Shown here: piece after piece, positions 1 through 64,000 of the stretch | How the letters are laid out: each line of letters opens with the position of its first letter | Numbering within the stretch: position 1 is the stretch's first letter | Position numbers and translations under genes: made by a program | The notes under the pieces: generated by a model | The model's database searches: none | Told to the model about the DNA's origin: nothing | The model's input: only the letters and a program-made list of their open reading frames with translations | Source: Escherichia coli | Lineage (GTDB): Bacteria > Pseudomonadota > Gammaproteobacteria > Enterobacterales > Enterobacteriaceae | NCBI RefSeq assembly: GCF_051903065.1 | Contig: NZ_CP178438.1 | Strand: one strand, 5' to 3' | Length of the DNA stretch: 64,000 nt

Positions 1-78
1 GGTAAAGAAAAACCTGCAGTACTGGGTCATGACGAAGCGGCATACTCCAAAAACCGTCGTGCGGTACTGGTTTACTAA
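1..78 (+). CDS. pal: 3' end of pal (peptidoglycan-associated lipoprotein), cut by window start
   Basis: In-frame C-terminal peptide ending ...NRRAVLVY with TAA at 76-78, directly upstream of cpoB as in the tol-pal cluster. Confidence 0.75.
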   Translation, partial: GKEKPAVLGHDEAAYSKNRRAVLVY

Positions 79-87
79 GAGAATTGC

Positions 88-879
88 ATGAGCAGTAACT
101 TCAGACATCAACTATTGAGTCTGTCGTTACTGGTTGGTATAGCGGCCCCCTGGGCCGCTTTTGCTCAGGCACCAATCAGTAGTGTCGGCTCAGGCTCGGT
201 CGAAGACCGCGTCACTCAACTTGAGCGTATTTCTAATGCTCACAGCCAGCTTTTAACCCAACTCCAGCAACAACTCTCTGATAATCAATCCGATATTGAT
301 TCCCTGCGTGGTCAGATTCAGGAAAATCAGTATCAACTGAATCAGGTCGTGGAGCGGCAAAAGCAGATCCTGTTGCAGATCGACAGCCTCAGCAGCGGTG
401 GTGCAGCGGCGCAATCAACCAGCGGTGATCAAAGCGGTGCGGCGGCATCAACGACGCCGACAGCTGATGCTGGTACTGCGAATGCTGGCGCGCCGGTGAA
501 AAGCGGTGATGCAAACACGGATTACAATGCAGCTATTGCGCTGGTGCAGGATAAATCCCGCCAGGATGACGCAATGGTGGCATTTCAGAATTTCATCAAA
601 AATTACCCTGATTCAACTTACCTGCCAAACGCCAATTATTGGCTGGGTCAGTTAAACTACAACAAGGGTAAAAAAGATGATGCGGCGTACTATTTTGCTT
701 CGGTAGTGAAAAACTATCCGAAGTCACCAAAGGCTGCAGATGCGATGTTTAAAGTCGGCGTCATCATGCAGGACAAAGGTGACACCGCAAAAGCGAAAGC
801 CGTATACCAGCAGGTTATCAGTAAATACCCTGGTACTGATGGCGCTAAACAGGCGCAAAAACGTCTGAACGCGATGTAA
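88..879 (+). CDS. cpoB: Cell division coordinator CpoB (YbgF), TPR-repeat periplasmic protein
   Basis: 263-aa ORF with signal peptide, Gln-rich coiled coil and C-terminal TPR region; position after pal. Confidence 0.9.
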   Translation: MSSNFRHQLLSLSLLVGIAAPWAAFAQAPISSVGSGSVEDRVTQLERISNAHSQLLTQLQQQLSDNQSDIDSLRGQIQENQYQLNQVVERQKQILLQIDSLSSGGAAAQSTSGDQSGAAASTTPTADAGTANAGAPVKSGDANTDYNAAIALVQDKSRQDDAMVAFQNFIKNYPDSTYLPNANYWLGQLNYNKGKKDDAAYYFASVVKNYPKSPKAADAMFKVGVIMQDKGDTAKAKAVYQQVISKYPGTDGAKQAQKRLNAM

Positions 880-1042
880 TGCATAACACACGACCAGAAG
901 TCGCATTATTTCTGGTCGTGTCGTGCGAATCATAAGCAGTTGAGTGATCTACATCGAAATTTTTGTTGCGCTCAAGTCTGAAATCAGTAATATATGCCGC
1001 CGTTGCCACGGGATATCAAACAAACCGAAAGCAACGAAAAGT

Positions 1043-1118
1043 GGGTCGTTAGCTCAGTTGGTAGAGCAGTTGACTTTTAATCAATTGGTCGCAGGTTCGA
1101 ATCCTGCACGACCCACCA
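1043..1118 (+). tRNA. lysT: tRNA-Lys (anticodon UUU)
   Basis: 76-nt GGGTCGTTAGCTCAGTTGGTAGAGC...CGACCCACCA with anticodon loop CTTTTAA; first gene of array. Confidence 0.95.
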
Positions 1119-1153
1119 CTAACCTAGTTAGTTGTAGTATCCAGCGTAGTATC

Positions 1154-1229
1154 GGGTGATTAGCTCAGCTGGGAGAGCACCTCCCTTACAAGGAGGGGGT
1201 CGGCGGTTCGATCCCGTCATCACCCACCA
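1154..1229 (+). tRNA. valT: tRNA-Val (anticodon UAC)
   Basis: 76-nt GGGTGATTAGCTCAGCTGGGAGAGC...CATCACCCACCA with anticodon loop CTTACAA. Confidence 0.95.
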
Positions 1230-1231
1230 CC

Positions 1232-1307
1232 GGGTCGTTAGCTCAGTTGGTAGAGCAGTTGACTTTTAATCAATTGGTCGCAGGTTCGAATCCTGCACGA
1301 CCCACCA
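1232..1307 (+). tRNA. lysW: tRNA-Lys (anticodon UUU)
   Basis: Identical 76-nt tRNA-Lys copy. Confidence 0.95.
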
Positions 1308-1358
1308 CTAATTACGGTGGGTTCGGTGGAAGTAGTTTGTAGTATCCAGCGCAGTATC

Positions 1359-1434
1359 GGGTGATTAGCTCAGCTGGGAGAGCACCTCCCTTACAAGGAG
1401 GGGGTCGGCGGTTCGATCCCGTCATCACCCACCA
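1359..1434 (+). tRNA. valZ: tRNA-Val (anticodon UAC)
   Basis: Identical 76-nt tRNA-Val copy. Confidence 0.95.
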
Positions 1435-1437
1435 CTC

Positions 1438-1513
1438 GGGTCGTTAGCTCAGTTGGTAGAGCAGTTGACTTTTAATCAATTGGTCGCAGGTTCGAATCCT
1501 GCACGACCCACCA
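1438..1513 (+). tRNA. lysY: tRNA-Lys (anticodon UUU)
   Basis: Identical 76-nt tRNA-Lys copy. Confidence 0.95.
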
Positions 1514-1593
1514 ATTTTAACATCAAACTCAGATGTTAAGCGTGAAGGATAACGTTGCGCCAGCAACGGCCCGTAGGGCGAGCGAAGCGAGTC

Positions 1594-1611
1594 ATCCTGC
1601 ACGACCCACCA
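1594..1611 (+). pseudogene. Orphan 18-nt fragment identical to the 3' end of tRNA-Lys, in the lysY-lysZ spacer
   Basis: ATCCTGCACGACCCACCA matches the tRNA-Lys T-arm and acceptor 3' end with no upstream tRNA body. Confidence 0.6.
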
Positions 1612-1659
1612 ATCTTAAAGATTGGCCCCGAGTAAAAATCTTTCAGGTAACACCCGTAT

Positions 1660-1735
1660 GGGTCGTTAGCTCAGTTGGTAGAGCAGTTGACTTTTAATCA
1701 ATTGGTCGCAGGTTCGAATCCTGCACGACCCACCA
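1660..1735 (+). tRNA. lysZ: tRNA-Lys (anticodon UUU)
   Basis: Identical 76-nt tRNA-Lys copy. Confidence 0.95.
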
Positions 1736-1768
1736 TCCTGAATGATTAAAGCAGCATAATCCCGCAAG

Positions 1769-1844
1769 GGGTCGTTAGCTCAGTTGGTAGAGCAGTTGAC
1801 TTTTAATCAATTGGTCGCAGGTTCGAATCCTGCACGACCCACCA
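1769..1844 (+). tRNA. lysQ: tRNA-Lys (anticodon UUU)
   Basis: Identical 76-nt tRNA-Lys copy, last of array. Confidence 0.95.
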
Positions 1845-1852
1845 ATGTAAAA

Positions 1853-1877
1853 AAGCGCCCTAAAGGCGCTTTTTTGC
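1853..1877 (+). terminator. Rho-independent terminator of the tRNA array
   Basis: GC hairpin AGCGCC-CTAA-AGGCGCT followed by a T-run, directly after lysQ. Confidence 0.8.
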
Positions 1878-2121
1878 TATTCAGGCATCTCTCAATTTCA
1901 ATTCTTGACCCTGATGACATACTCCGCGCTTGCTGCGTAAACAACTTTACGTCGGAGGAATAAGACGCAAAGTGTGGCATTCGGCATCTCATACGTAATT
2001 CGAGTGACTTTTCCCCACCATTCGACTATCTTGTTTAGCATATAAAACAAATTACACCGATAACAGCGAATATCACGCTAATGTCGGTTTTAACGTTAAG
2101 CCTGTAAAACGAGATGGTAAG

Positions 2122-3165
2122 ATGAGCGTGATGTTTGATCCAGACACGGCGATTTATCCTTTCCCCCCGAAGCCGACGCCGTTAAGCATTGATGAAAAAG
2201 CGTATTACCGCGAGAAGATAAAACGTCTGCTAAAAGAACGTAATGCGGTGATGGTTGCCCACTACTATACCGATCCCGAAATTCAACAACTGGCAGAAGA
2301 AACCGGTGGCTGTATTTCTGATTCTTTGGAAATGGCGCGCTTCGGTGCAAAGCATCCCGCTTCTACGTTGTTAGTCGCTGGGGTGAGATTTATGGGAGAA
2401 ACCGCCAAAATTCTCAGTCCGGAAAAAACAATTCTGATGCCGACACTTCAGGCTGAATGTTCACTGGATCTCGGCTGCCCTGTTGAAGAATTTAACGCAT
2501 TTTGCGATGCCCATCCCGATCATACTGTCGTCGTCTACGCCAACACTTCTGCTGCGGTAAAAGCGCGGGCAGATTGGGTGGTAACTTCAAGCATTGCCGT
2601 CGAACTTATTGATCATCTGGATAGTTTGGGTGAAAAAATCATCTGGGCACCCGACAAACATCTGGGGCGTTACGTGCAAAAACAGACGGGCGCAGACATT
2701 TTATGCTGGCAGGGTGCCTGCATTGTGCATGATGAATTTAAGACTCAGGCGTTAACCCGCTTGCAAGAAGAATACCCGGATGCTGCCATACTGGTGCATC
2801 CAGAATCACCACAAGCTATTGTCGATATGGCGGATGCGGTCGGTTCCACCAGTCAACTGATCGCTGCTGCAAAAACATTGCCACATCAGCGGCTTATCGT
2901 GGCAACCGATCGGGGCATTTTCTACAAAATGCAGCAGGCGGTGCCAGATAAAGAGTTACTGGAAGCACCAACCGCGGGTGAGGGCGCAACCTGCCGCAGC
3001 TGCGCGCATTGTCCGTGGATGGCCATGAATGGCCTTCAGGCTATCGCTGAGGCATTAGAACAGGAAGGAAGTAATCACGAGGTTCATGTTGATGAGAGGC
3101 TGCGAGAGAGGGCGCTGGTGCCGCTCAATCGTATGCTGGATTTTGCGGCTACACTACGTGGATAA
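2122..3165 (+). CDS. nadA: Quinolinate synthase NadA
   Basis: 347-aa ORF with C-terminal cysteine cluster (CRSCAHC); K-12 order nadA-pnuC. Confidence 0.95.
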
Positions 3166-3202
3166 CGAATAATAAGGCGTAACGTTACGCTTTGGGGGAA
3201 AG

Positions 3203-3922
3203 ATGGATTTTTTTAGTGTGCAGAATATCCTGGTACATATACCAATAGGGGCAGGCGGTTATGATCTCTCATGGATCGAAGCGGTAGGCACGATCGCCGG
3301 GTTGCTGTGTATTGGCCTTGCCAGTCTGGAGAAGATCAGCAACTACTTCTTTGGCCTGATCAACGTCACCTTGTTTGGCATTATTTTCTTTCAGATTCAG
3401 CTGTATGCCAGCCTGCTATTACAGGTGTTTTTCTTTGCCGCGAATATTTACGGTTGGTATGCGTGGTCGCGACAAACCAGTCAGAACGAGGCGGAGTTGA
3501 AAATTCGCTGGTTGCCATTGCCGAAGGCGCTAAGCTGGTTGGCGGTTTGCGTTGTTTCGATTGGTCTGATGACGGTATTTATCAATCCGGTGTTTGCATT
3601 TTTGACCCGCGTGGCAGTCATGATCATGCAAGCATTAGGATTACAGGTTGTGATGCCTGAACTGCAACCGGACGCTTTCCCGTTCTGGGATTCATGCATG
3701 ATGGTGTTATCTATCGTGGCAATGATTCTGATGACGCGTAAGTATGTGGAAAACTGGCTGTTGTGGGTGATTATTAACGTGATTAGCGTCGTTATTTTTG
3801 CACTTCAGGGCGTTTACGCCATGTCTCTGGAGTACATCATCCTGACCTTTATTGCGCTCAACGGCAGCCGGATGTGGATCAACAGCGCACGTGAAAGAGG
3901 CTCACGCGCGCTGTCCCATTAA
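3203..3922 (+). CDS. pnuC: Nicotinamide riboside transporter PnuC
   Basis: 239-aa multi-TM ORF after nadA; 4-bp 3' overlap with convergent zitB. Confidence 0.9.
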
Positions 3923-4860
3923 TGGTGATGATGTGAATGGCCAGACACCCCTTCATTCAGGTGGCAGTCTGGCCCATGACAAGGTTGATATTCCATCTGA
4001 ATGGTGGCGTGCTCAATCTGATAGTGATCCATCAGGTAGTGTTGGATCTGATCCAACAAGGCATCGTGATCGTGTGGTGGGATCACCTGCACATGCAGCG
4101 TTATCACCGGCTTCTCGCCTACCATCCATACATGTACATGGTGCACATTGCGGACTTCTGGGATTTCCCGGCACATACGACGCTTCAGTTCAGCGATATC
4201 CAGCGATACCGGTGCACCTTCAAGTAATTCATTCACGCTATCTTTCAACAGTCGCCACGCGCTACGCAGAACCAGAAGCGACACCAGTATCGAGAGAATG
4301 GGGTCAGCAGGTGTCCAGCCGGTCCAGATAATAATCAACGCGGCAATAATAGCCCCAACCGAACCCAGCAGGTCCCCGAGCACATGCAGTGCCGCTGCTC
4401 GTACGTTGAGGTTTTTCTCTTCGCTGCCGTGATGAAGTAACCAGAAAGAAAGTATATTTGCCAGCAACCCAGCCACGGCAATTGCCATCATCATGCCGCC
4501 CTCGACCGGACGCGGCGTGCGGAAGCGTTCTATCGCCTCCCAGACAATCAAAATGGTAATTACCACGAGGGCGATGGCATTCACAAACGCCGCGAGCGTG
4601 GTCAGTCTTAGCCAACCGAAAGTGTGGCGAATGGTGGGAGGACGACGTGAAAATTGCACGGCGAGTAGGGCGAAAAGCAGGGCGGCAGTATCGGTCAACA
4701 TATGACCCGCATCGGCCAGCAAAGCCAGAGAACCAGAAAGAAAACCACCAATGACTTCTATCAGCATAAACCCGGCAGTCACGCCGAAAGCATACAACAA
4801 GCGACGAGCATTATTATCTTCTGGCAGGTGTGAGGACGTGTGTGAGTGTGAGTGCACCAT
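3919..4860 (-). CDS. zitB: Zinc efflux transporter ZitB (cation diffusion facilitator)
   Basis: 313-aa ORF with His-rich N and C termini and TM core. Confidence 0.9.
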
Positions 4861-4973
4861 GACGAGTCATCCCTTAATTATTCTCACTTAACTTTATGAC
4901 ATCATACTGCTTTTAGAAGGGAAAAATTAAAAGGGAGAGACTCCGCTCTCCCATTATTGGCTATTTTGCAGGG

Positions 4974-5354
4974 TTACTGCGTGGTACCGTCGGTTTTGGT
5001 ATCGACATCATTATTGATGCCATCACCGGTTTGTACCTTTTTATTGATATCCGGGCAGCGACCATCTTTGCACATGGTGTTCTTGTGCTCTTCATCTTTG
5101 GTCATGCCGTCATTGTTCATTGAAGAACCATCCGAATGCAGCATTGTGCCGCCAGAACCGGTATTTACCCCGTTATTGTCGACGTTATTTGGCGCAACAT
5201 TTTCACGGGCGTCAGGGGCTACCTGGCCCGCATCAGCGGCGGCGTTTGCCTGGCCGTTATTAGTTTGCGCTCCGCTATCGGCAGCCAGTGCGGCACCGCT
5301 GGCAAGGCTTAGAGTGGCAGTCAGAAATAATGTGGCCAGTTTTGTCATTTTCAT
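4974..5354 (-). CDS. ybgS: Secreted low-complexity protein YbgS
   Basis: 126-aa ORF with signal peptide and N/G/D-rich sequence. Confidence 0.85.
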
Positions 5355-5581
5355 AGGATGCTCCTGTTATGGTCGTTATGTCGGATAACCTCTTCCAACA
5401 GTGCATTTGCAGGTGAATATAAGGCATTGGTTTAAGATTTCAGCCAGGTTATGAAACGCAGCAGAGAATCTTGAAATAATTAACAAACAAAGGAGTTACA
5501 GTTAGAAATTGTAGGAGAGATCTCGTTTTTCGCGACAATCTGGCGTTTTTCTTGCTAATTCCAGGATTAATCCGTTCATAG

Positions 5582-5599
5582 TGTAAAACCCCGTTTACA
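5582..5599. promoter_or_regulatory. TyrR box in the aroG promoter
   Basis: TGTAAA-N6-TTTACA palindrome (TGTAAAACCCCGTTTACA) about 70 bp upstream of aroG. Confidence 0.7.
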
Positions 5600-5669
5600 C
5601 ATTCTGACGGAAGATATAGATTGGAAGTATTGCATTCACTAAGATAAGTATGGCAACACTGGAACAGAC

Positions 5670-6722
5670 ATGAATTATCAGAACGACGATTTACGCATCA
5701 AAGAAATCAAAGAGTTACTTCCTCCTGTCGCATTGCTGGAAAAATTCCCCGCTACTGAAAATGCCGCTAATACGGTTGCCCATGCCCGAAAAGCGATCCA
5801 TAAAATCCTGAAAGGGAATGATGATCGCCTGTTAGTGGTGATTGGTCCGTGCTCAATTCATGATCCTGTAGCGGCTAAAGAGTACGCAACTCGCTTGTTG
5901 GCGCTGCGTGAAGAGCTGAAAGATGAGCTGGAAATCGTAATGCGCGTCTATTTTGAAAAGCCGCGCACCACGGTGGGCTGGAAAGGGCTGATTAACGATC
6001 CGCATATGGACAATAGCTTCCAGATCAACGACGGTTTGCGTATTGCCCGTAAATTGCTGCTCGATATTAACGACAGCGGTCTGCCAGCGGCGGGTGAGTT
6101 TCTCGATATGATCACCCCACAATATCTCGCTGACCTGATGAGCTGGGGCGCAATTGGCGCACGTACCACCGAATCGCAGGTGCACCGCGAACTGGCATCA
6201 GGGCTTTCTTGTCCGGTCGGCTTCAAAAATGGCACCGACGGTACGATTAAAGTGGCTATCGATGCCATTAATGCCGCCGGTGCGCCGCACTGCTTCCTGT
6301 CCGTAACGAAATGGGGGCATTCGGCGATTGTGAATACCAGCGGTAACGGTGATTGCCATATCATTCTGCGCGGCGGTAAAGAGCCTAACTACAGCGCGAA
6401 GCACGTTGCTGAAGTGAAAGAAGGGCTGAACAAAGCAGGCCTGCCAGCACAGGTGATGATCGATTTCAGCCATGCTAACTCGTCAAAACAATTCAAAAAG
6501 CAGATGGATGTTTGTGCTGACGTTTGCCAGCAGATTGCCGGTGGCGAAAAGGCCATTATCGGTGTGATGGTGGAAAGTCATCTGGTTGAAGGCAATCAGA
6601 GCCTGGAGAGCGGGGAGCCGCTGGCCTATGGTAAGAGCATCACCGATGCCTGCATTGGCTGGGAAGATACCGATGCTCTGTTACGTCAACTGGCGAACGC
6701 AGTGAAAGCGCGTCGCGGGTAA
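5670..6722 (+). CDS. aroG: Phe-sensitive DAHP synthase AroG
   Basis: 350-aa ORF, class I DAHP synthase sequence. Confidence 0.95.
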   Translation: MNYQNDDLRIKEIKELLPPVALLEKFPATENAANTVAHARKAIHKILKGNDDRLLVVIGPCSIHDPVAAKEYATRLLALREELKDELEIVMRVYFEKPRTTVGWKGLINDPHMDNSFQINDGLRIARKLLLDINDSGLPAAGEFLDMITPQYLADLMSWGAIGARTTESQVHRELASGLSCPVGFKNGTDGTIKVAIDAINAAGAPHCFLSVTKWGHSAIVNTSGNGDCHIILRGGKEPNYSAKHVAEVKEGLNKAGLPAQVMIDFSHANSSKQFKKQMDVCADVCQQIAGGEKAIIGVMVESHLVEGNQSLESGEPLAYGKSITDACIGWEDTDALLRQLANAVKARRG

Positions 6723-6730
6723 GGTTTCAT

Positions 6731-6806
6731 TGTTGGATGCGCCGCATGGATGGCGCATCCGATGAATAACCGTAGGTCTGATAATATGCGAGCGTCGCAT
6801 CAGGCA
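6731..6806. repeat. REP-like palindromic elements downstream of aroG
   Basis: Imperfect GC-rich palindromes (GGATGCGCC...GGCGCATCC; GCGAGCGTCGCATCAGGC). Confidence 0.5.
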
Positions 6807-6832
6807 GTGCTTCGTGGTTAGCGACGAAAAAC

Positions 6833-6871
6833 AAAAAAGCCGACTCATTTGCAGTCGGCTTTCTCATTTTT
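6833..6871. terminator. Bidirectional terminator between convergent aroG and gpmA
   Basis: Hairpin GCCGACTC-ATTTGCA-GTCGGC flanked by A-run and T-run. Confidence 0.75.
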
Positions 6872-6884
6872 AAGCGAATGACGT

Positions 6885-7637
6885 TTACTTCGCTTTACCC
6901 TGATTAGCAACCGCCGCTGCTTTCGCCGCGATCTCGTCAGCATTACCCAGATAATAACGTTTCAGCGGTTTGAAATTCTCGTCGAACTCATACACCAGCG
7001 GCACGCCAGTCGGGATATTCAGCTCAAGAATCTCTTCTTCGCTCATGTTATCAAGATATTTCACCAGCGCACGTAAAGAGTTACCGTGTGCAGCGATGAT
7101 CACGCGCTCACCGCTCTTCATACGCGGCAGAATGGTTTCATTCCAGTAAGGGATCACGCGGTCAATGGTCAGCGCCAGGCTTTCCGTCAGCGGCAGTTCT
7201 TTCTCGCTCAGTTTCGCGTAACGCGGATCGTGACCCGGATAACGCTCATCATCTTTAGTCAGTTCCGGCGGAGTCACTGCAAAACCACGACGCCACTGTT
7301 TCACCTGCTCGTCGCCATATTTTTCAGCAGTTTCCGCTTTGTTCAGACCCTGCAACGCACCGTAGTGACGTTCGTTCAGTTTCCAGGATTTCTCAACGGG
7401 CAGCCATGCCTGATCCAGTTCGTCCAGCACATTCCACAGGGTATGGATAGCGCGTTTCAGCACAGAGGTGTAAGCAAAGTCAAAGCTGTAACCTTCCTCT
7501 TTCAGCAGCTTACCTGCTGCTTTTGCTTCGCTTACGCCTTTCTCAGACAGATCCACGTCGTACCAACCGGTGAAACGGTTTTCTTTGTTCCACTGACTTT
7601 CGCCATGACGAACCAGAACCAGCTTAGTTACAGCCAT
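6885..7637 (-). CDS. gpmA: 2,3-bisphosphoglycerate-dependent phosphoglycerate mutase GpmA
   Basis: ORF with RHGESQWN histidine phosphatase motif; start set at [12 protein letters not shown] (250 aa) within the longer track ORF. Confidence 0.95.
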
Positions 7638-7661
7638 ATACTTACTCCTCAAATCATCTTT

Positions 7662-7682
7662 TAATGATAATAATTCTCATTA
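7662..7682. promoter_or_regulatory. Fur-box-like sequence upstream of gpmA
   Basis: TAATGATAATAATTCTCATTA resembles the Fur consensus GATAATGATAATCATTATC; gpmA is recalled as Fur-regulated. Confidence 0.5.
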
Positions 7683-7839
7683 TATTGCTGTGACGAAGCA
7701 ACAGCAATGCTTACGCATAACCATAGCGAAAATAGTGTCGCAGTGTAAGGTTGTTGTGAATATTGAGTTGCAAATATGTCGGTGTTTGCTGGTGATTTGA
7801 ACATTACAAGGGGAAAGCCCTCATCGCGAGGGCTTAAAC

Positions 7840-8880
7840 TTACTCAGCAATAAACTGATATTCCGTCAGGCTGGAATACTCTTCACCAGGATGCAGGAAG
7901 CAGTCCGGTTGCGGCCATTCAGGGTGGTTCGGGCTGTCCGGCAGAAACTCGCTTTCCAACGCCAGCCCTTGCCAGTCGGCGTAAGGTTCGGTTCCCCGCG
8001 ACGGTGTGCCGCCGAGGAAGTTGCCGGAGTAGAATTGCAGAGCCGGAGCGGTGGTGTAGACCTTCAGCTGCAATTTTTCATCTGCTGACCAGACATGCGC
8101 CGCCACTTTCTTGCCATTGCCTTTGGCCTGTAACAAGAATGCGTGATCGTAACCTTTCACTTTGCGCTGATCGTCGTCGGCAAGAAACTCACTGGCGATG
8201 ATTTTGGCGCTGCGGAAATCAAAAGACGTTCCGGCGACAGATTTCAGGCCGTCGTGCGGAATGCCGCCTTCATCAACCGGCAGATATTCGTCCGCCAGAA
8301 TCTGCAACTTGTGATTGCGCACGTCAGACTGCTCGCCGTCAAGATTGAAATAGACGTGATTAGTCATATTCACCGGGCAAGGTTTATCAACTGTGGCGCG
8401 ATAAGTAATAGAGATACGGTTATCGTCGGTCAGACGATATTGCACCGTCGCGCCGAGATTACCCGGGAAGCCCTGATCGCCATCATCTGAACTCAGGGCA
8501 AACAGCACCTGACGATCGTTCTGGTTCACAATCTGCCAGCGACGTTTGTCGAATCCTTCCGGGCCGCCGTGCAGTTGGTTAACGCCCTGACTTGGCGAAA
8601 GCGTCACGGTTTCACCGTCAAAGGTATAACGGCTATTGGCGATGCGGTTGGCGTAACGACCAATAGAGGCCCCCAGAAATGCGGCCTGATCCTGATAGCA
8701 TTCCGGGCTGGCGCAGCCAAGCAGCGCCTCGCGGACGCTGCCATCGGAAAGCGGAATACGGGCTGAAAGTAAAGTCGCACCCCAGTCCATCAGCGTGACT
8801 ACCATCCCTGCGTTGTTACGCAAAGTTAACAGTCGGTACGGCTGACCATCGGGTGCCAGTGCGGGAGTTTCGTTCAGCAC
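7840..8880 (-). CDS. galM: Galactose mutarotase (aldose 1-epimerase) GalM
   Basis: 346-aa ORF, last gene of galETKM. Confidence 0.95.
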
Positions 8881-10022
8881 TGTCCTGCTCCTTGTGATGG
8901 TTTACAAACGTAAAAAGTCTCTTTAATACCTGTTTTTTCTTCATATTGTTCAGCGACAGCTTGCTGTACGGCAGGCACCAGCTTTTCCGGGATCAGGGCG
9001 ATAATACAGCCACCAAATCCACCGCCGGTCATGCGTACGCCACCTTTGTCGCCAATCACAGCTTTTACGATTTCGACCAGGGTGTCAATTTGCGGCACGG
9101 TGATTTCGAAATCATCGCGCATAGAGGCATGAGACTCTGCCATCAACTCGCCCATACGTTTCAGGTCGCCTTGCTCCAGCGCGCTGGCAGCTTCAACGGT
9201 GCGGGCGTTTTCAGTCAGGATATGACGCACACGTTTCGCTACGATCGGGTCCAGTTCATGCGCTACGGCGTTGAACTCTTCAATGGTGACATCGCGCAGG
9301 GCCGGTTGTTGGAAGAAACGCGCACCGGTTTCACACTGCTCACGGCGGGTGTTGTATTCGCTGCCAACCAGGGTACGTTTGAAGTTACTGTTGATGATGA
9401 CCACAGCCACGCCTTTCGGCATGGAAACCGCTTTGGTCCCCAGCGAGCGGCAGTCGATCAGCAAGGCGTGATCTTTTTTGCCGAGCGCGGAAATAAGTTG
9501 ATCCATGATCCCGCAGTTACAGCCAACAAACTGGTTTTCTGCTTCCTGACCGTTAAGCGCGATTTGTGCGCCGTCCAGCGGCAGATGATAAAGCTGCTGC
9601 AATACGGTTCCGACCGCCACTTCCAGTGAGGCGGAAGAACTTAACCCGGCACCCTGCGGCACGTTGCCGCTGATCACCATGTCCACGCCGCCGAAGTTGT
9701 TGTTACGCAGTTGCAGATGTTTCACCACGCCACGAACGTAGTTAGCCCATTGATAGTTTTCATGAGCGACAATGGGCGCATCAAGGGAAAACTCATCAAG
9801 CTGATTTTCATAATCGGCTGCCATTACGCGAACTTTACGGTCATCGCGTGGCGCACAGCTAATGACAGTTTGATAATCAATCGCGCAGGGCAGAACGAAA
9901 CCGTCGTTGTAGTCGGTGTGTTCGCCAATCAGATTCACGCGGCCAGGCGCCTGAATGGTGTGAGTGGCAGGGTAGCCAAATGCGTTAGCAAACAGAGATT
10001 GTGTTTTTTCTTTCAGACTCAT
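8874..10022 (-). CDS. galK: Galactokinase GalK
   Basis: 382-aa ORF with GHMP kinase motifs (PxGSGLSSSAS). Confidence 0.95.
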
Positions 10023-10025
10023 TTC

Positions 10026-11072
10026 TTACACTCCGGATTCGCGAAAATGGATATCGCTGACTGCGCGCAAACGCTCTGCTGCCTGTTCTGCCGTCAGATC
10101 ACGCTGGGTTTCTGCCAGCATTTCATAACCGACCATAAATTTACGTACGGTGGCGGAGCGCAACAGAGGCGGATAAAAGTGCGCGTGCAGCTGCCAGTGT
10201 TGATTCTCTTCGCCATTAAACGGCGCGCCGTGCCAGCCCATAGAGTAGGGGAAAGAGCACTGGAAGAGGTTGTCATAGCGACTGGTCAGCTTTTTCAACG
10301 CCAGCGCCAGATCGCTGCGCTGGGCGTCGGTCAAATCGGTGATCCGCAAAACGTGGGCTTTGGGCAGCAGCAGCGTTTCGAACGGCCAGGCAGCCCAGTA
10401 AGGCACAACAGCTAACCAGTGTTCGGTTTCGACAACGGTACGGCTACCGTCTGCCAGCTCGCGCTGAACATAATCCACCAGCATTGGCGATTTCTGCTCG
10501 GCAAAATATTCTTTTTGCAGGCGGTCTTCGCGCTCAGCTTCGTTAGGCAGGAAGCTATTTGCCCAAATCTGTCCGTGCGGATGCGGGTTAGAGCAGCCCA
10601 TCGCCGCGCCTTTGTTTTCAAATACCTGCACCCACGGATACGTTTTTCCCAGCTTTGCGGTTTGCTCCTGCCAGGTTTTGACGATTTCCGTCAATGCCGC
10701 AACGCTGAGTTCTGGCAGTGTTTTACTGTGATCCGGTGAAAAGCAGATCACCCGGCTGGTACCGCGCGCGCTCTGGCAACGCATCAGCGGATCGTTGCTT
10801 TCTGGCGCATCCGGCGTGTCAGACATCAAGGCCGCAAAGTCATTAGTGAAAACGTAAGTCCCGGTGTAATCGGGGTTTTTATCGCCTGTCACCCGCACAT
10901 TACCTGCGCAGAGGAAGCAATCTGGATCGTGCGCAGGTAACACCTGTTTGGCTGGCGTTTCCTGCGCCCCCTGCCAGGGGCGCTTAGCGCGATGCGGTGA
11001 AACCAGAATCCATTGCCCGGTGAGCGGGTTGTAGCGGCGATGTGGATGATCAACGGGATTAAATTGCGTCAT
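10026..11072 (-). CDS. galT: Galactose-1-phosphate uridylyltransferase GalT
   Basis: 348-aa ORF with HPHGQ active-site motif. Confidence 0.95.
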
Positions 11073-11081
11073 GGTCGTTCC

Positions 11082-12098
11082 TTAATCGGGATATCCCTGT
11101 GGATGGCGTGACTGCCAGTGCCAGGTGTCCTGCGCCATTTCATCGAGTGTGCGCGTTACGCGCCAGTTCAGTTCACGGTCGGCTTTGCTGGCGTCCGCCC
11201 AGTAGGCCGGAAGGTCGCCCTCGCGACGCGGTGCAAAATGATAATTAACCGGTTTGCCGCAGGCTTTGCTGAAGGCATTAACCACGTCCAGCACGCTGCT
11301 GCCTACGCCAGCACCGAGGTTGTAGATGTGTACGCCTGGCTTGTTCGCCAGTTTTTCCATCGCCACGACGTGACCGTCCGCCAGATCCATTACGTGGATG
11401 TAATCGCGTACGCCAGTACCGTCTTCGGTCGGATAATCGTTACCAAAAATCGCCAGCGAGTCGCGACGGCCTACAGCAACCTGGGCGATGTATGGCATCA
11501 GGTTATTCGGAATGCCTTGCGGATCTTCGCCCATATCGCCCGACGGATGCGCGCCAACCGGGTTGAAGTAGCGCAGCAGGGCAATGCTCCAGTCCGGCTG
11601 GGCTTTTTGCAGATCGGTGAGGATCTGTTCCACCATCAGCTTGCTTTTGCCGTAAGGGCTTTGCGGTGTGCCGGTCGGGAAGCTTTCAACGTATGGAATT
11701 TTGGGCTGATCGCCATAAACGGTGGCGGAGGAGCTAAAAATAAAGTTTTTGACGTTAGCGGCGCGCATGGCGCTAATCAGGCGCAGAGTACCGTTGACAT
11801 TGTTGTCGTAATATTCCAGCGGTTTTTGTACCGATTCGCCAACGGCTTTCAGCCCGGCGAAGTGGATCACGGTGTCGATAGCGTGATCGTGCAGGATCTC
11901 GGTCATCAACGCTTCGTTACGGATATCGCCTTCAACAAACGTTGGATGTTTGCCGCCTAAACGCTCGATAACAGGCAGTACGCTGCGCTTACTGTTACAG
12001 AGGTTATCAAGAATGATGACATCATGACCGTTTTGCAGTAATTGCACACAGGTATGACTTCCAATGTAACCGCTACCACCGGTGACCAGAACTCTCAT
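11082..12098 (-). CDS. galE: UDP-glucose 4-epimerase GalE
   Basis: Start at MRVLVTGGSGYIGSH (338 aa) within the longer track ORF. Confidence 0.95.
   Translation of the reverse strand: MRVLVTGGSGYIGSHTCVQLLQNGHDVIILDNLCNSKRSVLPVIERLGGKHPTFVEGDIRNEALMTEILHDHAIDTVIHFAGLKAVGESVQKPLEYYDNNVNGTLRLISAMRAANVKNFIFSSSATVYGDQPKIPYVESFPTGTPQSPYGKSKLMVEQILTDLQKAQPDWSIALLRYFNPVGAHPSGDMGEDPQGIPNNLMPYIAQVAVGRRDSLAIFGNDYPTEDGTGVRDYIHVMDLADGHVVAMEKLANKPGVHIYNLGAGVGSSVLDVVNAFSKACGKPVNYHFAPRREGDLPAYWADASKADRELNWRVTRTLDEMAQDTWHWQSRHPQGYPD
12064..12079. promoter_or_regulatory. gal internal operator OI (GalR/GalS site)
   Basis: ATGTAACCGCTACCAC, reverse complement of GTGGTAGCGGTTACAT, inside the galE 5' coding region. 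Confidence 0.8.
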
Positions 12099-12099
12099 A

Positions 12100-12176
12100 A
12101 TTCGCTCCATTAGGCTTATGGTATGAAATAACCATAGCATAACAAAGATGCGAAAAGTGTGACATGGAATAAATTA
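12100..12176 (-). promoter_or_regulatory. gal P1/P2 promoter region
   Basis: Interval between galE start codon and OE; AT-rich. Confidence 0.6.
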
Positions 12177-12192
12177 GTGGAATCGTTTACAC
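12177..12192. promoter_or_regulatory. gal external operator OE
   Basis: GTGGAATCGTTTACAC, reverse complement of GTGTAAACGATTCCAC, about 60 bp upstream of the expected P1 start. Confidence 0.8.
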
Positions 12193-12359
12193 AAGAGTTT
12201 AGCCATTTTTTATGTGCGATTAAGTGATTATAAAACAGAGGGTTTATGAATGATTGCGCTTTTTATCTGAAAAAAAGACGCGGTTTCATGCCTGCATGCG
12301 TCGAACCGTTGGCCGGAGAGGGCGCTTAGGCCGCCTCCGGCAAGGTCAGCACTACCGAC

Positions 12360-13832
12360 TCAATATATTTTTGTCAGCACATAGCGATAGAGTCCACCGT
12401 CCGGCACGAACTCAAGACGATGGGTAATACAGGCAGGCGCATCTTCAGCGTGGTGCGAAACAAACAACAATTGCGTTTCACCTTCGCTAATCAGCACATC
12501 AACAAAACGGCGGATAAGCTGGCGATTCAGCGGATCAAGCCCCTGTAGTGGTTCATCGAGAATAAGCAACGTCGGATGTTTCACCAGTGCGCGGACGATC
12601 AGCGCCAGACGCTGCTGTCCCCAGGAAAGACTATGGAAAGGAGCGTCAGCCGTGCGTTTATCAATGCCGAGAATATCCAGCCACTGCTGCACCAGCTTTT
12701 GCTGGCGATCCGAAACGGCCTGATAAATACCAATCGAATCAAAATAGCCAGAAAGAATCACATTACGCACAGTAGTACTGACACGGTAATCCAGATGCAA
12801 ACTACTACTGACGTAACCAATATGTTTCTTGATGTCCCAGATGGTTTCACCGCTGCCGCGACGTCGGCCGAAAAGCGTTAAATCGTTGCTGTATCCCTGC
12901 GGATGATCGCCAGTGATAAGGCTCAATAACGTTGATTTTCCCGCGCCATTTGGCCCGACAATTTGCCAGTGCTCGCCCGGATTCACCCGCCAGCTAAGGT
13001 TATTAAGAATGGGGCGATCATTATAAGAAACCACGCCATTGTTCAGCACAATGCGCGGTTCGTTGGCGGGCAGGGCGTGACGCGCCGAAGGTTCATCTGG
13101 TTCCGGCTGTTGCACGCCATCAAGCCGTTCACTGTGCGCTAGTTGCGCAACGAGTGCCTGCTGGAGTAGTTCCTCTTTAGCGCCAGTTTCCGCTAACGTG
13201 CAATCCGCCAGCACGCCAGCAAACTGGACAAATTCCGGGATCTCATCGAAGCGATTAAGCACCAGTACCAGGGTAATACCGGACTGATGTAACGAGGCGA
13301 GTAATTCTGCCAGTTGCTGACGTGAGGCAACATCCAGACCATCGAACGGTTCATCAAGAATCAATAAGTCAGGCTCCGACATCAGTGCCTGACACAGCAG
13401 GATTTTACGTGTCTCGCCAGTGGAAAGATATTTAAAGCGTCGGTCGAGAAGGGCGGTAATACCGAACTGCTGCGCCAGCTGCATGCAACGCGGTGCATCC
13501 TTAACTTCATCCTGAATGATTTCAGCCGTGGTGCGTCCGGTGTCATCTTCGCCAGGACTAAGCATATCGGTGTTATTGCGCTGCCATTCGTCGCTGACAA
13601 GCTTTTGCAATTGCTCGAAGGAGAGACGAGTGATGTGGGAAAACTGGCTTTGCCGTTCACCTTTCAAAAGCGGAAGTTCTCCCGCCAGCGCGCGGGCCAG
13701 CGCCGACTTGCCACTACCGTTAGAACCGACAAACGCCCAACTATCACCCGCGTTTAACGTTAGCTGAGGCAATTGCAGCGTTTTTGTGTCGCTAAGACGA
13801 AACGTGCCTTGCAAAATTTGCAACGATGACAT
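12360..13832 (-). CDS. modF: ABC-family ATPase ModF (tandem ATP-binding domains)
   Basis: 490 aa from MSSLQILQG; two Walker A motifs (GSNGSGKS, GPNGAGKS). Confidence 0.9.
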   Translation of the reverse strand: MSSLQILQGTFRLSDTKTLQLPQLTLNAGDSWAFVGSNGSGKSALARALAGELPLLKGERQSQFSHITRLSFEQLQKLVSDEWQRNNTDMLSPGEDDTGRTTAEIIQDEVKDAPRCMQLAQQFGITALLDRRFKYLSTGETRKILLCQALMSEPDLLILDEPFDGLDVASRQQLAELLASLHQSGITLVLVLNRFDEIPEFVQFAGVLADCTLAETGAKEELLQQALVAQLAHSERLDGVQQPEPDEPSARHALPANEPRIVLNNGVVSYNDRPILNNLSWRVNPGEHWQIVGPNGAGKSTLLSLITGDHPQGYSNDLTLFGRRRGSGETIWDIKKHIGYVSSSLHLDYRVSTTVRNVILSGYFDSIGIYQAVSDRQQKLVQQWLDILGIDKRTADAPFHSLSWGQQRLALIVRALVKHPTLLILDEPLQGLDPLNRQLIRRFVDVLISEGETQLLFVSHHAEDAPACITHRLEFVPDGGLYRYVLTKIY

Positions 13833-13899
13833 TTTGTATCCCATTTTTTGCAGCGATTAATGACAGGGATACGTGTTTCATAACAAATTGTCAACACGC

Positions 13900-14688
13900 T
13901 TAGCAAAGCGTGGCGATAATCACGCTGTCGGCGTTGAAGTAAGCCTTGACATTCTGCCCTTGTTCAAGAGAAGCTGCTTCATTTACCGGCACCGTGGCGC
14001 ACAAGGTTTGCCCGTCAGGTAACGCCATTAACACTTCGCACTGTTCTGCGCCGCGCTCTATATGGCGAATAATGCCCGGCAATTGGTTGTCGGCACTCTG
14101 GGCTACAGCGTCATCCTGGGTAATGTTCACCCACGGCGCTTTCAGCAGAATCAACACTTCTTTGCCTTCATCCAGCCCCAGACGCGCACCGCTTTGTGCG
14201 GTAATCGCGGCTTTCAGGCGCGTTTTACCGTCTGCCAGTAACACGTCTACATGTTGTTGAACATCATCATTATTACGAGCGGTGATCGTACCGAACCACT
14301 GGTTACGGGCGCTGGTCTGCAGTGAAAAACGTGAGATGGCTGCCAGCAGACTATTGAGTGGCAGGGCGTCGTCATCACTTAATACATCAAAGGCTTTTTG
14401 CTGGATCTGGGCGAGCAGATCGTAAAGCTGAATCAGTCGTTGGCCATAGCGAGTCAGCATCGCGCCGCCGCCGCCTTTTCCGCCTGTTGCGCGCTCAACC
14501 AGCGTATGCTCGCTTAACTGATTCATTTCGTTAATGGCATCCCAGGCGCTTTTATAGCTGATACCGGCATCTTTCGCCCCCTGGCTGATGGAACCGGAAA
14601 GCGCAATATGTTTTAGTAGTGAAATGCGGCGTGGGTCGGCAAAGAGCTTTTGTTGAAGCTTAAGGGTGAGAAGGATTTCGGCCTGCAT
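13900..14688 (-). CDS. modE: Molybdate-responsive transcriptional regulator ModE
   Basis: 262-aa ORF, HTH N-terminus and tandem Mop domains; divergent from modABC. Confidence 0.9.
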   Translation of the reverse strand: MQAEILLTLKLQQKLFADPRRISLLKHIALSGSISQGAKDAGISYKSAWDAINEMNQLSEHTLVERATGGKGGGGAMLTRYGQRLIQLYDLLAQIQQKAFDVLSDDDALPLNSLLAAISRFSLQTSARNQWFGTITARNNDDVQQHVDVLLADGKTRLKAAITAQSGARLGLDEGKEVLILLKAPWVNITQDDAVAQSADNQLPGIIRHIERGAEQCEVLMALPDGQTLCATVPVNEAASLEQGQNVKAYFNADSVIIATLC

Positions 14689-14690
14689 AA

Positions 14691-14966
<276 letters not shown>

Positions 14967-15089
14967 TTCCCTGAATGCCCGCTTTTGCGGGCGTTATCTT
15001 TTTTCTCAACTTCCTGCTTTTCCTGCCGATATTTTTTCTAGCTACCTCTCAAAGGTTAACAATAACTGCTGGGAAAATTCTGAGCTTAC

Positions 15090-15122
15090 CGTTATATTGA
15101 CGCCTACATAACGTTATATAAA
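15090..15122. promoter_or_regulatory. ModE operator in the modA promoter
   Basis: CGTTATATTGACGCCTACATAACGTTATATAAAG with TATAT/TACAT repeats, immediately upstream of modA. Confidence 0.55.
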
Positions 15123-15132
15123 GGGGTTATAA

Positions 15133-15906
15133 ATGGCGCGTAAATGGTTAAATCTGGTTGCCGGAGCGGCACTCTCTTTCACTGTTGCTGGCAATGCACT
15201 GGCGGACGAAGGGAAAATCACGGTTTTTGCGGCAGCATCGCTGACGAACGCAATGCAGGACATTGCTACGCAGTATAAAAAAGAGAAAGGCGTGGGTGTG
15301 GTTTCTTCTTTTGCCTCGTCTTCTACCCTGGCCCGTCAGATTGAAGCGGGTGCGCCTGCGGATCTGTTTATTTCTGCCGATCAGAAATGGATGGATTATG
15401 CGGTTGATAAAAAAGCGATCGATACAGCTACGCGTCAGACACTGCTCGGCAATAGCCTGGTCGTTGTAGCACCGAAAGCCAGCGAGCAGAAAGATTTCAT
15501 CATCGACAGCAAAACTAACTGGACTTCGCTGCTGAATGGCGGTCGTCTGGCTGTTGGCGATCCTGAACATGTTCCTGCTGGCATTTATGCGAAAGAAGCA
15601 CTGCAAAAACTGGGCGCATGGGATACGCTCTCTCCGAAACTGGCCCCAGCGGAAGATGTACGTGGGGCGCTGGCGCTGGTCGAACGTAACGAAGCGCCTC
15701 TGGGCATTGTCTACGGTTCTGACGCAGTTGCCAGCAAAGGGGTAAAAGTAGTCGCCACCTTCCCGGAAGATTCGCATAAAAAAGTGGAATATCCGGTTGC
15801 TGTCGTGGAAGGACATAACAACGCCACGGTGAAAGCATTTTATGATTATTTGAAAGGGCCGCAGGCAGCGGAAATCTTTAAACGTTACGGATTTACAACT
15901 AAGTAA
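15133..15906 (+). CDS. modA: Molybdate ABC transporter periplasmic binding protein ModA
   Basis: 257-aa ORF with signal peptide. Confidence 0.95.
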   Translation: MARKWLNLVAGAALSFTVAGNALADEGKITVFAAASLTNAMQDIATQYKKEKGVGVVSSFASSSTLARQIEAGAPADLFISADQKWMDYAVDKKAIDTATRQTLLGNSLVVVAPKASEQKDFIIDSKTNWTSLLNGGRLAVGDPEHVPAGIYAKEALQKLGAWDTLSPKLAPAEDVRGALALVERNEAPLGIVYGSDAVASKGVKVVATFPEDSHKKVEYPVAVVEGHNNATVKAFYDYLKGPQAAEIFKRYGFTTK

Positions 15907-16595
15907 TGATACTGACCGATCCAGAATGGCAGGCGGTTTTGCTAAGCCTGAAAGTTTCTTCCCTGGCTGTGCTGTTTAGCCTGCCGTTTGGGATCTTTTT
16001 TGCCTGGTTACTGGTGCGTTGCACGTTTCCGGGCAAATCTCTGCTCGACAGCGTACTGCATCTACCGCTGGTGTTACCGCCCGTGGTCGTCGGTTACTTA
16101 TTATTAGTTTCGATGGGGCGGCGCGGATTTATCGGTGAACGTCTGTATGACTGGTTTGGTATAACCTTCGCCTTTAGCTGGCGCGGCGCGGTTCTCGCTG
16201 CCGCCGTCATGTCGTTTCCGCTGATGGTGCGGGCAATTCGTCTGGCGCTGGAAGGGGTTGATGTCAAACTGGAACAGGCCGCAAGAACACTGGGGGCCGG
16301 GCGCTGGCGCGTTTTCTTTACTATCACGTTACCGCTGACCTTACCGGGAATTATTGTTGGTACGGTACTGGCTTTTGCTCGTTCTCTCGGTGAATTTGGC
16401 GCAACCATCACCTTTGTGTCGAACATTCCTGGTGAAACGCGAACCATTCCTTCTGCCATGTATACCCTGATTCAGACCCCCGGCGGGGAAAGTGGCGCAG
16501 CGAGACTGTGCATTATTTCTATTGCGCTGGCGATGATCTCCCTGTTGATTTCAGAATGGCTGGCCAGAATCAGCCGTGAACGGGCGGGGCGCTAA
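15906..16595 (+). CDS. modB: Molybdate ABC transporter permease ModB
   Basis: 229-aa multi-TM ORF; stop/start overlap with modA. Confidence 0.95.
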
Positions 16596-16597
16596 TC

Positions 16598-17656
16598 ATG
16601 CTGGAACTGAATTTTTCCCAGACGTTGGGCAACCATTGCCTGACTATTAATGAAACGCTGCCCGCCAATGGCATCACTGCTATCTTTGGCGTCTCCGGTG
16701 CCGGAAAAACTTCGCTGATTAACGCCATCAGTGGACTGACGCGCCCGCAAAAAGGGAGGATTGTCCTCAATGGTCGGGTACTAAATGATGCCGAAAAAGG
16801 TATCTGCCTGACGCCAGAAAAGCGTCGCGTTGGCTATGTTTTTCAGGATGCGCGGCTGTTTCCGCATTACAAAGTGCGTGGCAATCTGCGCTACGGCATG
16901 GCGAAAAGCATGGTCGATCAGTTCGATAAGCTGGTGGCGCTTTTAGGCATTGAACCGTTGCTTGACCGTTTACCAGGCAGCCTGTCCGGAGGCGAAAAAC
17001 AGCGCGTAGCGATTGGGCGGGCTTTGCTGACGGCACCAGAATTGCTGTTGCTGGATGAACCGCTGGCGTCACTGGATATTCCGCGTAAACGCGAACTGTT
17101 GCCTTATCTGCAACGTCTGACGCGGGAAATCAACATCCCGATGTTGTATGTCAGCCATTCGCTGGATGAGATCCTCCATCTGGCAGACAGAGTGATGGTA
17201 CTGGAAAACGGTCAGGTGAAAGCCTTTGGCGCGCTGGAAGAAGTCTGGGGTAGTAGCGTGATGAATCCGTGGCTGCCGAAAGAGCAACAAAGTAGCATTC
17301 TGAAAGTGACGGTACTTGAGCATCATCCGCATTACGCGATGACTGCGCTGGCGCTGGGCGATCAGCATTTGTGGGTCAATAAGCTGGACGAACCGCTGCA
17401 AGCTGCGCTACGTATCCGCATTCAGGCTTCCGATGTTTCTCTGGTTTTACAACCGCCGCAGCAAACCAGCATTCGTAACGTATTGCGGGCAAAAGTTGTT
17501 AATAGTTATGACGACAACGGCCAGGTAGAAGTGGAGCTGGAAGTCGGCGGTAAAACGCTGTGGGCGCGTATCAGCCCGTGGGCCAGGGATGAACTGGCGA
17601 TCAAACCTGGCCTGTGGCTGTACGCGCAAATTAAAAGTGTGTCGATAACCGCCTGA
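16598..17656 (+). CDS. modC: Molybdate ABC transporter ATPase ModC
   Basis: 352-aa ORF with Walker [10 protein letters not shown] and signature LSGGEKQR. Confidence 0.95.
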
Positions 17657-18475
17657 TTAAATCAGGTGGCTATAAATGAACTGGGCAATGCTGTCGGTGG
17701 TGTTATCACCAATCACAATGTTGGCGCGCGCTTTTACCGCGTCATCGGCGTTGCCCATCGCCACGCCTGTACCAGCGGCCTCCAGCATACTGATATCATT
17801 AAAGTTATCGCCGAACGCCACGACGTTTTCCATCGACCAGCCTTGCGCCTCAACCCATTTCGTCAAACGTTTACCTTTGCTGTTGCCGCCGCGTGCAATA
17901 TCAACCTGATCGTGCCAGGACCATTCACACTCCAGTCCCAGTTCATGTTCGACATGCTTACCAAAATGCTGCAATTGCGGCAGGTCATCGTGCGTCAGGG
18001 CGAACTTCCATACGGCGTTAACTTGTTGCGCCGTTTCAGCCAGAGAAGCGACTTGTGTGAAAGTCGGACGCTGTTCCGGCGGCAGGGTTTGCGCCCAGTT
18101 AGACGTGCGAATGACATGCCCGGTCGGGTGCTCATAGACCATTGCATCATCCACATACATCAGACCGTGAATGTGGTGTTCATTCAGCATCTCAATGAGT
18201 TGCAGGGCTTTATTAACGGGCATTGGGTCCGCTTCCAGCACGGTTTTTGCATGATAATCATACAAATAGGTGCCATTACAGCAAATAGCAGGTGTATCCA
18301 GCGCCAGCGCCTGATAAAAAGGATGAATAGCGACGTGATGGCGACCTGTGACGATGATTAATTGATAGCCTGCTTCGCGAGCGCGGGCCAGGGCTTCTAT
18401 CGATGAAGGAAGCAGGGTCTTTTTCGGGGTCAATAAGGTGCCGTCTAAGTCGAGAGCAATCACGCGTGTGGTCAT
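17657..18475 (-). CDS. ybhA: HAD-family sugar phosphatase YbhA
   Basis: 272 aa from MTTRVIALDLDGTLL (HAD motif I). Confidence 0.9.
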   Translation of the reverse strand: MTTRVIALDLDGTLLTPKKTLLPSSIEALARAREAGYQLIIVTGRHHVAIHPFYQALALDTPAICCNGTYLYDYHAKTVLEADPMPVNKALQLIEMLNEHHIHGLMYVDDAMVYEHPTGHVIRTSNWAQTLPPEQRPTFTQVASLAETAQQVNAVWKFALTHDDLPQLQHFGKHVEHELGLECEWSWHDQVDIARGGNSKGKRLTKWVEAQGWSMENVVAFGDNFNDISMLEAAGTGVAMGNADDAVKARANIVIGDNTTDSIAQFIYSHLI

Positions 18476-18593
18476 GGCGTATTCCAGATTAAGGTTAAGA
18501 ATTTTCGTCTGCGCGAATGGTACACCGATACCACTATCGGACAAAATTCTGCGTTTTAATTCAGCATTCACCGCCAAAAGCGACTAATTTTAG

Positions 18594-19625
<1,032 letters not shown>

Positions 19626-19665
19626 CCGCTGATTTACCCGGCGCAGCCTCTCCTGCGCCGGTGTA

Positions 19666-20619
19666 TTAACCTATCTCCTGTAACGCATGTCTCTGGCGTT
19701 CGACGATATTGGTCCACAAATTGTCTTTATCGTCAGTCCACAAATTAATCAGCAAGGCAAAAAAGCGTTCAGCTGCCGGAGAAAGCACGGCATCTTTGCG
19801 GCGAATAATCCCCAATGTCCGACGTATAACGGGTTCCACCAGTGGGATACCAATAATCGAAGAATAGGGCGCATGGGGCATTGCCAGACCAGGAAGCGCT
19901 GAAATCCCCAGTCCTGCCTCCACCAGTCCTAATGACGTCGAAAGATGACGCACTTCGTAAAACCAGTCCAGCTTCCAGGGCTTGTCGGCTAGCTGTTGTT
20001 CTATCAACAGTCGGTTGCCGCTGGAGGAGCGTACGCCAATCATTTTGTAACCCACTAACTCCTGCCATTCTACAAGCTGCTTTTTGGCCAATGGATGGTC
20101 ACGCCGACAGGCCAGCACGAACGGCTCGTTGACCAGTGGGCTAAAATCAATGGATGAATTTGTGACGTTGTTCATGTTTATGCCAAAGTCTGATTCGTTA
20201 CATAGCACCGATTCCATGCAATTATTCGTGCCTTGTTCCAGAATCCGCACTTTAATATTGGGATACAGCTCATTAAATTTACCGATTGCCAGCGGTAAAA
20301 AATAAAATACTGCGGTCGGAATACACGCTAACGTCACCATACCACGATGATAAGCATTCATATCACGAATATTAAAAAGCGTTTCATCGAATTTCTTTAT
20401 TAATTCCCGCGCCTCCGGGAGCAACCTTTTTCCTGCTTTTGTTAACGTAACCTTGCGAGTTGTACGCTCAAATAGTTGAATATGTAAATCTTCCTCCATC
20501 TTTTTTATTCTTCGCGTTAATGCAGGTTGCGTAATGTTGAGTAATTTAGCGGCATTGTTAAATGAACTGGACTCTGCCAGTATGACAAATGCCTTCATAC
20601 TTGATAATTCATGCTTCAT
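19666..20619 (-). CDS. ybhD: LysR-family transcriptional regulator YbhD
   Basis: 317 aa from MKHELSSMKAF with N-terminal HTH; divergent from ybhH. Confidence 0.85.
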   Translation of the reverse strand: MKHELSSMKAFVILAESSSFNNAAKLLNITQPALTRRIKKMEEDLHIQLFERTTRKVTLTKAGKRLLPEARELIKKFDETLFNIRDMNAYHRGMVTLACIPTAVFYFLPLAIGKFNELYPNIKVRILEQGTNNCMESVLCNESDFGINMNNVTNSSIDFSPLVNEPFVLACRRDHPLAKKQLVEWQELVGYKMIGVRSSSGNRLLIEQQLADKPWKLDWFYEVRHLSTSLGLVEAGLGISALPGLAMPHAPYSSIIGIPLVEPVIRRTLGIIRRKDAVLSPAAERFFALLINLWTDDKDNLWTNIVERQRHALQEIG

Positions 20620-20802
20620 TATTACTCCGGAAAATGGAAGCGTTGATTTTGGGTGGCTGGCCGTTAAAAATTTTAACTGCATTTAGCCAACTTAAATTAA
20701 TGAAAAAATGTTATTAATCGTTGAGCTAAAGTCATTAGAGATGCTTTGCCCTTAATGTAACCATATCGCAATAAGTTATGTTTTTAAATTGAGGGCATTA
20801 TT

Positions 20803-21855
20803 ATGAAAAAAATACCCTGCGTGATGATGCGAGGTGGAACCTCGAGGGGCGCGTTCCTGTTAGCGGAACATTTACCCGAAGATCAAACGCAGCGCGATAA
20901 AATATTGATGGCAATTATGGGTTCCGGTAACGATCTGGAAATTGACGGTATTGGCGGCGGTAATCCGCTGACCAGTAAAGTCGCCATTATTAGCCGTTCC
21001 AGCGATCCGCGTGCTGATGTCGATTATCTGTTTGCTCAAGTTATCGTCCATGAGCAACGTGTCGATACCACGCCTAACTGCGGCAATATGCTGTCTGGCG
21101 TTGGGGCATTCGCCATTGAAAATGGTTTGATTGCAGCGACTTCGCCAGTTACCCGCGTACGTATCCGCAACGTCAATACGGGTACGTTTATCGAAGCTGA
21201 TGTGCAAACACCAAATGGTGTTGTCGAGTACGAGGGTAGCGCCAGAATTGACGGCGTACCGGGTACTGCCGCACCGGTTGCGCTCACTTTCCTGAATGCC
21301 GCTGGAACGAAAACCGGAAAAGTTTTCCCGACTGATAATCAGATTGATTATTTTGACGATGTCCCGGTGACCTGTATCGATATGGCGATGCCAGTCGTCA
21401 TTATTCCGGCTGAATATCTGGGAAAAACAGGCTATGAATTACCGGCGGAACTGGATGCCGACAAAGCATTATTAGCCCGCATTGAATCTATCCGTCTACA
21501 AGCGGGTAAAGCAATGGGCTTAGGTGATGTCAGTAATATGGTTATCCCTAAACCTGTGCTTATTTCTCCAGCGCAGAAAGGCGGGGCAATTAATGTGCGT
21601 TATTTTATGCCGCATTCTTGCCATCGCGCGTTGGCGATAACCGGTGCTATTGCTATTTCCAGTAGTTGTGCATTGGAAGGCACCGTCACCCGACAAATCA
21701 TCCCTTCTGTAGGATATGGCAATATCAATATTGAACACCCCAGTGGTGCGCTCGACGTTCATTTAAGTAATGAAGGTCAGGATGCCACGACGTTACGCTC
21801 ATCTGTTATTCGGACGACCAGAAAAATATTTTCCGGTGAAGTTTATCTTCCCTGA
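20803..21855 (+). CDS. ybhH: PrpF/AcnD-accessory-like isomerase YbhH
   Basis: 350-aa ORF; position in ybhH-ybhI-ybhJ cluster. Confidence 0.85.
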   Translation: MKKIPCVMMRGGTSRGAFLLAEHLPEDQTQRDKILMAIMGSGNDLEIDGIGGGNPLTSKVAIISRSSDPRADVDYLFAQVIVHEQRVDTTPNCGNMLSGVGAFAIENGLIAATSPVTRVRIRNVNTGTFIEADVQTPNGVVEYEGSARIDGVPGTAAPVALTFLNAAGTKTGKVFPTDNQIDYFDDVPVTCIDMAMPVVIIPAEYLGKTGYELPAELDADKALLARIESIRLQAGKAMGLGDVSNMVIPKPVLISPAQKGGAINVRYFMPHSCHRALAITGAIAISSSCALEGTVTRQIIPSVGYGNINIEHPSGALDVHLSNEGQDATTLRSSVIRTTRKIFSGEVYLP

Positions 21856-21930
21856 AAAGATTCGTTGTCAGGATAAGGACAATCAATAAAGGACTTCTGT
21901 ATGAGTCATACAGAAAGAACAGGATTTTAA

Positions 21931-23364
21931 ATGAATAAGAAATCGTTATGGAAGCTAATTCTGATATTAGCGATCCCATGTATTATTGGCTTTATGCCAG
22001 CTCCGGCAGGATTAAGCGAACTGGCGTGGGTGCTTTTTGGTATTTACCTGGCGGCCATTGTGGGGCTGGTTATCAAGCCTTTCCCGGAACCTGTCGTACT
22101 GTTAATTGCCGTTGCTGCCTCCATGGTGGTGGTCGGTAACTTATCCGACGGTGCGTTTAAAACCACCGCCGTATTAAGCGGTTACTCTTCAGGTACTACC
22201 TGGCTGGTGTTCTCGGCGTTTACCTTAAGCGCCGCATTTGTGACCACCGGTTTAGGTAAACGTATTGCCTATCTGCTGATTGGTAAAATCGGTAACACCA
22301 CGCTGGGTCTGGGTTACGTTACGGTATTCCTCGATCTGGTACTGGCTCCGGCAACACCGTCTAACACCGCGCGTGCGGGCGGCATTGTGTTACCGATCAT
22401 CAACAGCGTGGCGGTGGCTTTGGGGTCCGAACCGGAAAAAAGTCCGCGTCGTGTCGGACATTACCTGATGATGTCCATTTACATGGTCACCAAAACCACC
22501 AGCTATATGTTCTTTACCGCAATGGCGGGGAACATTCTGGCGCTGAAAATGATCAACGACATTCTGCACCTGCAAATTAGCTGGGGTGGATGGGCGCTGG
22601 CCGCCGGATTGCCGGGCATCATTATGCTGCTGGTCACCCCGCTGGTGATTTACACCATGTATCCACCAGAAATTAAGAAGGTGGATAACAAAACCATCGC
22701 TAAAGCGGGCCTTGCCGAACTGGGACCGATGAAAATCCGCGAAAAAATGCTGCTCGGTGTCTTTGTGCTGGCGCTGCTGGGCTGGATTTTCAGTAAGTCT
22801 CTGGGGGTTGATGAATCCACCGTGGCAATCGTTGTTATGGCGACCATGCTGCTGCTGGGTATCGTTACCTGGGAAGACGTGGTTAAAAATAAAGGCGGCT
22901 GGAATACCTTAATCTGGTACGGCGGTATTATCGGCTTAAGCTCCTTATTATCGAAAGTTAAATTTTTCGAATGGTTAGCTGAAGTCTTTAAAAATAACCT
23001 GGCATTTGATGGTCACGGTAACGTTGCTTTCTTCGTTATTATTTTCCTCAGCATCATCGTGCGTTATTTCTTCGCTTCCGGTAGTGCCTATATCGTTGCT
23101 ATGTTACCGGTATTTGCCATGCTGGCGAACGTCTCCGGCGCACCGTTAATGTTAACCGCGCTGGCACTGTTGTTCTCCAACTCCTATGGCGGCATGGTTA
23201 CTCACTATGGCGGCGCGGCAGGTCCGGTCATCTTTGGCGTGGGTTACAACGATATTAAATCCTGGTGGTTGGTCGGTGCGGTACTGACGATATTAACCTT
23301 CCTGGTGCATATCACCCTCGGCGTGTGGTGGTGGAATATGCTGATCGGCTGGAACATGCTGTAA
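21931..23364 (+). CDS. ybhI: DASS-family anion/carboxylate transporter YbhI
   Basis: 477-aa polytopic membrane ORF. Confidence 0.85.
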   Translation: MNKKSLWKLILILAIPCIIGFMPAPAGLSELAWVLFGIYLAAIVGLVIKPFPEPVVLLIAVAASMVVVGNLSDGAFKTTAVLSGYSSGTTWLVFSAFTLSAAFVTTGLGKRIAYLLIGKIGNTTLGLGYVTVFLDLVLAPATPSNTARAGGIVLPIINSVAVALGSEPEKSPRRVGHYLMMSIYMVTKTTSYMFFTAMAGNILALKMINDILHLQISWGGWALAAGLPGIIMLLVTPLVIYTMYPPEIKKVDNKTIAKAGLAELGPMKIREKMLLGVFVLALLGWIFSKSLGVDESTVAIVVMATMLLLGIVTWEDVVKNKGGWNTLIWYGGIIGLSSLLSKVKFFEWLAEVFKNNLAFDGHGNVAFFVIIFLSIIVRYFFASGSAYIVAMLPVFAMLANVSGAPLMLTALALLFSNSYGGMVTHYGGAAGPVIFGVGYNDIKSWWLVGAVLTILTFLVHITLGVWWWNMLIGWNML

Positions 23365-23546
23365 ATATACTCGTCATACTTCAAGTTGCATGTGCTGCGT
23401 CTGCGTTCGCTCACCCCAGTCACTTACTTATGTAAGCTCCTGGGGATTCACTCGCTTGTCGCCTTCCTGCTACTCGAATTATTTAGAGTATATCCATTTA
23501 TTATCTTTCTGCGCACTTCACGGTGCGCAGATATCTGGAGCATTTG

Positions 23547-25808
23547 ATGATCAAGTTATCTGAAAAAGGCGTGTTTCTCGCCAGTAATAACGAAATAATT
23601 GCCGAAGAACATTTCACCGGCGAAATTAAAAAAGAAGAAGCCAAAAAAGGCACTATTGCCTGGTCTATTCTCTCTTCTCATAATACGTCCGGAAATATGG
23701 ATAAACTTAAAATTAAGTTTGATTCATTAGCCTCTCACGATATTACCTTTGTTGGTATTGTACAGACCGCTAAAGCGTCCGGTATGGAACGTTTCCCGCT
23801 GCCGTATGTGCTGACCAACTGCCATAACTCACTTTGCGCCGTCGGCGGCACCATTAACGGTGATGACCATGTTTTTGGTTTATCGGCGGCTCAGCGTTAT
23901 GGCGGTATTTTTGTGCCTCCGCATATTGCGGTCATCCATCAATATATGCGTGAGATGATGGCAGGTGGCGGCAAAATGATCCTCGGGTCAGACAGCCACA
24001 CCCGCTACGGTGCATTAGGGACAATGGCAGTCGGTGAGGGCGGCGGTGAGTTGGTAAAACAGCTGCTTAATGACACCTGGGATATCGACTATCCGGGAGT
24101 TGTTGCGGTGCATCTGACCGGAAAACCAGCGCCGTATGTTGGGCCGCAGGATGTGGCGCTGGCTATCATCGGTGCCGTGTTCAAAAACGGCTACGTCAAA
24201 AACAAAGTGATGGAATTCGTAGGTCCCGGTGTTGCTGCGCTCTCTACCGATTTCCGTAACAGCGTTGACGTTATGACCACTGAAACGACCTGTTTAAGTT
24301 CTGTCTGGCAAACCGATGAAGAAGTCCATAACTGGCTGGCGCTGCACGGTCGCGGCCAGGATTACTGCCAGCTTAACCCTCAACCGATGGCGTACTACGA
24401 TGGCTGCATCAGCGTTGATTTAAGCGCCATCAAACCAATGATTGCGCTGCCGTTCCACCCGAGCAACGTGTATGAAATCGACACACTGAACCAGAACCTG
24501 ACCGACATTCTGCGTGAGATTGAAATTGAGTCCGAACGCGTGGCGCACGGTAAAGCCAAACTCTCGCTGCTGGATAAAGTGGAAAATGGTCGCCTGAAAG
24601 TGCAGCAGGGGATTATCGCGGGCTGTTCTGGCGGTAACTACGAAAACGTCATCGCGGCGGCGAATGCACTGCGCGGTCAATCTTGTGGCAATGACACCTT
24701 CTCGTTGGCGGTTTACCCGTCATCACAGCCGGTGTTTATGGACTTAGCCAAAAAAGGTGTGGTAGCAGATTTGATTGGCGCAGGCGCAATTATCAGAACC
24801 GCGTTCTGCGGCCCATGCTTTGGCGCGGGCGATACGCCAATCAACAACGGTTTAAGTATTCGCCACACCACGCGTAACTTCCCGAACCGCGAAGGCTCTA
24901 AGCCAGCTAATGGGCAGATGTCAGCGGTGGCGTTGATGGACGCTCGTTCTATCGCTGCGACTGCGGCAAACGGTGGCTATTTAACCTCTGCCAGCGAACT
25001 TGATTGCTGGGACAACGTGCCGGAGTACGCCTTCGATGTAACGCCGTATAAAAATCGCGTCTATCAAGGATTTGTGAAAGGGGCGACCCAGCAACCGCTG
25101 ATTTACGGACCGAACATTAAAGACTGGCCGGAATTGGGTGCGCTGACTGACAATATCGTCCTCAAAGTGTGCTCGAAGATCCTCGACGAAGTGACCACCA
25201 CCGACGAACTGATCCCTTCCGGTGAAACCTCTTCTTATCGTTCAAATCCGATTGGTCTGGCGGAGTTTACCCTGTCTCGCCGCGATCCAGGTTATGTTGG
25301 CAGAAGTAAAGCGACTGCTGAGCTGGAAAATCAGCGTCTGGCGGGGAATGTCAGCGAGCTGACAGAGGTGTTTGCGCGCATTAAGCAGATTGCTGGTCAG
25401 GAGCATATTGATCCGCTGCAAACTGAAATTGGCAGCATGGTCTATGCGGTGAAACCAGGCGATGGTTCTGCGCGTGAACAGGCGGCGAGCTGCCAGCGTG
25501 TGATTGGCGGTCTGGCGAATATTGCCGAGGAGTACGCGACTAAACGCTACCGTTCTAACGTCATCAACTGGGGGATGTTACCGCTGCAGATGGCGGAAGT
25601 GCCAACCTTTGAAGTGGGGGATTACATTTACATCCCTGGCATTAAAGCGGCGCTGGATAATCCGGGTACGACGTTTAAAGGTTATGTGATCCATGAAGAT
25701 GCGCCGGTAACGGAAATTACGCTCTATATGGAAAGTCTGACTGCTGAAGAGCGCGAGATTATCAAGGCGGGTAGTTTGATTAACTTCAATAAAAACCGTC
25801 AGATGTAA
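23547..25808 (+). CDS. ybhJ: Aconitase-family protein YbhJ
   Basis: 753 aa from MIKLSEKG; aconitase-like sequence (GSDSHT region). Confidence 0.85.
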
Positions 25809-25823
25809 AAAGCGCCATGTGAA

Positions 25824-25934
<111 letters not shown>

Positions 25935-25948
25935 ATAGTTAATAGCTC

Positions 25949-27232
25949 TTACTTCTTCGCCTCTGCAACCACTTTGCTACCCACGCCGCGATTATTGTAT
26001 TCCCACATGCGGTTGTAGTTAGTGTCATTCAGATTGCGCTGTATTTCGTCGCTATCGTCAACGCTGCCGGTATTACCCGCAAATGGACGATTGGAAATCA
26101 CCGCATCGCCCCACGGTTTAACCGTGTTAAAACCTTCGTTGATGGCGCTATCACGGATCACCACCTGACCGTTGGTATTGGCATCAACATCCAGCGAGCG
26201 GCCCAGTTGTGCCACGCCATCACCGGAAGCATTGAAACGGCTGTTTACGGCGAGGAAACCGTAATAGATGTTGGACAGCGTAGCCGGTGCAAACACATAC
26301 GCTTCTTGCTGAGTACGTGAGTTCACCACGCGGAATTCGGTGTTATCGAACACCACTGCGCCGCGACCAGAAACGATATCCACATCCCCTTCAATATAGC
26401 TGTTGGTCACCAGCGTACGCGGCTGACGGTTGGTTTCCAGACGGTTCTGCACACCGCTGTTGGTGACAAAGAAGGTGTTCTGACGACCGAGAATGTTAAC
26501 GTTGTTAATCTGTACCTGGTCACCGTCAGTACGCAGTGCCACCGCCGGATGGTTACCTGCATCTACGCTATCGCCCAGCGTGTTTTCGATGGTCAGATTT
26601 TGCAGTTGCAGGCCATTGTTTTGTGACCAGAAGACCGCAGAACACAGAACACCGATACTGTCGCTGCGTTTGCTCTGGCAGCTATCGTACATATACCACG
26701 CTGGTTTACCTGGCATATATTTGCCGCGCGGGTTGACGTCGTGACGCCAGTCGGCAGGGCTCATGCCACCATCAAGGGAAAGCCCAATCTTCACATCAAT
26801 CGGTTTTTCACCTGTACCGTACAGAGTAATTCCACCCGGGGCGGCAGGGACATACACCGTTCCCTGATACTCACCAGGCATCACGGCAATATACTGGCGC
26901 TTGTTGGTACGCTTGATAATTGCCGCATCTACCGCCGCCTGAATCGTGGTATGCGTTACACCTTGAGTACCCGCCGGGCCGACAACAAAGTCAGGTTGTG
27001 TAGGCAGGGTAATCGGGGAAGGATTCCACGCTGCAGCACCTGGTGTCAGGGATGCAAAATAGTGTTGAGCATCGAAATTCTGCGCTTCTTTTGCCGACAG
27101 AATCGGGCGAGAAGAGGTACCAGGCGCAGTTTGATCAGAAGGACGTTGATCGGGTGGTGTTGAGCTACAGGCGGTCAGCGTCACGCCAAAAGCCAATGCC
27201 AGCGCCAGACGGGAAACTGAAAATGTGTTCAC
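25949..27232 (-). CDS. ybhC: Outer-membrane lipoprotein YbhC (pectinesterase-like fold)
   Basis: 427-aa ORF with lipoprotein signal (LTAC); last backbone gene on the gal side of attλ. Confidence 0.9.
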   Translation of the reverse strand: MNTFSVSRLALALAFGVTLTACSSTPPDQRPSDQTAPGTSSRPILSAKEAQNFDAQHYFASLTPGAAAWNPSPITLPTQPDFVVGPAGTQGVTHTTIQAAVDAAIIKRTNKRQYIAVMPGEYQGTVYVPAAPGGITLYGTGEKPIDVKIGLSLDGGMSPADWRHDVNPRGKYMPGKPAWYMYDSCQSKRSDSIGVLCSAVFWSQNNGLQLQNLTIENTLGDSVDAGNHPAVALRTDGDQVQINNVNILGRQNTFFVTNSGVQNRLETNRQPRTLVTNSYIEGDVDIVSGRGAVVFDNTEFRVVNSRTQQEAYVFAPATLSNIYYGFLAVNSRFNASGDGVAQLGRSLDVDANTNGQVVIRDSAINEGFNTVKPWGDAVISNRPFAGNTGSVDDSDEIQRNLNDTNYNRMWEYNNRGVGSKVVAEAKK

Positions 27233-27267
27233 AGGTTGCTCCGGGCTATGAAATAGAAAAATGAATC

Positions 27268-27366
27268 CGTTGAAGCCTGCTTTTTTATACTAAGTTGGCC
27301 TTATAAAAAAGCATTGCTTATCAATTTGTTGCAACGAACAGGTCACTATCAGTCAAAATAAAATCA
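27268..27366. other. attL (B-O-P'): core plus lambda P' arm
   Basis: GTTGAAGCCTGCTTTTTTATACTAAGTTGGCCTTATAAAAAAGCATTGCTTATCAATTTGTTGCAACGAACAGGTCACTATCAGTCAAAATAAAATCATTATTTG matches the lambda attP P' arm as recalled, with about one mismatch. Confidence 0.9.
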
Positions 27367-28137
27367 TTATTTGATTTCAATTTTGTCCCACTCCCTGCCT
27401 CTGTCATCGCGATACTGTGATGCCATGGTGTCCGACTTATGCCCGAGAAGATGTTGAGCAAACTTATCGCTTATCTGCTTCTCATAGAGTCTTGCAGACA
27501 AACTGCGCAACTCGTGAAAGGTAGGCGGATCCCCTTCGAAGGAAAGACCTGATGCTTTTCGTGCGCGCATAAAATACCTTGATACTGTGCCGGATGAAAG
27601 CGGTTCACGACGGGTAGATGCAATTATGGTTTCTCCGCCAAGAATCTCTTTGCATTTATTAAGTGTTTCCTTCATTGATATCCCGAGAGCATCAACATGC
27701 AATGTTGTAGGGATGGCAATTTTTACGCCTGTTTTGCTTTGCTCGACATAAATATATCCATCTACGATATCAGACCACTTCATTTCGCATAAATCACCAA
27801 CTCGCTGCCCGGTAACAACAGCCAGTTCCATTGCAAGTCTGAGCCAACATGGTGATGATTCTGCTGCTTGATAAATTTTCAGGTATTCATCAGCCGTAAG
27901 TCTTGATCTCCTTACCTCTGATTTTGCTGCGCGAGTGGCAGCGACCGGGTTTGTTGTTGCATGGCCTTCAGCTAATGCCTCTCGGAATGCATCGCTCAGT
28001 GTTGATCTGATTAACTTGGCTGATGCCGCCTTGCCCTCGTCTATGTATCCATTGAGCATTGCCGCAATTTCTTTTGTGGTGATGTCTTCAAGTGGAACAT
28101 CAGGTAGCCCCCTCCTTATTGCTTTAATTTTGCTCAT
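27367..28137 (-). pseudogene. int: Lambda-type integrase Int, 5'-truncated (C-terminal about 255 codons only)
   Basis: Translation MSKIKAIRRGLPD...HLLGHKSDTMASQYRDDRGREWDKIEIK matches lambda Int from about residue 101 to the C-terminus; homology ends at 28137 where the IS left end begins. Confidence 0.9.
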
Positions 28138-29340
28138 GTGTATTAGTCGCGACTTGATCTGACACTGAGCCTTGAAAGGTTGAGAGTTACCGGTTTTGAT
28201 ATGGGTGTCGAATCCTTATACAAAACACGAGGTAACTCTCATGCTTCATACTAACAATCCCGTCATCAAACACAAAGCCGGTTTGCTCAATCTGGCTGAA
28301 GAACTCCGCAATGTTTCGAAGGCCTGCAAAATCATGGGCGTCTCGCGTGATACGTTTTACCGTTATCGCGAACTGGCTGATGAAGGTGGGGTGGATGCAC
28401 TGATTAACCGCACTCGACGAACGCCCAATCTAAAAAATCGTACCGATGATGCAACTGAGCGGGCCGTTGTTGATTATGCCATCGCGTACCCTGCGCATGG
28501 CCAGCACCGGACCAGCAATGAGCTACGTAAGCAAGGTGTCTTCATCTCAGGAAGGGGTGTACGTTCTGTCTGGCTGCGGCATAACCTTGAGAACTTCAAA
28601 AAGCGGCTGAAAGCACTGGAGGAAAAAGTAGCCCGTGACGGTATCGAGCTGACAGAAGCACAGATAGTCGTTCTGGAGCGTAAAGCCAGCGATGACGAAG
28701 CGTGTGGTGAAATCGAAACCGCACATCCCGGTTATCTGGGCTCTCAGGATACGTTCTACGTGGGTAATCTGAAAGGAGTCGGACGCATTTATCAGCAAAC
28801 GTTCGTTGACACCTACTCGAAGGTCGCACACTGTAAACTGTATGTAACCAAAACACCGATCACGGCTGCTGACCTGCTGAATGATCGTGTGTTGCCATTT
28901 TACGAATCGCAAAACCTGCCAATGCTGAGAATACTGACCGACAGAGGAACAGAGTACTGCGGTAAGGTGGAACAGCATGACTACCAGCTATATCTGGCAA
29001 TAAATGATATAGACCACACGAAAACTAAAGCGATGTCACCGCAGACAAATGGCATCTGCGAGCGGTTCCATAAGACGATACTGAACGAATTTTATCAGGT
29101 GACGTTCCGTAAAAAGTTGTATGGAGCTCTCGATACATTGCAATCGGATCTTGATGAGTGGCTGGCTCACTATAATAATGAACGAACCCATCAGGGAAAA
29201 ATGCGCAATGGGCGGACGCCAATGGAAACGTTACTTGATGGAAAGCGCATCTGGGCCGAGAAAAATTTAAGCCGGATGTAATCTGACAGATACCTGTATA
29301 AATAACCGGTAACTGTCAGATCAGGTCTGAGCTAATACAC
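28138..29340 (+). mobile_element. IS element, about 1.2 kb, IS481-like (single-ORF DDE transposase, TGT...ACA termini)
   Basis: Imperfect terminal inverted repeats (left TGTATTAG..TTGATCTGACA, right TGTCAGATCAGGTCTGAGCTAATACACA) flank one transposase ORF; family is my inference. Confidence 0.7.
28241..29281 (+). CDS. DDE transposase (integrase-core type) of the IS element
   Basis: 346 aa from ATG at 28241 (track ORF starts at an upstream TTG); N-terminal HTH and DDE-type core region. Confidence 0.75.
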   Translation: MLHTNNPVIKHKAGLLNLAEELRNVSKACKIMGVSRDTFYRYRELADEGGVDALINRTRRTPNLKNRTDDATERAVVDYAIAYPAHGQHRTSNELRKQGVFISGRGVRSVWLRHNLENFKKRLKALEEKVARDGIELTEAQIVVLERKASDDEACGEIETAHPGYLGSQDTFYVGNLKGVGRIYQQTFVDTYSKVAHCKLYVTKTPITAADLLNDRVLPFYESQNLPMLRILTDRGTEYCGKVEQHDYQLYLAINDIDHTKTKAMSPQTNGICERFHKTILNEFYQVTFRKKLYGALDTLQSDLDEWLAHYNNERTHQGKMRNGRTPMETLLDGKRIWAEKNLSRM

Positions 29341-30238
29341 ATTTGTAGGCCTCGATACATCAGGGACTCCAAATTACGTTATAGATAACAACAGCAAACC
29401 AGCCCAGCGCAATACGATCATCGGTCTCTATGGCGAAATTAACGGGAACGGGATGGTAAGGGGGCCTTGGACAATTCTTGGTGCCAGAGCGCAATATAGT
29501 AGCTGGGTATCAACCATTGACCATATGTCACACCTAATCGGCACCGATGCTACAGCAGGTAACCAGGGGGGGGATACCTTAAGCGCATCAGTAAACAACC
29601 TCTGCCCATCTGGCGACTGGTCATTACTTGATGGTGTTCTTGGCGCTCCAATTGACTATCAGCTACAAGTAGTACCAGCAGAGGCATTGGTTAAAACTGA
29701 TGTAATTGAGCCTTCTGGTGTTGGAAGAGCATTTGGTGTGAATGCTGCAAGCGCCCAATGCAAGATAGTGGTTAACCTGACCAGAGCTAACACAGATTTT
29801 ATCAGGGGAGCATTCTATTGGTGGGGCGATGCTCCATTACAGATCGCATTGGAGACACAAGATAATTCAAATCAGATTTTCTTTCAGCCAGACAAATACT
29901 TTGGCATGAACCATGGAGGCTGGAGGCTTTACAGAATATCTGCCCCTACAAACGACTGGACCAAGGCATACCGTTTGGCAATCACGATATCATCTGGGAA
30001 GTCAGGATTCATAGGTGGTTCAATTTTTAGTTGTTATCAGGCCTCCCTTCTCCCTACTTTTTGTGGATGGAGGCATGTAAAAGTTCTGTCATCGGGTAAG
30101 CCAACAATCACTAACACTTCAGGTTTCGTAAATGGCATCCAGGCACACAGAACCTCTGTGCCATCATACCCAGGGGACCCTACGGTAATGTGGGTATGGA
30201 ACGGAACCACTTGGCTTACAGTGAATGCTTCTGCATAA
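29336..30238 (+). pseudogene. Phage tail-fibre or tailspike gene, 3' fragment only
   Basis: Reading frame opens exactly at the IS right end (29336) and runs to 30238; Gly/Ser/Thr/Trp-rich; sits upstream of gtrCBA as a tailspike does in P22-like phages; assignment is positional and compositional. Confidence 0.5.
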
Positions 30239-30265
30239 AAAAGGGTGGCCTAGCCACCATCTATG

Positions 30266-31873
30266 CTAAATACTTATTTTAACATCTGTATATCTTTCTT
30301 GACCTTTAAATAAACCGAATTCGATCCATTCGATATCACCTTTATCAATGTTTGCCCCTGTTAAAAAACCACCGTCAAAGTTCATTGAGTCAGGGTAGAA
30401 ATCGAAATTTTGTACCTTATCTTTCCCTTTGTATTTGACGTGTAGAAAAATCTTCAGAGCACCATCTTTTGGCAAGGTAATATTTCTGTTAGTCTCGAAT
30501 GCAATACGCCCATCATTTGTAATATAAACGTTCTTAACATCCGCTTGGCGTGGAATTATGTTTTTGTTTACGACCATCTTTTTTCCGCTGAATACAATCG
30601 AGTAGTCCAGTTTCGCCATATTCCTTTCAATTGAAAGCACCCCATAGTACTTTCCATAAGACCACTTGTTATGGTAAGGATCAAACTTGTCTCCACTCTT
30701 GGCAAGTTTAGAAAAATAGAAATCAGGTATTCTCAACTCCCTTTTCCCTTGCGAGATTTGCTTGTCGATTAAATACTTTCTAACCTCTGATTGATGGAAA
30801 GTTTCTTTGTAAGATTCATACATCCAAAGGTATTGAGGTATAAAATACAATATAACCAAAGCAAATAATGAGCATGTCAAATATTTTTGAGTTAAAGTGA
30901 AAAAAGAATCCTTTAATAAAAAAGATACAGCAATCAAAACAAGAATCAAAGTGCCATTTGCAGCCCTGGGAGGATAGGAAGGTGCTGCAAACATAATTAA
31001 GGATGTGGATAATGCTGCAAATAAGAATATCAATGCTAATGTTGTTGATTTCTTATCTGTCTTTTCGCGCAAGAGATTTATTAATGCGATAATTGTGAAA
31101 GCCAGAAATAAAGGCCACATGATGGAAATGACATCGGGCATCCTGGAGTATAAATGCTCAACTAGCCTTTCAATTAAAGGTTTAGAGTACCAGGCGCTAA
31201 AAGATTTGGCTCTTTCATAATTTCCTGGAGCGGCAATTAAGGCGATGAATCCCGCTAAAGATAATAAGGTATAGATAAGCCCTCTATGGCGTAAAGACCT
31301 AATTATATACGCATTATATAAATAATAAATGCCAGAGAGAATAACAACTACCGCGCCAGTATTTTCGTTTGAGCACCCCGCCATCACTGCGAGAATGGAG
31401 GTTAAATAGATGTTATATCTTTTTATTACGCACAATAAGTATGCGCAAATGAACATGTTTGTCCAAAGGTAATTTGCTGAACCAACAATCCAGAAAGTGG
31501 TTTGCCCTAAATTTGTATTGCTTACCCAGTAAAGCATAAAAATAGTTAATATTTTTATGCAATCGAATTTATTTATCTCTCCTGCTGAAGAACCAATAAG
31601 AAATATTAAATAAACACTTGAAGTCAATGCTAGTGAATTTGCTATTGCTCTATAAAATTCAGGAATGGAAAGCATCGCTGTGCTGGCATAATCAGCCACT
31701 ATTCTGCCACTCCAGCTCTCATAGTGCTTTAAGTGCTCAGAAATACTTAATCCCTTTAACGCGTAAAGATAATCATCTGAATGCATGGGTGTATGCATGC
31801 AAATGCTAAGAGTAATAAAAAATATTACTAACAAAGATAATGTATGTAAAAAATAACTATTTATTCTAGGCAT
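30266..31873 (-). CDS. GtrC-like serotype-specific O-antigen glucosyltransferase (polytopic membrane N-domain plus soluble C-domain)
   Basis: 535-aa ORF, about 10 predicted TM segments then a roughly 200-aa hydrophilic domain; AT-rich; downstream of gtrB with 1-bp overlap. Confidence 0.65.
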   Translation of the reverse strand: MPRINSYFLHTLSLLVIFFITLSICMHTPMHSDDYLYALKGLSISEHLKHYESWSGRIVADYASTAMLSIPEFYRAIANSLALTSSVYLIFLIGSSAGEINKFDCIKILTIFMLYWVSNTNLGQTTFWIVGSANYLWTNMFICAYLLCVIKRYNIYLTSILAVMAGCSNENTGAVVVILSGIYYLYNAYIIRSLRHRGLIYTLLSLAGFIALIAAPGNYERAKSFSAWYSKPLIERLVEHLYSRMPDVISIMWPLFLAFTIIALINLLREKTDKKSTTLALIFLFAALSTSLIMFAAPSYPPRAANGTLILVLIAVSFLLKDSFFTLTQKYLTCSLFALVILYFIPQYLWMYESYKETFHQSEVRKYLIDKQISQGKRELRIPDFYFSKLAKSGDKFDPYHNKWSYGKYYGVLSIERNMAKLDYSIVFSGKKMVVNKNIIPRQADVKNVYITNDGRIAFETNRNITLPKDGALKIFLHVKYKGKDKVQNFDFYPDSMNFDGGFLTGANIDKGDIEWIEFGLFKGQERYTDVKISI

Positions 31874-32790
31874 TACTTATTATCCTTCAAAATATAACGA
31901 GGACGCTGCTTAACCTCGACATAAATTCTTCCTATATATTCACCCAGGACACCGATTCCGATCAACTGGATGCCTCCAAGAAACAGGGTAGAAACCAGTA
32001 AAGATGGATACCCACGCACGGCGTTACCGAATGCAATCGTGTCAAATATCATCCAAGCACCATAAAGAAAGGCAGCACCGGCAACGAACAGGCCAATGTA
32101 AGTCCACATGCGCAGCGGAAAGGTAGAGAAGCTGGTGATCCCCTCAAGGGCAAGGTTCCAGAGTTTCCAACCGTTGAACTTCGTGCTGCCAGCTACGCGT
32201 TCTGCGCGCGCATATTCAACCACATCAGTGCGTCCGCCAACCCAGCTCAATACGCCCTTCATGAACAGGTTGCGTTCTGGCATGAGCTTAATGTTTTCCA
32301 CTACTTCGCGAGACATGAGCCGGAAGTCGCCGACATTCTCTTCTATCTGAGGGTTGCTGATTTTGTTGTGAAGTTTATAGAACCACTCAGCAGATTTACG
32401 CTTCAGCCGGCTGTCAGTGGAGCGGTCAGATCGCTTAGCCAGCACCATATCAGCCCCGGCCTGCCACTTCTCGATGAGGTGAGGAATGACCTCAATCGGG
32501 TCCTGAAGGTCAACATCAATCGGGATAACCGCCTCACCAGTTGCGTGGTCAAGCCCTGCGAACAGTGCGGGCTCTTTACCGAAATTACGGGTGAAGGAAA
32601 GAGGAACGACAAGCGGATCAGCCACAGCAAGCGCGTTTATAATTGATTCTGTCGCGTCTTTGCTGCCGTCATTTATGAAGACTATCTCGACTTCATGCTG
32701 CTGAAGCCCTTCAAATTCCCGAACAGTTTTATAAAAAATAGGTATCGCGTCTTCTTCGTTAAAGACGGGAACGACCAGAGAAATTTTCAT
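31873..32790 (-). CDS. gtrB: Bactoprenol glucosyltransferase GtrB (GT2 family)
   Basis: 305-aa ORF starting [13 protein letters not shown] with DxD-type region and two C-terminal TM helices. Confidence 0.9.
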
Positions 32791-33149
32791 TTCGCATCCC
32801 TAAAGACAATGAACTTTGAATAAATAAAACCGCACACCAGACTGATGGCGGAGAAGGTGATAAGAGTGATAATTGGAGGAAGCGAGCACTTATCAGCAGC
32901 CCATCCAACAGTAGCACTCAGTGTTCCCATGAACCCGACATATAACATGTAGCGCATCGTTGTAGTCGATGCTTTGAATGTGAATTTTGCATTCGCGAAG
33001 AAGCTAAAGCTCACAGCCACAACGAAACCTGCGAAGTTTGCCAGAGCCTGATTGGTATGCGCGGCATAGATACATACACCAAAAACCACCCAGTGTATAA
33101 GTGTGTTCAGCACACCAATCGAGGTGTACTTTGCAAATAGCTTTAACAT
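32787..33149 (-). CDS. gtrA: GtrA flippase-like small membrane protein
   Basis: 120-aa four-TM ORF directly upstream of gtrB with 4-bp overlap. Confidence 0.85.
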
Positions 33150-33454
33150 TTCTTCTATCAGCTAATAATCAAAGGCATGAAGTCTATCATCCAAGTCTCA
33201 ATCGATCGATGACTTGCTGTGGTTGATGAGACAAAACTGATGCACACAAAGATTTGCACTGGATTGCAAGGCTTTGTGCTCTTCGATAGTTGTTAAGGTG
33301 GATCACTCCGGCTTTTCATCAATCCAGTCCGCCCACCACTGCATCATCTCCCTGCGCTTATCGAGATACTGAGCATGGTTGTAAATTCAACTAACCCAGT
33401 GCATTGACAAAAAATTAGTGCAAGAAGACAAAAATCACCTTGCGCTAATGCTCT

Positions 33455-33625
33455 GTCTCAGGTCACTAATGCTATCTAAGTAGTTGATTCATAGTGACTG
33501 GATATGTTGTGTTTTGTAGCATTACGCAGTCTATTTATTAGACTAAAGATATTGTAATGCATTGATATTAATGGTTTTTAATGTTTCACGTTCAGCTTTT
33601 TTATACTAACTTGAGCGAAACGGGA
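33455..33625. other. attR (P-O-B'): diverged P arm, core, chromosomal B' arm
   Basis: P-arm-like sequence (...CAGGTCACTAATGCTATCTAAGTAGTTGATTCATAGTGACTGGATATGTTGTG...) roughly 80% similar to lambda P arm by eye; core at 33595-33609; then CTTGAGCGAAACGGG. Confidence 0.8.
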
Positions 33626-33699
33626 AGGTAAAAAGACAAAAAGTTGTTTTTAATACCTTTAAGTGATACCAGATAGCATTGCGCCATCTGGCAGAGTAA

Positions 33700-34176
33700 T
33701 TAACTAAACATCGCGGTAATCGATGCGCTTGCCAGAGAGTGGAAATGAACGTTAAACCCGACCATCGCGCCGCTGGCTCCTTCATCGACATCAATACGCT
33801 CTACATCCAGCGCGTGAACGGTAAAAATGTAGCGATGGGTTTCGCCTTTCGGCGGCGCTGCGCCATCGTATCCGGTTTTACCAAAATCGGTACGCGTCTG
33901 CAAAACGCCGTCTGGCATTGCTACCAGACCAGAGCCAAACCCTTGCGGTAATACGCGGGTATCAGCGGGTAAATTAACAACTACCCAGTGCCACTAGCCG
34001 GAGCCGGTTGGCGCATCCGGGTCGTAGCAGGTGACGACAAAACTTTTCGTTCCCGCAGGAACATCATCCCACGCCAGATGCGGTGAAATATTATCGCCAT
34101 CGTAACCCATGCCGTTAAAGACATGACGATGTGGCAACTTATCGCCATCGCGCAGATCATTACTGATGAGTTTCAT
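33700..34176 (-). pseudogene. ybhB: ybhB (PEBP/RKIP-family protein) with in-frame amber stop
   Basis: Track ORFs 33994-34176 and 33700-33918 are one frame split by TAG at 33994-33996, where I recall Trp in K-12 YbhB; downstream sequence WHWVVVNLPADTRVLPQGFGSGLVAMPDG... stays in frame. Confidence 0.85.
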
Positions 34177-34284
34177 TAGAATGCCTCCGGGAAACCTCGG
34201 CCTTCAGGCCGGGGAGGAAAGGAGGCGGTTTTCCGACTAACTGTACTTTGCATAATTACATTTTCCTCTTTAGTATGTGAACAC

Positions 34285-35401
34285 ATGAAACGCGCATATA
34301 AATACCGGTTTTACCCGACAACTGAGCAGGCTGAGCTTTTAGCTCAGACGTTCGGCTGTGTGCGCTTCGTCTACAATTCCATCCTTCGTTGGCGTACCGA
34401 TGCGTACTACGAGCGAAAGGAAAAGATCGGTTATCTACAGGCCAACGCTCGCCTTACGGCGCTCAAAAAAGAGCCTGAATACATATGGCTGAATGTCCCC
34501 TCCAGCAGTCGTTGCGCCACCAACAAGCCGCCTTTGCTAACTTCTTTGCCGGACGAGCTGCATATCCGGCTTTCAAAAGCAAACGGCACAAACAGGTGGC
34601 TGAGTTCACTGCCAGCGCGTTTAAACACCGTGACGGCGAGTTGTATATAGCAAAAGCAAGTCGCCTCTGGATGTTCGCTGGAGTCGAGAATTACCCTCTG
34701 CGCCGTCAACCGTTACCATTTCCAGAGATAGCGCTGGCAGGTACTTTGTTTCCTGCCTGTGTGAGTTTGAACCTGTATCAATGCCTGTTACCGCTAAAAC
34801 GGTCGGCATTGATGTGGGCTTAAAAGATTTATTCGTTACCGATACCGGATTCAAAACCGACAATCCCCGCCACACCGCTAAATATGCGAAGCGATTAACG
34901 CTGCTACAGCGATGTTTAAGCAGGAAGCAAAAAGGCTCAAGAAACCGTATTAAAGCCCGCTTAAAGGTCGCCCGACTCCACGCGAAAATCGCCGATTGCC
35001 GGATGGACAATCTACACAAGTTGTCCCGCAAACTGATTAACGAAAACCAAGTTGTTTGCGTCGAATCCCTCAAGGTGAAAAACATGATCCGCAACCCGAA
35101 GCTGTCTAAAGCAATAGCTGACGCAGGCTGGAGCGAACTTGTTCGCCAGCTCCAGTACAAAGGCAAATGGGCCGAGCGGTCAGTGGTCGCCATTGACCAG
35201 TATTTACCGTCCTCAAAATGCTGTAGTTGCTGCGGTTTCACCATGCAAAAAATGCCTCTTAATGTTCGTAAATGGCACTGCCCTGAATGCGGCGCAGACC
35301 ATGATCGCGACATTAACGCGGCACGTAATATTAAAGCTGCCGGGCTGGCAGTGTTAGCCCACGGAGAGCCTGTAAACCCTGAATCGCAGCACGCGGCTTA
35401 G
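34285..35401 (+). pseudogene. tnpB: IS200/IS605-family tnpB (RNA-guided nuclease family), two frameshifts
   Basis: N-terminus MKRAYKYRFYPTTEQAELLAQTFGCVRFVYN; middle and C-terminal parts (VTISRDSAGRYFVSCLCEF, GIDVGLKDLF, CxxC...CxxC zinc finger) lie in two other frames; no tnpA nearby. Confidence 0.85.
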
Positions 35402-35511
35402 GTTCGGCTCGTTGAAGTGGGAATCCCCGTCATTCGGGGCGGGGAGCCGTCAAGAACCCTCCTTTCTAGTTTGCAGAAAGTGTAGCCAGAAACCCTCACG
35501 CTGACTTCCCG

Positions 35512-36801
35512 TTATTGGCAAAAAAATGTTTCATCCTGCACCGCACGGTTAACCGCTGCGGTCAGACGCTGCAACTGTTGCGGGAGAATAATATAGGGCG
35601 GCATCAGGTAAATCAGCTTGCCAAAAGGCCGGATCCAGACACCCTGTTCGACAAAGAATTTTTGCAGCGCCGCCATATTCACCGGACGAGTTGTTTCGAC
35701 TACGCCGATTGCCCCCAGCACGCGCACATCGGCAACCATTTCGGCATCACGGGCGGGGGCAAGTTGCTCGCGCAGCTGTACTTCAATAGCCGCCACCTGT
35801 TGCTGCCAGTCGCCAGATTCGAGAATCGCCAGGCTGGCGTTAGCTGCCGCGCAGGCCAGCGGATTACCCATAAAAGTTGGCCCGTGCATAAAGCAGCCGG
35901 CTTCGCCGTTACTGATGGTTTCTGCAACCTCGCGCGTGGTGAGTGTGGCGGAAAGGGTCATTGTGCCGCCGGTTAAGGCTTTACCGAGGCACAAAATGTC
36001 CGGCGCGATTTCTGCATGTTCACAGGCAAACAGTTTGCCGGTACGACCAAATCCGGTGGCGATCTCGTCGGCAATCAGCAAGATACCTTCGCGATCGCAC
36101 ATTTTGCGGATTCGTTTTAACCATTGCGGATGGTACATGCGCATCCCGCCTGCGCCCTGGACAATCGGCTCAATGATCACCGCCGCGATTTCATGACGAT
36201 GCGCCGCCATCAGGCGGGCAAAGCCCACCATATCGCGCTCATCCCATTCACCATCCATGCGGCTTTGCGGGGCGGGAGCAAACAAGTTTTCTGGCAGATA
36301 GCCTTTCCACAGGCTGTGCATTGAGTTGTCCGGATCGCACACCGACATCGCGCCAAAGGTATCGCCATGATAACCATTGCGGAAGGTCAGAAAACGCTGG
36401 CGCGCTTCGCCTTTGGCTTGCCAGTACTGCAACGCCATTTTCATCGCCACTTCCACCGCTACGGAACCGGAGTCCGCGAGAAAAACGCACTCCAGCGGTT
36501 GCGGCGTCATCGCCACCAGTTTGCGGCACAGCTCAATGGCTGGCGCATGAGTGATACCGCCAAACATCACATGCGACATGGCATCAATTTGCGTCTTCAT
36601 CGCCACATTAAGCTGCGGGTGATTGTAGCCGTGGATCGCCGCCCACCAGGACGACATACCGTCAACCAGGCGTCTGCCGTCAGACAAAATTAGCTCGCAA
36701 CCTTCGGCGCTTGCCACCGGATAAACCGGTAGCGGGGAGGTCATGGATGTGTATGGGTGCCAGATATGGCGTTGGTCAAAGGCAAGATCGTCCGTTGTCA
36801 T
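35512..36801 (-). CDS. bioA: Adenosylmethionine-8-amino-7-oxononanoate aminotransferase BioA
   Basis: 429 aa from [17 protein letters not shown]. Confidence 0.95.
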
Positions 36802-36808
36802 AATCGAC

Positions 36809-36843
36809 TTGTAAACCAAATTGAAAAGATTTAGGTTTACAAG
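36809..36843. promoter_or_regulatory. bio operator (BirA site) in the divergent bioA/bioBFCD promoter
   Basis: TTGTAAACCAAATTGAAAAGATTTAGGTTTACAAG imperfect palindrome between bioA and bioB. Confidence 0.85.
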
Positions 36844-36886
36844 TCTACACCGAATTAACAACAAAAAACACGTTTGGAGAAGCCCC

Positions 36887-37927
36887 ATGGCTCACCGCCC
36901 ACGCTGGACATTGTCGCAAGTCACAGAATTATTTGAAAAACCGTTGCTGGATCTGCTGTTTGAAGCGCAGCAGGTGCATCGCCAGCATTTCGATCCTCGT
37001 CAGGTGCAGGTCAGCACGTTGCTGTCGATTAAGACCGGAGCTTGTCCGGAAGATTGCAAATACTGCCCGCAAAGCTCGCGCTACAAAACCGGGCTGGAAG
37101 CCGAGCGGTTGATGGAAGTTGAACAGGTGCTGGAGTCGGCGCGCAAAGCGAAAGCTGCGGGATCGACGCGTTTCTGTATGGGCGCGGCGTGGAAGAATCC
37201 CCACGAACGCGATATGCCGTACCTGGAACAAATGGTGCAGGGGGTAAAAGCGATGGGACTGGAGGCGTGTATGACGCTGGGTACGTTGAGTGAATCTCAG
37301 GCGCAGCGCCTTGCGAATGCCGGGCTGGATTACTACAACCACAACCTCGACACCTCGCCGGAGTTTTACGGCAATATCATCACCACACGCACTTATCAGG
37401 AACGCCTCGATACGCTGGAAAAAGTGCGCGATGCCGGGATCAAAGTCTGCTCAGGTGGCATTGTGGGCTTAGGCGAAACGGTAAAAGATCGCGCCGGATT
37501 ATTGCTGCAACTGGCAAACCTGCCGACGCCGCCGGAAAGCGTGCCAATCAACATGCTGGTGAAGGTGAAAGGCACGCCGCTTGCCGATAACGATGACGTT
37601 GATGCCTTTGATTTTATTCGCACCATTGCGGTCGCGCGGATCATGATGCCGACCTCTTACGTGCGCCTTTCTGCCGGACGCGAGCAGATGAACGAACAGA
37701 CTCAGGCGATGTGCTTTATGGCAGGCGCAAACTCGATTTTCTACGGTTGCAAACTGCTGACCACGCCGAATCCGGAAGAAGATAAAGACCTGCAACTGTT
37801 CCGCAAACTGGGGCTAAATCCGCAGCAAACTGCCGTGCTGGCGGGCGATAACGAACAACAGCAGCGTCTGGAACAGGCACTGATGACCCCGGACACTGAC
37901 GAATATTACAACGCGGCAGCACTATGA
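36887..37927 (+). CDS. bioB: Biotin synthase BioB (radical SAM)
   Basis: 346 aa from [12 protein letters not shown]; CxxxCxxC motif (CPEDCKYC). Confidence 0.95.
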
Positions 37928-39078
37928 GCTGGCAGGAGAAAATCAACGCGGCGCTCGATGCGCGGCGTGCTGCCGATGCCCTGCGTCGCCGTTATCCAGT
38001 GGCGCAAGGAGCCGGACGCTGGCTGGTGGCGGACGATCGCCAGTATCTGAACTTTTCCAGTAACGATTATTTAGGTTTAAGCCATCATCCGCAAATTATC
38101 CGTGCCTGGAAGCAGGGTGCGGAGCAATTTGGCGTCGGTAGCGGCGGCTCCGGTCACGTCAGCGGTTATAGCGTGGCACATCAGGCGCTGGAAGAAGAAC
38201 TGGCCGAGTGGCTGGGCTATTCGCGGGCACTGCTGTTTATCTCTGGTTTTGCCGCTAATCAGGCGGTCATTGCCGCGATGATGGCAAAAGAGGACCGCAT
38301 TGTCGCTGACCGGCTTAGCCATGCCTCATTGCTGGAGGCTGCCAGTTTAAGCCCGTCGCAGCTTCGCCGTTTTGTTCATAACGATGTCACTCATCTGGCG
38401 CGACTGCTTGCTTCCCCCTGTCCGGGGCAGCAACTGGTGGTGACAGAAGGCGTGTTCAGCATGGACGGCGATAGTGCGCCACTGGCGGAAATCCAGCAGG
38501 TAACGCAACAGCACAATGGCTGGTTGATGGTCGATGATGCCCACGGCACGGGCGTTATCGGGGAGCAGGGGCGCGGCAGCTGCTGGCTGCAAAAGGTAAA
38601 ACCAGAATTGCTGGTAGTGACTTTTGGCAAAGGATTTGGCGTCAGCGGGGCTGCGGTGCTTTGCTCCAGTACGGTGGCGGATTATCTGCTGCAATTCGCC
38701 CGCCATCTTATCTACAGCACCAGTATGCCGCCCGCTCAGGCGCAGGCATTACGTGCGTCACTGGCGGTCATTCGCAGTGATGAGGGTGATGCACGGCGCG
38801 AAAAACTGGCGGCACTCATTACGCGTTTTCGTGCCGGAGTACAGGATTTGCCGTTTACGCTTGCTGATTCATGCAGCGCCATCCAGCCATTGATCGTCGG
38901 TGATAACAGCCGTGCGTTACAACTGGCAGAAAAACTGCGCCAGCAAGGCTGCTGGGTCACGGCGATTCGCCCGCCAACCGTACCCGCTGGTACTGCGCGA
39001 CTGCGCTTAACACTAACCTCCGCGCATGAAATGCAGGATATCGACCGTCTGCTGGAGGTGCTGCATGGCAACGGTTAA
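37924..39078 (+). CDS. bioF: 8-amino-7-oxononanoate synthase BioF
   Basis: 384-aa PLP-dependent ORF; overlaps bioB stop. Confidence 0.95.
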
Positions 39079-39820
39079 TAAACAAGCCATTGCAGCGGCA
39101 TTTGGTCGGGCAGCCGCGCACTATGAGCAACACGCAGAGTTACAGCGCCAGAGTGCTGACGTCTTACTGGCAATGCTCCCACTGCGTAAATACACCCACG
39201 TACTGGACGCGGGGTGTGGGCCAGGCTGGATGAGCCGCCACTGGCGAGAGCGTCACGCGCAGGTGACGGCGTTAGATCTCTCGCCGCCAATGCTTGCGCA
39301 AGCCCGCCATAAAGATGCCGCAGATCATTATCTGGCGGGAGATATCGAATCCCTGCCGTTAGCGACTGCGACGTTCGATCTTGCATGGAGCAATCTCGCG
39401 GTGCAGTGGTGCGGTAATTTATCCACGGCACTCCGCGAGCTGTATCGGGTGGTGCGCCCCGGAGGCGTGGTCGCGTTTACCACGCTGGTGCAGGGATCGT
39501 TACCCGAACTGCATCAGGCGTGGCAGGCGGTGGACGAGCGCCCGCATGCTAATCGCTTTTTACCGCCAGATGAAATCGAACAGTCACTGAACGGCGTGCA
39601 TTATCGACATCATATTCAGCCCATCACGCTGTGGTTTGATGATGCGCTCAGTGCCATGCGTTCGCTGAAAGGCATCGGTGCCACGCATCTTCATGAAGGG
39701 CGCGACCAGCGAATATTAACGCGTTCACAGTTGCAGCGATTGCAACTGGCCTGGCCGCAACAACAGGGGCGATATCCTCTGACGTATCATCTTTTTTTGG
39801 GAGTGATTGTTCGTGAGTAA
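39065..39820 (+). CDS. bioC: Malonyl-ACP O-methyltransferase BioC
   Basis: 251 aa from [20 protein letters not shown]-binding motif LDAGCGPG. Confidence 0.9.
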
Positions 39821-40490
39821 ACGTTATTTTGTCACCGGAACGGATACCGAAGTGGGGAAAACTGTCGCCAGTTGTGCACTTTTACAAGCCGCAAAGGCAG
39901 CAGGCTATCGGACGGCAGGTTATAAACCGGTCGCCTCTGGCAGCGAAAAGACCCCGGAGGGTTTACGTAATAGTGACGCGCTGGCGTTACAGCGCAACAG
40001 CAGCCTGCAGCTGGATTACGCAACGGTAAATCCTTACACCTTCGCAGAACCCACCTCACCGCACATCATCAGCGCGCAAGAGGGCAGGTCGATAGAATCA
40101 TCGGTAATGAGCGCCGGATTACGCGCGCTTGAACAACAGGCTGACTGGGTGTTAGTGGAAGGCGCTGGCGGCTGGTTTACGCCGCTTTCTGACACTTTCA
40201 CTTTTGCGGATTGGGTAACACAGGAACAACTGCCGGTAATACTGGTGGTTGGCGTGAAACTTGGCTGTATTAATCACGCGATGTTGACGGCACAGGCGAT
40301 ACAACACGCCGGGCTGACTCTGGCGGGTTGGGTGGCGAACGATGTCACGCCTCCGGGAAAACGTCACGCTGAATATATGACCACGCTCACCCGCATGATT
40401 CCCGCGCCGCTGCTGGGAGAGATCCCCTGGCTTGCAGAAAATCCAGAAAATGCGGCAACCGGAAAGTACATAAACCTTGCCTTGTTGTAG
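39813..40490 (+). CDS. bioD: Dethiobiotin synthetase BioD
   Basis: GTG start giving (M)[17 protein letters not shown]-loop; 225 aa. Confidence 0.9.
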
Positions 40491-40502
40491 CCATCCTGTA
40501 TT

Positions 40503-40553
40503 TGGTTAAATTGCGAGCGAGATCGCGTCTTCGATTGACTGCAATTTAACCAA
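40503..40553. terminator. Long inverted repeat (13-bp perfect stems) after bioD, candidate bio operon terminator
   Basis: TTGGTTAAATTGC...GCAATTTAACCAA with about 25-nt loop. Confidence 0.5.
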
Positions 40554-40649
40554 TTAAATTCTAAAATAATCACGAAAAAAATTTTACTTCCGCATCATGC
40601 GGCGAATGTGGGAATTGCCCAGGCGGCGGGGGATAGGGGCTGCAGACAG

Positions 40650-40672
40650 TTATCCACTATTCCTGTGGATAA
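40650..40672. promoter_or_regulatory. Inverted pair of DnaA-box-like 9-mers upstream of uvrB
   Basis: TTATCCACT and TGTGGATAA (consensus TTATCCACA) separated by 5 bp. Confidence 0.55.
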
Positions 40673-40976
40673 CCATGTGTATTAGAGTTAGAAAACACGA
40701 GGCAAGCGAGAGAATACGCGGCTTGCACGCGAATTGGCGTTAAAGACGGCTCAAAGAAATATCTTTTATTTTTTAACTGGTTAGATAATTGCAATGGCAG
40801 TCACTGAACAGGCATCTCTTGCCATAAAACTGACATCACTCATCTTGACAAATGTTAAAAAAGCCGTTGCTTTGGGGATAACCCGGTAAGGTCCGAGTTT
40901 TATCTCGCCACAGAGTAAATTTTACTCATGATTGACAGCGGAGTTTACGCTGTAACAGAAATATTATGGTGATGAA

Positions 40977-40992
40977 CTGTTTTTTTATCCAG
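40977..40992. promoter_or_regulatory. LexA (SOS) box of uvrB overlapping the promoter
   Basis: CTGTTTTTTTATCCAG (CTG-N10-CAG) immediately followed by TATAAT. Confidence 0.85.
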
Positions 40993-41068
40993 TATAATTT
41001 GTTGGCATAATTAAGTACGACGAGTAAAATTACATACCTGCCCGCCCAACTCCTTCAGGTAGCGACTC

Positions 41069-43090
41069 ATGAGTAAACCGTTCAAACTGAATTCCGCTTT
41101 TAAACCTTCTGGCGATCAGCCAGAGGCGATTCGACGTCTCGAAGAGGGGCTGGAAGATGGCCTGGCGCACCAGACGTTACTTGGTGTGACTGGTTCCGGG
41201 AAAACCTTTACCATTGCCAATGTCATTGCTGACCTTCAGCGCCCTACCATGGTACTTGCGCCCAACAAAACGCTGGCGGCCCAGCTGTATGGCGAAATGA
41301 AAGAGTTCTTCCCGGAAAACGCGGTGGAATATTTCGTCTCCTACTACGACTACTATCAGCCAGAAGCCTATGTACCGAGTTCCGACACCTTCATTGAGAA
41401 AGATGCCTCGGTAAACGAACATATCGAACAGATGCGTTTGTCCGCCACCAAAGCGATGCTGGAGCGGCGTGATGTGGTTGTGGTCGCGTCTGTTTCCGCG
41501 ATTTATGGTCTGGGCGATCCTGATTTATATCTCAAGATGATGCTCCATCTCACGGTCGGTATGATTATCGATCAGCGCGCGATTCTGCGCCGACTGGCGG
41601 AGCTGCAATACGCTCGTAATGATCAAGCATTCCAGCGTGGTACTTTCCGTGTTCGTGGCGAGGTGATTGATATCTTCCCGGCAGAATCGGATGACATTGC
41701 ACTTCGCGTGGAACTGTTTGACGAGGAAGTGGAACGATTGTCGTTATTTGACCCGCTGACCGGACAGATTGTTTCCACCATTCCACGTTTTACCATCTAC
41801 CCGAAAACGCACTACGTCACACCGCGCGAGCGCATCGTACAGGCGATGGAGGAGATCAAAGAAGAGCTGGCCGCCAGACGCAAAGTGCTATTGGAAAACA
41901 ACAAACTGCTGGAAGAGCAGCGGCTGACCCAGCGTACCCAGTTTGATCTGGAGATGATGAACGAGCTGGGCTACTGTTCGGGGATTGAAAACTACTCGCG
42001 CTTCCTCTCCGGTCGTGGACCGGGTGAGCCACCGCCGACGCTGTTTGATTACCTGCCTGCCGATGGGCTGCTGGTGGTCGATGAATCTCACGTCACCATT
42101 CCACAAATTGGCGGCATGTATCGCGGTGACCGGGCGCGTAAAGAGACACTGGTGGAGTACGGCTTCCGCCTGCCATCAGCGCTGGATAACCGTCCGCTGA
42201 AATTTGAAGAGTTCGAAGCATTAGCGCCGCAAACCATCTATGTTTCGGCGACGCCGGGTAATTACGAGCTGGAAAAATCCGGCGGCGATGTGGTGGATCA
42301 GGTGGTGCGTCCAACCGGATTGCTTGACCCGATTATCGAAGTGCGGCCGGTGGCGACACAGGTTGATGATCTTCTTTCGGAGATTCGTCAGCGAGCGGCA
42401 ATTAACGAACGCGTACTGGTTACAACTCTGACCAAGCGGATGGCGGAAGATCTCACGGAATATCTCGAAGAACACGGCGAGCGCGTGCGTTATCTTCACT
42501 CAGATATCGACACCGTCGAACGTATGGAGATTATCCGCGACTTGCGTCTGGGCGAGTTCGACGTGCTGGTGGGGATCAACTTACTGCGTGAAGGTCTGGA
42601 TATGCCGGAAGTTTCGCTGGTGGCGATCCTCGACGCTGACAAAGAAGGCTTCCTGCGTTCCGAACGTTCGTTGATCCAGACCATTGGTCGTGCGGCACGT
42701 AACGTTAACGGTAAAGCGATTCTCTACGGCGATAAGATCACCCCGTCAATGGCGAAAGCGATTGGCGAAACCGAACGTCGCCGCGAGAAACAGCAGAAGT
42801 ACAACGAGGAACACGGCATTACGCCGCAAGGCTTGAACAAGAAAGTGGTCGATATCCTGGCGTTGGGGCAGAACATTGCTAAAACCAAAGCGAAGGGCAG
42901 AGGAAAATCGCGACCGATTGTTGAGCCGGATAATGTGCCGATGGATATGTCGCCTAAAGCGTTGCAACAGAAAATCCATGAGCTGGAAGGGTTAATGATG
43001 CAACACGCGCAGAATCTGGAGTTCGAAGAAGCGGCGCAAATTCGTGACCAGTTGCATCAGCTGCGTGAATTGTTTATCGCGGCTTCGTGA
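41069..43090 (+). CDS. uvrB: Excinuclease ABC subunit B UvrB
   Basis: 673-aa ORF with Walker A GVTGSGKT and helicase motifs. Confidence 0.97.
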
Positions 43091-43127
43091 CAGGATAACG
43101 AAGAAGACAGATGACAAAAGCAAAATT

Positions 43128-43224
43128 GCCTGATGTGCTACGCTTATCAGGCCTACATGATTCTGCAATACATTGAATTAGCGCGGTTTGTAGGCCGGAT
43201 AAGACGTTCACGCCGCATCCGGCA
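43128..43224. repeat. REP elements between uvrB and ybhK
   Basis: GCCTGATGTGCTACGCTTATCAGGCCTAC and GTAGGCCGGATAAGACGTTCACGCCGCATCCGGC units. Confidence 0.75.
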
Positions 43225-43280
43225 TAAACAACGCGCACTTTGTCTTCAATAGGAAGCCGGAATTTTCCTTCGGATTTCCG

Positions 43281-44249
<969 letters not shown>

Positions 44250-44449
44250 TTAACCTGCCAATATTGAGGATACAAACTATTTTCTTCTACCTCTAAAGGA
44301 CGATGCACGCTATGCCTCCCTGATGATGTATATCAAAGTAAAACCGCCATTTTCCCTTATTCTGTAGCGAAATAGCACGATCATGACGCTATATACATGA
44401 TTACATAGCGAAAGTGTGGATGGTAAAAATCTCATTTACACGCTAGTAT

Positions 44450-44585
44450 CGGCTTAACCACTAAACACTCTAGCCTCTGCACCTGGGTCAACTGATATGG
44501 TGCTTTGGCCGTGACAATGCTCGTAAAGATTGCCACCAGGGCGAAGGAAGAAATGACTTCGCCTCCCGTATCTGGAAAGGTGTAC
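44450..44585 (+). ncRNA. moaA 5' leader, putative molybdenum-cofactor (Moco) riboswitch
   Basis: Long structured leader upstream of moaA; a Moco RNA motif is established for E. coli moaA; boundaries approximate and fold not computed. Confidence 0.45.
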
Positions 44586-45575
44586 ATGGCTTCACAACTG
44601 ACTGATGCATTTGCGCGTAAGTTTTACTACTTGCGCCTGTCGATTACCGATGTGTGTAACTTTCGTTGCACCTACTGCCTGCCGGATGGCTACAAACCGA
44701 GCGGCGTCACCAATAAAGGCTTTCTGACCGTCGATGAAATTCGCCGGGTTACGCGCGCCTTCGTCAGTCTGGGCACCGAAAAAGTGCGCCTGACAGGCGG
44801 TGAGCCGTCTTTACGCCGCGACTTTACCGATATCATCGCCGCTGTGCGAGAAAACGACGCTATTCGCCAGATAGCGGTCACCACCAATGGTTACCGTCTG
44901 GAACGCGATGTGGCGAACTGGCGCGATGCGGGACTTACTGGCATTAACGTCAGCGTCGACAGTCTGGACGCCCGCCAGTTTCATGCCATTACCGGCCAGG
45001 ATAAATTCAATCAGGTGATGGCAGGGATCGATGCTGCATTTGAGGCCGGTTTTGAGAAGGTCAAAGTCAATACCGTGCTGATGCGTGATGTGAATCATCA
45101 CCAGCTCGACACCTTTCTGAACTGGATCCAGCATCGCCCTATCCAGCTGCGTTTCATCGAACTGATGGAAACGGGCGAGGGCAGCGAGCTCTTCCGTAAG
45201 CATCACATCTCTGGTCAGGTTCTGCGTGACGAGCTACTGCGTCGCGGCTGGATCCACCAATTACGTCAACGCAGCGACGGTCCCGCGCAAGTCTTTTGTC
45301 ATCCGGATTACGCCGGAGAGATTGGCCTTATCATGCCGTATGAAAAAGACTTCTGCGCCACTTGCAACCGCCTGCGCGTTTCCTCCATTGGTAAACTCCA
45401 TCTCTGCCTGTTTGGTGAAGGCGGTGTTAACCTGCGCGATCTGCTGGAAGACGATACCCAGCAACAGGCGCTGGAAGCGCGTATTTCAGCGGCACTGCGG
45501 GAGAAGAAACAGACCCATTTCCTGCATCAAAACAACACCGGTATTACGCAAAACTTATCGTACATTGGCGGCTAA
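44586..45575 (+). CDS. moaA: GTP 3',8-cyclase MoaA (radical SAM)
   Basis: 329 aa from [31 protein letters not shown]. Confidence 0.95.
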
Positions 45576-45596
45576 AACGTCAAAAGGAGAGATCAG

Positions 45597-46109
45597 ATGA
45601 GTCAGGTAAGCACTGAATTTATCCCGACCCGTATTGCTATTCTTACGGTTTCTAATCGTCGCGGTGAAGAAGACGATACCTCCGGTCACTATTTGCGCGA
45701 TTCGGCGCAAGAAGCTGGCCATCACGTTGTCGATAAAGCCATTGTGAAAGAAAACCGCTACGCTATTCGCGCTCAGGTATCTGCGTGGATCGCCAGCGAC
45801 GATGTACAAGTGGTGTTGATTACGGGTGGTACTGGCCTGACGGAAGGTGATCAGGCTCCCGAAGCATTGCTGCCGTTGTTCGACCGTGAAGTTGAAGGTT
45901 TTGGTGAAGTGTTCCGTATGTTGTCGTTTGAAGAGATTGGCACTTCCACGTTGCAATCTCGTGCGGTAGCGGGCGTCGCTAACAAAACGCTGATTTTCGC
46001 AATGCCGGGTTCGACCAAAGCGTGCCGTACCGCATGGGAAAATATCATCGCGCCGCAGCTGGATGCCCGTACGCGTCCGTGTAATTTCCATCCACATTTG
46101 AAGAAATAA
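45597..46109 (+). CDS. moaB: Molybdenum cofactor biosynthesis protein MoaB
   Basis: 170-aa ORF, next in moaABCDE. Confidence 0.9.
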
Positions 46110-46111
46110 GT

Positions 46112-46597
46112 ATGTCGCAACTGACCCATATCAACGCCGCTGGCGAAGCGCACATGGTGGATGTCTCCGCCAAAGCGGAAACCGTGCGTGAAGCGCGGGC
46201 GGAAGCCTTTGTCACCATGCGCAGCGAGACGCTGGCGATGATTATTGATGGTCGCCACCACAAAGGCGACGTATTTGCCACTGCGCGTATTGCCGGTATT
46301 CAGGCGGCAAAACGCACCTGGGATCTGATCCCGCTGTGTCATCCGCTGATGCTCAGCAAAGTTGAAGTCAATTTACAGGCCGAGCCGGAGCACAATCGGT
46401 TGCGTATAGAAACCTTATGCCGCCTGACCGGGAAAACCGGTGTCGAAATGGAAGCGTTAACCGCGGCCTCCGTGGCGGCGCTGACCATTTATGACATGTG
46501 CAAAGCGGTGCAAAAAGATATGGTGATTGGTCCGGTACGTTTGCTGGCGAAGAGCGGCGGCAAGTCGGGTGACTTTAAGGTGGAAGCGGATGATTAA
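46112..46597 (+). CDS. moaC: Cyclic pyranopterin monophosphate synthase MoaC
   Basis: 161-aa ORF. Confidence 0.95.
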
Positions 46598-46835
46598 AGT
46601 TCTTTTTTTCGCCCAGGTGCGCGAGTTGGTAGGAACAGATGCAACCGAAGTGGCTGCGGATTTCCCAACCGTTGAAGCGTTACGCCAGCACCTGGCTGCG
46701 CAGAGCGATCGCTGGGCGCTGGCGCTGGAAGATGGCAAATTACTGGCTGCCGTCAACCAGACGCTGGTGAGTTTTGACCATCCGCTGACTGACGGCGACG
46801 AAGTAGCTTTCTTCCCGCCGGTAACCGGAGGTTAA
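46590..46835 (+). CDS. moaD: Molybdopterin synthase sulfur-carrier subunit MoaD
   Basis: 81 aa from [12 protein letters not shown] ending in GG; overlaps moaC end. Confidence 0.9.
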
Positions 46836-46836
46836 G

Positions 46837-47289
46837 ATGGCAGAAACCAAAATTGTTGTTGGTCCGCAGCCGTTCAGCGTAGGAGAAGAGTACCCGTGGC
46901 TGGCGGAGCGTGACGAAGACGGTGCGGTAGTCACCTTTACCGGTAAGGTGCGCAACCATAACCTGGGCGACAGCGTCAAAGCATTAACCCTCGAACACTA
47001 TCCGGGGATGACTGAAAAAGCACTGGCAGAAATTGTCGATGAAGCGCGTAACCGCTGGCCGCTTGGGCGCGTCACGGTGATTCACCGCATCGGGGAATTA
47101 TGGCCGGGCGATGAAATCGTTTTTGTCGGTGTCACCAGTGCGCATCGCAGCAGTGCGTTTGAAGCCGGGCAGTTTATTATGGATTATCTCAAAACCCGCG
47201 CACCGTTCTGGAAGCGCGAAGCCACGCCGGAGGGCGACCGCTGGGTCGAAGCCCGGGAAAGCGATCAGCAGGCGGCAAAACGCTGGTAG
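46837..47289 (+). CDS. moaE: Molybdopterin synthase catalytic subunit MoaE
   Basis: 150-aa ORF. Confidence 0.95.
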   Translation: MAETKIVVGPQPFSVGEEYPWLAERDEDGAVVTFTGKVRNHNLGDSVKALTLEHYPGMTEKALAEIVDEARNRWPLGRVTVIHRIGELWPGDEIVFVGVTSAHRSSAFEAGQFIMDYLKTRAPFWKREATPEGDRWVEARESDQQAAKRW

Positions 47290-47299
47290 TTTTTTGTTA

Positions 47300-47328
47300 G
47301 CCGGATAAGGCACCGCTGCGTCCGGCAA
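47300..47328. repeat. REP-like palindrome after moaE
   Basis: GCCGGATAAGGCACCGCTGCGTCCGGCA. Confidence 0.5.

Positions 47329-64000: not shown

Follow-up and report, generated by a model that had tools for sequence, protein, structure and literature searches.

A gtrABC-bearing remnant of a lambdoid prophage occupies attλ in Escherichia coli

Introduction

Clusters of gtrABC are found in prophages at every stage from intact to highly degraded, and they have been exchanged between phage types (PMC2629481). For E. coli O44, the portion of PMC10304059 that reports on Wang et al. (2007, Microbiology 153:2159) describes gtr genes of a prophage between ybhB and ybhC as determining the O44 glucose branch. 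In that account, gtrA, gtrB, and a type-specific transferase adjoin att in a putative prophage at the lambda site, as in the locus studied here, but the third gene is wbbG (PMC10304059). K-12 carries CPS-53 (KpLE1; argW-intS-yfdG-yfdH-yfdI), a degraded prophage that also keeps gtrABC homologs but lies at argW, has an IntS-type integrase directly upstream of gtrA, and possesses a different gtrC (yfdI). Phage P22 has the same gene order and orientations near att as our locus, with the tailspike gene convergent with gtrC and with gtrA beside att, whereas its attP core and integrase are its own and not of the lambda type. The target of the P22 integrase and attP is thrW.

Here, we analyze a 64,000-nt window of E. 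coli DNA (GCF_051903065.1 NZ_CP178438.1), in which a preliminary description had proposed a heavily deleted lambdoid prophage at attλ. The junctions and the genes between them bear this out. We assign a probability of about 0.88 to the reading that a lambdoid temperate phage, most likely a P22-like one, left this element behind after an IS481-linked deletion that spared a gtrABC serotype-conversion operon.

Results

Hybrid attachment sites flank the remnant

The 15-bp lambda core GCTTTTTTATACTAA has two exact matches in the 64-kb window, both on the + strand, and no others (chance expectation 0.01; two matches in 0/100 shuffles). One is the core (O) of attL (27279-27293, also aligned with lambda and K-12), the other that of attR (33595-33609), and the core-to-core distance is 6,316 bp, in agreement with the 6.3 kb originally proposed to lie between two core copies. 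The remnant sits between the chromosomal genes ybhC (25949-27232, − strand, RefSeq annotation) on the B side and ybhB (33700-34176, − strand) on the B′ side. The ybhB gene is a pseudogene here; its codon 61 is changed from TGG to TAG.

Alignment with lambda and K-12 resolved the left junction as B-O-P′. On the ybhC side, the B arm and core (300 nt + core) are identical to K-12 at 310/315 positions (98.4%), and the P′ arm (27294-27366, + strand), which we take to comprise H′ and P′1-P′3 in the lambda binding-site names, matches lambda 27739-27811 at 72/73 positions and leads directly to the int stop codon. The right junction, aligned with lambda attP and the empty K-12 site, is P-O-B′, with a ybhB-side B′ arm identical to K-12 at 304/315 positions (96.5%). 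Its P arm (33455-33594, + strand) is uneven: 131/160 positions agree with lambda overall, 75/80 (94%) in the outer half (P1-H1-P2) but 56/80 (70%) in the inner half (Xis/Fis/H2). This inner half is a variant that also occurs in the viable phage JEP4 and in an intact prophage of JNE131328, relative to which the X2 region of our P arm has two extra, lineage-specific changes. The empty attB of K-12 (ybhC-attB-ybhB) is the exact join of the two outer flanks of the remnant. Both proposed junctions, a B arm joined to a near-lambda P′ arm and the int 3′ end on the left and a P-arm-like sequence joined to B′ on the right, thus hold against lambda attP and an empty site. Hence, the hybrid BOP′ and POB′ junctions show that attλ is occupied by a prophage remnant.

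An IS481-family element separates a truncated int from a truncated tailspike gene

Next to the P′ arm lies the 3′ part of a lambda-type int (27367-28138, − strand, 772 nt). It encodes residues 101-356, 248/256 of which (97%) are identical to lambda Int (753/774 nt; Pfam Phage_integrase, 6.8e-41), and it is labeled "missing N-terminus" in RefSeq. Judged by alignment with lambda Int, the catalytic residues R212, K235, H308, R311, H333, and Y342 are retained, and residues 1-100 are absent, with the loss of the arm-binding domain and the beginning of the core-binding domain; the gene is cut at codon 100 by an IS481-family element. Neither an ORF nor homology for xis was found within 27279-33609. 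Without xis and the arm-binding domain of Int, the remnant should be incapable of self-excision, as had been proposed, and its sequence predicts that it is locked in place although attL and attR are complete.

The insertion sequence is 1,201 bp long (28139-29339, + strand), its ends being set by comparison with three other copies. It has imperfect terminal inverted repeats (TGTATTAG...TGATCTGACA) and a DDE transposase gene (28241-29281) that scores 279.2 bits against NCBIfam NF033577 (transpos_IS481; cut-off 224). The copy at attλ is flanked by GCTCATG and CATTTGT and shows no target-site duplication, whereas a plasmid copy of the same element (L011) has a 7-bp duplication (ACTGACT). This difference fits a deletion, or IS-IS recombination, after insertion of the element, and we infer that an IS481-associated deletion was the mechanism by which ~35 kb were lost.

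Beyond the element, alignment of homologs identified the 3′ fragment of a tailspike gene (29340-30238, + strand), comprising the last ~298 codons of the receptor-binding part. The preliminary description had called this a tail-fiber fragment; a tail protein fragment it is, but its homologs assign it to the C-terminal end of the receptor-binding domain of a tailspike. It is annotated as a "hypothetical protein" that starts from an internal ATG at 29453, and the fragment itself has no PHROG, NCBIfam, or Pfam match. Of two homologs aligned over the whole fragment, one (P0005) has an N-terminal P22 head-binding domain (PF09008) and the other (P0006) an N-terminal Tail_spike_N domain (PF18668). The N-terminal half of the tailspike is deleted here. 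Two other loci (L017/L018) combine a homologous receptor-binding domain with the P22 head-binding domain in a single fusion, next to P22 gp16. A third locus, L016, shares the tailspike C terminus and gtrCBA with the remnant at 93.9% nt identity over 3,872 nt; it has a Tail_spike_N (PF18668) N terminus, and its integrase and early genes resemble those of phage HK639. HK639 is a lambdoid siphovirus.

The gtr operon has intact reading frames

All three gtr genes are on the − strand and tightly packed: gtrB overlaps gtrA by 4 nt and gtrC by a single nt. gtrA (32787-33149) is intact and encodes a small membrane protein of 120 aa, a predicted UndP-glucose flippase (PHROG 2224, GtrA-like, 8.5e-71, with 120/120 positions covered). 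gtrB (31873-32790), also intact, encodes a predicted bactoprenol glucosyltransferase (GT2) of 305 aa (PHROG 841, GtrB-like, 2.4e-164) and is 81-88% identical at the nt level to the gtrB genes of HF4s, SfIV, SfI, SfV, and SfII. The third gene, gtrC (30266-31873), is full length and encodes a candidate type-specific O-antigen glycosyltransferase of 535 aa. By profile match, GtrC is of the variable, polytopic, type-specific transferase type and STM0557-like (Pfam DUF6056, PF19528, "GT_STM0557_N", 3e-66; PHROG 20513, 1.7e-133). Homologs of 535 aa occur in Morganella (73%) and at L016, whereas the P22 GtrC is from a different family. Past the gtrC stop codon, a pattern scan found a terminator-like hairpin with a T run behind it (30244-30258, − strand).

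The region upstream of gtrA (33150-33302, − strand; blastn, alignment, and fold) shares 93% identity with the intS-yfdG spacer of K-12 CPS-53 and contains a predicted hairpin at 33242-33280. A crude scan for sigma-70 consensus promoters gave none ahead of gtrA, and alignment showed that the pattern of four GATC sites that precedes gtrA in P22, its Dam/OxyR control region, is not conserved in the remnant. Expression and activity of gtrABC are therefore putative.

Two small pieces lie between the gtr operon and attR

Between the gtr upstream region and attR lies the fossil 3′ end of an IntS-type integrase gene (33303-33386, − strand), identified by alignment with IntS. Its last 27 codons (84 nt) match IntS residues 359-385 at 25/27 aa and, like gtrA and its upstream region, are 93% identical in nt sequence to K-12 CPS-53. 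The same fossil is present in JNE131328 and JEP4, and it shows where the gtr module meets the att module of the lambda type. A region resembling the lambda tI/sib hairpin (33405-33454, − strand), recognized by homology and fold, lies distal to the P arm. The sequence from 33405 to 33613 is 85% identical to lambda 27534-27742, and the hairpin adopts the lambda fold with one C·A mismatch (−17.1 versus −22.5 kcal/mol for lambda). Both pieces were missing from the earlier inventory of the interior, whose int fragment, IS, tail gene fragment, and gtrCBA were all recovered.

In short, the remnant shares with phage lambda the core, the P′ arm, the outer P arm, Int residues 101-356, and the tI/sib-like hairpin. 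It differs in that the gtr operon and the IntS fossil replace the lambda b region, xis and Int residues 1-100 are lacking, and the inner P arm is the 70%-identical variant.

Intact relatives occupy the same site

Across a survey of complete E. coli genomes (n = 5,426), attλ is uninterrupted in 3,488 genomes, a lambda-type int occupies it in ~35%, and gtrA adjoins attR in 91. The tailspike/gtrC allele is rare, being present in three genomes, and in all of them the remnant lies at attλ without a sequence difference. A gtr prophage remnant at attλ is, then, real but ordinary, of a kind already published, and rare only in its tailspike/gtrC allele.

Strain JNE131328 carries at attλ a complete P22-like prophage of 40,336 bp, against which the 6,316 bp of our element are indeed heavily deleted. 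From left to right, it reads ybhC-attL-int-xis, then P22 capsid, gp4, gp10, needle, and ejection proteins, and ends in tailspike-gtrC-gtrB-gtrA-IntS fragment-attR-ybhB. The prophage of strain ST3 has the same right end, with P22-type virion genes, tailspike, gtrCBA, attR, and ybhB. Both share with the remnant the order tailspike, gtrC, gtrB, gtrA, attR and, together with JEP4, the attλ site, the 15-bp core, and a lambda-type int; JNE131328 and JEP4 also have the P-arm variant, the IntS fossil, and the tI hairpin beside attP. The two prophages differ from the remnant in being complete (~40 kb), where the remnant has the IS481 element in place of ~35 kb, and in tailspike and gtrC alleles that are unrelated at the DNA level. 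JEP4, an isolated Lederbergvirus, has the same attP/int type but no gtr operon. Compared with JNE131328, the int fragment is 98% identical in nt sequence but gtrB-gtrA only 87%; the JNE131328 prophage is a relative of shared architecture, not the parent. Another attλ remnant, in strain 33F4, has long-tail fiber assembly genes beside gtrCBA-attR.

Discussion

The order tail gene-gtrC-gtrB-gtrA-att-int is that of P22, as the preliminary description had recognized, and recurs in the JNE131328 and ST3 prophages. Since the Int fragment is of the lambda type and the gene order of the P22 type, the ancestor was a mosaic, as also proposed earlier, and the attP/int type shared with JEP4 agrees with this. 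We suggest that a phage, most probably P22-like with a short tail and a tailspike, whose Int/attP module was of the lambda type and which carried gtrABC for serotype conversion, entered attλ between ybhC and ybhB through Int-mediated recombination. An IS481-family element would later have been linked to a deletion of ~35 kb that starts at int codon 100 and ends midway through the tailspike gene. With it would have gone xis, every gene for regulation, replication, lysis, and the virion, and the tailspike's N-terminal half.

Genes for a P22-type portal, capsid, gp4/gp10/gp26, and ejection proteins are absent from the window, their region having been deleted, and because no virion gene is left besides the tailspike fragment, the P22-like morphology of the ancestor is not directly shown; we infer it from intact prophages. 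A lambda-att lambdoid of another morphotype, long-tailed or with another tailspike adaptor, could instead have carried a mobile tailspike-receptor-binding/gtrCBA module. Such a module is seen at L016, 93.9% identical and beside Tail_spike_N and HK639-like integrase and early genes; the 33F4 remnant joins gtrCBA-attR with tail-fiber-assembly genes; and gtrABC is exchanged between phage types (PMC2629481). However, the two complete or near-complete gtr prophages at attλ that we inspected (JNE131328 and ST3) are both P22-like, the IntS fragment-tI-attP joint is common to the remnant and the Lederbergvirus JEP4, and L017/L018 fuse a homologous receptor-binding domain to the P22 head-binding domain beside gp16. 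We therefore regard another morphotype as unlikely.

Prophages are known to occur in tandem at attλ, and the two ends of the remnant might derive from two such neighbors if a deletion that began in int of the first and ended in the tailspike gene of the second took away the attP-like joint between them. The unequal identities to JNE131328 (98% for int, 87% for gtrB-gtrA) would then reflect different closest relatives for each end, but mosaicism by itself accounts for them, a single prophage requires one deletion only, and neither a third core nor a POP′ sequence is left in the window, all of which makes a tandem origin improbable. We give still less credence to a gtr island that remains mobile, a hitchhiker and not debris, excised and re-inserted by the Int and Xis of a resident or superinfecting lambda-family phage. 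Its att sites would allow this, with attL and attR complete, a P′ arm at 72/73, conserved P1/H1/P2, and an inner P arm matching the variant of the viable phage JEP4, and helpers are common, given lambda-type int at attλ in 35% of complete E. coli genomes. Nevertheless, packaging, replication, and transfer functions are absent, the X2 region has its two lineage-specific changes, and the three genomes with the remnant have it at one site in identical form.

Returning to the single, most probably P22-like ancestor, homology predicts what the retained operon could do. GtrB would put glucose on undecaprenyl phosphate, GtrA would flip the product to the periplasmic face, and the STM0557-family GtrC would move the glucose onto one defined position within the O-antigen repeat; such glucosylation would be expected to alter the serotype and the receptor of O-antigen-specific phages. 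A bolder proposal, to which we give somewhat less than even odds, is that the remnant is not inert debris but a domesticated O-antigen-modification island: gtrABC may be expressed, and the rare GtrC may add an undescribed O-antigen glucose branch that protects the lineage from phages with a matching tailspike. In the same proposal, the tailspike receptor-binding domain and gtrCBA would form a 3.9-kb cassette that travels between unrelated temperate phages, in keeping with its 94% identity in an HK639-like context.

Hybrid Junctions Place the Remnant at attλ

The window is a piece of E. coli chromosome with pal at one end and moa at the other; gal, mod, ybhC, bio, and uvrB lie in between. Three strains with complete genomes, 23CRST027, 23CRST031, and ECNB21-M121, match it at 100% identity. 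A Shigella origin, which the pseudogenes and IS elements had brought to mind, is rejected on the strength of this full identity to E. coli chromosomes. The prophage remnant occupies the classical attachment site of lambda, with ybhC on one side and ybhB on the other. Exactly two copies of the 15-bp lambda core GCTTTTTTATACTAA are present (27279-27293 and 33595-33609), against a chance expectation of 0.01. Both junctions were compared by alignment to lambda attP and the empty K-12 site. On the left, a ybhC-side B arm (310/315 identical to K-12) leads through the core into a lambda P' arm (72/73) and the int stop codon; on the right, a lambda-type P arm leads through the core into a ybhB-side B' arm (304/315). 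The preliminary description had claimed that two lambda cores bracket an insert at attλ, and had named the junctions at an empty attλ and the match of the att arms to lambda attP as the comparisons that could refute this. Both came out in favor of the claim.

The P arm of attR matches lambda at 131 of 160 positions overall. Identity is 75/80 in its outer half (P1, H1, and P2) and 56/80 in its inner half, where the sites for Xis, Fis, and H2 lie. The divergence of the inner half is probably not decay; the same variant is present in the viable phage JEP4, an isolated Lederbergvirus, and in the intact attλ prophage of E. coli JNE131328.

Every Base between the Cores Is Accounted for

The whole 6,316-bp interval can be assigned, base by base. 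Next to attL lies the 3' part of int (772 nt; 27367-28138, minus strand), whose product is identical to lambda Int residues 101-356 at 248 of 256 positions. All catalytic residues are kept; what has been lost is the arm-binding domain and the first part of the core-binding domain. The int fragment is followed by a 1,201-bp IS481-family element (28139-29339), whose transposase exceeds the curated cut-off (279 versus 224 bits) and whose ends were set by comparison with three other copies. A 7-bp target duplication is found at one of these three; the flanks of the window copy are unrelated (GCTCATG and CATTTGT), which is the signature of rearrangement after insertion.

Beyond the IS lie the last ~298 codons of a tailspike gene (29340-30238, plus strand). 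This fragment matched no family model in PHROG, NCBIfam, and Pfam searches and was identified from full-length homologs only. These align along the whole fragment and extend N-terminally into either a P22 head-binding domain (the Logan sequences ERR10930850 and ERR10766970) or a Tail_spike_N domain (L016, a sequence with an HK639-like integrase). In the two Logan sequences, the tailspike gene with the P22 head-binding domain adjoins P22 gp16. A tblastn search against phages gave a single weak relative, CBA6 (44%). We noted that the fragment holds a run of eight G (29566-29573) where the 94% identical L016 gene has nine (~7608-7616) and is split into two open reading frames at that tract; the tract could be slippage-prone or reflect an assembly error. 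The Logan locus itself (4821-13864) is a degraded P22-like remnant near minCDE: the integrase is split, gp16 is present, the tailspike gene is frameshifted and encodes a related receptor-binding domain, and gtrC is of the Glucos_trans_II type.

Next come gtrC, gtrB, and gtrA, all full length (30266-33149, minus strand), with a terminator-like hairpin after gtrC. Their products are 535 aa (DUF6056/PF19528, STM0557-like family), 305 aa, and 120 aa, respectively. The stretch 33150-33386 comprises the upstream region of gtrA and the final 27 codons of an IntS-type integrase (25 of 27 residues as in K-12 IntS), and it shows 93% DNA identity to the intS-yfdG region of CPS-53, a K-12 cryptic prophage. 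Lambda homology returns at 33405 with a tI/sib-like hairpin and then the P arm. All the interior parts listed in the preliminary description (an int fragment, an IS, a tail-fiber fragment, and gtrCBA) were seen, with the IntS fossil and the tI hairpin as additional parts. The fragment described there as tail fiber is, by its full-length homologs, part of a tailspike.

An IntS Fossil at the Right End

A hairpin at 33242-33280 was at first taken as sib; folding and alignment put tI/sib at ~33405-33450 (minus strand), and the former hairpin is the terminator found after intS in phages of the CPS-53 type. Relative to lambda, the tI/sib-like hairpin has a C·A stem mismatch (-17.1 versus -22.5 kcal/mol), which is without consequence here because int is dead. 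A 39-nt segment of lambda just past tI (27472-27510) shares 95% identity with the hairpin after intS in CPS-53/HF4s-type phages. Between the two hairpins of the remnant lies an 84-nt fossil of the IntS 3' end (33303-33386), common to the window, JNE131328, and JEP4, and absent from lambda. This layout suggests that an IntS-type integrase gave way to a lambda-type att/int module through recombination within the 3' end of the integrase gene, and that the edge of lambda's own b region descends from the same joint.

A P22-like Prophage Is the Likely Ancestor

In JNE131328, attλ is occupied by a complete prophage of 40,336 bp. From ybhC it reads attL, int, xis, early-left genes, N, repressor, cro, cII, replication genes, nin, Q, and lysis genes; then terminase, portal, a P22-family capsid, gp4, gp10, needle, ejection proteins, and arc; and finally a tailspike with head-binding domain, gtrC, gtrB, gtrA, the IntS fossil, attR, and ybhB. 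E. coli strain ST3 has the same right-hand end. JEP4 combines a tailspike with an attP of the remnant's type and a 356-aa lambda-type int, and P22 itself has the order tailspike, gtrCBA, attP, int, xis. These intact relatives support the proposal of a mosaic phage, lambda-type in its integration module and P22-type in its late end and in the arrangement of its conversion genes. They also bear out heavy deletion: ~35 kb is missing relative to them, from int codon 100 to mid-tailspike.

The IS481 element sits at the deletion joint, and the loss would have occurred through IS-mediated adjacent deletion or recombination between two IS copies. An IS-mediated inversion that moved the missing 35 kb elsewhere is unlikely, as both flanks of the IS stand in native prophage order and orientation. 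A 99.8% identical IS481 copy occurs in strain 33F4 (~2.608 Mb), where it adjoins an N-terminal, head-binding tailspike fragment beside mdtA.

The tailspike fragment is the only virion gene that survives, and the 3,872 nt of tailspike C terminus plus gtrCBA are 93.9% identical to the module in L016, which differs in its tailspike N-terminal adaptor and has HK639-like integrase and early genes. In the 10,299-bp attλ remnant of 33F4, gtrCBA-attR adjoins tail-fiber-assembly genes and two IS5 copies. It is clear from these comparisons that phages of different types exchange the gtr/receptor-binding cassette; gtr exchange of this kind has already been described for Salmonella (PMC2629481). No intact parent with the same tailspike and gtrC was found by distant blastn among 5,426 E. 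coli genomes, where only three identical genomes matched. We consider a P22-like ancestor of the window remnant likely, with a probability of about 0.75-0.8, though not provable from the remnant alone. The 33F4 remnant (NZ_CM147849.1, 1127850-1138149) also retains int, xis, a few early genes, and another gtrC.

The Remnant Cannot Excise Itself but Retains gtrABC

For excision, lambda requires both Xis and an Int that has its arm-binding domain. Because neither is encoded here, the remnant cannot excise by its own functions, as the preliminary description had held. Since attL and attR are complete, a helper phage of the lambda family could conceivably excise the remnant in trans.

The only intact phage-derived genes are gtrABC. 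By family-level homology, GtrB would produce UndP-glucose, GtrA would flip it, and GtrC, acting in the periplasm, would transfer the glucose onto the O-antigen repeat. The strain may carry an unrecorded O-antigen modification, relevant to serotyping and phage susceptibility. A crude sigma-70 consensus scan returned no promoter upstream of gtrA. We also searched 33150-33300 for the four-GATC arrangement found upstream of P22 gtrA, which we take to be a Dam/OxyR phase-variation control region: one GATC stands at the fourth P22 position. With the other three missing, P22-type phase variation appears doubtful for this type of E. coli gtr operon.

Frequency of Related attλ Insertions

Among 5,426 complete E. 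coli genomes, 3,488 have an empty, uninterrupted attB, 1,912 a ybhC-BOP'-lambda-type int junction, 91 a gtrA-attR-ybhB junction, and 3 the window's tailspike/gtrC allele. Outside E. coli, GtrC has its closest relatives in Morganella (73%) and Citrobacter (~45%). Degraded prophages with gtr operons, some of them at attλ, have been published before, and current understanding is unchanged: as cited in PMC10304059, Wang et al. (2007) assigned gtrA, gtrB, and a specific transferase of E. coli O44 to a putative prophage flanked by ybhB and ybhC, and according to the ε34 genome paper (PMC2629481), most "bacterial" gtrABC clusters belong to prophages whose state ranges from largely intact to highly degraded. 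The present remnant offers a fully resolved example of prophage decay that spared the lysogenic-conversion genes, and documents P22-like phages in E. coli that use lambda-type integration modules.

Next to attR, ybhB (33700-34176, minus strand) is a pseudogene: codon 61 (33994-33996) is TAG in place of the K-12 TGG, which changes GSGWWHW to GSG*WHW. Between ybhB and bioA lies a frameshifted TnpB/InsQ gene of the IS200/IS605 family (34285-35401); the insertion is absent at that place from K-12 and JNE131328 and present in 33F4.

Follow-up and report, generated by a model that had tools for sequence, protein, structure and literature searches.

How a single insertion sequence (IS) came to lie with one end in a phage integrase gene and with the other end in a phage tail-fibre gene is the question raised by the gal–bio region of Escherichia coli, which we analysed as a window of 64 kb. 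An earlier note on this DNA had proposed that an IS481-like element forms both junctions of a deletion inside a prophage: the element would have inserted first, and an adjacent deletion would then have removed nearly the whole prophage and joined two genes normally separated by tens of kilobases.

The prophage remnant at the lambda attachment site

In the RefSeq annotation of an identical stretch from strain 23CRST027 the genes pgl, ybhD, ybhH, ybhI, ybhJ, and ybhC on the left side are followed by a partial integrase, an IS481-family transposase, a "hypothetical protein" and a DUF6056 protein, and then by a GT2 glycosyltransferase, a bactoprenol glucosyl transferase, ybhB, and bioA. Exactly two copies of the lambda att core GCTTTTTTATACTAA are present in the window, both as exact matches on the plus strand (27279–27293 and 33595–33609), where 0.01 copies would be expected by chance. 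At the left copy, the core of attL, the homology to lambda begins, and the P′ arm extends from here up to the stop codon of int. The right copy is the core of attR and closes a lambda-type P arm (33405–33609 including the core, plus strand), which is 85% identical to lambda and 93.7% identical to phage Huey. The two exact cores thus delimit a prophage remnant of 6.3 kb at the lambda attB site. It lies between ybhC and ybhB, the synteny of which is intact, and consists of attL, the P′ arm, int (minus strand), the IS, the tail-fibre fragment (plus strand), gtrCBA (minus strand), the P arm, and attR, so laid out from left to right; 5.1 kb of phage DNA are left.

Apart from the tail-fibre fragment the remnant carries neither lysis nor structural genes and, judging by this gene content, would be unable to kill the host. 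As both Xis and the arm-binding domain of Int are missing, it is also unable to excise. The remnant is therefore a lambda-type attB prophage by descent only.

The three gtr genes are intact and lie on the minus strand: a gtrC-type gene for a serotype-specific transferase (30266–31873, 535 aa; DUF6056 / GT_STM0557_N; PHROG 20513/34335), gtrB for a bactoprenol glucosyltransferase of the GT2 family (31873–32790, 305 aa), and gtrA for a flippase (32787–33149, 120 aa). Together they form one predicted operon for O-antigen glucosylation adjoining attR, of which ∼450 bp of upstream sequence are kept. The DNA of gtrA and gtrB is ∼81–85% identical to that of the phages SfII, SfV, SfI, and HF4s. The gtrC type is rare, being found in 3 of 5,426 complete E. 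coli genomes; its length of 535 aa recurs in two contigs with related phage genes, L009 and L017, which are described below.

Between gtrA and the lambda-type P arm the remnant contains a second integrase, a P4-type relic of 27 C-terminal codons (33303–33386, minus strand; translation IYNHAQYLDKRREMMQWWADWIDEKPE followed by the stop), annotated by PGAP as a partial CDS. Phage Huey has an identical arrangement of integrase relic and P arm with 93.7% identity. The relic marks an old exchange of the integration module which is separate from the IS event. Directly to the right of attR, ybhB (33701–34177, minus strand) is in this lineage a pseudogene with an internal stop (PGAP; TAG near 33990); this gene is intact in strain 33F4. 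A frameshifted pseudogene of the InsQ/TnpB family (RNA-guided endonuclease) follows between ybhB and bioA (34285–35401, plus strand) and is also found in 33F4.

The IS481-family element

The IS occupies positions 28139–29339 on the plus strand, comprises 1,201 bp and has the ends TGTATTAG...CTAATACA. We fixed its termini by lining up the ends of four further copies, which are located next to mdtA (L002/L011), in the lsrK/lsrR intergenic region (L003), on a plasmid (L004), and between pdxI and paaZ (L015). The element described in the earlier note is real, but the positions 28138 and 29340 given there lie one base outside of the exact ends. The same element of 1,201 bp with these ends is found in at least five other E. 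coli contexts. The terminal inverted repeats are imperfect and span ∼26 nt (left repeat ∼28139–28164, right repeat ∼29314–29339); both arms share their first 8 nt (TGTATTAG), and they agree at 21 of the first 26 positions. A repeat finder returned longer arms of 29 nt (28136–28164 and 29314–29342), which would place the termini at the inverted repeat ATGTG...CACAT (28136–29342). We rejected these termini, since the other copies assign the outer 3 nt to the flanks, where they match by chance.

The transposase gene (28241–29281, plus strand) is one uninterrupted open reading frame of 346 aa without the programmed frameshift of IS3. Its product scores 279.2 bits against the NCBIfam model NF033577 transpos_IS481, well above the cutoff of 224, and the next best model, IS3, gives 77.5 bits with a cutoff of 160. 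The Pfam domains HTH_29, rve, and rve_3 correspond to an N-terminal HTH and a DDE core. Thus, the element is a standard member of the IS481 family and is already annotated as such in RefSeq, where it bears only the generic label "IS481 family transposase"; a literature search found no specific name for it.

Among the six contexts of the IS that we examined, two hold simple insertions. In the lsrK/lsrR intergenic region the IS is flanked by the 7-bp direct repeat GCTTATT, and local alignment as well as direct reading of the empty site in K-12 reveals a single GCTTAT in a region that differs by a few bases. On the plasmid the 7-bp direct repeat is ACTGACT. The IS is not only real but mobile.

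The junctions with the phage genes

On the left side the IS adjoins a truncated lambda-type int gene (27367–28138, minus strand) comprising codons 101–356 and the last base of codon 100. Its DNA, nt 300–1071 of the coding sequence, and the adjoining P′ arm are 97.6% identical to lambda (J02459) and 98.5% to phage 2B8; for the int gene of phage Huey the identity is 98.0%. Homology to lambda, which begins at the att core and covers the P′ arm and the int fragment, ends at 28138; the T at 28139 is ambiguous, as it is shared with the IS end. At the base level lambda reads ...GCTCATGTAATTT and the window ...GCTCATGTGTATTAG. Position 28138 corresponds to nt 300 of the int coding sequence, that is, to the third base of codon 100, in agreement with the earlier estimate that the homology stops at about codon 101. 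The remaining open reading frame of 256 aa starts with the native Met101 of Int and is identical to lambda Int in 248 of its 256 residues. Missing are xis and codons 1–100, which encode the N-terminal arm-binding domain; PGAP calls the gene a pseudogene without N-terminus.

On the right side the last in-frame stop codon, TAA at 29333–29335, lies inside the right repeat of the IS, and the reading frame is open from 29336 to 30238, exactly where the earlier note had let it begin. The DNA homology to intact tail-fibre/tailspike genes starts at 29339/29340, the A at 29339 being shared with the IS end. Both phage homologies thus end at the termini of the IS, as had been claimed. What is left of the tail-fibre gene is a 3′ fragment (29340–30238, plus strand) with the last 298 of ∼649 codons.

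In comparisons with the PHROGs, NCBIfam, and PDB sequences the fragment found no match, and its assignment relies on intact relatives and on a tblastn search rather than on protein libraries. It aligns without gaps and with 86% amino acid identity to residues 352–649 of a 649-aa protein encoded on L017. This protein, which has matches to "tail fiber protein" PHROGs, is encoded by the final gene of a siphovirus tail operon, which also specifies a major tail protein, a tape measure and a J-like protein. The second relative, L009 (Logan contig SRR32429200_35), is 93.9% identical to the window on the DNA level from 29339 to 33209, and its homologue extends 1,050 nt further upstream, where a Pfam Tail_spike_N domain is located. 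In addition, a tblastn search aligned the 298 residues with 44% identity to the C-terminal part of the 675-aa tailspike of Kuttervirus CBA6, whose N-terminus matches the solved CBA120 tailspikes TSP3, TSP1, and TSP4. From these similarities the "tail fibre" can be assigned to a receptor-binding protein of the tailspike type, of which it represents the C-terminal 298 residues. RefSeq lists the stretch 29453–30238 (plus strand) as an intact "hypothetical protein" of 261 aa, WP_104773342.1. This entry is the 3′ part of a truncated gene of 649 codons and should be labelled as a pseudogene.

The IS is flanked by GCTCATG on the left and by CATTTGT on the right. These flanks share no direct repeat of any length from 2 to 12 bp and have no in-register matches, so that the absence of a target-site duplication stated in the earlier note holds, although simple insertions of this IS generate 7 bp. 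Up to the very junction both flanks retain 94–98% identity with the homologous phage DNA, and only one base separates the IS from its sister copy at mdtA in the same genome. Both observations together exclude that a duplication was once present and has decayed.

Other copies of the element and the search for the undeleted prophage

The genome contains only two copies of the IS. At position 28912 the attB copy has an A and the mdtA copy a T, which changes residue 224 of the transposase (Q224 at attB, H224 at mdtA). The A is private to the attB copy and is absent from all five other copies examined. As a single base separates the two copies and all others carry the T, the simplest reading is that the attB copy is a recent descendant of the mdtA copy. 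The latter is common to six genomes, of which only three have the attB junction, which suggests that the mdtA copy is the older of the two.

The second copy (in L011, NZ_AP045789.1 2527400–2547500, IS at 9302–10502; 1 nt different) lies outside of the window and has the same layout, with mdtA, the IS, a head-binding fragment of a P22-type tailspike, gtrCBA on the opposite strand, and ibsB. At mdtA the homology to K-12 stops exactly at the left end of the IS, and ∼144 bp of the chromosome as well as the whole left part of the prophage are missing. The flanks, GGGTACA and AATTACC, contain no duplication. In strain EC7072022BGR, which has ∼10 copies of the IS, one copy (L015, NZ_OY856299.1 2555247–2557047, IS at 301–1501) lies between the pdxI side and a paaZ gene that lacks its N-terminus, again without a duplication (flanks TATCAGC and GCGCAAA). 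The pdxI/paaZ site is the third deletion junction formed by this IS481-family element, and the duplication-less junctions at mdtA and at pdxI/paaZ indicate that the IS is often associated with deletions.

A megablast comparison of positions 28100–29380 with 5,426 complete E. coli genomes recovered the full query, both junctions included, in only 3 of them. Its central 1.2 kb were found in other contexts with 99.4–99.8% identity, in every case annotated as "IS481 family transposase". DNA of the tail-fibre/gtrC region was likewise detected in only three of these genomes, all of which already carry the junction. The earlier note had suggested searching related genomes for the undeleted prophage. 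We looked for an intact prophage with the IS and its 7-bp duplication or for a prophage with two IS copies as intermediates, and found neither such a form nor an undeleted parent among the 5,426 complete E. coli genomes, 50,697 phage records, and IMG/VR. Within the phage records the tail-fibre/gtr query matched gtrA/gtrB only, and IMG/VR and the protein database yielded relatives with 86–94% identity, not the parent. The absence of the undeleted form limits the reconstruction without contradicting the deletion.

The other three genomes with the mdtA copy belong to the sister lineage 33F4 (L012, NZ_CM147849.1 1115001–1165000, 12800–23250), which carries a different gtr remnant at attB. This remnant has the full int gene and xis, a few early genes, and two IS5 copies which bracket tail-fibre fragments; its gtrC is of another type, and gtrA/B are only 89% identical. 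Since it is a different remnant bounded by IS5, we have ruled out 33F4 as the ancestral state of the attB site. It looks like an independent IS-driven decay at the same site.

Discussion

The junctions can be explained by an IS-mediated loss of nearly the whole prophage, and this part of the earlier proposal is supported. Of the observations which that note had named as speaking against it, neither was made: the two IS ends carry no matching duplications, and the int and tail-fibre homologies do stop at the IS termini, within one ambiguous base each. Both phage fragments have kept the orientation which they have in an integrated prophage. At the second copy of the IS in the genome, which is flanked by the upstream region of mdtA and by the start of an unrelated P22-type tailspike, the missing halves of int and of the tail-fibre gene were not found and there are no reciprocal junctions. 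Preserved orientation and the lack of the missing halves at the other copy mean that the DNA was deleted and not inverted or moved. The flanks of the mdtA copy and the intact ybhC–ybhB synteny rule out that the two IS copies gave rise to an inversion or a translocation.

The position of the two genes in relatives leads to the same scenario. In phage Huey the tailspike is the last structural gene, with a moron, attP, int, and xis after it; in the Shigella gtr phages gtrABC directly precedes attP, behind which int and xis lie (PMC3636060). From this gene order int and the tail fibre are expected at opposite prophage ends. The claim that both genes are normally tens of kilobases apart is thus borne out for their opposite location, and the distance itself we infer from Huey and the IMG/VR contig L017.

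We suggest the following course of events. A temperate phage that carried gtrCBA between its last tail gene and attP, and whose int/att module was of the lambda type, would have integrated at the lambda attB site between ybhC and ybhB. A copy of the 1,201-bp IS would then have transposed into the prophage, most likely from the older mdtA copy on the same chromosome, which differs in one base. Subsequently the DNA between one end of the IS and a second site in the prophage would have been lost, either because the resident copy transposed within the molecule, or because a further copy inserted nearby in the same orientation and the two copies recombined. The product would be a single IS which adjoins int at codon 100/101 on the left and the tail-fibre gene at codon 351/352 on the right, that is, two unrelated half-targets without a duplication. 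Given that 5.1 kb are left, a parent between 38.6 kb (the size of Huey) and 48 kb (that of the IMG/VR contig) would have lost some 33–43 kb, in round terms 35–40 kb, including xis, the immunity, replication, lysis, and head genes, and most tail genes. The size and gene content of the parent are taken from relatives whose tail-fibre/gtr segment is 86–94% identical and whose integration modules are different, and some degradation of the prophage could have preceded the IS event. Likewise inferred are the order in which the events took place, the copy that served as source, how much DNA was deleted, and any selection for the retention of gtr.

Three routes to such a structure are listed by Ngan et al. 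(2024, PMC11708052): adjacent deletion, recombination between IS copies in direct orientation, and a one-step movement of the IS accompanied by a deletion. They lead to one and the same product and cannot be separated by the sequence; the insertion with adjacent deletion of the earlier note is one of these routes or, taken broadly, covers the first two. That this IS is capable of adjacent deletions we assume from related IS3/IS481-type elements. Adjacent deletion and recombination between ISs are described as frequent causes of missing duplications (PMC11708052), and jointly these two routes are the most likely explanation, one in which we have considerable confidence. In the one-step movement the IS would have entered a double-strand break or the deletion ends as the deletion formed, with no IS resident in the prophage before. 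The attB junction would look identical, and Ngan et al. (2024, PMC11708052) observed two precedents in which no duplication was made: in E. coli C, IS5 moved as a large deletion arose, and in P. fluorescens an IS481-family element moved at the junction of a rearrangement. However, such reports are few compared to the classical routes, which are the ones called frequent in the same study, and the sequence favours a one-step movement in no respect; we consider it unlikely.

Less probable still is a deletion across a tandem pair of prophages at attB, int being derived from one phage and the tail fibre, gtr, and attR from another. Identity to lambda drops from 97.6% on the int/P′ side to only 85% in the P arm, and L009 and L017, the closest relatives of the tail-fibre/gtr region, carry other flanking modules, as would fit two different phages. 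Yet unequal identity to lambda is expected, as lambdoid phages are mosaics, and both Int (98.0%) and the P arm (93.7%) match Huey, so that the int/att module of one phage type accounts for both ends. A double lysogen would moreover be a variant of the IS-mediated deletion and not a different mechanism. A simple insertion of the IS into a pre-existing joint of the int and tail-fibre fragments would require that the duplication decayed later. Decay is a theoretical cause of missing duplications (PMC11708052), and specific support for it at this site was not found. The base-level alignments effectively refute it: the half-targets GCTCATG and CATTTGT have no in-register match over 2–12 bp, the single base that separates the IS from its sister copy marks it as young, and flanks of 94–98% identity up to the junction leave no room for local decay.

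By the IS-mediated deletion a single event would have converted an inducible phage to a fixed island of 5 kb without excision or lysis and with gtrCBA intact, a case of prophage domestication resolved to the base. The predicted activity of gtrCBA probably alters the serotype and the susceptibility to phages. The relevance lies mainly in annotation and strain typing. The mechanism is ordinary, as the IS-driven decay of prophages which spares the genes for lysogenic conversion is well known, and nothing mechanistically new is involved.

It is mildly unusual that one IS bounds two different gtr remnants, at lambda attB and at mdtA, in one genome. Both consist of the IS, a fragment of a receptor-binding protein, and convergent gtrCBA in the same orientation, and neither has a duplication. 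In the sister lineage 33F4 a similar state was reached at attB with IS5. The pattern at the two loci might go beyond coincidence and reflect a preference of the IS, in insertion or in deletion, for the distal ends of late operons in phages, or else a selected domestication of gtr by IS trimming, a reading which we regard as rather doubtful. If the latter were true, IS trimming would recurrently domesticate modules for O-antigen modification while the lethal parts of the phage are discarded.

Comparison with known systems

With its ∼1.2 kb, its imperfect inverted repeats starting with TGT, and a short target duplication the IS resembles other members of its family, such as IS481 of Bordetella pertussis and the element of P. 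fluorescens SBW25. The target duplication of IS481 of B. pertussis is 6 bp long. The IS in the window generates 7 bp and the SBW25 element 4 bp (PMC11708052). The attB junction, one IS between far-apart flanks without a duplication, resembles the deletions formed by IS150 in the Lenski long-term lines and by IS5 in E. coli C (PMC11708052). Those deletions, however, were followed in real time and involve IS of other families, whereas here the end product alone is available.

Among the phages, Huey (PQ850609, 38.6 kb) shares with the remnant the lambda-type int/xis/attP module and has a tailspike as last structural gene before a moron and attP. In contrast to the remnant, the moron of Huey is umuD-like, gtrCBA is not present, and its tailspike is unrelated. 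The IMG/VR contig L017 (UViG_2869861177_000006, 48 kb) has a complete tail-fibre gene followed by gtrC, gtrB, and gtrA (535, 305, and 120 aa), and in L009, where the tail-fibre gene is frameshifted, it precedes a gtrC of 535 aa, a gtrB of 305 aa, and a gtrA called with 137 aa. Their flanks differ from the window: umuDC follows gtrA, and L009 contains an integrase of another type with 387 aa. The two contigs are relatives and not the parent. L009 (1–13912), the closest relative of the tail-fibre/gtr region, combines within 11 kb the 387-aa integrase, early genes, two holins, the frameshifted tailspike, and gtrCBA, followed by umuDC, and looks like a reduced prophage itself.

The Shigella flexneri gtr prophages SfI, SfII, SfV, and SfX have a comparable arrangement, in that gtr adjoins attP/attR at the end opposite to int. 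They differ in their site and integrase, which are thrW and a P22/P4-type Int as compared to lambda attB and a lambda-type Int, and the remnant is further set apart by its DUF6056 / GT_STM0557_N gtrC and its siphovirus-type tailspike. Nevertheless, the outcome is the same as for the remnants in the strains Sf301 and 2457T (PMC3636060), in which the prophage is reduced and gtr is kept.

Follow-up and report, generated by a model that had tools for sequence, protein, structure and literature searches.

A probable O-antigen glucosylation operon in a prophage remnant at the lambda attachment site of Escherichia coli, probably of serogroup O38

An intact gtrABC operon

In a window of 64,000 nucleotides, the whole stretch of E. 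coli DNA that we analyzed, we found an intact gtrABC operon. It looks functional and very probably serves O-antigen glucosylation, as a lysogenic-conversion operon that a mosaic temperate phage left behind at the lambda attachment site. The operon consists of three genes, taken from a list of open reading frames:

32787-33149, minus strand: gtrA, 120 aa, a small membrane protein and proposed Und-P-glucose flippase
31873-32790, minus strand: gtrB, 305 aa, a GT2 undecaprenyl-phosphate glucosyltransferase
30266-31873, minus strand: gtrC, 535 aa, a PF19528 GT-C-fold transferase and the specificity component

The original prediction had described three uninterrupted, tightly coupled reading frames forming a gtrA-gtrB-gtrC-like operon, and both statements hold. 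In the list, gtrA and gtrB overlap by 4 bp (32787-32790), gtrB and gtrC share a single base (31873), and none of the three genes contains an internal stop. The order is that of a gtrABC operon, with a PF04138 gene first, a GT2 gene second and a polytopic transferase of GT-C fold third. GtrA matched PF04138 (GtrA_DPMS_TM; residues 7-116, E 7.9e-14) in Pfam and the GtrA-like family in PHROGs (E 8.5e-71), and GtrB matched PF00535 (Pfam, E 1.4e-29) and the PHROG GtrB family (E 1e-177). Identities to the proteins of coliphage Hf4s and Shigella phage SfV lie between 88 and 97% (GtrA, 97% and 92%; GtrB, 94% and 88%, respectively). A search against NCBIfam returned no model match for GtrC or GtrA; GtrB matched the PgfS and ArnC models and, because both matches fall below their cutoffs, it carries no equivalog name.

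A prophage remnant of probable mosaic origin

The operon lies within a 6.3-kb prophage remnant between ybhC and ybhB, the lambda attachment site, in which we identified the following features:

27279-27293, plus strand: att core on the gal/ybhC side, an exact lambda att core (GCTTTTTTATACTAA)
27367-28137, minus strand: truncated lambda-type tyrosine integrase, matching PHROG integrase families and annotated by PGAP as "missing N-terminus"
28196-29281, plus strand: IS481-family transposase gene (NCBIfam NF033577 transpos_IS481, E 4.9e-83, above the curated cutoff)
29336-30238, plus strand: C-terminal (receptor-binding) fragment of a P22-like tailspike, convergent with gtrC
33303-33386, minus strand: relic of a second, Hf4s-type integrase, 27 codons of the C-terminus only, a PGAP pseudogene
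33595-33609, plus strand: att core on the bio/ybhB side, an exact lambda att core (GCTTTTTTATACTAA)

In the window this core occurs twice, against about 0.13 copies expected by chance, and the copy upstream of gtrA lies 445 nt from the start of that gene. The arm of about 216 nt beside the ybhB-side core is 85% identical to the matching arm of a remnant at the same site in strain 33F4. The original prediction had also called the phage genes around the operon broken, which proved correct. At 98% identity, the integrase frame aligns with the 357-aa integrase of strain 33F4 over residues 101-357 and, because the alignment covers only these residues, lacks the N-terminal 100. The IS481-family element, whose transposase coding sequence starts at window position 28241 according to PGAP, sits between the integrase fragment and the tailspike fragment. 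The latter was listed as a 261-aa reading frame (29453-30238), with the frame open upstream only to about 29336. Pfam, NCBIfam and PHROGs all returned no match for this reading frame, and we identified it by comparison with the gene beside the Morganella gtrC ortholog: it is 82% identical to the tailspike (Tail_spike_N, 641 aa) encoded beside that prophage gtrC, over residues 343-641 of the latter protein. The first 342 or so residues, the head-binding half, are gone. On the other side of the operon, the relic of the second integrase reads IYNHAQYLDKRREMMQWWADWIDEKPE up to its stop, compared with IYNHAQYLDKRREMMQWWADWLDEKVE at the C-terminus of Hf4s Int. The remnant probably derives from a mosaic temperate phage.

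GtrC belongs to the PF19528 family

By sequence, GtrC is of the PF19528 type, as are GtrC of phage epsilon34, Salmonella STM0557 and GtrC of coliphage Hf4s. It matched PF19528 (DUF6056 / GT_STM0557_N) at E 3e-66 over model positions 9-438 of 442, and the domain was present in 120 of the 120 GtrC homologs among the matches listed. Similarity to epsilon34 GtrC runs over the full length, C-terminal domain included (31% identity, residues 10-531, E 8e-77), and similarity to Hf4s GtrC covers residues 8-412 (30% identity, E 9e-44). The BLASTP comparison that had been proposed as a check gave no similarity to GtrV or GtrII. A Shigella-type GtrC (GtrII/GtrV) was ruled out, with no PF14264 match and no alignment to either protein at E <= 10; the alternative gtrC of O38 strain 33F4 served as a positive control and did match PF14264 (E 5.5e-24). 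The 535-aa protein had originally been left without assignment to any known serotype enzyme; its family can now be named.

The GT-C fold and polytopic membrane topology on which the original prediction had staked its reading were both found. In the AF2 model, GtrC has a GT-C transmembrane core and a predicted topology of 11 TM helices, N-in/C-out. We took the topology from the helices of this model, because a 19-residue hydropathy scan called too few TM helices and its result was not self-consistent. Lysine and arginine in the short loops came to 11/40 on the cytoplasmic side versus 1/21 on the periplasmic side. Seven residues (D33, D34, R57, N169, E170, R221 and R303) are invariant among 47 homologs, and all of them lie on the predicted periplasmic side. 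The acidic pair D33-D34 falls in the loop after TM1 (residues 26-71), the first extracytoplasmic loop and predicted to be periplasmic, and may be catalytic. Residues ~379-535 form a C-terminal beta-sandwich domain. With its 1-bp overlap with gtrB, its 11 predicted TM helices and its position near an att site and a convergent tailspike fragment, the gene corresponds to those of gtrC type. A PDB sequence search with the family profile gave no match at E <= 1, so the PF19528 family appears to be without a solved structure, and "DUF6056" receives only incidental mention in the literature. Relatives from Morganella, Salmonella Senftenberg and Enterobacter hormaechei also lie inside prophages and show the gtrA-gtrB-PF19528 arrangement.

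Transcription signals

Two candidate signals flank the operon:

33181-33209, minus strand: putative gtr promoter, -35 TCGATC (33209-33204), 17-nt spacer, -10 TAGACT (33186-33181)
30244-30258, minus strand: terminator-like GC hairpin and T run, 8 nt past the gtrC stop, from a consensus scan (GGTGGCTAGGCCACC and CTTTTTTATG)

The putative promoter was placed by homology: the block is conserved upstream of gtrA in SfII, SfV, Hf4s and epsilon34, and the promoter-proximal part of the P22-like region can be aligned to it. A generic sigma-70 scan did not call it. The -35 element includes the single proximal GATC. Dam/OxyR phase variation, known from P22 and most Salmonella gtr operons, was ruled out for this operon because its four-GATC module is absent. 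That signature consists of four GATC sites placed in two pairs of OxyR half-sites within about 130 nt upstream of the transcription start. The P22-like phage SPN9CC has GATC at -135, -122, -71 and -58, and the region upstream of gtrA in the window has GATC at -58 and -155 only, relative to the gtrA ATG. Epsilon34 is likewise reported to lack the signature (PMC3688519).

Comparison with known gtr systems

The gtrABC operon of epsilon34, with the "family VIII" GtrC of Davies et al. 2013 (PMC3688519), converts O:3,15 to O:3,15,34. It shares with the present locus the gene order, the 4-bp and 1-bp overlaps, the convergent tailspike gene, a terminator after gtrC, annotated there as rho-independent and placed alike, and an upstream region with only a single proximal GATC and no Dam/OxyR module. 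However, GtrC and GtrA are only 31% and 60% identical, the host glycan is a Salmonella group E O-antigen rather than E. coli O38, epsilon34 integrates at argU by a P22-type integrase whereas the present locus occupies lambda attB and has a fragment of a lambda-type integrase, and epsilon34 is a phage whereas the present locus is a remnant. Hf4s resembles the locus in its nearly identical GtrA and GtrB, its nearly identical region upstream of gtrA, its PF19528 GtrC and its integrase, a C-terminal relic of whose type adjoins the operon here. It differs in its 410-aa GtrC, which lacks the C-terminal beta-sandwich domain of about 155 residues, and in its host glycan, the E. coli 4s O-antigen.

The Salmonella SPI-16 operon (STM0557-0559; family III, O:12-2) supplies the name of PF19528 (GT_STM0557_N) and is also a chromosomal prophage-remnant gtr operon kept by its host. 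STM0557 is 30-40% identical to epsilon34 gp20, its GtrC (PMC2629481), and we liken it to the present GtrC through PF19528. Unlike the present operon, that of SPI-16 undergoes phase variation, which depends on four GATC sites and OxyR (PMC2909390, PMC3688519). The Shigella flexneri phages SfI, SfII, SfIV, SfV and SfX share the pathway logic, GtrA and GtrB proteins close in sequence (88-92% identity for SfV) and the placement of gtr beside attP and adjoining tail genes, but their specificity enzymes (GtrI, II, IV, V and X) belong to another sequence family, PF14264 Glucos_trans_II.

Distribution in serogroup O38

Among 5426 genomes, this gtrC was found in 3, all of them complete E. coli genomes of serogroup O38, with an essentially identical 6.5-kb locus (at most one base different). 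In draft assemblies, the exact protein is encoded on at least 99 contigs. The O-antigen cluster is outside the window, and the O38 assignment rests on these three genomes. The wzx/wzy cluster is uninterrupted in carrier strain 23CRST027 and looks intact in the complete genomes with the identical locus; the host thus appears to make O-antigen. The original prediction had made the effect of the module depend on O-antigen or a modifiable LPS core. The 12 complete O38 genomes include 3 with the PF19528 gtrC, 6 with the unrelated PF14264 gtrC at att-lambda, 2 in which a P22-like prophage at argW carries a further gtrC, and NCTC9038, the O38 reference strain, in which the att-lambda site is empty. 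The PF14264 gtrC, too, survives in an IS-ridden remnant. Both the PF19528 and the PF14264 gtrC are confined to O38 among the 5426 genomes. In strain 23CRST027, a search at argW did not reveal the second gtrAB-like place of the carrier genomes.

Across up to 6.5 kb, only 0-2 SNPs separate the remnants of at least 7 assemblies, which leaves almost no time for point-mutational decay. The genomic context was identical in 23 of the 23 contigs read and therefore points to one clonal lineage. Selection had been proposed from an operon that is intact while its neighbors are broken. Both facts stand, but since the remnant is young and clonal, with copies only 0-2 SNPs apart, they say little for retention by selection. 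A better hint of it is that other O38 genomes have likewise kept gtr modules of their own, one of them in a second IS-ridden remnant at this site.

Proposed function and alternatives

From what is established for Gtr systems, GtrB would act on the cytoplasmic side of the inner membrane, where it would transfer glucose from UDP-glucose onto undecaprenyl phosphate, and GtrA would flip the Und-P-glucose to the periplasmic side. GtrC, with its GT-C fold and D33-D34 in the first periplasmic loop, would then move the glucose onto one defined sugar of the O-unit. We infer that the operon is expressed, that the sugar is glucose and that the acceptor is the O-antigen, most likely O38. At only about 30% identity, the closest characterized relatives are too distant for their acceptor and linkage to be carried over with confidence. 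Our best guess would be that the glucose goes onto O-4 of a residue with galactose configuration (Gal or GalNAc), because epsilon34 (family VIII) and STM0557 add Glc 1->4 to Gal, the latter as family III (PMC3688519), and NMR of an Hf4s lysogen showed a single added Glc at O-4 of GalNAc, whereupon Hf4s adsorption stops (10.1101/2021.06.09.447823). The LPS of that lysogen gave no visible shift on SDS-PAGE. We did not find a repeat-unit structure for O38 / S. dysenteriae 8 in the literature, and none is given for O38 in the text of the review on E. coli O-antigens. Glucosylation would be expected to alter the O-epitope and to block adsorption of O38-specific phages, including the donor phage behind the adjoining tailspike fragment.

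It is unlikely, though conceivable, that the operon is an inert passenger that stayed intact through recent IS-mediated reduction of the prophage, either silent or with a GtrC that lacks an acceptor, and with no LPS phenotype. The near-identity of the copies and their apparently clonal context would fit this, as little time has passed for the reading frames to decay. In addition, gtrC is very AT-rich (34-38% GC), and AT-rich composition in E. coli is often under H-NS silencing. Among the Salmonella families, O-antigen glucose addition was tested for I, III, V, VI and VIII; no LPS shift was visible for the intact families II and IV, and VI gave one only under constitutive expression (PMC3688519). 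However, the deletions and the IS insertion took nearly the whole prophage and yet left gtrABC, its conserved putative promoter block and the terminator-like hairpin. Restriction of two unrelated gtrC genes to O38, survival of the PF14264 gene in a comparable remnant at the same att site and a further module at argW in two more O38 genomes also argue against inertness, as does purifying selection on gtrC relative to the Morganella ortholog (dN/dS 0.07). The adjoining tailspike fragment, moreover, implies that the donor phage recognized a host surface glycan.

That the module instead glycosylates another periplasmic acceptor (enterobacterial common antigen, LPS core, colanic acid or a protein) seems very improbable. 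The sequence itself names no acceptor, and the C-terminal beta-sandwich matches no assigned function. Nevertheless, the characterized relatives, epsilon34, STM0557 and Hf4s, all modify O-antigen, the gtrC is strictly tied to one O serogroup in complete genomes, and it travels beside an O-antigen-type tailspike. O-antigen glucosylation is therefore the reading we prefer.

Discussion

The operon is an ordinary lysogenic-conversion module whose mechanism is already known. If active, it would change the immunodominant O38 antigen and the receptor of O-antigen-specific phages, and would bear on serotyping, on in-silico O-typing from wzx/wzy only and on the prediction of phage host range. Cross-reactions of O38 with Shigella dysenteriae 8 in serotyping are documented (PMC8795385). 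We tentatively propose, as a joint reading that falls somewhat short of probable, that O38 is a hidden multi-variant serogroup, that the operon defines an undescribed glucosylated subtype and that the C-terminal beta-sandwich is an acceptor-reading module. If so, O38 would be comparable to S. flexneri or to the O17/O44/O73/O77/O106 group, and the subtype would have antigenic and phage-receptor properties of its own. With three different gtrC genes on one O-antigen backbone and a reference strain in which att-lambda is empty, O38 also offers a natural test set for how GtrC enzymes of the structurally unsolved PF19528 family select their acceptors.

The gtrABC operon and its remnant prophage

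The gtrA, gtrB and gtrC genes are three uninterrupted minus-strand ORFs at 32787-33149 (120 aa), 31873-32790 (305 aa) and 30266-31873 (535 aa), and both these coordinates and the 4-bp and 1-bp overlaps of the original prediction agree exactly with our ORF list. The last stop codon is followed after 8 nt by a GC hairpin and a T run (30258-30244). GtrA matches PF04138 and is 97% identical to GtrA of coliphage Hf4s and 92% to that of Shigella flexneri phage SfV; GtrB matches PF00535 and is 94%, 88% and 87% identical to its counterparts in Hf4s, SfV and Salmonella phage epsilon34. Because GtrB sets the sugar, its near-identity to glucose-specific enzymes makes glucose the expected one. The 535-aa GtrC has a single Pfam match, PF19528 (E = 3e-66, model positions 9-438 of 442), which is named DUF6056 in hmmscan and GT_STM0557_N in precomputed tables; PGAP labels the gene DUF6056.

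Window positions 27200-33700 (6.5 kb) recur essentially unchanged, with at most one base different, in three complete chromosomes of E. coli, at the lambda attachment site between ybhC and ybhB. Two lambda att cores delimit a remnant of 6.3 kb; the number expected by chance is 0.13.

Lambda att cores bounding the remnant
27279-27293: att core GCTTTTTTATACTAA, copy 1, perfect match, one end of the remnant
33595-33609: att core GCTTTTTTATACTAA, copy 2, perfect match, other end of the remnant

Reading from the ybhC side, a lambda-type integrase gene lacks its first 100 codons (what is left is 98% identical to positions 101-357 of the 357-aa integrase that strain 33F4 has intact). An IS481-family transposase gene is next, and then a fragment of a P22-like tailspike gene that encodes the C-terminal 299 residues; these match residues 343-641 of the full tailspike (641 aa) adjoining a Morganella gtrC ortholog at 82% identity. 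This fragment is followed by the terminator and then by the operon, in the order gtrC-gtrB-gtrA. Between gtrA and the second att core there is a conserved promoter block, then 27 codons left from the C-terminus of a second integrase, of Hf4s type (33303-33386, just upstream of the promoter), and an att arm. The truncated integrase and tailspike bear out the earlier observation of three intact ORFs among broken phage genes. Epsilon34 and Hf4s have the same order of int, att, gtrA-B-C, terminator and convergent tailspike. The integrase relic beside gtrA shows that the gtrAB segment derived from a phage with an int-attP-gtrABC order and later recombined into a phage using the lambda att site.

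Next to the remnant, ybhB (33700-34176) is a pseudogene, broken into two ORFs (PGAP: "internal stop"). Other assemblies with an identical gtr remnant have an intact, 158-aa ybhB, so the gene was inactivated after the prophage had decayed. The interval from ybhB to bioA holds a frameshifted IS200/IS605-type TnpB (InsQ) gene (34285-35401), and O38 strain 33F4 also has this gene, likewise frameshifted. The longest ORF in the bioA region (458 aa, 35512-36888) begins upstream of the start annotated for bioA (429 aa); translation of the additional N-terminal codons is improbable.

Over 110 nt, the region upstream of gtrA can be aligned with its counterparts in SfII, SfV, Hf4s and epsilon34, and we assigned a putative promoter by this homology (-35 TCGATC and -10 TAGACT, 17 nt apart). 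Expression of the operon is likely constitutive. Dam/OxyR phase variation was ruled out, as the upstream region has one proximal GATC and one at -155, and therefore not the four-GATC signature of the P22-like operon; epsilon34 is likewise reported to lack this signature.

Family and predicted fold of GtrC

The BLASTP comparison suggested with the original prediction placed the 535-aa protein with the GtrC proteins of epsilon34 (full-length alignment, 31% identity, E = 8e-77) and Hf4s (residues 8-412, 30% identity, E = 9e-44); a Salmonella Infantis chromosomal gene is 34% identical. BLASTP found no similarity to S. flexneri GtrV or GtrII, and a Pfam search found no PF14264 (Glucos_trans_II) match, which together rule out the GtrV/GtrII type. 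Epsilon34 GtrC is 30-40% identical to STM0557 and STY0605 (PMC2629481), and Davies et al. placed epsilon34 in GtrC family VIII and STM0557, the Salmonella SPI-16 GtrC, in family III (PMC3688519).

From an alignment of 47 sequences, AlphaFold2 gave a high-confidence model (mean pLDDT 94.3, pTM 0.92). A profile search of PDB sequences with the GtrC family found nothing, and the family thus has no solved structure. Lack of a GtrC-like membrane topology had been named as evidence against the assignment; the model is polytopic, with 11 transmembrane helices and the N-terminus inside. Lysine and arginine account for 11 of 40 residues in the short cytoplasmic loops versus 1 of 21 in the periplasmic ones. 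The family's invariant polar residues, D33, D34, R57, N169, E170, R221 and R303, all fall in periplasmic loops of the model, and the D33-D34 pair in the first loop is predicted to occupy the position typical of the catalytic acid in GT-C enzymes. Residues ~379-535 are modeled as a periplasmic beta-sandwich domain, which matches an unannotated PHROG and is absent from Hf4s GtrC (410 aa); our guess is that it serves acceptor recognition.

Distribution and movement of gtrC

PF19528 homologs are widespread across Enterobacterales, and all enterobacterial cases inspected lie downstream of gtrA and gtrB within prophages. The Morganella gene is in a P22-like prophage with an intact tailspike, that of Salmonella Senftenberg is in a prophage tail and baseplate gene cluster, and that of Enterobacter hormaechei follows gtrA and gtrB in a prophage. 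A Lachnospiraceae homolog has a GT2 gene as its neighbor, and no gene of the GtrA family was called in the vicinity. The exact 535-aa protein occurs on at least 99 E. coli contigs, and the E. hormaechei copy (L021:10001-11608) is 98.3% identical in amino acids to that encoded at window 30266-31873. Between these two species, dS is 0.02 for gtrC, whereas it exceeds 3 for gtrA and is 0.27 for gtrB and 1.7 for the tailspike fragment; near-identity beside far more diverged flanks shows that gtrC moved recently as a cassette. Its GC content (34-38%, versus ~52% for gtrB) fits a separate origin. Against the Morganella ortholog (73% identical), dN/dS is 0.07. The E. hormaechei prophage is unusual in having a T7-like terminase and a family-A DNA polymerase, and it, too, has a short ORF where the tailspike gene is expected (286 aa, L020/L021:11636-12496).

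Alternative gtrC genes in O38 and retention of the operon

The O-antigen locus lies outside the window, and the O38 assignment was taken from the carrier genomes. Carrier 23CRST027 has an uninterrupted galF-gnd cluster with genes for O38-family Wzx and Wzy. Of 5426 complete genomes, 12 have O38 wzy, and the three carriers of the PF19528 gtrC, probably one clone, all belong to these 12. Six other O38 genomes carry gtrAB with an unrelated, PF14264-type gtrC (33F4, L008:7609-9003) in a different, IS-ridden remnant at the same att-lambda site. Among the 5426 genomes, both att-lambda types were found in O38 genomes only. Two further O38 genomes, DAM (L024:4592-6004) and ANT, have gtrABC with yet another gtrC in a P22-like prophage at argW, bringing the serogroup to at least three different gtrC genes; in the O38 reference strain NCTC9038, the att-lambda site is empty (L013:19229-21140). 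In Salmonella, the GtrC repertoire tracks the O-antigen substrate (PMC3688519), and the O38 pattern fits this rule.

Each carrier genome (NZ_AP045789.1, NZ_AP045800.1, NZ_CP083585.1) has a second place with gtrAB-matching DNA. We looked for it at argW of 23CRST027, where it is absent and a heavily IS-degraded island is found instead. A second supply of GtrA and GtrB would matter for the design of deletion experiments.

Intactness of the operon amid broken phage genes had been read as a sign of selection. The intactness stands, but the inference is weak alone because the remnant is young, with 0-2 SNPs relative to the window in seven assemblies and the same genomic context in all 23 contigs read. 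Two observations do count for selection: deletions and an IS insertion took almost the whole prophage and spared the operon, promoter and terminator, and other O38 lineages independently keep other gtr modules.

Proposed function

In Gtr systems, GtrB, GtrA and GtrC act in an established three-step pathway; here, GtrB would make Und-P-Glc, GtrA would flip it, and GtrC would transfer the glucose to the O-unit in the periplasm. Epsilon34 adds glucose 1->4 onto galactose. STM0557 also does so (PMC3688519), and Hf4s adds glucose at O-4 of GalNAc, as determined by NMR (10.1101/2021.06.09.447823). Since these relatives glucosylate position 4 of a galactose-configured sugar, we predict, with low confidence, that the window GtrC may use the same kind of site on an O38 sugar. 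The operon is an ordinary lysogenic-conversion module whose family, fold and pathway are already known. Its modest interest lies in the acceptor and linkage of GtrC, the role of its C-terminal domain and the apparent alternative GtrC types within O38, which suggest that this serogroup has unrecognized variants.

Follow-up and report, generated by a model that had tools for sequence, protein, structure and literature searches.

The closest described relatives of the locus that is the subject of this report are the attachment sites of phage lambda (attP, attL and attR), at which Int, IHF, Xis and Fis operate as a heterobivalent tyrosine-recombinase system. In an active prophage, attR binds Int at P2, IHF at H2, Xis at X1-X1.5-X2 and Fis at F, and then pairs with attL for excision. 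Annotated att features are also to be found in the database records of phages HK97, 434, HK106, HK629 and HK630. The lambda attachment site of Escherichia coli can be home to defective as well as intact prophages: in E. coli B and BL21, attB holds the 12.1-kb defective prophage lambda-B, and BL21(DE3) still carries the lambda derivative DE3 at the same place (PMC4395058). Most of the "bacterial" gtrABC clusters sit in prophages that range from intact to highly degraded (PMC2629481). In degraded islands such as CPS-53/KpLE1 of K-12 (yfdGHI) and the gtr clusters of Salmonella and Shigella, the operon has been retained at a prophage end whereas the other phage genes have disappeared.

The locus examined here lies in a 64-kb stretch of E. 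coli DNA, which was analysed as a whole and is referred to below as the window. It brings together two kinds of feature that are both already well known, a lambda-type attL/attR pair and the degraded gtrABC prophage that this pair encloses. The interval 33455-33609, which spans -147 to +7 when counted from the core centre (33602) and covers P1 through the 15-bp core, is the attR of a defective prophage, 6.3 kb in length, that occupies attB-lambda of E. coli between ybhC and ybhB. This element shares its 15-bp core and its chromosomal site with lambda, from which it differs in having a truncated int, no xis and a non-lambda cargo, as well as by 29 substitutions in the P arm that are concentrated in X1.5, X2/F, H2 and the spacers and leave the central arm 72% identical. 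It fails to match phage lambda itself, given a P arm of 81.9% identity, homology that ends at -197, and a cargo of tailspike and gtrABC genes. The attP sites of HK97, JEP4, ev099, Huey and 434 belong to the P-arm class of the window and have a near-identical P' arm, but in these phages int and xis are intact and no gtrABC operon occurs at this position. The lambda-B prophage (REL606, BL21), to which we liken the element by its published description, is also a defective lambdoid prophage that stably occupies attB-lambda in a lineage, with lambda-type att junctions, but differs in content (PMC4395058). Unlike the islands of the CPS-53/KpLE1 type, the gtrABC island of the window is at attB-lambda and not at a tRNA gene, and its GtrC is of the DUF6056 type. 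Beyond annotation the locus matters little in itself: it amounts to a defective serotype-converting gtrABC island that one E. coli lineage carries at its lambda attachment site.

The lambda core GCTTTTTTATACTAA (15 bp) occurs in exactly two exact copies in the 64-kb window, at 27279-27293 and 33595-33609, both on the plus strand and therefore in direct orientation, against a chance expectation of 0.01 matches. The left copy is preceded by the chromosomal B arm on the ybhC side, a flank that is exactly that of K-12 attB, and is followed by GTTGGCCTTATAAAAAAGC..., the P' arm, beyond which comes the 3' end of int, whereby the order is B-O-P'. The right copy has the P arm before it and, after it, CTTGAGCGAAACGG..., the chromosomal B' arm on the ybhB side, so that here the order is P-O-B'. 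When the two outer flanks are joined through a single core, they restore the empty attB of K-12 MG1655 with 0 mismatches from -120 to +79 and with 16 mismatches in 615 nt overall. A chance resemblance to att sites can be dismissed on these counts, and the two exact cores together with flanks that rebuild K-12 attB identify a true attL and a true attR, i.e. a lambda-type integration between ybhC and ybhB. The three sequence blocks that the first-pass annotation had recognized in the P arm are indeed present, CAGGTCACTAAT corresponding to P1, CTAAGTAGTTGATTCATAGTGACTG to H1-P2 and GTTCAGCTTTTTTATACTAA to C plus the core, and its statement that the core is kept at both hybrid sites holds for the copies at 27279 and 33595.

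Between the two cores, the P' arm runs into an int pseudogene on the minus strand (27367-28137) that retains only the C-terminal 256 aa (Pfam Phage_integrase, 4e-41; "missing N-terminus" in the PGAP annotation). With the N-terminal ~100 aa, the protein has lost its arm-binding domain together with some of the core-binding domain, and xis is absent from the element, so that the att sites have no functional int and xis beside them; the element is therefore unable to excise on its own. The break in int coincides exactly with the start of an IS481-family insertion sequence on the plus strand (28138-29342; HTH plus rve domains; PGAP IS481 family transposase), which is bounded by 29-nt imperfect inverted repeats at 28136-28164 and 29314-29342. 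In phage RCS47, a transposase region of the ISSod13 family is 81% identical to this IS in nucleotide sequence. The position of the IS exactly between the truncated int and a truncated tailspike ORF marks the junction of a large internal deletion. The tailspike (receptor-binding) fragment, at 29345-30238 on the plus strand, consists of the C-terminal part of the protein in a frame that is open from the IS boundary, and matches the C-terminus of the 675-aa tailspike of Kuttervirus CBA6 (tblastn, 44% identity over 287 aa); searches of Pfam, PHROG and PDB sequences yielded no match for it. This match, to the C-terminal 290 aa of the tailspike of a Kuttervirus (Ackermannviridae), is the only one in phages, and suggests a receptor-binding module common to temperate P22-like and virulent ViI-like phages.

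The remainder of the element is taken up largely by a predicted gtrABC O-antigen glucosylation operon, as judged from domains and ORF layout, in which the GtrA, GtrB and GtrC ORFs overlap or abut over 30266-33149 on the minus strand, next to the prophage att site. The gtrC-type gene for a serotype-specific O-antigen glycosyltransferase (30266-31873) matches Pfam DUF6056 (3e-66), the annotation also given to GtrC of phage epsilon34, and has PHROG matches; gtrB (31873-32790) specifies a bactoprenol glucosyltransferase of family GT2 (Pfam Glycos_transf_2, 1e-29) and gtrA (32787-33149) a flippase (Pfam GtrA_DPMS_TM). The gtrB and gtrA genes are 81-85% identical in nucleotide sequence to those of phage HF4s and of the Shigella serotype-converting phages SfIV, SfII, SfI and SfV. 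Between gtrA and the P arm lies the sib/tI hairpin of the int retroregulation region (33401-33457, minus strand), which is conserved in all of the panel phages and is annotated as sib in HK97. RNA folding indicates that the hairpin is intact (-22.6 kcal/mol, z=-3.5); a simple terminator scan missed it, and an Rfam search of 26500-36000 returned no match. To the left of sib, a further ~190 nt (33215-33405) are common, at 88-93% identity, to JEP4, 434 and the IMG/VR contig L015 and are not found in HK97, and only a 39-nt patch of them (33242-33280) is shared with lambda. The corresponding stretch of phage 434 has annotated cII-binding sites and a small ORF, and PGAP places an 84-nt pseudo-ORF at 33304-33387 in the window.

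The first-pass annotation had described the two att arms as a mosaic, with a P' arm nearly identical to that of lambda and a P arm that is clearly diverged, and the measurements against the lambda reference (J02459) bear out this asymmetry. The P' arm (+8 to +80; 27294-27366, plus strand), with the sites C', H', P'1, P'2 and P'3, matches lambda at 72 of 73 positions, the sole difference being A->C at +14, and the retained 3' part of int is 96.6% identical to lambda in nucleotide sequence. The P arm (-160 to -8; 33442-33594, plus strand) is the diverged one: over -160 to -1 it matches lambda at 131 of 160 positions (81.9%), with 29 substitutions. The pairwise alignment with lambda that had been proposed as a check thus gives different identities for the two arms. 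The many indels that had been reported for the P arm were not seen, however, since there are 0 gap columns in -160 to -1 and indels occur only to the left of about -197, where homology to lambda ends. The differences from lambda are concentrated in the central P arm (-92 to -8), where 24 of 85 positions differ and 61 match, as compared with 21 of 859 in the core, the P' arm and int taken together (Fisher p=2.8e-15). A mosaic with just one boundary, placed right at the core, such as might result from Int-mediated exchange of arms, is only partly tenable, in that divergence jumps within ~14 bp of the core centre. A one-breakpoint model is contradicted by the distal P arm and sib, which are conserved again, so that the pattern is that of a variable island.

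Other phages of the attB-lambda site provide a different view of the same arm. Its identity is 93-96% to HK97, ev099, JEP4 and Huey, and 82-85% to lambda, and the remnant cargo (tailspike fragment and gtrABC) is likewise non-lambda content; both observations agree with the earlier proposal of a distinct lambdoid phage with the integration specificity of lambda. HK022, which had been suggested as a comparator, was not among the 65 matches listed of the 78 phage records that match the P arm of the window. Counted over the 85 positions of the central P arm, the window differs from JEP4 and from contig L015 at 4, from the E. coli sequence Ec_ABW_S38 at 6, from HK97 and ev099 at 8 each, from Huey at 9, from 434 at 11 and from lambda at 24. 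The allele class is one that GenBank already holds (HK97, 434, HK106 and JEP4), and the P arm of the window is a normal member of what is the commonest natural class, that of HK97, JEP4 and ev099. Of the 29 differences from lambda, 27 are common to free-living phages such as these three, and only two, those at -77 and -65, occur in none of the 20 comparators and so are private to the window, which argues that the arm is an inherited natural allele and not a product of decay.

The same asymmetry recurs when phages other than that of the window are compared with one another. Among the 11 phages and viral contigs of the panel, differences amount to 0-4 of 73 positions in P' and 0-16 of 771 in the 3' part of int, and to as many as 25 of 85 in the central P arm; lambda and HK97 alone differ at 5 of 771 positions in int, at 0 of 73 in P' and at 21 of 85 in the central P arm (p=4e-19). 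Within the panel, the +14 C in the P' arm of the window is common only to 434 and to the IMG/VR contig L013. The arm asymmetry is thus a property of the whole phage family and nothing special to this locus, and the impression of a mosaic arises because lambda, whose P arm is a minority allele in E. coli, was taken as the reference. The alternative that the first-pass annotation had put forward, recombination within the arm, fares differently at the two levels. At this locus, a comparison with JEP4 gives 4 differences of 85 on the P side and 20 of 859 on the core-P'-int side, with no significant difference between them (p=0.26), and provides no sign of it; for the phage family the evidence is ample. 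The P arm was compared in 21 sequences, for which an IMG/VR scan with a core plus C' pattern contributed only 7 loci and E. coli genome matches were sampled in addition, with the sampled strain E2 left out. These represent 20 haplotypes, 143 of 351 informative site pairs fail the four-gamete test, and Rm is at least 9 within 153 bp. To judge from these alignments, recombination in the arm and its surroundings does take place in the phage family. The class of P arm that a phage carries is independent of its int allele, as can be seen from ev099 and PDP110P2, which differ at only 4 of 771 positions in int and at 21 of 85 in the central P arm. Exchange might proceed through two homology arms, the conserved sib-P1-H1-P2-X1 block on one side and the core-P'-int block on the other, and classical Int-promoted exchange at the core might be a further contributor.

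Variation in the arm has spared those positions on which the recombination proteins would be expected to depend. For the positions of the P1, P2, P'1-P'3, H, X, F and C sites we have assumed those of the lambda attP map. On this assumption P1, H1, P2, X1, C, C', H' and P'1-P'3, and with them all five of the arm-type Int sites (P1, P2, P'1, P'2 and P'3), are identical to lambda. The variants of X1.5, X2/F and H2 preserve the consensus: the 2 substitutions in H2 both fall within the NNNN of the IHF consensus WATCAANNNNTTR, and the 4 in the Fis site F leave every specified position of GNNYRNNWNNYRNNC as it is. X1.5 and X2 have 3 substitutions each, and the private T->C change at -77 falls in X2. 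The possibility that a variant X2 has co-evolved with a variant Xis was considered and discarded, since Xis is identical across all P-arm classes except for single changes in lambda (G59S) and Huey (R29K). The Int proteins of the panel differ from lambda Int by 2-4 aa, and it follows from the near-identity of both proteins that the same proteins act on all of the arms and that the variation is tolerated, not co-evolved. In 434 and JEP4, there is a T->A change at attP +10 within the C' core-type Int site (GTAGG, not GTTGG), and the Int proteins of these two phages are, despite the altered C', only 3-4 residues from that of lambda. The attB-lambda phages appear to pair a near-invariant int-P' side with a recombining, hypervariable central P arm in which the consensus-critical positions for Int, IHF, Xis and Fis are constant.

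A survey of 5,426 complete E. coli genomes indicates how lambda itself fits into this diversity. Homologues of the P arm of the window were found in 2,066 of the 5,426, forming a continuum of 82-96% identity outside of three identical strains. The 6.3 kb between the cores are 100% identical in three RefSeq E. coli chromosomes (23CRST027, 23CRST031 and ECNB21-M121), the only E. coli genomes that carry the remnant, and the best non-identical P arm reaches 95.7%. With the lambda P arm as the query, ~2,009 genomes had a full-length match, which was at least 99% identical in 140 of them, 95-99% in 68, 90-95% in 56 and 80-90% in 1,795. We suspect that many of the matches of at least 99% represent laboratory lysogens. 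The 73-nt P' arm, by comparison, was found in 1,937 genomes and is 95-100% identical (within 1-3 mismatches) in 1,933 of these. Divergence from the lambda P arm is the normal state in nature, with about 9 in 10 of the full-length arms being only 80-90% identical, and the textbook P arm of lambda represents just one of the many alleles tolerated by these Int and Xis proteins. Those who call att sites or prophage ends with lambda attP as the template might take this as a caution. Wild E. coli 32F4 and G5 have P arms of the lambda type or nearly so, and in 32F4 a gtrA gene lies beside the arm.

Taken as a whole, the observations are in our opinion very likely to be explained by a gutted P22-like gtrABC prophage that had integrated by means of a lambda-type Int, suffered a deletion with an IS481-family element at its junction, and left an attR with a P arm of the commonest allele class. 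The progenitor was probably a P22-like, tailspike-bearing and serotype-converting phage with gtrABC and an int-xis-attP module of the lambda family; P22-like phages show the order tailspike, gtrCBA, attP and int, two such phages, JEP4 and Huey, carry the tailspike immediately upstream of an attP with the lambda core, and gtrB-gtrA lie directly beside such an attP in contig L013. No intact phage was found that unites exactly this tailspike, gtrC and P arm. L013 (IMGVR_UViG_2684622670_000019) has, in addition, a P arm of the HK97 class and, in its P' arm, the rare +14 C of the window. The 3' end of its int reaches only ~67% identity in an ungapped-style comparison, and the contig may encode a more distant Int that uses the same core and arms. 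The internal deletion would have removed everything from about codon 100 of int to the C-terminal part of the tailspike gene, in an order of events that we infer, and would have left attL, a dead int and a host-useful gtrABC operon beside attR. The int-P' segment varies so little in the family that the data fit one source phage for attL and attR as well as two, and a composite origin deserves to be weighed, in which tandem prophages at attB-lambda were fused by an IS-associated deletion, with attL and int contributed by one and the tailspike, gtr genes and attR by the other. The IS does lie exactly between the two halves, the absence of linkage between P-arm class and int allele in the family (ev099 and PDP110P2) would accommodate such an origin, and the int fragment, which differs from the int of every panel phage by 14-23 nt, has 10 private substitutions as compared with 2 in the P arm. 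An excess of private changes is also to be expected of a pseudogene, however, and a tailspike, a P arm of the HK97 class and a lambda-type int are already found together in JEP4 and in Huey, so that one phage and one deletion suffice; since the two sides are also equally diverged from JEP4 (p=0.26), we regard two progenitors as distinctly improbable. A former lambda prophage with a P arm that decayed by mutation after the element had died is, for its part, hardly credible: the prophage is defective and the bases at -77 and -65 are private to its lineage, but the other 27 of the 29 differences are common to living phages, every consensus-critical position has been retained, the P' arm, just as free of selection, has changed at only 1 position, and neither the tailspike nor gtrABC is lambda cargo.

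A separate question is whether the diversity of the central P arm reflects function. The classes might be functionally distinct and kept by selection, with each setting the efficiency of excision and integration, the directionality or the dependence on Fis and IHF, and with the arm of the window as one such setting; if so, its allele, with the private changes in X2/F, would be a functional setting and not neutral noise. The P-arm classes are 20-28% apart in -92 to -8, far above the synonymous divergence of the neighbouring int (dS of 0.04-0.08 from the window to every panel phage and 0.06 to lambda), and the variable stretch covers X1.5, X2, F and H2, sites that control directionality. Against this stands the essential identity of Xis and Int across the classes, and the haplotypes form a recombinant continuum without clean classes, as the 20 haplotypes in 21 sequences and an Rm of at least 9 indicate. 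The substitutions moreover avoid the consensus in the manner of tolerated variation, with variable columns of the panel being rarer inside the annotated sites (15 of 83) than outside (34 of 70). Functional classes maintained by selection therefore seem unlikely to us.

The gutting of the prophage does not seem to have extended to its ends. With all of the Int, IHF, X1 and Fis consensus positions kept, both att sites look competent, and the conserved positions imply that the arms could still serve if Int and Xis were supplied in trans. Neither of the cores nor any of the arm sites is damaged, so that integration of lambda at the occupied site, as the first-pass annotation had envisaged, is plausible if Int is supplied in trans, as is excision if Xis is supplied with it. 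Precedent may be seen in BL21(DE3), in which the attR at that locus has a lambda-type P arm. Our search of the literature found no open-access source for a comparison of the 434 and lambda att sites or for attP x attL/attR integration. The 6.3-kb gtrABC island might conceivably even be excised and passed on when any phage of the attB-lambda family supplies Int and Xis.

The chromosomal side of attR has also undergone changes in this lineage. Immediately to the right of attR, ybhB (33700-34176, minus strand) has a nonsense mutation, W61*, relative to K-12 and is a pseudogene. Farther on, where bioA in K-12 lies within ~60 bp of ybhB with no InsQ/TnpB insertion, the window has a frameshifted InsQ/TnpB element (RNA-guided endonuclease family) at about 34285-35401 on the plus strand, between ybhB and bioA.

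Follow-up and report, generated by a model that had tools for sequence, protein, structure and literature searches.

Between ybhB and bioA, two genes that lie in the same direction on the minus strand just as the first-pass annotation had read them, the DNA analysed here carries a solitary TnpB-family gene within a short mobile element. The whole stretch of DNA, 64 kb in length, is referred to below as the window, and all positions are counted in it. The genes at the locus, the element and its target site are the following:

33700..34176, minus strand: ybhB, whose ATG adjoins the left end of the element
33994-33996, minus strand: amber codon in ybhB (TGG to TAG, codon 61)
34172..34176, plus strand: target site TTCAT (core TCAT, predicted TAM), flanking the left end
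34177..35453, plus strand: whole gipA/TnpB element, 1,277 bp, IS200/IS605 family, without tnpA (IS1341 type)
35512..36801, minus strand: bioA, intact, running towards tnpB; 58 bp separate its stop codon from the right end

The borders of the element were set by comparing the occupied site with the empty one in strain EC11. The empty ybhB-bioA site reads TTTCAT/GAACCC (at greater length, GATGAGTTTCAT/GAACCCTCCTTTC), and the occupied site reads TTTCAT/TAGAAT...GTCAA/GAACCC (at greater length, TTTCAT/TAGAATGCC...GAGCCGTCAA/GAACCCTCC), with no target-site duplication. Because the last base of the flank is T and the last base of the element is A, the border is unambiguous. Moreover, the border base at the right end is common to the copies in Serratia, Klebsiella, Gifsy-1 and phages, where homology ends at the same point. 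The first-pass annotation had given the feature as 34285-35511, a span that this comparison replaces with 34177-35453. It had also put the K-12 interval at about 0.1 kb; the empty spacer is indeed short, with an actual figure of 58 bp in the element-free strain EC11. Of the ybhB-bioA interval, no more than the final 62 bases find a match in most E. coli genomes.

The element carries a single gene. The Y1 transposase gene (tnpA) is absent inside the 1,277 bp, and tblastn of the 64-kb window found neither tnpA (two TnpA queries, best E 0.12) nor a second tnpB, in agreement with the earlier description of a tnpB without tnpA between ybhB and bioA. A repeat search of the element returned no terminal inverted repeats and no flanking direct repeats, features that are not expected in the IS200/IS605 family. 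What characterizes the IS1341 type of this family is found here: sub-terminal hairpins at both ends (34183-34226 and 35424-35445), no duplication, and insertion 3' of a fixed short sequence. The TCAT at the left flank is unchanged in 12 of 12 aligned copies and is predicted to be the TAM of the element. Read on the other strand, the CAT of the TTCAT flank is the start codon of ybhB, and therefore the element separates the ybhB ATG from its native Shine-Dalgarno sequence.

The gene itself occupies most of the element, and its features are given here:

34285..35401, plus strand: tnpB (gipA) pseudogene in three frames (34285-34495, 34496-34654, 34655-35401), stop TAG at 35399-35401
34495..34496, plus strand: junction of a 13-bp deletion that removed ATGTTTCCTGCGT (codons 71-75 in the intact protein)
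34654..34655, plus strand: junction of a 1-bp deletion; G of AAAGAGC lost to give AAAAGC, codon 128, in the AAAAGCAAG tract
34781..35401, plus strand: residual 206-aa ORF from an internal ATG, keeping the RuvC D-E-D and the CxxC...CxxC zinc finger

As the intact reference allele we used WP_000817269.1, the 376-aa TnpB of strain SCU-125, which is identical to the protein that the Crohn's-disease strain LF82, an adherent-invasive E. coli (AIEC), carries at the same ybhB-bioA site. This protein scores 369.5 bits against the NCBIfam model guided_TnpB (NF040570; cut-off 100), carries the Pfam domains PF12323, PF01385 and PF07282 (HTH_OrfB_IS605, OrfB_IS605 and Cas12f1-like_TNB), and matches the ISDra2 TnpB structures 8bf8, 8exa and 8h1j with an E value of 9e-75. 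The domain set of a TnpB (N-terminal HTH/WED-REC, RuvC and zinc-finger TNB) is present in it. The first-pass annotation had called a solo gene of the TnpB family, and these NCBIfam, Pfam and structural matches rule that assignment in. By its sequence, the intact E. coli protein is a typical TnpB with a predicted nuclease role. Between hosts, dN/dS in the family is 0.06-0.15, and therefore intact copies are kept under purifying selection.

The window holds no single full-length TnpB ORF, and its gene is a pseudogene and not a functional member of the family. With the intact allele as the query, tblastn recovers residues 1-70 at 34285-34494, 76-129 at 34497-34658 and 127-376 at 34649-35398, three fragments that are 98-100% identical to the query. 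Two frame changes had been proposed at first pass, and alignment to the SCU-125 allele placed two frame-breaking deletions: the 13-bp deletion at 34495/34496 falls within the stretch expected for the first lesion (34485-34650), and the 1-bp deletion at 34654/34655 falls in the tract expected for the second (34640-34660). The second lies in an A-rich tract; the first, a loss of 13 bp, is not a homopolymer slip. Besides the deletions, comparison of the window gene with the B2 allele shows six synonymous changes and two that alter the protein (R215C and G302E). The zinc finger and RuvC-like C-terminus are otherwise intact, as had been proposed, with all seven residues kept in the last frame: the RuvC codons lie at 34811-34813 (D), 35063-35065 (E) and 35309-35311 (D), the zinc finger is coded at 35222-35290, and the residues align with D191, E278, D361 and C331/C334/C351/C354 of ISDra2 TnpB (8bf8). 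For ECNB21-M121 and the Ecuadorian strains 23CRST027 and 23CRST031, RefSeq enters this gene as 'RNA-guided endonuclease InsQ/TnpB family protein, frameshifted'.

Such frameshifts could be sequencing or assembly errors in a strain that actually has an intact tnpB, and the second lesion does lie in an A-rich tract (AAAAGC), where 1-bp errors are frequent. However, the first lesion removed 13 bp of complex sequence, and a 40-mer over its junction occurs in 7 of 5,426 complete E. coli genomes; the 40-mer over the 1-bp junction occurs in the same seven and in no others. These genomes are separate assemblies from different laboratories, hosts and countries, with sources that include meat in China, human faeces in Ecuador, calves and a farm environment. 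As both deletions are common to the same seven separately assembled genomes, they are inherited mutations and not read errors, and an origin in sequencing is scarcely credible. The tnpB deletions are genuine mutations inherited in a small clade. A probe over the junction of ybhB with the left end matches 341 of the 5,426 complete genomes (~6%), and the broken allele is found in seven of these carriers (~2%). In the 7.3-kb stretch around the feature, 3 bases differ from strain ECNB21-M121.

A broken gene may still yield an active product, here by way of programmed frameshifting, or else in the form of a 206-aa RuvC/zinc-finger fragment that stands alone and starts at ATG 34781. The fragment is in principle possible, given that ORF 34781-35401 keeps both the D-E-D residues and the zinc finger, and a transcript from the conserved left-end promoter would still span it. 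Frameshifting, on the other hand, would need two separate corrections, one for the 13-bp and one for the 1-bp loss, and no slippery-site features were seen. The fragment would be made without residues 1-171 (HTH/WED/REC), the region that holds the guide RNA and reads the TAM in the ISDra2 TnpB structures 8exa and 8h1j, and no Shine-Dalgarno sequence was noted before 34781 when the sequence was read. Moreover, the broken allele is limited to 7 of the 341 carriers and has already acquired two non-synonymous changes. Residual activity in either form is highly improbable. Another candidate identity, the nuclease-dead TnpB-like repressor TldR, was ruled out, since the RuvC residues are present and the ORF is broken.

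Unlike the coding sequence, the non-coding parts of the element are intact in the window. Those at the right end are as follows:

35334..35453, plus strand: guide-RNA (omega/right-end RNA) scaffold, covering the right end and the final 68 nt of tnpB
35454..35469, plus strand: predicted guide segment GAACCCTCCTTTCTAG, the 16 bases just after the right end

A guide-RNA region had been expected at the 3' end and right flank of tnpB (35330-35500), and a covariance-model search placed the scaffold inside it. The scaffold includes the right-end hairpin (35424-35431 with 35438-35445) and the terminal GTCAA; one of its helices (35336-35352) is part of the coding sequence, and another contains the tnpB stop codon. 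The structure was derived from two alignments. The first held 13 right ends, with the window and SCU-125 included and the other copies taken from Serratia, Klebsiella, Salmonella and Arsenophonus plasmids and from Gifsy-1, P1-like, Klebsiella and Pseudomonas phages. Its consensus structure has 25 pairs, 8 of them with compensatory changes, and 98.8% of the cells are paired, against 36-51% when the partners are slid; the observed covariation was reached by 0 of 500 shuffles. The second alignment held 14 copies and left out the E. coli chromosomal copies of the ybhB site. RNAalifold gave 30 pairs for it, 16 of them compensatory, and the covariance model built from it finds 35334-35453 of the window at full length (133.3 bits, E 3.4e-31), with all pairs standard.

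An Rfam scan of 33000-37000 (E <= 1) returned no curated scaffold family and nothing in the element except weak chance matches; the chance matches of the scan were HgcC and sot0042 over the left-end hairpin and DicF in bioA. Folded as a single sequence, 35290-35473 has a z-score of -0.03. Transposition, too, requires the right-end hairpin, in the form of single-stranded DNA, so covariation there does not discriminate between a role as DNA and a role as RNA. A role in single-stranded DNA accounts less readily for the helices within the coding sequence (35336-35352) and for the long-range ones. The scaffold is intact in this dead copy, from which the RNA may still be produced, and, as a weaker possibility, it could be loaded by a compatible TnpB in trans. 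The guide of a TnpB lies immediately 3' of the right end, and here the 16 bases at this position, GAACCCTCCTTTCTAG, are identical to the sequence after TCAT in strains with an empty site. Such a match is what the model in which TnpB re-cuts the empty donor site predicts.

Two further features lie at the left end:

34183..34226, plus strand: imperfect palindrome GCCTCC...GGCC TTCA GGCC...GGAGGC, read from the sequence
34248..34276, plus strand: putative tnpB promoter, with -35 TTGCAT at 34248-34253, a 17-nt spacer and -10 TAGTAT at 34271-34276

The right-end covariance model matches this end weakly (34161-34223, E 0.059). The putative promoter scores under the threshold of a generic promoter scan; its -35-like hexamer and -10-like TAnnAT, together with GTGAA, are kept in position across 12 diverged copies. 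The -10 TAGTAT ends 8 nt before the tnpB ATG, a proximity that suggests a leaderless or near-leaderless tnpB mRNA transcribed from this left-end promoter.

The position of the left end also raises the question of whether the element persists through non-coding parts co-opted by the host, be it a Shine-Dalgarno sequence or outward promoter for ybhB, or antisense control of the bioA-ybhB message. The insertion parts ybhB from its own GGAGG, and in place of the displaced one the complement of the left end offers a second GGAGG, 7 nt ahead of the ybhB ATG. In addition, one marginal promoter-like site points outward at ybhB (34281-34252, minus strand, TTCACA-18-AATTAT with TG), and ybhB remains intact in most carriers, for example LF82, SCU-125 and ECNB21-M121. 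However, the left-end GGAGG is an arm of the palindrome and is predicted to be paired within the left-end hairpin on the ybhB-sense transcript, which weakens the case for it as a helpful substitute ribosome-binding site. This pairing is predicted to have a modest effect in E. coli and a very strong one in Gifsy-1 (-52.7 kcal/mol, z = -7.6). A generic promoter and terminator scan of the element gave counts equal to those in shuffled sequence, so that promoter-like sites are no commoner than by chance, and on the bioA-ybhB strand of the element it revealed no convincing terminator that would stop transcripts of bioA from running on into ybhB. A literature search on TnpB and ybhB found nothing relevant.

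Furthermore, ybhB is a nonsense pseudogene in the window strain, with nothing left to regulate. Its amber allele occurs in 2 of 5,426 genomes, only in 23CRST027 and 23CRST031 (Ecuador, human faeces), and RefSeq marks the amber-bearing gene 'internal stop'. With codon 61 changed to a stop, the effect on ybhB that had been proposed for the element is therefore moot in this strain. The persistence of the element is explained simply by its being without excision machinery, and co-option is unlikely.

The window copy is very probably a dead gipA element of the IS1341 type, with its tnpB destroyed by two deletions and its non-coding parts intact. Single-strand 'peel and paste' insertion on the 3' side of TTCAT would have brought the element into an ancestor, right at the start codon of ybhB, and its descendants would have kept it at this one ybhB-bioA site. 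In one small clade, tnpB would then have been lost, first to the 13-bp and later to the 1-bp deletion. Because translation would end early after the first deletion, WED/REC would never be joined to the RuvC and zinc-finger parts, and no RNA-guided nuclease would be made; the loss of the protein is predicted to be complete. What would remain are the hairpins of both ends, the guide-RNA scaffold and the putative leaderless promoter, and the encoded guide (GAACCCTCCTTTCTAG beside TCAT) would still point to the unoccupied ybhB-bioA site. Where the allele is intact, TnpB would cut that site and so prevent loss of the element. With no TnpA in the 64-kb window, the element cannot move by itself, and without TnpB it can no longer defend itself, although a TnpA or a compatible TnpB may be encoded elsewhere in the genome. 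It would now be decaying, as would the adjacent amber-bearing ybhB.

The use of a start codon as the insertion site is not peculiar to ybhB. Left flanks were compared at the E. coli locus, where the window and SCU-125 count as one insertion, and at ten further sites with resolvable ends. At all of these sites the left flank ends in TCAT, and its CAT starts a minus-strand ORF of 127-339 aa, which in E. coli is the 158-aa ybhB of the intact carriers. The other starts hit are those of traX (Serratia), traW (Klebsiella), tail protein L (Arsenophonus), gpU (Gifsy-1), a head-tail gene of Klebsiella phages, a gene of a Pseudomonas phage and pro (P1-like phages), together with starts on three IMG/VR contigs. 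At no fewer than eight sites (at least 8), the complement of the last bases of the element (TTGA) supplies the in-frame TGA of an upstream minus-strand ORF, these ORFs being from 127 to >470 codons long. With a TGA supplied by the element on one side and a CAT start on the other, the original site was therefore an ATGA overlap of stop and start, and both genes stay whole. Among 614 random ATGA sites in the window, which served as the null, 16% are followed by a long ORF downstream, and 0.7% are flanked by long ORFs on the two sides. There are exceptions: one site, seen in three contigs, has TCAT before an ORF of only 12 codons, and another copy lies between genes, behind a hairpin. A further copy is flanked by ACAT and stands outside the ORF counts, and several copies have truncated left ends.

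This pattern may mean that gipA-type elements without tnpA are adapted to operon life, lying antisense on ATGA overlaps and leaving both host genes whole, a reading that we put forward tentatively and with the balance somewhat against it. The right-end TCAA may recreate the upstream TGA in frame, and the left-end GGAGG may serve 7-8 nt before the downstream ATG. The ybhB insertion may be one instance, in which the start codon is used and there is no upstream overlap. The enrichment of ATGA junctions may reflect targeting, adaptation, or the survival of harmless insertions in dense phage and plasmid operons. If adaptation rather than survivorship is at work, the junction habit could explain how tnpB-only elements persist in tight phage and conjugation operons. 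No description of the insertion-site pattern was found in literature searches on ISEc42 and on TnpB with Gifsy-1, and a search found no paper linking TnpB, TAM and TCAT. The habit of inserting at junctions is the only part of this work that might repay more effort.

The copy in the window matters little in itself: it is a correctly annotated, frameshifted pseudogene of a known mobile element. The first-pass annotation was right in its TnpB call but missed both the known gipA element and the existing RefSeq annotation as frameshifted. It also missed that the lesions are inherited, that the insert adjoins the ybhB start codon, and that ybhB is a nonsense pseudogene in this strain. Compared with the gipA element of Gifsy-1 (AF246666), the element is 85.8% identical in nucleotides with both ends included, and the intact E. 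coli allele shares 86% of its amino acids with Gifsy-1 GipA over 376/376 aa and no gaps. GipA had already been recognised as TnpB-like (PMC3627910), and the LF82 genome paper lists gipA in LF82, 536, CFT073 and E2348/69 and as absent from MG1655 (PMC2941450). CFT073 and E2348/69 are among the 341 matches to the junction probe, and LF82 was checked directly at the ybhB-bioA site. Homology and the distribution among strains make it very likely that the 'gipA' marker gene of E. coli is the ybhB-bioA element locus.

This identity bears on the use of gipA as a marker of adherent-invasive E. coli, for which the association with the pathotype was not reproduced (PMC7205867; PMC5807354). What typing by PCR or BLAST detects, however, is a TnpB gene with a single, fixed place in the chromosome. 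Since gipA can be present but dead, typing by presence or absence reflects phylogeny rather than function. Stanley in 2000 and Vazeille in 2016 (cited in PMC2941450 and PMC7205867) reportedly described a role of gipA in Peyer's-patch survival or colonisation, the phenotype from which the gene has its name.

How does the element compare with known systems? It resembles a TldR in being a TnpB relative fixed beside a host gene without TnpA. The TldRs, which Wiegand et al. are said to have described in 2024, reportedly lost their RuvC residues and kept an intact ORF. The likeness to ISDra2 is closer: its TnpB, seen with the omega/right-end RNA in 8bf8, 8exa and 8h1j, has a like domain order, D-E-D and zinc finger, and its guide-RNA scaffold likewise runs across the 3' end of the gene into the right end. 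In contrast, ISDra2 carries tnpA and uses TTGAT, whereas the E. coli element is without tnpA and has a TCAT flank. ISEc42, the name given in the annotation of the P1-like phage vB_EcoM-673R5, belongs to the same subfamily with the same architecture, with a TCAT flank at the start codon of pro and a GTCAA end. However, it is ~80% identical in nucleotides over the gene only, its left end cannot be aligned to that of the window by BLAST, and its right-end hairpin differs fully in sequence, with compensating changes. Identity with ISEc42 was rejected on these grounds, and by customary IS naming practice it is most simply treated as related but distinct.

The gipA element of Gifsy-1 (the 'Peyer's patch-specific virulence factor') is likewise without tnpA and ends in GTCAA, and the TCAT at its left flank holds the start codon of gpU. 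It differs in its host, Salmonella, in its prophage site between the tail genes Z and U, in having an intact gene, and in a left-end palindrome that is a perfect 20-bp stem as opposed to the imperfect one of the E. coli copy. The gipA locus of LF82 and other B2 strains (WP_000817269.1) has the same ybhB-bioA site, the same ends and ~98% nucleotide identity. The window copy is set apart from it by the 13-bp and 1-bp deletions, R215C, G302E and the six synonymous changes, and is no longer able to encode the protein.

Elements of the gipA type are recurrently found at ATGA stop/start overlaps, where they lie antisense to operons such as those of tra genes and phage tail or head genes. This pattern was drawn from related copies at other loci (L008-L016, L038, L048 and L049) together with the element ends in the window (34172-34176 and 35450-35453). 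At these sites the flanking TCAT is the start codon of the downstream gene, while the TCAA of the right end restores the TGA stop of the upstream gene, in frame. Both ORF conditions hold at 0.7% of random ATGA sites.

The right-end covariance model has a weak second match in the window at 34161-34223 (+), on the left-end hairpin (14.7 bits, E 0.059), which fits the hairpin design common to both ends in this element family. Matches of Rfam HgcC and sot0042 to the same hairpin are weak and were attributed to chance. The left end also contains a promoter-like site directed at ybhB; it overlaps with the putative promoter of tnpB, which is on the opposite strand:

34252-34281, - strand: TTCACA, 18-nt spacer, AATTAT, with TG; a consensus match only.

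ybhB itself carries an amber codon, with TAG replacing TGG at codon 61 (33994-33996, - strand), and is labeled "internal stop" in RefSeq. Among 5,426 complete E. coli genomes, this allele is found in two only, 23CRST027 and 23CRST031 from Ecuador, both of which belong to the seven-genome clade with the broken tnpB. Directly downstream of ybhB are the following genes:

A gene for a DUF6056 protein, one for a GT2 glycosyltransferase and a further small gene (about 30266-33149, - strand, and 33303-33386).

The small gene is annotated as "bactoprenol glucosyl transferase", and a truncated hypothetical gene comes next. In their annotations and order, the DUF6056, GT2 and small genes resemble a prophage-derived O-antigen glucosylation cassette of the gtrA/gtrB/gtrC type. 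In LF82 and SCU-125, which have an intact element at ybhB, and in the empty-site strain EC11, the position of these genes is occupied by ybhC, so an insertion has taken place near the lambda attachment region.

Copies related to the element were also encountered in phages. In Pseudomonas phage PACT201, a homologous tnpB region (1390-2708) has no tnpB annotation and holds two short - strand "hypothetical protein" ORFs. Compared with the copy in phage phita81A it has small indels, some of them in the regions of the zinc finger and the right end, and is probably another decayed copy. Seventeen "viral" contigs from IMG/VR (L021-L037) terminate exactly at the E. coli tnpB gene of this element; these may be prophage predictions with the boundary set at the element.

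Fragments of the element family are present on hundreds of Klebsiella plasmids (plasmid matches H41-H69; L019). They consist of 61 bp from the left end, 270 bp from the right end or the 3' half, and the PLSDB table, which is incomplete, lists no gene for them. At the plasmid locus L019, an IS200/IS605 tnpA has a right-end fragment close by on its downstream side and could be an autonomous partner.

Follow-up and report, generated by a model that had tools for sequence, protein, structure and literature searches.

What does the 578-bp spacer between the biotin operon and uvrB of Escherichia coli contain, and do the elements that can be discerned in it belong together? RefSeq annotates no feature between bioD and uvrB in the K-12 or the O157 records. 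The window, i.e., the whole stretch of 64,000 nucleotides of E. coli DNA that was analysed, is 100% identical over 701 bases around the bioD-uvrB gap to E. coli O157:H7 strain PV15-279, and this 701-base segment is found at a minimum of 95% identity, between the annotated bioD and uvrB genes, in 5424 of 5426 complete E. coli genomes. A first inspection of the sequence only (the sequence-only reading) had placed in this spacer a long inverted repeat, acting either as a terminator or as a protein-binding site, and two DnaA-box-like 9-mers facing each other; its assignment of the two flanking genes agrees with the RefSeq annotation of the identical O157:H7 record. Our analysis suggests that the span between bioD and uvrB comprises two unrelated elements, namely, the DnaA-reactivating sequence 1 (DARS1) and a 13-bp inverted repeat, with an overall confidence of about 0.8 that blends a near-certain reading of the former with a roughly even one of the latter. 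The coordinates of all the features considered are collected in Table 1.

Table 1. Features of the bioD-uvrB region, given as positions in the 64-kb window.
Feature	Position	Strand	Basis and remarks
bioD coding sequence, last gene of bioBFCD	39813..40490	+	ORF list; stop TAG 40488-40490; dethiobiotin synthase in the RefSeq annotation of the 100%-identical O157:H7 record
Long inverted repeat, proposed bioBFCD transcript 3' stem-loop	40499..40556	+	16-nt arms 40499-40514 / 40541-40556, 94% complementary
DARS1 conserved left flank, GGCTGCAGACAG	40638..40649	.	Conservation profile, 67 Enterobacterales loci
DARS1 DnaA box I, TTATCCACT	40650..40658	+	One mismatch to TTATNCACA; DnaA-box7 in the numbering of PMC6015884
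DARS1 DnaA box II, TGTGGATAA	40664..40672	-	Minus strand reads the full consensus TTATCCACA; overlaps the proposed LexA-box4
DARS1 DnaA box III, TGTGTATTA (minus strand TAATACACA)	40676..40684	-	3 bp from box II, same orientation
DARS1 right-flank conserved blocks GAGTTAGAAAAC, AAGCGAGAG, ACGCGGC, GAATTG, GCGAAA	40685..40747	.	Invariant or nearly so, 67 Enterobacterales species
Additional DnaA-box-like site, TTATCCCCA	40873..40881	-	One mismatch; between uvrBp3 and uvrBp2
LexA box CTGTTTTTTTATCCAG	40977..40992	+	Within uvrBp2; published LexA box AACTGTTTTTTTATCCAGTA
uvrBp1 hexamers TTGGCA and TAAAAT	41002-07 and 41025-30	+	Promoter scan
uvrB coding sequence	41069..43090	+	ORF list and RefSeq annotation

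The definition of DARS1 used here was drawn from later papers that cite the original description. A DARS core is composed of three DnaA boxes, with boxes I and II opposed and 5 bp apart, and in DARS1 the box II is a complete consensus (Sugiyama et al., 2019, PMC6868365). Three boxes, named DnaA-box5, DnaA-box6, and DnaA-box7, compose DARS1 and are located on the uvrBp3 promoter (Wurihan et al., 2018, PMC6015884). The window presents the layout 9+5+9+3+9, i.e., TTATCCACT-ATTCC-TGTGGATAA-CCA-TGTGTATTA, in which boxes I and II are disposed head-to-head with 5 bp between them and form a perfect 9-nt inverted repeat (GTTATCCAC / GTGGATAAC), and in which box III has the orientation of box II and lies 3 bp away from it. 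Boxes II and III are contained in the same string as the "double DnaA box" quoted for DARS1 in a ChIP-seq study, cTAATACACAtggTTATCCACAg (PMC11317965), which is the minus strand of positions 40663-40685. Box II is a complete consensus, and the three boxes are located between bioD and uvrB. Because the layout, the 5-bp spacing, the consensus box II, and the locus all coincide with the published DARS core, the DnaA boxes at 40650-40684 can be identified, practically with certainty, as the core of DARS1. The two facing 9-mers of the sequence-only reading are indeed present as boxes I and II; the third box, which is part of the DARS core, and the DARS1 identity itself were absent from it. DARS1 is an already known and extensively characterised element.

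The head-to-head pair of boxes is what distinguishes this site within the window. A single match to TTATNCACA is not above chance, with 2 occurrences in the window for 2.1 expected, and the pattern of the box pair is unique in the 64 kb and had no match in shuffled sequences. When compared with K-12, the window is identical from 40643 to 40700, spanning the DARS1 core, and two single-base differences, both leftward of box I, occur at 40612 and 40642. The window copy thus shares with the K-12 DARS1 the locus, the three boxes, the 5-bp and 3-bp spacers, and an identical core and right flank, with no difference of substance. DARS2 of K-12, located in the rppH/ygdT-mutH intergenic region, displays the same 9+5+9+3+9 arrangement (TTATTCACC-TTTTC-TGTGGATAG-AGT-TGTGAAGAA), its boxes I and II also facing head-to-head and its box III following box II in tandem. 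It differs from DARS1 in that its box II has one mismatch to the consensus and in that it requires IHF and Fis on a long regulatory region, neither of which DARS1 needs (PMC6868365).

The main role described for DARS1 is the nucleotide exchange on ADP-DnaA for replication control. Release of ADP from ADP-DnaA and regeneration of ATP-DnaA have been shown for the K-12 sequence, and DARS1 is active in vitro on a short fragment, one of 70 bp being cited (PMC6868365). According to the mechanism published in that work for K-12, ADP-DnaA binds first to the consensus box II and then recruits further protomers to box I, in a head-to-head contact, and to box III, in a head-to-tail one. Through the head-to-head contact between AAA+ domains, for which Gln208 is required, the protomers sitting on boxes I and II lose their ADP, and the resulting apo-DnaA rebinds ATP, yielding more initiation-competent DnaA (PMC6868365). 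The region that flanks the core boxes has been reported to stimulate the dissociation of ADP, and the deletion of DARS1 results in fewer origins per mass and in reduced fitness. Given its identity with the K-12 core, the DARS1 copy of the window would be expected to release ADP as well.

The binding of DnaA to the uvrB regulatory region, as stated in the sequence-only reading, proved to be correct. In K-12, DNase I footprinting placed DnaA on all three boxes, where footprints of both DnaA and LexA were obtained (PMC6015884), binding of DnaA to DARS1 in vitro was observed by EMSA (PMC6868365), and ChIP-seq detected in vivo a DnaA-bound region, labelled "DARS1", upstream of uvrB with a 16-fold coverage (PMC11317965). 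The coordinate given for that ChIP-seq peak, 813,331, corresponds to approximately position 40874 of the window, which coincides with the TTATCCCCA site and lies about 200 bp rightward of the core. As to the position of the boxes relative to the uvrB promoters, the elements of P1 and P2 come after the LexA box, and the DnaA boxes are thus located upstream of P1, P2, and the LexA box, as had been proposed; the proposal does not extend to the published third promoter, uvrBp3, which the boxes overlap. We have also observed that in E. coli ZH063 (NZ_CP014522.1) the match to the spacer breaks at about 40836 and continues elsewhere, in two places of the record, which suggests an insertion between uvrBp3 and uvrBp2 in this strain.

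DnaA represses uvrBp3 together with LexA through the DARS1 boxes, and a TG-to-CA change in box II raises the activity of this promoter 5.9-fold (PMC6015884). This repression would be all that the boxes do if they were a transcriptional operator of uvrB only, with no part in DnaA nucleotide exchange. We consider this restricted role very improbable, given that the release of ADP by DARS1 could be reconstituted in vitro and analysed with mutations (PMC6868365), that the ΔDARS1 deletion lowers the origins-per-mass ratio and affects fitness, and that the box I-II-III layout is common to DARS2, which is not a uvrB operator. The repression of uvrBp3 and the nucleotide exchange on DnaA coexist at DARS1 and are not competing functions. 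The palindrome formed by boxes I and II might alternatively be taken for an RNA hairpin that terminates bio transcripts reading through the spacer, and it was in fact flagged by the promoter/terminator scan as a 9-bp stem with a 7-nt loop and 5 T in the next 8 bases, with a predicted folding energy of -11.6 kcal/mol. There is very little to recommend this proposal, since the scan found 1 hit where 1.0 is expected from shuffles, the tail CAUGUGUAUU is not a U-run, and the sequence is invariant, without covariation. The palindromy stems from the fact that two DnaA-binding boxes are opposed, and the terminator-like flag is a by-product of that arrangement.

The identification of DARS1 can be extended by its conservation. 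Using bioD as bait, we have fetched 80 genome loci, and the 23-mer TTATCCAC[T/C]ATT[C/T/A]CTGTGGATAA is present in 70 of them, in genera that include Escherichia, Citrobacter, Salmonella, Enterobacter, Klebsiella, Kosakonia, Pantoea, Erwinia, and Pectobacterium. This 23-mer, which covers boxes I and II, hardly varies upstream of uvrB among 67 Enterobacterales species, and in the alignment of these species the near-invariance runs from about 40638 through box III. The conserved blocks of the right flank are probably the stretch for which a stimulation of ADP release has been reported, and probably also represent the first part of the uvrBp3 transcript. Within this flank, the E. coli segments GCAAGC and GCTTGC (40701-06 and 40722-27) can pair with each other, and the pairing is not kept in other genera. 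This loss suggests that the conservation of the right flank is sequence-specific, as in a DNA site or a promoter, and not structural.

In most of the genera that carry the 23-mer, a convergent ORF of about 240 aa, resembling the ATPase of ABC transporters, is located between bioD and the 23-mer. In Klebsiella pneumoniae (locus L075) this ORF occupies positions 2165-2887, and it is found in the same position in most of the Enterobacter, Klebsiella, Kosakonia, Lelliottia, and Citrobacter freundii-group loci (L011-L063). It overlaps the 3' end of bioD; in some loci a gene of about 1 kb separates the 23-mer from bioD. The ORF is absent in Escherichia, C. koseri, C. amalonaticus, and C. sedlakii, and Citrobacter sp. 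R56 (L017) seemingly retains only a remnant of it; in Salmonella, the bioD-uvrB spacer is shorter. The 23-mer stays with uvrB across the intervening gene, and DARS1 therefore belongs with uvrB and not with bioD.

The second element of the spacer is the inverted repeat that follows bioD. The sequence-only reading had described it as a perfect repeat of 13 bp, and this holds, with a true start at 40502, one base off the start that it had given. The perfect 13-nt arms, TTGGTTAAATTGC (40502-40514) and GCAATTTAACCAA (40541-40553), are separated by a spacer of 26 nt, and the repeat begins 12 nt past the bioD stop codon. It is the sole perfect inverted repeat of at least 13 nt with a loop of no more than 40 nt in the 64-kb window, and such repeats appeared at a mean of 0.03 in 100 dinucleotide-preserving shuffles, only 2 of which contained any. 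The folding calculation proposed as a check yielded -20.9 kcal/mol for the plus strand (z = -2.4), the fold of the minus strand being slightly better (-22.9 kcal/mol; z = -3.0). A single GATC (Dam site) is found at 40522-40525, within the conserved 5' half of the repeat spacer (GCGAGCGAGATCGCG). This 5' half is still recognisable in Citrobacter (GCGAGCAAGATCTCG), where the repeat itself is not. A Rfam scan of positions 40300-41200 with E-values up to 10 returned only noise (mir-7957, E = 0.83; U7, E = 9.1).

Among the loci fetched, the inverted repeat was seen only in Escherichia, i.e., in E. coli, E. albertii, E. whittamii, and genomes of the cryptic clades. The sequences of C. koseri, C. amalonaticus, C. 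sedlakii, and Intestinirhabdus align over the spacer and have no right arm. At the sensitivity of blastn, the 90-nt segment that carries the repeat occurs in one place per genome in 5424 of the 5426 E. coli genomes, and a dispersed repeat of the REP/BIME, ERIC, or MITE-like types was rejected on account of this single copy. The repeat is not part of DARS1, because Citrobacter, Salmonella, Klebsiella, and other genera that keep DARS1 lack it; in the loci examined, it lies outside the conserved block and is missing beyond Escherichia while DARS1 persists.

Within Escherichia, the arms of the repeat have changed less than the spacer between them, with 19 of 26 columns invariant in the arms and 10 of 26 in the spacer (Fisher p = 0.025; 13 Escherichia sequences). 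In these Escherichia sequences, 98.1% of the alignment cells of the stem are paired, and the plus strand has G·U or U·G pairs in 7 of the 8 variant cells, which would be C·A on the minus strand. A compensatory change from C-G to U-A is found in E. coli Z1323HEC0300, with the U·G intermediate in strain H22, and true mismatches in the stem are found in E. whittamii, one other lineage, and Escherichia sp. MOD1-EC7003. The covariation of the stem, with one compensatory pair, is not significant, 189 of 500 shuffles reaching the observed values.

Other hairpins occupy the same position in genera that lack the repeat. In Salmonella, the hairpin GCAGGAUC-AGAC-GAUCCUGC, followed by UGUUCU, comes directly after bioD, and in Pectobacterium fontis a stem also directly after bioD is followed by AUUUUUUAUUU; both have the appearance of ordinary intrinsic terminators. 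The stem after bioD in Intestinirhabdus is GC-rich and 13 bp long. It appears, therefore, that a hairpin after bioD is a positional constant whose sequence is lineage-specific, as would be expected of a structure at the end of an operon.

With roughly even odds, we propose that the inverted repeat is a stem-loop at the 3' end of the bioBFCD mRNA, working as a weak and leaky terminator, as a barrier to 3' exonucleases, or as both. Such a hairpin would limit the transcription that runs on from the biotin operon towards DARS1 and uvrB. As in intrinsic terminators and protective 3' stem-loops, a stable hairpin comes right after the last stop codon of the operon, on the transcribed strand, and is followed by a stretch of A/U only. 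It departs from intrinsic terminators in its AT-rich stem, with 4 G-C pairs in 13, in its loop of 26 nt, and in its tail (UUAAAUUCU / UUAAAUUCUAAAAUAAUC), which is A/U-only over 7 nt and not a U-run, and the terminator scan did not call it. The sequence downstream of the repeat is rich in G and not in C, a composition that does not suggest a loading site for Rho. A terminator acting on the minus strand was rejected, as that strand has no T-run and E. coli has no convergent gene at this place. Because available biotin keeps the bio operon repressed, the missing bioD 3' end is weak evidence, no entry for it having been found in the searchable supplementary tables of Adams 2021, TERMITe, and SMRT-Cappable-seq. 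A preprint assigns bioBFCD to the same transcription-unit cluster as uvrB, a grouping that implies read-through and hence a leaky structure. A full-text search of the literature for a bioBFCD terminator gave nothing useful.

Two other explanations of the repeat have been weighed against the 3' stem-loop. The repeat could lack any selected function and be a lineage-specific palindrome produced by a local rearrangement of the spacer, e.g., after the loss of the convergent ABC-ATPase-like gene. Its restriction to one genus, the homologous Citrobacter spacer that aligns with only the left half present, the many genera with the convergent gene of about 240 aa in the gap, the lack of significant covariation, and the mismatches in some Escherichia species are consistent with such an origin. 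However, the arms are essentially intact over the E. coli phylogroups, E. albertii, E. whittamii, and the cryptic clades while the spacer and flanks diverge (p = 0.025), a compensatory change is accompanied by its wobble intermediate, and long perfect palindromes are expected to decay without selection, so that we regard an unselected palindrome as possible but doubtful. Somewhat less probable still is a function at the DNA level, in which DARS1 or uvrBp3 would be modulated through the repeat, either by a dimeric or tetrameric protein bound to it or by its forming a cruciform sensitive to supercoiling. The conservation of the arms is one of sequence, without significant covariation, the repeat is only about 95 bp away from DARS1 box I, and the uvrBp3 reporter fragments and the ΔDARS1 allele include the repeat without separating its contribution. 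Against this, half-sites spaced 39 bp from centre to centre, as they are here, are atypical for known regulators, no second copy of the repeat exists anywhere in the E. coli genomes, and the variants favour G·U pairing on the plus strand. Moreover, DARS1 is conserved in 67 species and the repeat is confined to Escherichia, and the DARS1 fragment active in vitro, cited as 70 bp, is too short to reach it (PMC6868365). The evidence leans to a 3' hairpin of the plus-strand RNA over a protein-binding site, which narrows the question that the sequence-only reading had left between terminator and protein-binding site. On the whole, the repeat would be at most an ordinary operon-end hairpin of unusual shape.

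The bio locus contains a second long perfect inverted repeat, with 12-nt arms (GACTTGTAAACC / GGTTTACAAGTC) at 36806-36846, in the divergent promoter region between bioA and bioB, which we take to be the bioO operator bound by BirA. When both are compared by eye, the arms are different (GACTTGTAAACC in bioO vs. TTGGTTAAATTGC in the repeat distal to bioD), and so is the spacing (16-18 nt vs. 26 nt); thus, nothing in this comparison suggests that BirA binds the repeat distal to bioD.

The separation of the two elements matters for the interpretation of the phenotypes of existing constructs, because the palindrome is contained in the common ΔDARS1 deletions and in the uvrBp3 reporters. The deletion in the ΔDARS1::cat allele, as given by its primers, starts immediately past the bioD stop codon and reaches the uvrBp2 region (PMC4585315), which corresponds to approximately 40497 to 40960 in the window (about 812,954-813,417 in K-12), and it removes the repeat, uvrBp3, and all the DnaA boxes of the spacer along with DARS1. 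The effects of the hairpin, uvrBp3, and DARS1 are therefore not separated in such alleles. Likewise, the uvrBp3-lacZ fragment from -567 to -280 (PMC6015884) contains the inverted repeat.

It is conceivable, as an outside chance, that the Escherichia-specific hairpin insulates DARS1 from the bioBFCD operon and its regulation by biotin. If this were the case and the hairpin were leaky, biotin limitation would derepress the bio operon, and the RNA polymerase would cross DARS1 and uvrBp3 and displace the DnaA complexes, coupling the biotin or fatty-acid status of the cell to the reactivation of DnaA and to the initiation of replication.

DARS1 belongs to the four chromosomal sites known to govern the balance between ATP-DnaA and ADP-DnaA in E. 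coli, and its recognition in this spacer is a correct annotation and not a discovery. What the present analysis adds is that the core of DARS1 and the blocks of its right flank are almost invariant in 67 Enterobacterales species, tracking uvrB and not bioD, and that the palindrome nearby is an element of its own, restricted to one genus, at which the bio transcript probably ends.

What the first reader, a model, noticed from the sequence alone, without database searches (positions are those of the whole stretch)
44250..44585. Long structured moaA leader consistent with the Moco riboswitch
About 400 bp separate divergent ybhK and moaA. The roughly 140 nt directly upstream of the moaA start are GC-balanced with several complementary segments, matching the known location of the Moco RNA motif. 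I cannot confirm the fold without computation.
Basis: established knowledge. Interest (0 to 1): 0.25.

Follow-up and report, generated by a model that had tools for sequence, protein, structure and literature searches.

The report
Known E. coli moaA Moco riboswitch
The leader in front of moaA is the well-known molybdenum-cofactor riboswitch of E. coli, almost identical to the laboratory-strain copy already tested in experiments, so the finding is correct but ordinary.

Summary
The finding is confirmed and is already known. The Rfam Moco model (RF01055) matches window 44454-44598 (+) over its full length: 104.5 bits against a gathering score of 36, E 5.9e-25. RefSeq annotates the same bases as "molybdenum cofactor riboswitch". 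The 431 nt around it differ from E. coli K-12 at two positions (44454, 44498). Only 44498 lies inside the RNA that Regulski et al. (2008) tested. It is an unpaired base of the P2 tetraloop-receptor loop, and homologues carry U, C or A there.

All five helices map onto the sequence. The GG of the Shine-Dalgarno sequence (44579-80) sits in the 3' strand of P1, and the moaA AUG is at 44586-88. In 19 homologues fetched here, 32 of 41 pairs show compensatory changes (90.9% of cells paired; 33-45% when partners are slid).

- The intergenic gap is 396 bp.
- The element runs 13 nt into moaA.
- Positions 44250-44453 are promoter DNA (FNR-like and ModE sites), not riboswitch.
- Free-energy folding alone is not better than chance (z -1.11).

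Most likely mechanism: a Moco-dependent translational OFF switch, modulated by CsrA and Rho. Direct ligand binding has never been demonstrated.

The parts
44454..44598 (+). Moco (molybdenum cofactor) riboswitch, full Rfam RF01055 match
   Evidence: 104.5 bits against a gathering score of 36, E 5.9e-25, model 1-135/135. The same bases are annotated 'molybdenum cofactor riboswitch' in RefSeq records.
44465..44583 (+). Aptamer core from the 5' end of P1 to the 3' end of P1 (119 nt). This fits the published constructs: 138 moaA = 44456-44593 and 149 moaA = 44456-44604.
   Evidence: Helix mapping. Regulski 2008 defines the constructs as 9 nt upstream of P1 to 10 or 21 nt beyond it (PMC2408646).
44456..44470 (+). 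P1 5' strand. Core pairs are 44465-68 and 44470. Outer pairs are 44456-57 and 44459. A44464 faces A44584 as a mismatch.
   Evidence: cmscan alignment projected onto window coordinates. Five of the 6 core pairs and all 3 outer pairs show compensatory changes in homologues.
44579..44592 (+). P1 3' strand. 44579-83 pair with 44470 and 44468-65. G44589 pairs with C44459. U44591-92 pair with A44457-56. The start codon lies in the internal loop 44585-88.
44473..44509 (+). P2: 44473-83 paired with 44499-509, with an internal UCU/UUU mismatch at 44476-78/44504-06. The tip hairpin is 44487-89/44494-96. The tetraloop-receptor halves are CCUGGG 44482-87 and UAUGG 44496-500.
   Evidence: All 11 P2 pairs show compensatory change in homologues.
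44498..44498 (+). U/C polymorphism in the receptor half: U here, C in K-12. It is unpaired in the model.
   Evidence: The U allele is in 360 and the C allele in 5063 of 5426 complete E. coli genomes. Homologues carry U in 9, C in 4 and A in 2.
44511..44536 (+). P3 hairpin. Its presence marks the Moco subtype rather than the tungsten-cofactor subtype. This is the stem whose disruption and restoration was tested in K-12.
   Evidence: All 5 model pairs covary. The M1/M2 mutants are described in PMC2408646.
44539..44564 (+). P4 hairpin with GAAA (GNRA) tetraloop at 44550-53 and tandem G-A/A-G mismatches at 44547-48/44555-56. It contains GGA motif 44546-48, a candidate CsrA site.
   Evidence: That CsrA has two sites within the aptamer comes from PMC7652899. 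Assigning them to the two GGA motifs is my inference.
44565..44575 (+). P5 (CC/GG with a 7-nt loop) inside the most conserved stretch, GCCUCCC...GGAAAGG. It contains the second GGA motif, 44574-76.
44577..44582 (+). Shine-Dalgarno region AAGGUG. G44579 and G44580 are paired in P1.
   Evidence: Sequence and pair map. Regulski 2008 places the ribosome binding site within P1.
44586..45575 (+). moaA (GTP 3',8-cyclase), the first regulated gene. It is followed by moaB 45597-46109, moaC 46112-46597, moaD 46590-46835 and moaE 46837-47289.
   Evidence: Pfam matches Radical_SAM and Mob_synth_C.
44444..44449 (+). Likely -10 hexamer (TAGTAT) of the ModE-dependent S1 promoter, putting the S1 start near 44455-58. 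The site is inferred.
   Evidence: The published 131-nt leader between S1 and the start codon (PMC2408646) places S1 near 44455. The generic promoter scan found no strong sigma-70 site.
44387..44410 (+). ModE-type operator: CGCTATATA-N6-TACATAGCG, containing TATAT-N7-TACAT.
   Evidence: Inverted repeat. The pattern TATAT-N7-TAYAT occurs twice in 64 kb against 0.15 expected, and the other copy is the modA operator at 15093-15109. ModE activation of S1 is reported in PMC2408646. The consensus pattern is from my own knowledge.
44323..44336 (+). FNR-like half-site pair ATGAT-N4-ATCAA, about 40 bp upstream of the expected S2 start (~44368-71).
   Evidence: One mismatch to TTGAT-N4-ATCAA. This is not significant on its own: 4 matches in the window against 2.8 expected. 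Its position fits the published FNR-dependent S2 at -87.
43281..44189 (-). ybhK/yvcK, the divergent neighbour that bounds the intergenic region.

Best explanation
Window 44454-44598 is the E. coli moaA molybdenum-cofactor (Moco) riboswitch, the founding member of Rfam family RF01055.

The moaABCDE mRNA is made from two promoters: an FNR-dependent S2 near 44368-71 and a ModE-dependent S1 near 44455. Its leader folds into a five-helix aptamer (P1-P5) around a central junction. A GAAA loop on P4 can dock into a receptor loop in P2. The 3' strand of the closing helix P1 contains the GG of the Shine-Dalgarno sequence, and the AUG lies 3 nt beyond P1.

When Moco, or a close pathway product, is abundant, the folded aptamer is stabilised. 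P1 then holds the ribosome binding site closed and moaA translation falls. This makes it an OFF switch giving feedback control of Moco synthesis. CsrA binding at two sites in the aptamer opposes this and activates translation. Untranslated leader RNA is also subject to Rho-dependent termination.

Shown here:
- Family membership.
- The helix map.
- Covariation support for the helices.
- Sequestration of the Shine-Dalgarno sequence, read from the sequence.
- Near-identity to the tested K-12 RNA.

Taken from the K-12 literature:
- Moco-dependent repression.
- The requirement for P3.
- The CsrA and Rho effects.

Inferred:
- That this strain behaves the same way.
- That the ligand binds the RNA directly.
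For: - Full-length RF01055 match: 104.5 bits against a gathering score of 36, E 5.9e-25. No competing family in 44150-44700.
- Identical bases are annotated as molybdenum cofactor riboswitch in RefSeq. The region is present in 5424 of 5426 complete E. coli genomes.
- Only 2 of 431 nt differ from K-12, and K-12 scores 103.6 bits. One difference (44454) lies outside the tested constructs. The other (44498) is an unpaired position that varies naturally.
- A model built here from this sequence found 19 homologues among 99 of the 120 loci fetched by a core-motif pattern. On them 90.9% of cells pair, against 65.9% in shuffles and 33-45% when partners are slid. Compensatory changes occur in 32 of 41 pairs and in all of P1-P4.
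- Downstream genes of those homologues are moaA (10), ABC-transporter ATPases (3; one scanned, Pfam ABC_tran), solute-binding proteins and a MoCF_biosynth protein. Here the regulated genes are moaABCDE.
- The Shine-Dalgarno GG 44579-80 pairs with C44470 and C44468 in P1. Many homologues keep GGAAAGGUG followed by AUG.
- No intrinsic terminator in the leader, which fits translational and Rho control.
- Literature: Moco-dependent repression, P3 disruption and rescue, and the ribosome binding site in P1 (PMC2408646). CsrA activation at two aptamer sites (PMC7652899). Rho-dependent 3' ends and higher moaA fusion expression in a rho mutant (PMC7815308). RNA-seq evidence of termination (PMC12121620).
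Against: - Direct binding of Moco or any intermediate to this RNA has never been shown, and the regulating metabolite is unidentified (PMC2408646; PMC10845959).
- Thermodynamic folding does not favour the consensus fold. The MFE is -40.2 kcal/mol, against -33.3 for the fold constrained to the consensus, and z is -1.11. The fold therefore depends on tertiary contacts, ions, ligand or co-transcriptional order, none of which is modelled here.
- The E. coli receptor 5' half is CCUGGG, not the canonical CCUAAG.
- No experiment exists for this strain's U44498 allele.
- The covariation alignment was fitted to the model structure, and the P5 and P4-base columns were fixed by the search pattern.
Confidence: 0.93

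Rival explanations
1. The leader is a conserved structured RNA, but it does not sense Moco directly. Repression would be delivered by a protein, for example a Moco-carrier or Moco-loaded protein, or CsrA alone, that recognises the fold.
For: No direct ligand binding has been demonstrated, and the regulating metabolite is unidentified. CsrA does bind two sites within the aptamer. The leader has exactly two GGA motifs, at 44546-48 and 44574-76.
Against: No protein acting on this region has been found apart from CsrA, which activates rather than represses. The junction sequence is conserved from Gammaproteobacteria to Clostridia and candidate phyla, with varied downstream genes and expression platforms. 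That pattern is typical of metabolite aptamers rather than of protein operators.
Confidence: 0.05
2. The main output is premature Rho-dependent transcription termination in the leader or early moaA, not a block of translation initiation as such.
For: Rho-dependent 3' ends were mapped at moaA, and fusion expression rose more than 2-fold in rhoR66S (PMC7815308). RNA-seq edge detection calls termination at this riboswitch (PMC12121620). No intrinsic terminator is present.
Against: Regulski's effect was measured with translational fusions, and the Shine-Dalgarno sequence lies in P1. Rho action on an untranslated leader is the expected consequence of blocked translation, so this complements the main model rather than replacing it.
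Confidence: 0.15
3. The complementary segments are a chance feature of an ordinary 5' UTR with no structural function.
For: The MFE z-score is only -1.11.
Against: The covariance-model E-value is 5.9e-25. Compensatory changes occur in 32 of 41 pairs. Published mutational disruption and rescue support the structure.
Confidence: 0.005

Closest known systems
E. coli K-12 moaA Moco RNA (138/149 moaA constructs of Regulski et al. 2008; Rfam RF01055)
   Same: Same locus (ybhK-moaA intergenic region), same length, same helices P1-P5, same GAAA loop, same Shine-Dalgarno sequence in P1 and same start codon. 429 of 431 nt are identical. Rfam scores are 104.5 here and 103.6 for K-12.
   Different: T instead of A at 44454, which is at or just before the S1 start and outside the tested RNA. 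U instead of C at 44498, which gives the canonical UAUGG receptor half. The U allele is the minority in E. coli: 360 genomes against 5063.
P3-lacking Moco-motif variants proposed to sense the tungsten cofactor (Tuco/Wco)
   Same: Same P1, P2, P4 and P5 and the same junction core.
   Different: This element has a full P3 hairpin (44511-44536), the feature associated with Moco rather than tungsten-cofactor specificity.
Moco-motif representatives with intrinsic-terminator expression platforms (e.g. in Clostridia)
   Same: Same aptamer family.
   Different: No terminator hairpin or U-tract is present here. The expression platform is the P1 helix itself, which covers the ribosome binding site.
E. 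coli btuB adenosylcobalamin riboswitch and other translational OFF switches
   Same: A cofactor-responsive leader that hides the ribosome binding site, with secondary effects on mRNA through Rho.
   Different: Unrelated fold and ligand. This one is additionally co-regulated by CsrA binding inside the aptamer.

Membership tests
Rfam RF01055 Moco/Tuco riboswitch (Moco RNA motif) | Covariance-model score at or above the curated gathering score over the whole model | tested here: met
   104.5 bits against 36, model positions 1-135 of 135, E 5.9e-25. Repeated on the sub-region.
Rfam RF01055 Moco/Tuco riboswitch (Moco RNA motif) | Helices P1-P5 around a multistem junction, supported by covariation | tested here: met
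   35 of the 41 model pairs that remain are standard pairs in this sequence; one model pair is lost to a deletion. In 20 sequences 90.9% of cells pair and 32 of 41 pairs show compensatory change, against 33-45% paired in slid controls. Caveats: the alignment was fitted to the model, and the P5 and P4-base columns were fixed by the fetch pattern.
Rfam RF01055 Moco/Tuco riboswitch (Moco RNA motif) | GNRA tetraloop on P4 and a tetraloop receptor in the P2 bulge | tested here: met
   GAAA at 44550-53. Receptor halves are CCUGGG 44482-87 and UAUGG 44496-500. The 5' half departs from the canonical CCUAAG. Docking itself cannot be tested here.
Rfam RF01055 Moco/Tuco riboswitch (Moco RNA motif) | Highly conserved junction sequence (…GCCUCCC-N7-GGAAAGG…) | tested here: met
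   44561-44580 reads GCCUCCCGUAUCUGGAAAGG. The same core is in all 19 homologues, but that is partly by construction of the search pattern.
Rfam RF01055 Moco/Tuco riboswitch (Moco RNA motif) | Lies in the 5' leader, on the same strand, of Moco biosynthesis, molybdate transport or Moco-enzyme genes | tested here: met
   Immediately upstream of and overlapping the start of moaABCDE.
Moco-specific subtype (as opposed to the tungsten-cofactor subtype) | Presence of the P3 stem | tested here: met
   P3 at 44511-15/44532-36, extended to 9 standard pairs in the constrained fold. The subtype criterion is from PMC2408646.
Translational OFF-switch expression platform | Ribosome binding site included in the P1 helix | tested here: met
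   G44579 and G44580 of AAGGUG pair with C44470 and C44468. The AUG is at 44586-88. Actual occlusion of ribosomes is not testable here.
Riboswitch in the strict sense | Moco-dependent repression of the downstream gene that requires the conserved structure | not testable with these tools
   Shown for the K-12 149-nt leader, which differs from this one at 1 nt. Repression was more than 3-fold, was lost in P3 mutant M1 and was restored in M2 (PMC2408646).
Riboswitch in the strict sense | Direct, protein-free binding of the metabolite to the RNA | not testable with these tools
   Not demonstrated in the literature either, because Moco is too unstable. The identity of the ligand remains open.

The most novel reading that the evidence does not exclude
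The minority U44498 allele is found in 360 of 5426 complete E. coli genomes, including O157:H7. It restores the canonical UAUGG half of the GAAA-tetraloop receptor, where K-12 and 93% of genomes have UACGG. This might strengthen P2-P4 docking and shift the Moco set-point or the CsrA responsiveness of moaA translation in these lineages.
Probability: 0.08. Interest if true: 0.2.

Novelty: already known. Interest (0 to 1): 0.06.

Why it matters
This result mainly tidies up the annotation. The element is the textbook E. coli moaA Moco riboswitch, which feeds the level of finished cofactor back onto the first operon of its synthesis. It sits on top of anaerobic (FNR) and molybdate (ModE) promoter control. 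The open question is general to the field and not specific to this window: which molecule binds the RNA, and whether it binds directly. The only local twist is a natural U/C variant in the tetraloop-receptor loop, which could serve as a ready-made allele pair for testing the role of that tertiary contact.

Tried and rejected
1. **Thermodynamic folding as evidence.** The MFE z-score is -1.11, so it gives no support. The MFE also replaces P1 and P2 with an alternative helix, 44478-84/44578-84 plus 44472-75/44588-91.
2. **That alternative helix as a conserved second conformer.** On the 20-sequence alignment it pairs in 59.3% of cells against 56.9% in shuffles (82 of 500 shuffles as high), and its covariation equals the shuffles. 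Rejected as a conserved feature.
3. **A long-range pairing predicted in the longer S2 transcript.** It would join 44389-98 (the RNA copy of the ModE site) to the Shine-Dalgarno/AUG region 44580-89. The best duplex is -12.5 kcal/mol against -11.0 +/- 2.1 for dinucleotide shuffles, and 222 of 1000 shuffles are as good. Rejected as chance.
4. **Other RNA families in the intergenic region.** There is only a sub-threshold ES003 match at 14.3 bits, E 3.9. Rejected.
5. **An intrinsic terminator as expression platform.** None is present in the leader.
6. **The generic sigma-70 scan.** It found no promoter. The S1 and S2 positions therefore rest on published distances plus weak -10 matches.
7. **The FNR consensus search.** It is not significant window-wide and is kept only as positional support.
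8. **Assuming the window is O157:H7.** The leader is 100% identical to O157:H7, but the flanks are not collinear with it. The window is collinear with only three non-O157 genomes.
9. **Papers not held.** Patterson-Fortin 2013 (PMC3710303) and Studholme & Pau 2003 (PMC317290) were not available. The exact CsrA footprints and the ModE consensus are therefore second-hand or from my own knowledge.

Full report
**Observation**

The flagged interval lies between two divergent genes. ybhK (named yvcK in current RefSeq) starts at 44189 on the minus strand. moaA starts with ATG at 44586-88 on the plus strand. The gap is therefore 396 bp.

The last ~140 nt before moaA are 50% G+C and contain complementary segments such as GGCGAAG/CTTCGCC at 44540-46/44557-63.

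Free-energy folding alone does not show unusual structure. The MFE is -40.2 kcal/mol with z = -1.11, and 27 of 200 shuffles fold as well.

**The decisive test**

Scanning the whole window against Rfam 15 gives a full-length match to RF01055 (Moco RNA motif) at 44454-44598 (+). It scores 104.5 bits against a gathering score of 36, with E 5.9e-25.

A permissive scan of 44150-44700 finds nothing else credible.

**Comparison with annotated genomes**

- The 431 nt at 44190-44620 occur in 5424 of 5426 complete E. coli genomes, at 99% identity or more in 5236. PGAP marks the same bases as "molybdenum cofactor riboswitch".
- Against K-12 MG1655 there are two differences: T for A at 44454 and T for C at 44498.
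- The K-12 leader scores 103.6 bits.
- The window is not O157:H7, even though the leader is identical to that lineage. O157:H7 carries a ~21 kb prophage between ybhC and ybhB that is absent here.
- Only three genomes are collinear over 20000-44600.

**Anatomy**

I projected the cmscan alignment onto window coordinates.

| Element | Coordinates | Notes |
|---|---|---|
| P1 core | 44465-70 / 44579-83 | Outer pairs 44456-57/44591-92 and 44459/44589 |
| P2 | 44473-83 / 44499-509 | Internal UCU/UUU mismatch; tip hairpin 44487-89/44494-96 |
| P3 | 44511-15 / 44532-36 | Extendable to nine standard pairs |
| P4 | 44539-49 / 44554-64 | Capped by GAAA at 44550-53 |
| P5 | 44565-66 / 44574-75 | |

- From the 5' end of P1 to its 3' end is 119 nt. 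That fits the published 138-nt and 149-nt K-12 constructs, which run from 9 nt upstream of P1 to 10 or 21 nt downstream: 44456-44593 and 44456-44604.
- The Shine-Dalgarno sequence AAGGUG (44577-82) has its GG paired in P1. The AUG sits in the internal loop just beyond P1.
- Position 44454 falls outside the tested RNA, at or just before the S1 start.
- Position 44498 is an unpaired base in the UAUGG half of the P2 tetraloop receptor.
- The U allele occurs in 360 genomes and the K-12 C allele in 5063.
- Homologues from other taxa carry U (9), C (4) or A (2) at this position. Both alleles therefore lie within natural variation.

**Independent structural support**

I fetched 120 loci from a collection of species-representative genomes using the core pattern GCCTCCC-N7-GGAAAGGNG. 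I then built a covariance model from this leader plus the K-12 leader and searched 99 of the loci.

Nineteen matched at E ≤ 0.002. They come from Colwellia, Thalassotalea, Vibrio, Plesiomonas, Desulfurellales, Calditrichota, Aminicenantes, Bipolaricaulota and others.

On this alignment:
- 90.9% of cells form standard pairs, against 65.9% in shuffles and 33-45% when partners are slid.
- 32 of 41 pairs carry compensatory double changes, spread over P1-P4.

Two caveats apply. The alignment is fitted to the model, and P5 and the base of P4 were fixed by the pattern.

The genes downstream of the homologues are moaA (10), ABC-transporter ATPases (3; one scanned, Pfam ABC_tran), solute-binding proteins and a MoCF_biosynth-domain protein. 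This is the family's expected gene association. Many homologues keep GGAAAGGUG followed within a few nucleotides by AUG, the same platform as here.

**Surroundings**

- The palindrome CGCTATATA-N6-TACATAGCG at 44387-44410 contains TATAT-N7-TACAT. That pattern occurs only twice in the 64 kb, against 0.15 expected. The other copy is the modA operator at 15093-15109, just upstream of modA, with modE next door. This is a useful internal control for a ModE site.
- An FNR-like ATGAT-N4-ATCAA lies at 44323-36. It is not significant by itself. It sits about 40 bp upstream of where the published S2 start (-87 relative to S1) should be.
- The published 131-nt leader puts S1 near 44455, downstream of a TAGTAT hexamer at 44444-49.
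- There is no intrinsic terminator in the leader.

**Mechanism**

From Regulski et al. 2008 (PMC2408646):
- The K-12 leader represses a translational reporter more than 3-fold when Moco synthesis is induced.
- Repression is lost when P3 is disrupted and returns when P3 is restored.
- The ribosome binding site is part of P1.

From other papers:
- CsrA binds two sites in the aptamer and activates translation (PMC7652899). The leader has exactly two GGA motifs, at 44546-48 and 44574-76. Assigning them as the CsrA sites is my inference.
- Rho-dependent 3' ends and de-repression in a rho mutant were reported (PMC7815308). An RNA-seq method also calls termination at this riboswitch (PMC12121620).

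The best model is a Moco-stabilised fold that closes P1 over the Shine-Dalgarno sequence. CsrA counteracts this, and Rho acts on the untranslated RNA.

Direct binding of the ligand has never been shown, and the ligand's identity is open. A protein-mediated mechanism therefore remains a small residual possibility.

**Rejected ideas**

- The MFE's alternative helix (44478-84/44578-84) has no covariation support: 59.3% paired against 56.9% in shuffles.
- The predicted long-range pairing of the upstream part of the S2 transcript with the Shine-Dalgarno/AUG region is no better than shuffled sequence (222 of 1000).

**Verdict**

The element is already known and annotated, and it is 2 nt from the experimentally studied K-12 copy. 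Interest is low.

Noticed in passing
window 1-117 (+): Rfam CpoB/ybgF ICR thermometer (RF02782), 102.9 bits, cut off at the 5' end of the window.
   Followed up: no
window 1043-1844 (+): Array of seven tRNA genes: Lys, Val, Lys, Val, Lys, Lys, Lys. An Rfam RtT match (RF00391, 54.4 bits against a gathering score of 45) at 1445-1611 overlaps the third tRNA-Lys and the 146-nt spacer after it.
   Followed up: partly
window 13900-15906: modE lies at 13900-14688 (-), followed by a small AcrZ-like ORF, then modA at 15133-15906 (+). The ModE operator CGTTATATTGACGCCTACATAACG at 15090-15113 lies just upstream of modA. It is the only other TATAT-N7-TAYAT site in the window.
   Followed up: partly
window ~27367-33149: The lambda attachment region between ybhC and ybhB holds a truncated tyrosine integrase, an IS481-family transposase, a hypothetical gene and a three-gene gtr-like glucosylation cluster (bactoprenol glucosyl transferase, GT2, DUF6056). 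Only 3 of 5426 complete E. coli genomes are collinear with window 20000-44600. O157:H7 has a ~21 kb prophage carrying nleB2, nleC, nleH and nleD there instead.
   Followed up: partly
window 33700-35401: In the identical RefSeq record, ybhB is annotated as a pseudogene with an internal stop (33700-34176). A frameshifted TnpB/InsQ gene sits between ybhB and bioA (34285-35401).
   Followed up: no
window 43091-43280: The uvrB-ybhK intergenic region is made of REP-like palindromic units. K-12 scores above threshold for the ES036 (CssrF) sRNA family (43.4 bits). The window copy has several substitutions and falls to 20.7 bits, and there is also a sub-threshold naRNA4 match.
   Followed up: partly
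window 44215-44229: Perfect palindrome GCGCTAC-A-GTAGCGC, 26-40 nt upstream of the ybhK start codon. It is identical in K-12. Its function is unknown; it could be a hairpin in the ybhK leader or a protein-binding site.
   Followed up: no
L124 1779-2987 (E. coli strain 774; equivalent to window 44307/44308): One clinical isolate carries an IS4-like ISVsa5 element in the moaA promoter region, upstream of the FNR-like site. The riboswitch and moaA are intact. Seven of the 5424 matching genomes cover less than 80% of the 431-nt query.
   Followed up: partly
window 44586-45575: The MoaA protein here (WP_104773346.1 in the collinear record) is a different accession from the common E. coli MoaA (WP_001295301.1), which is the one in the O157:H7 record and in strain 774.
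   Followed up: no
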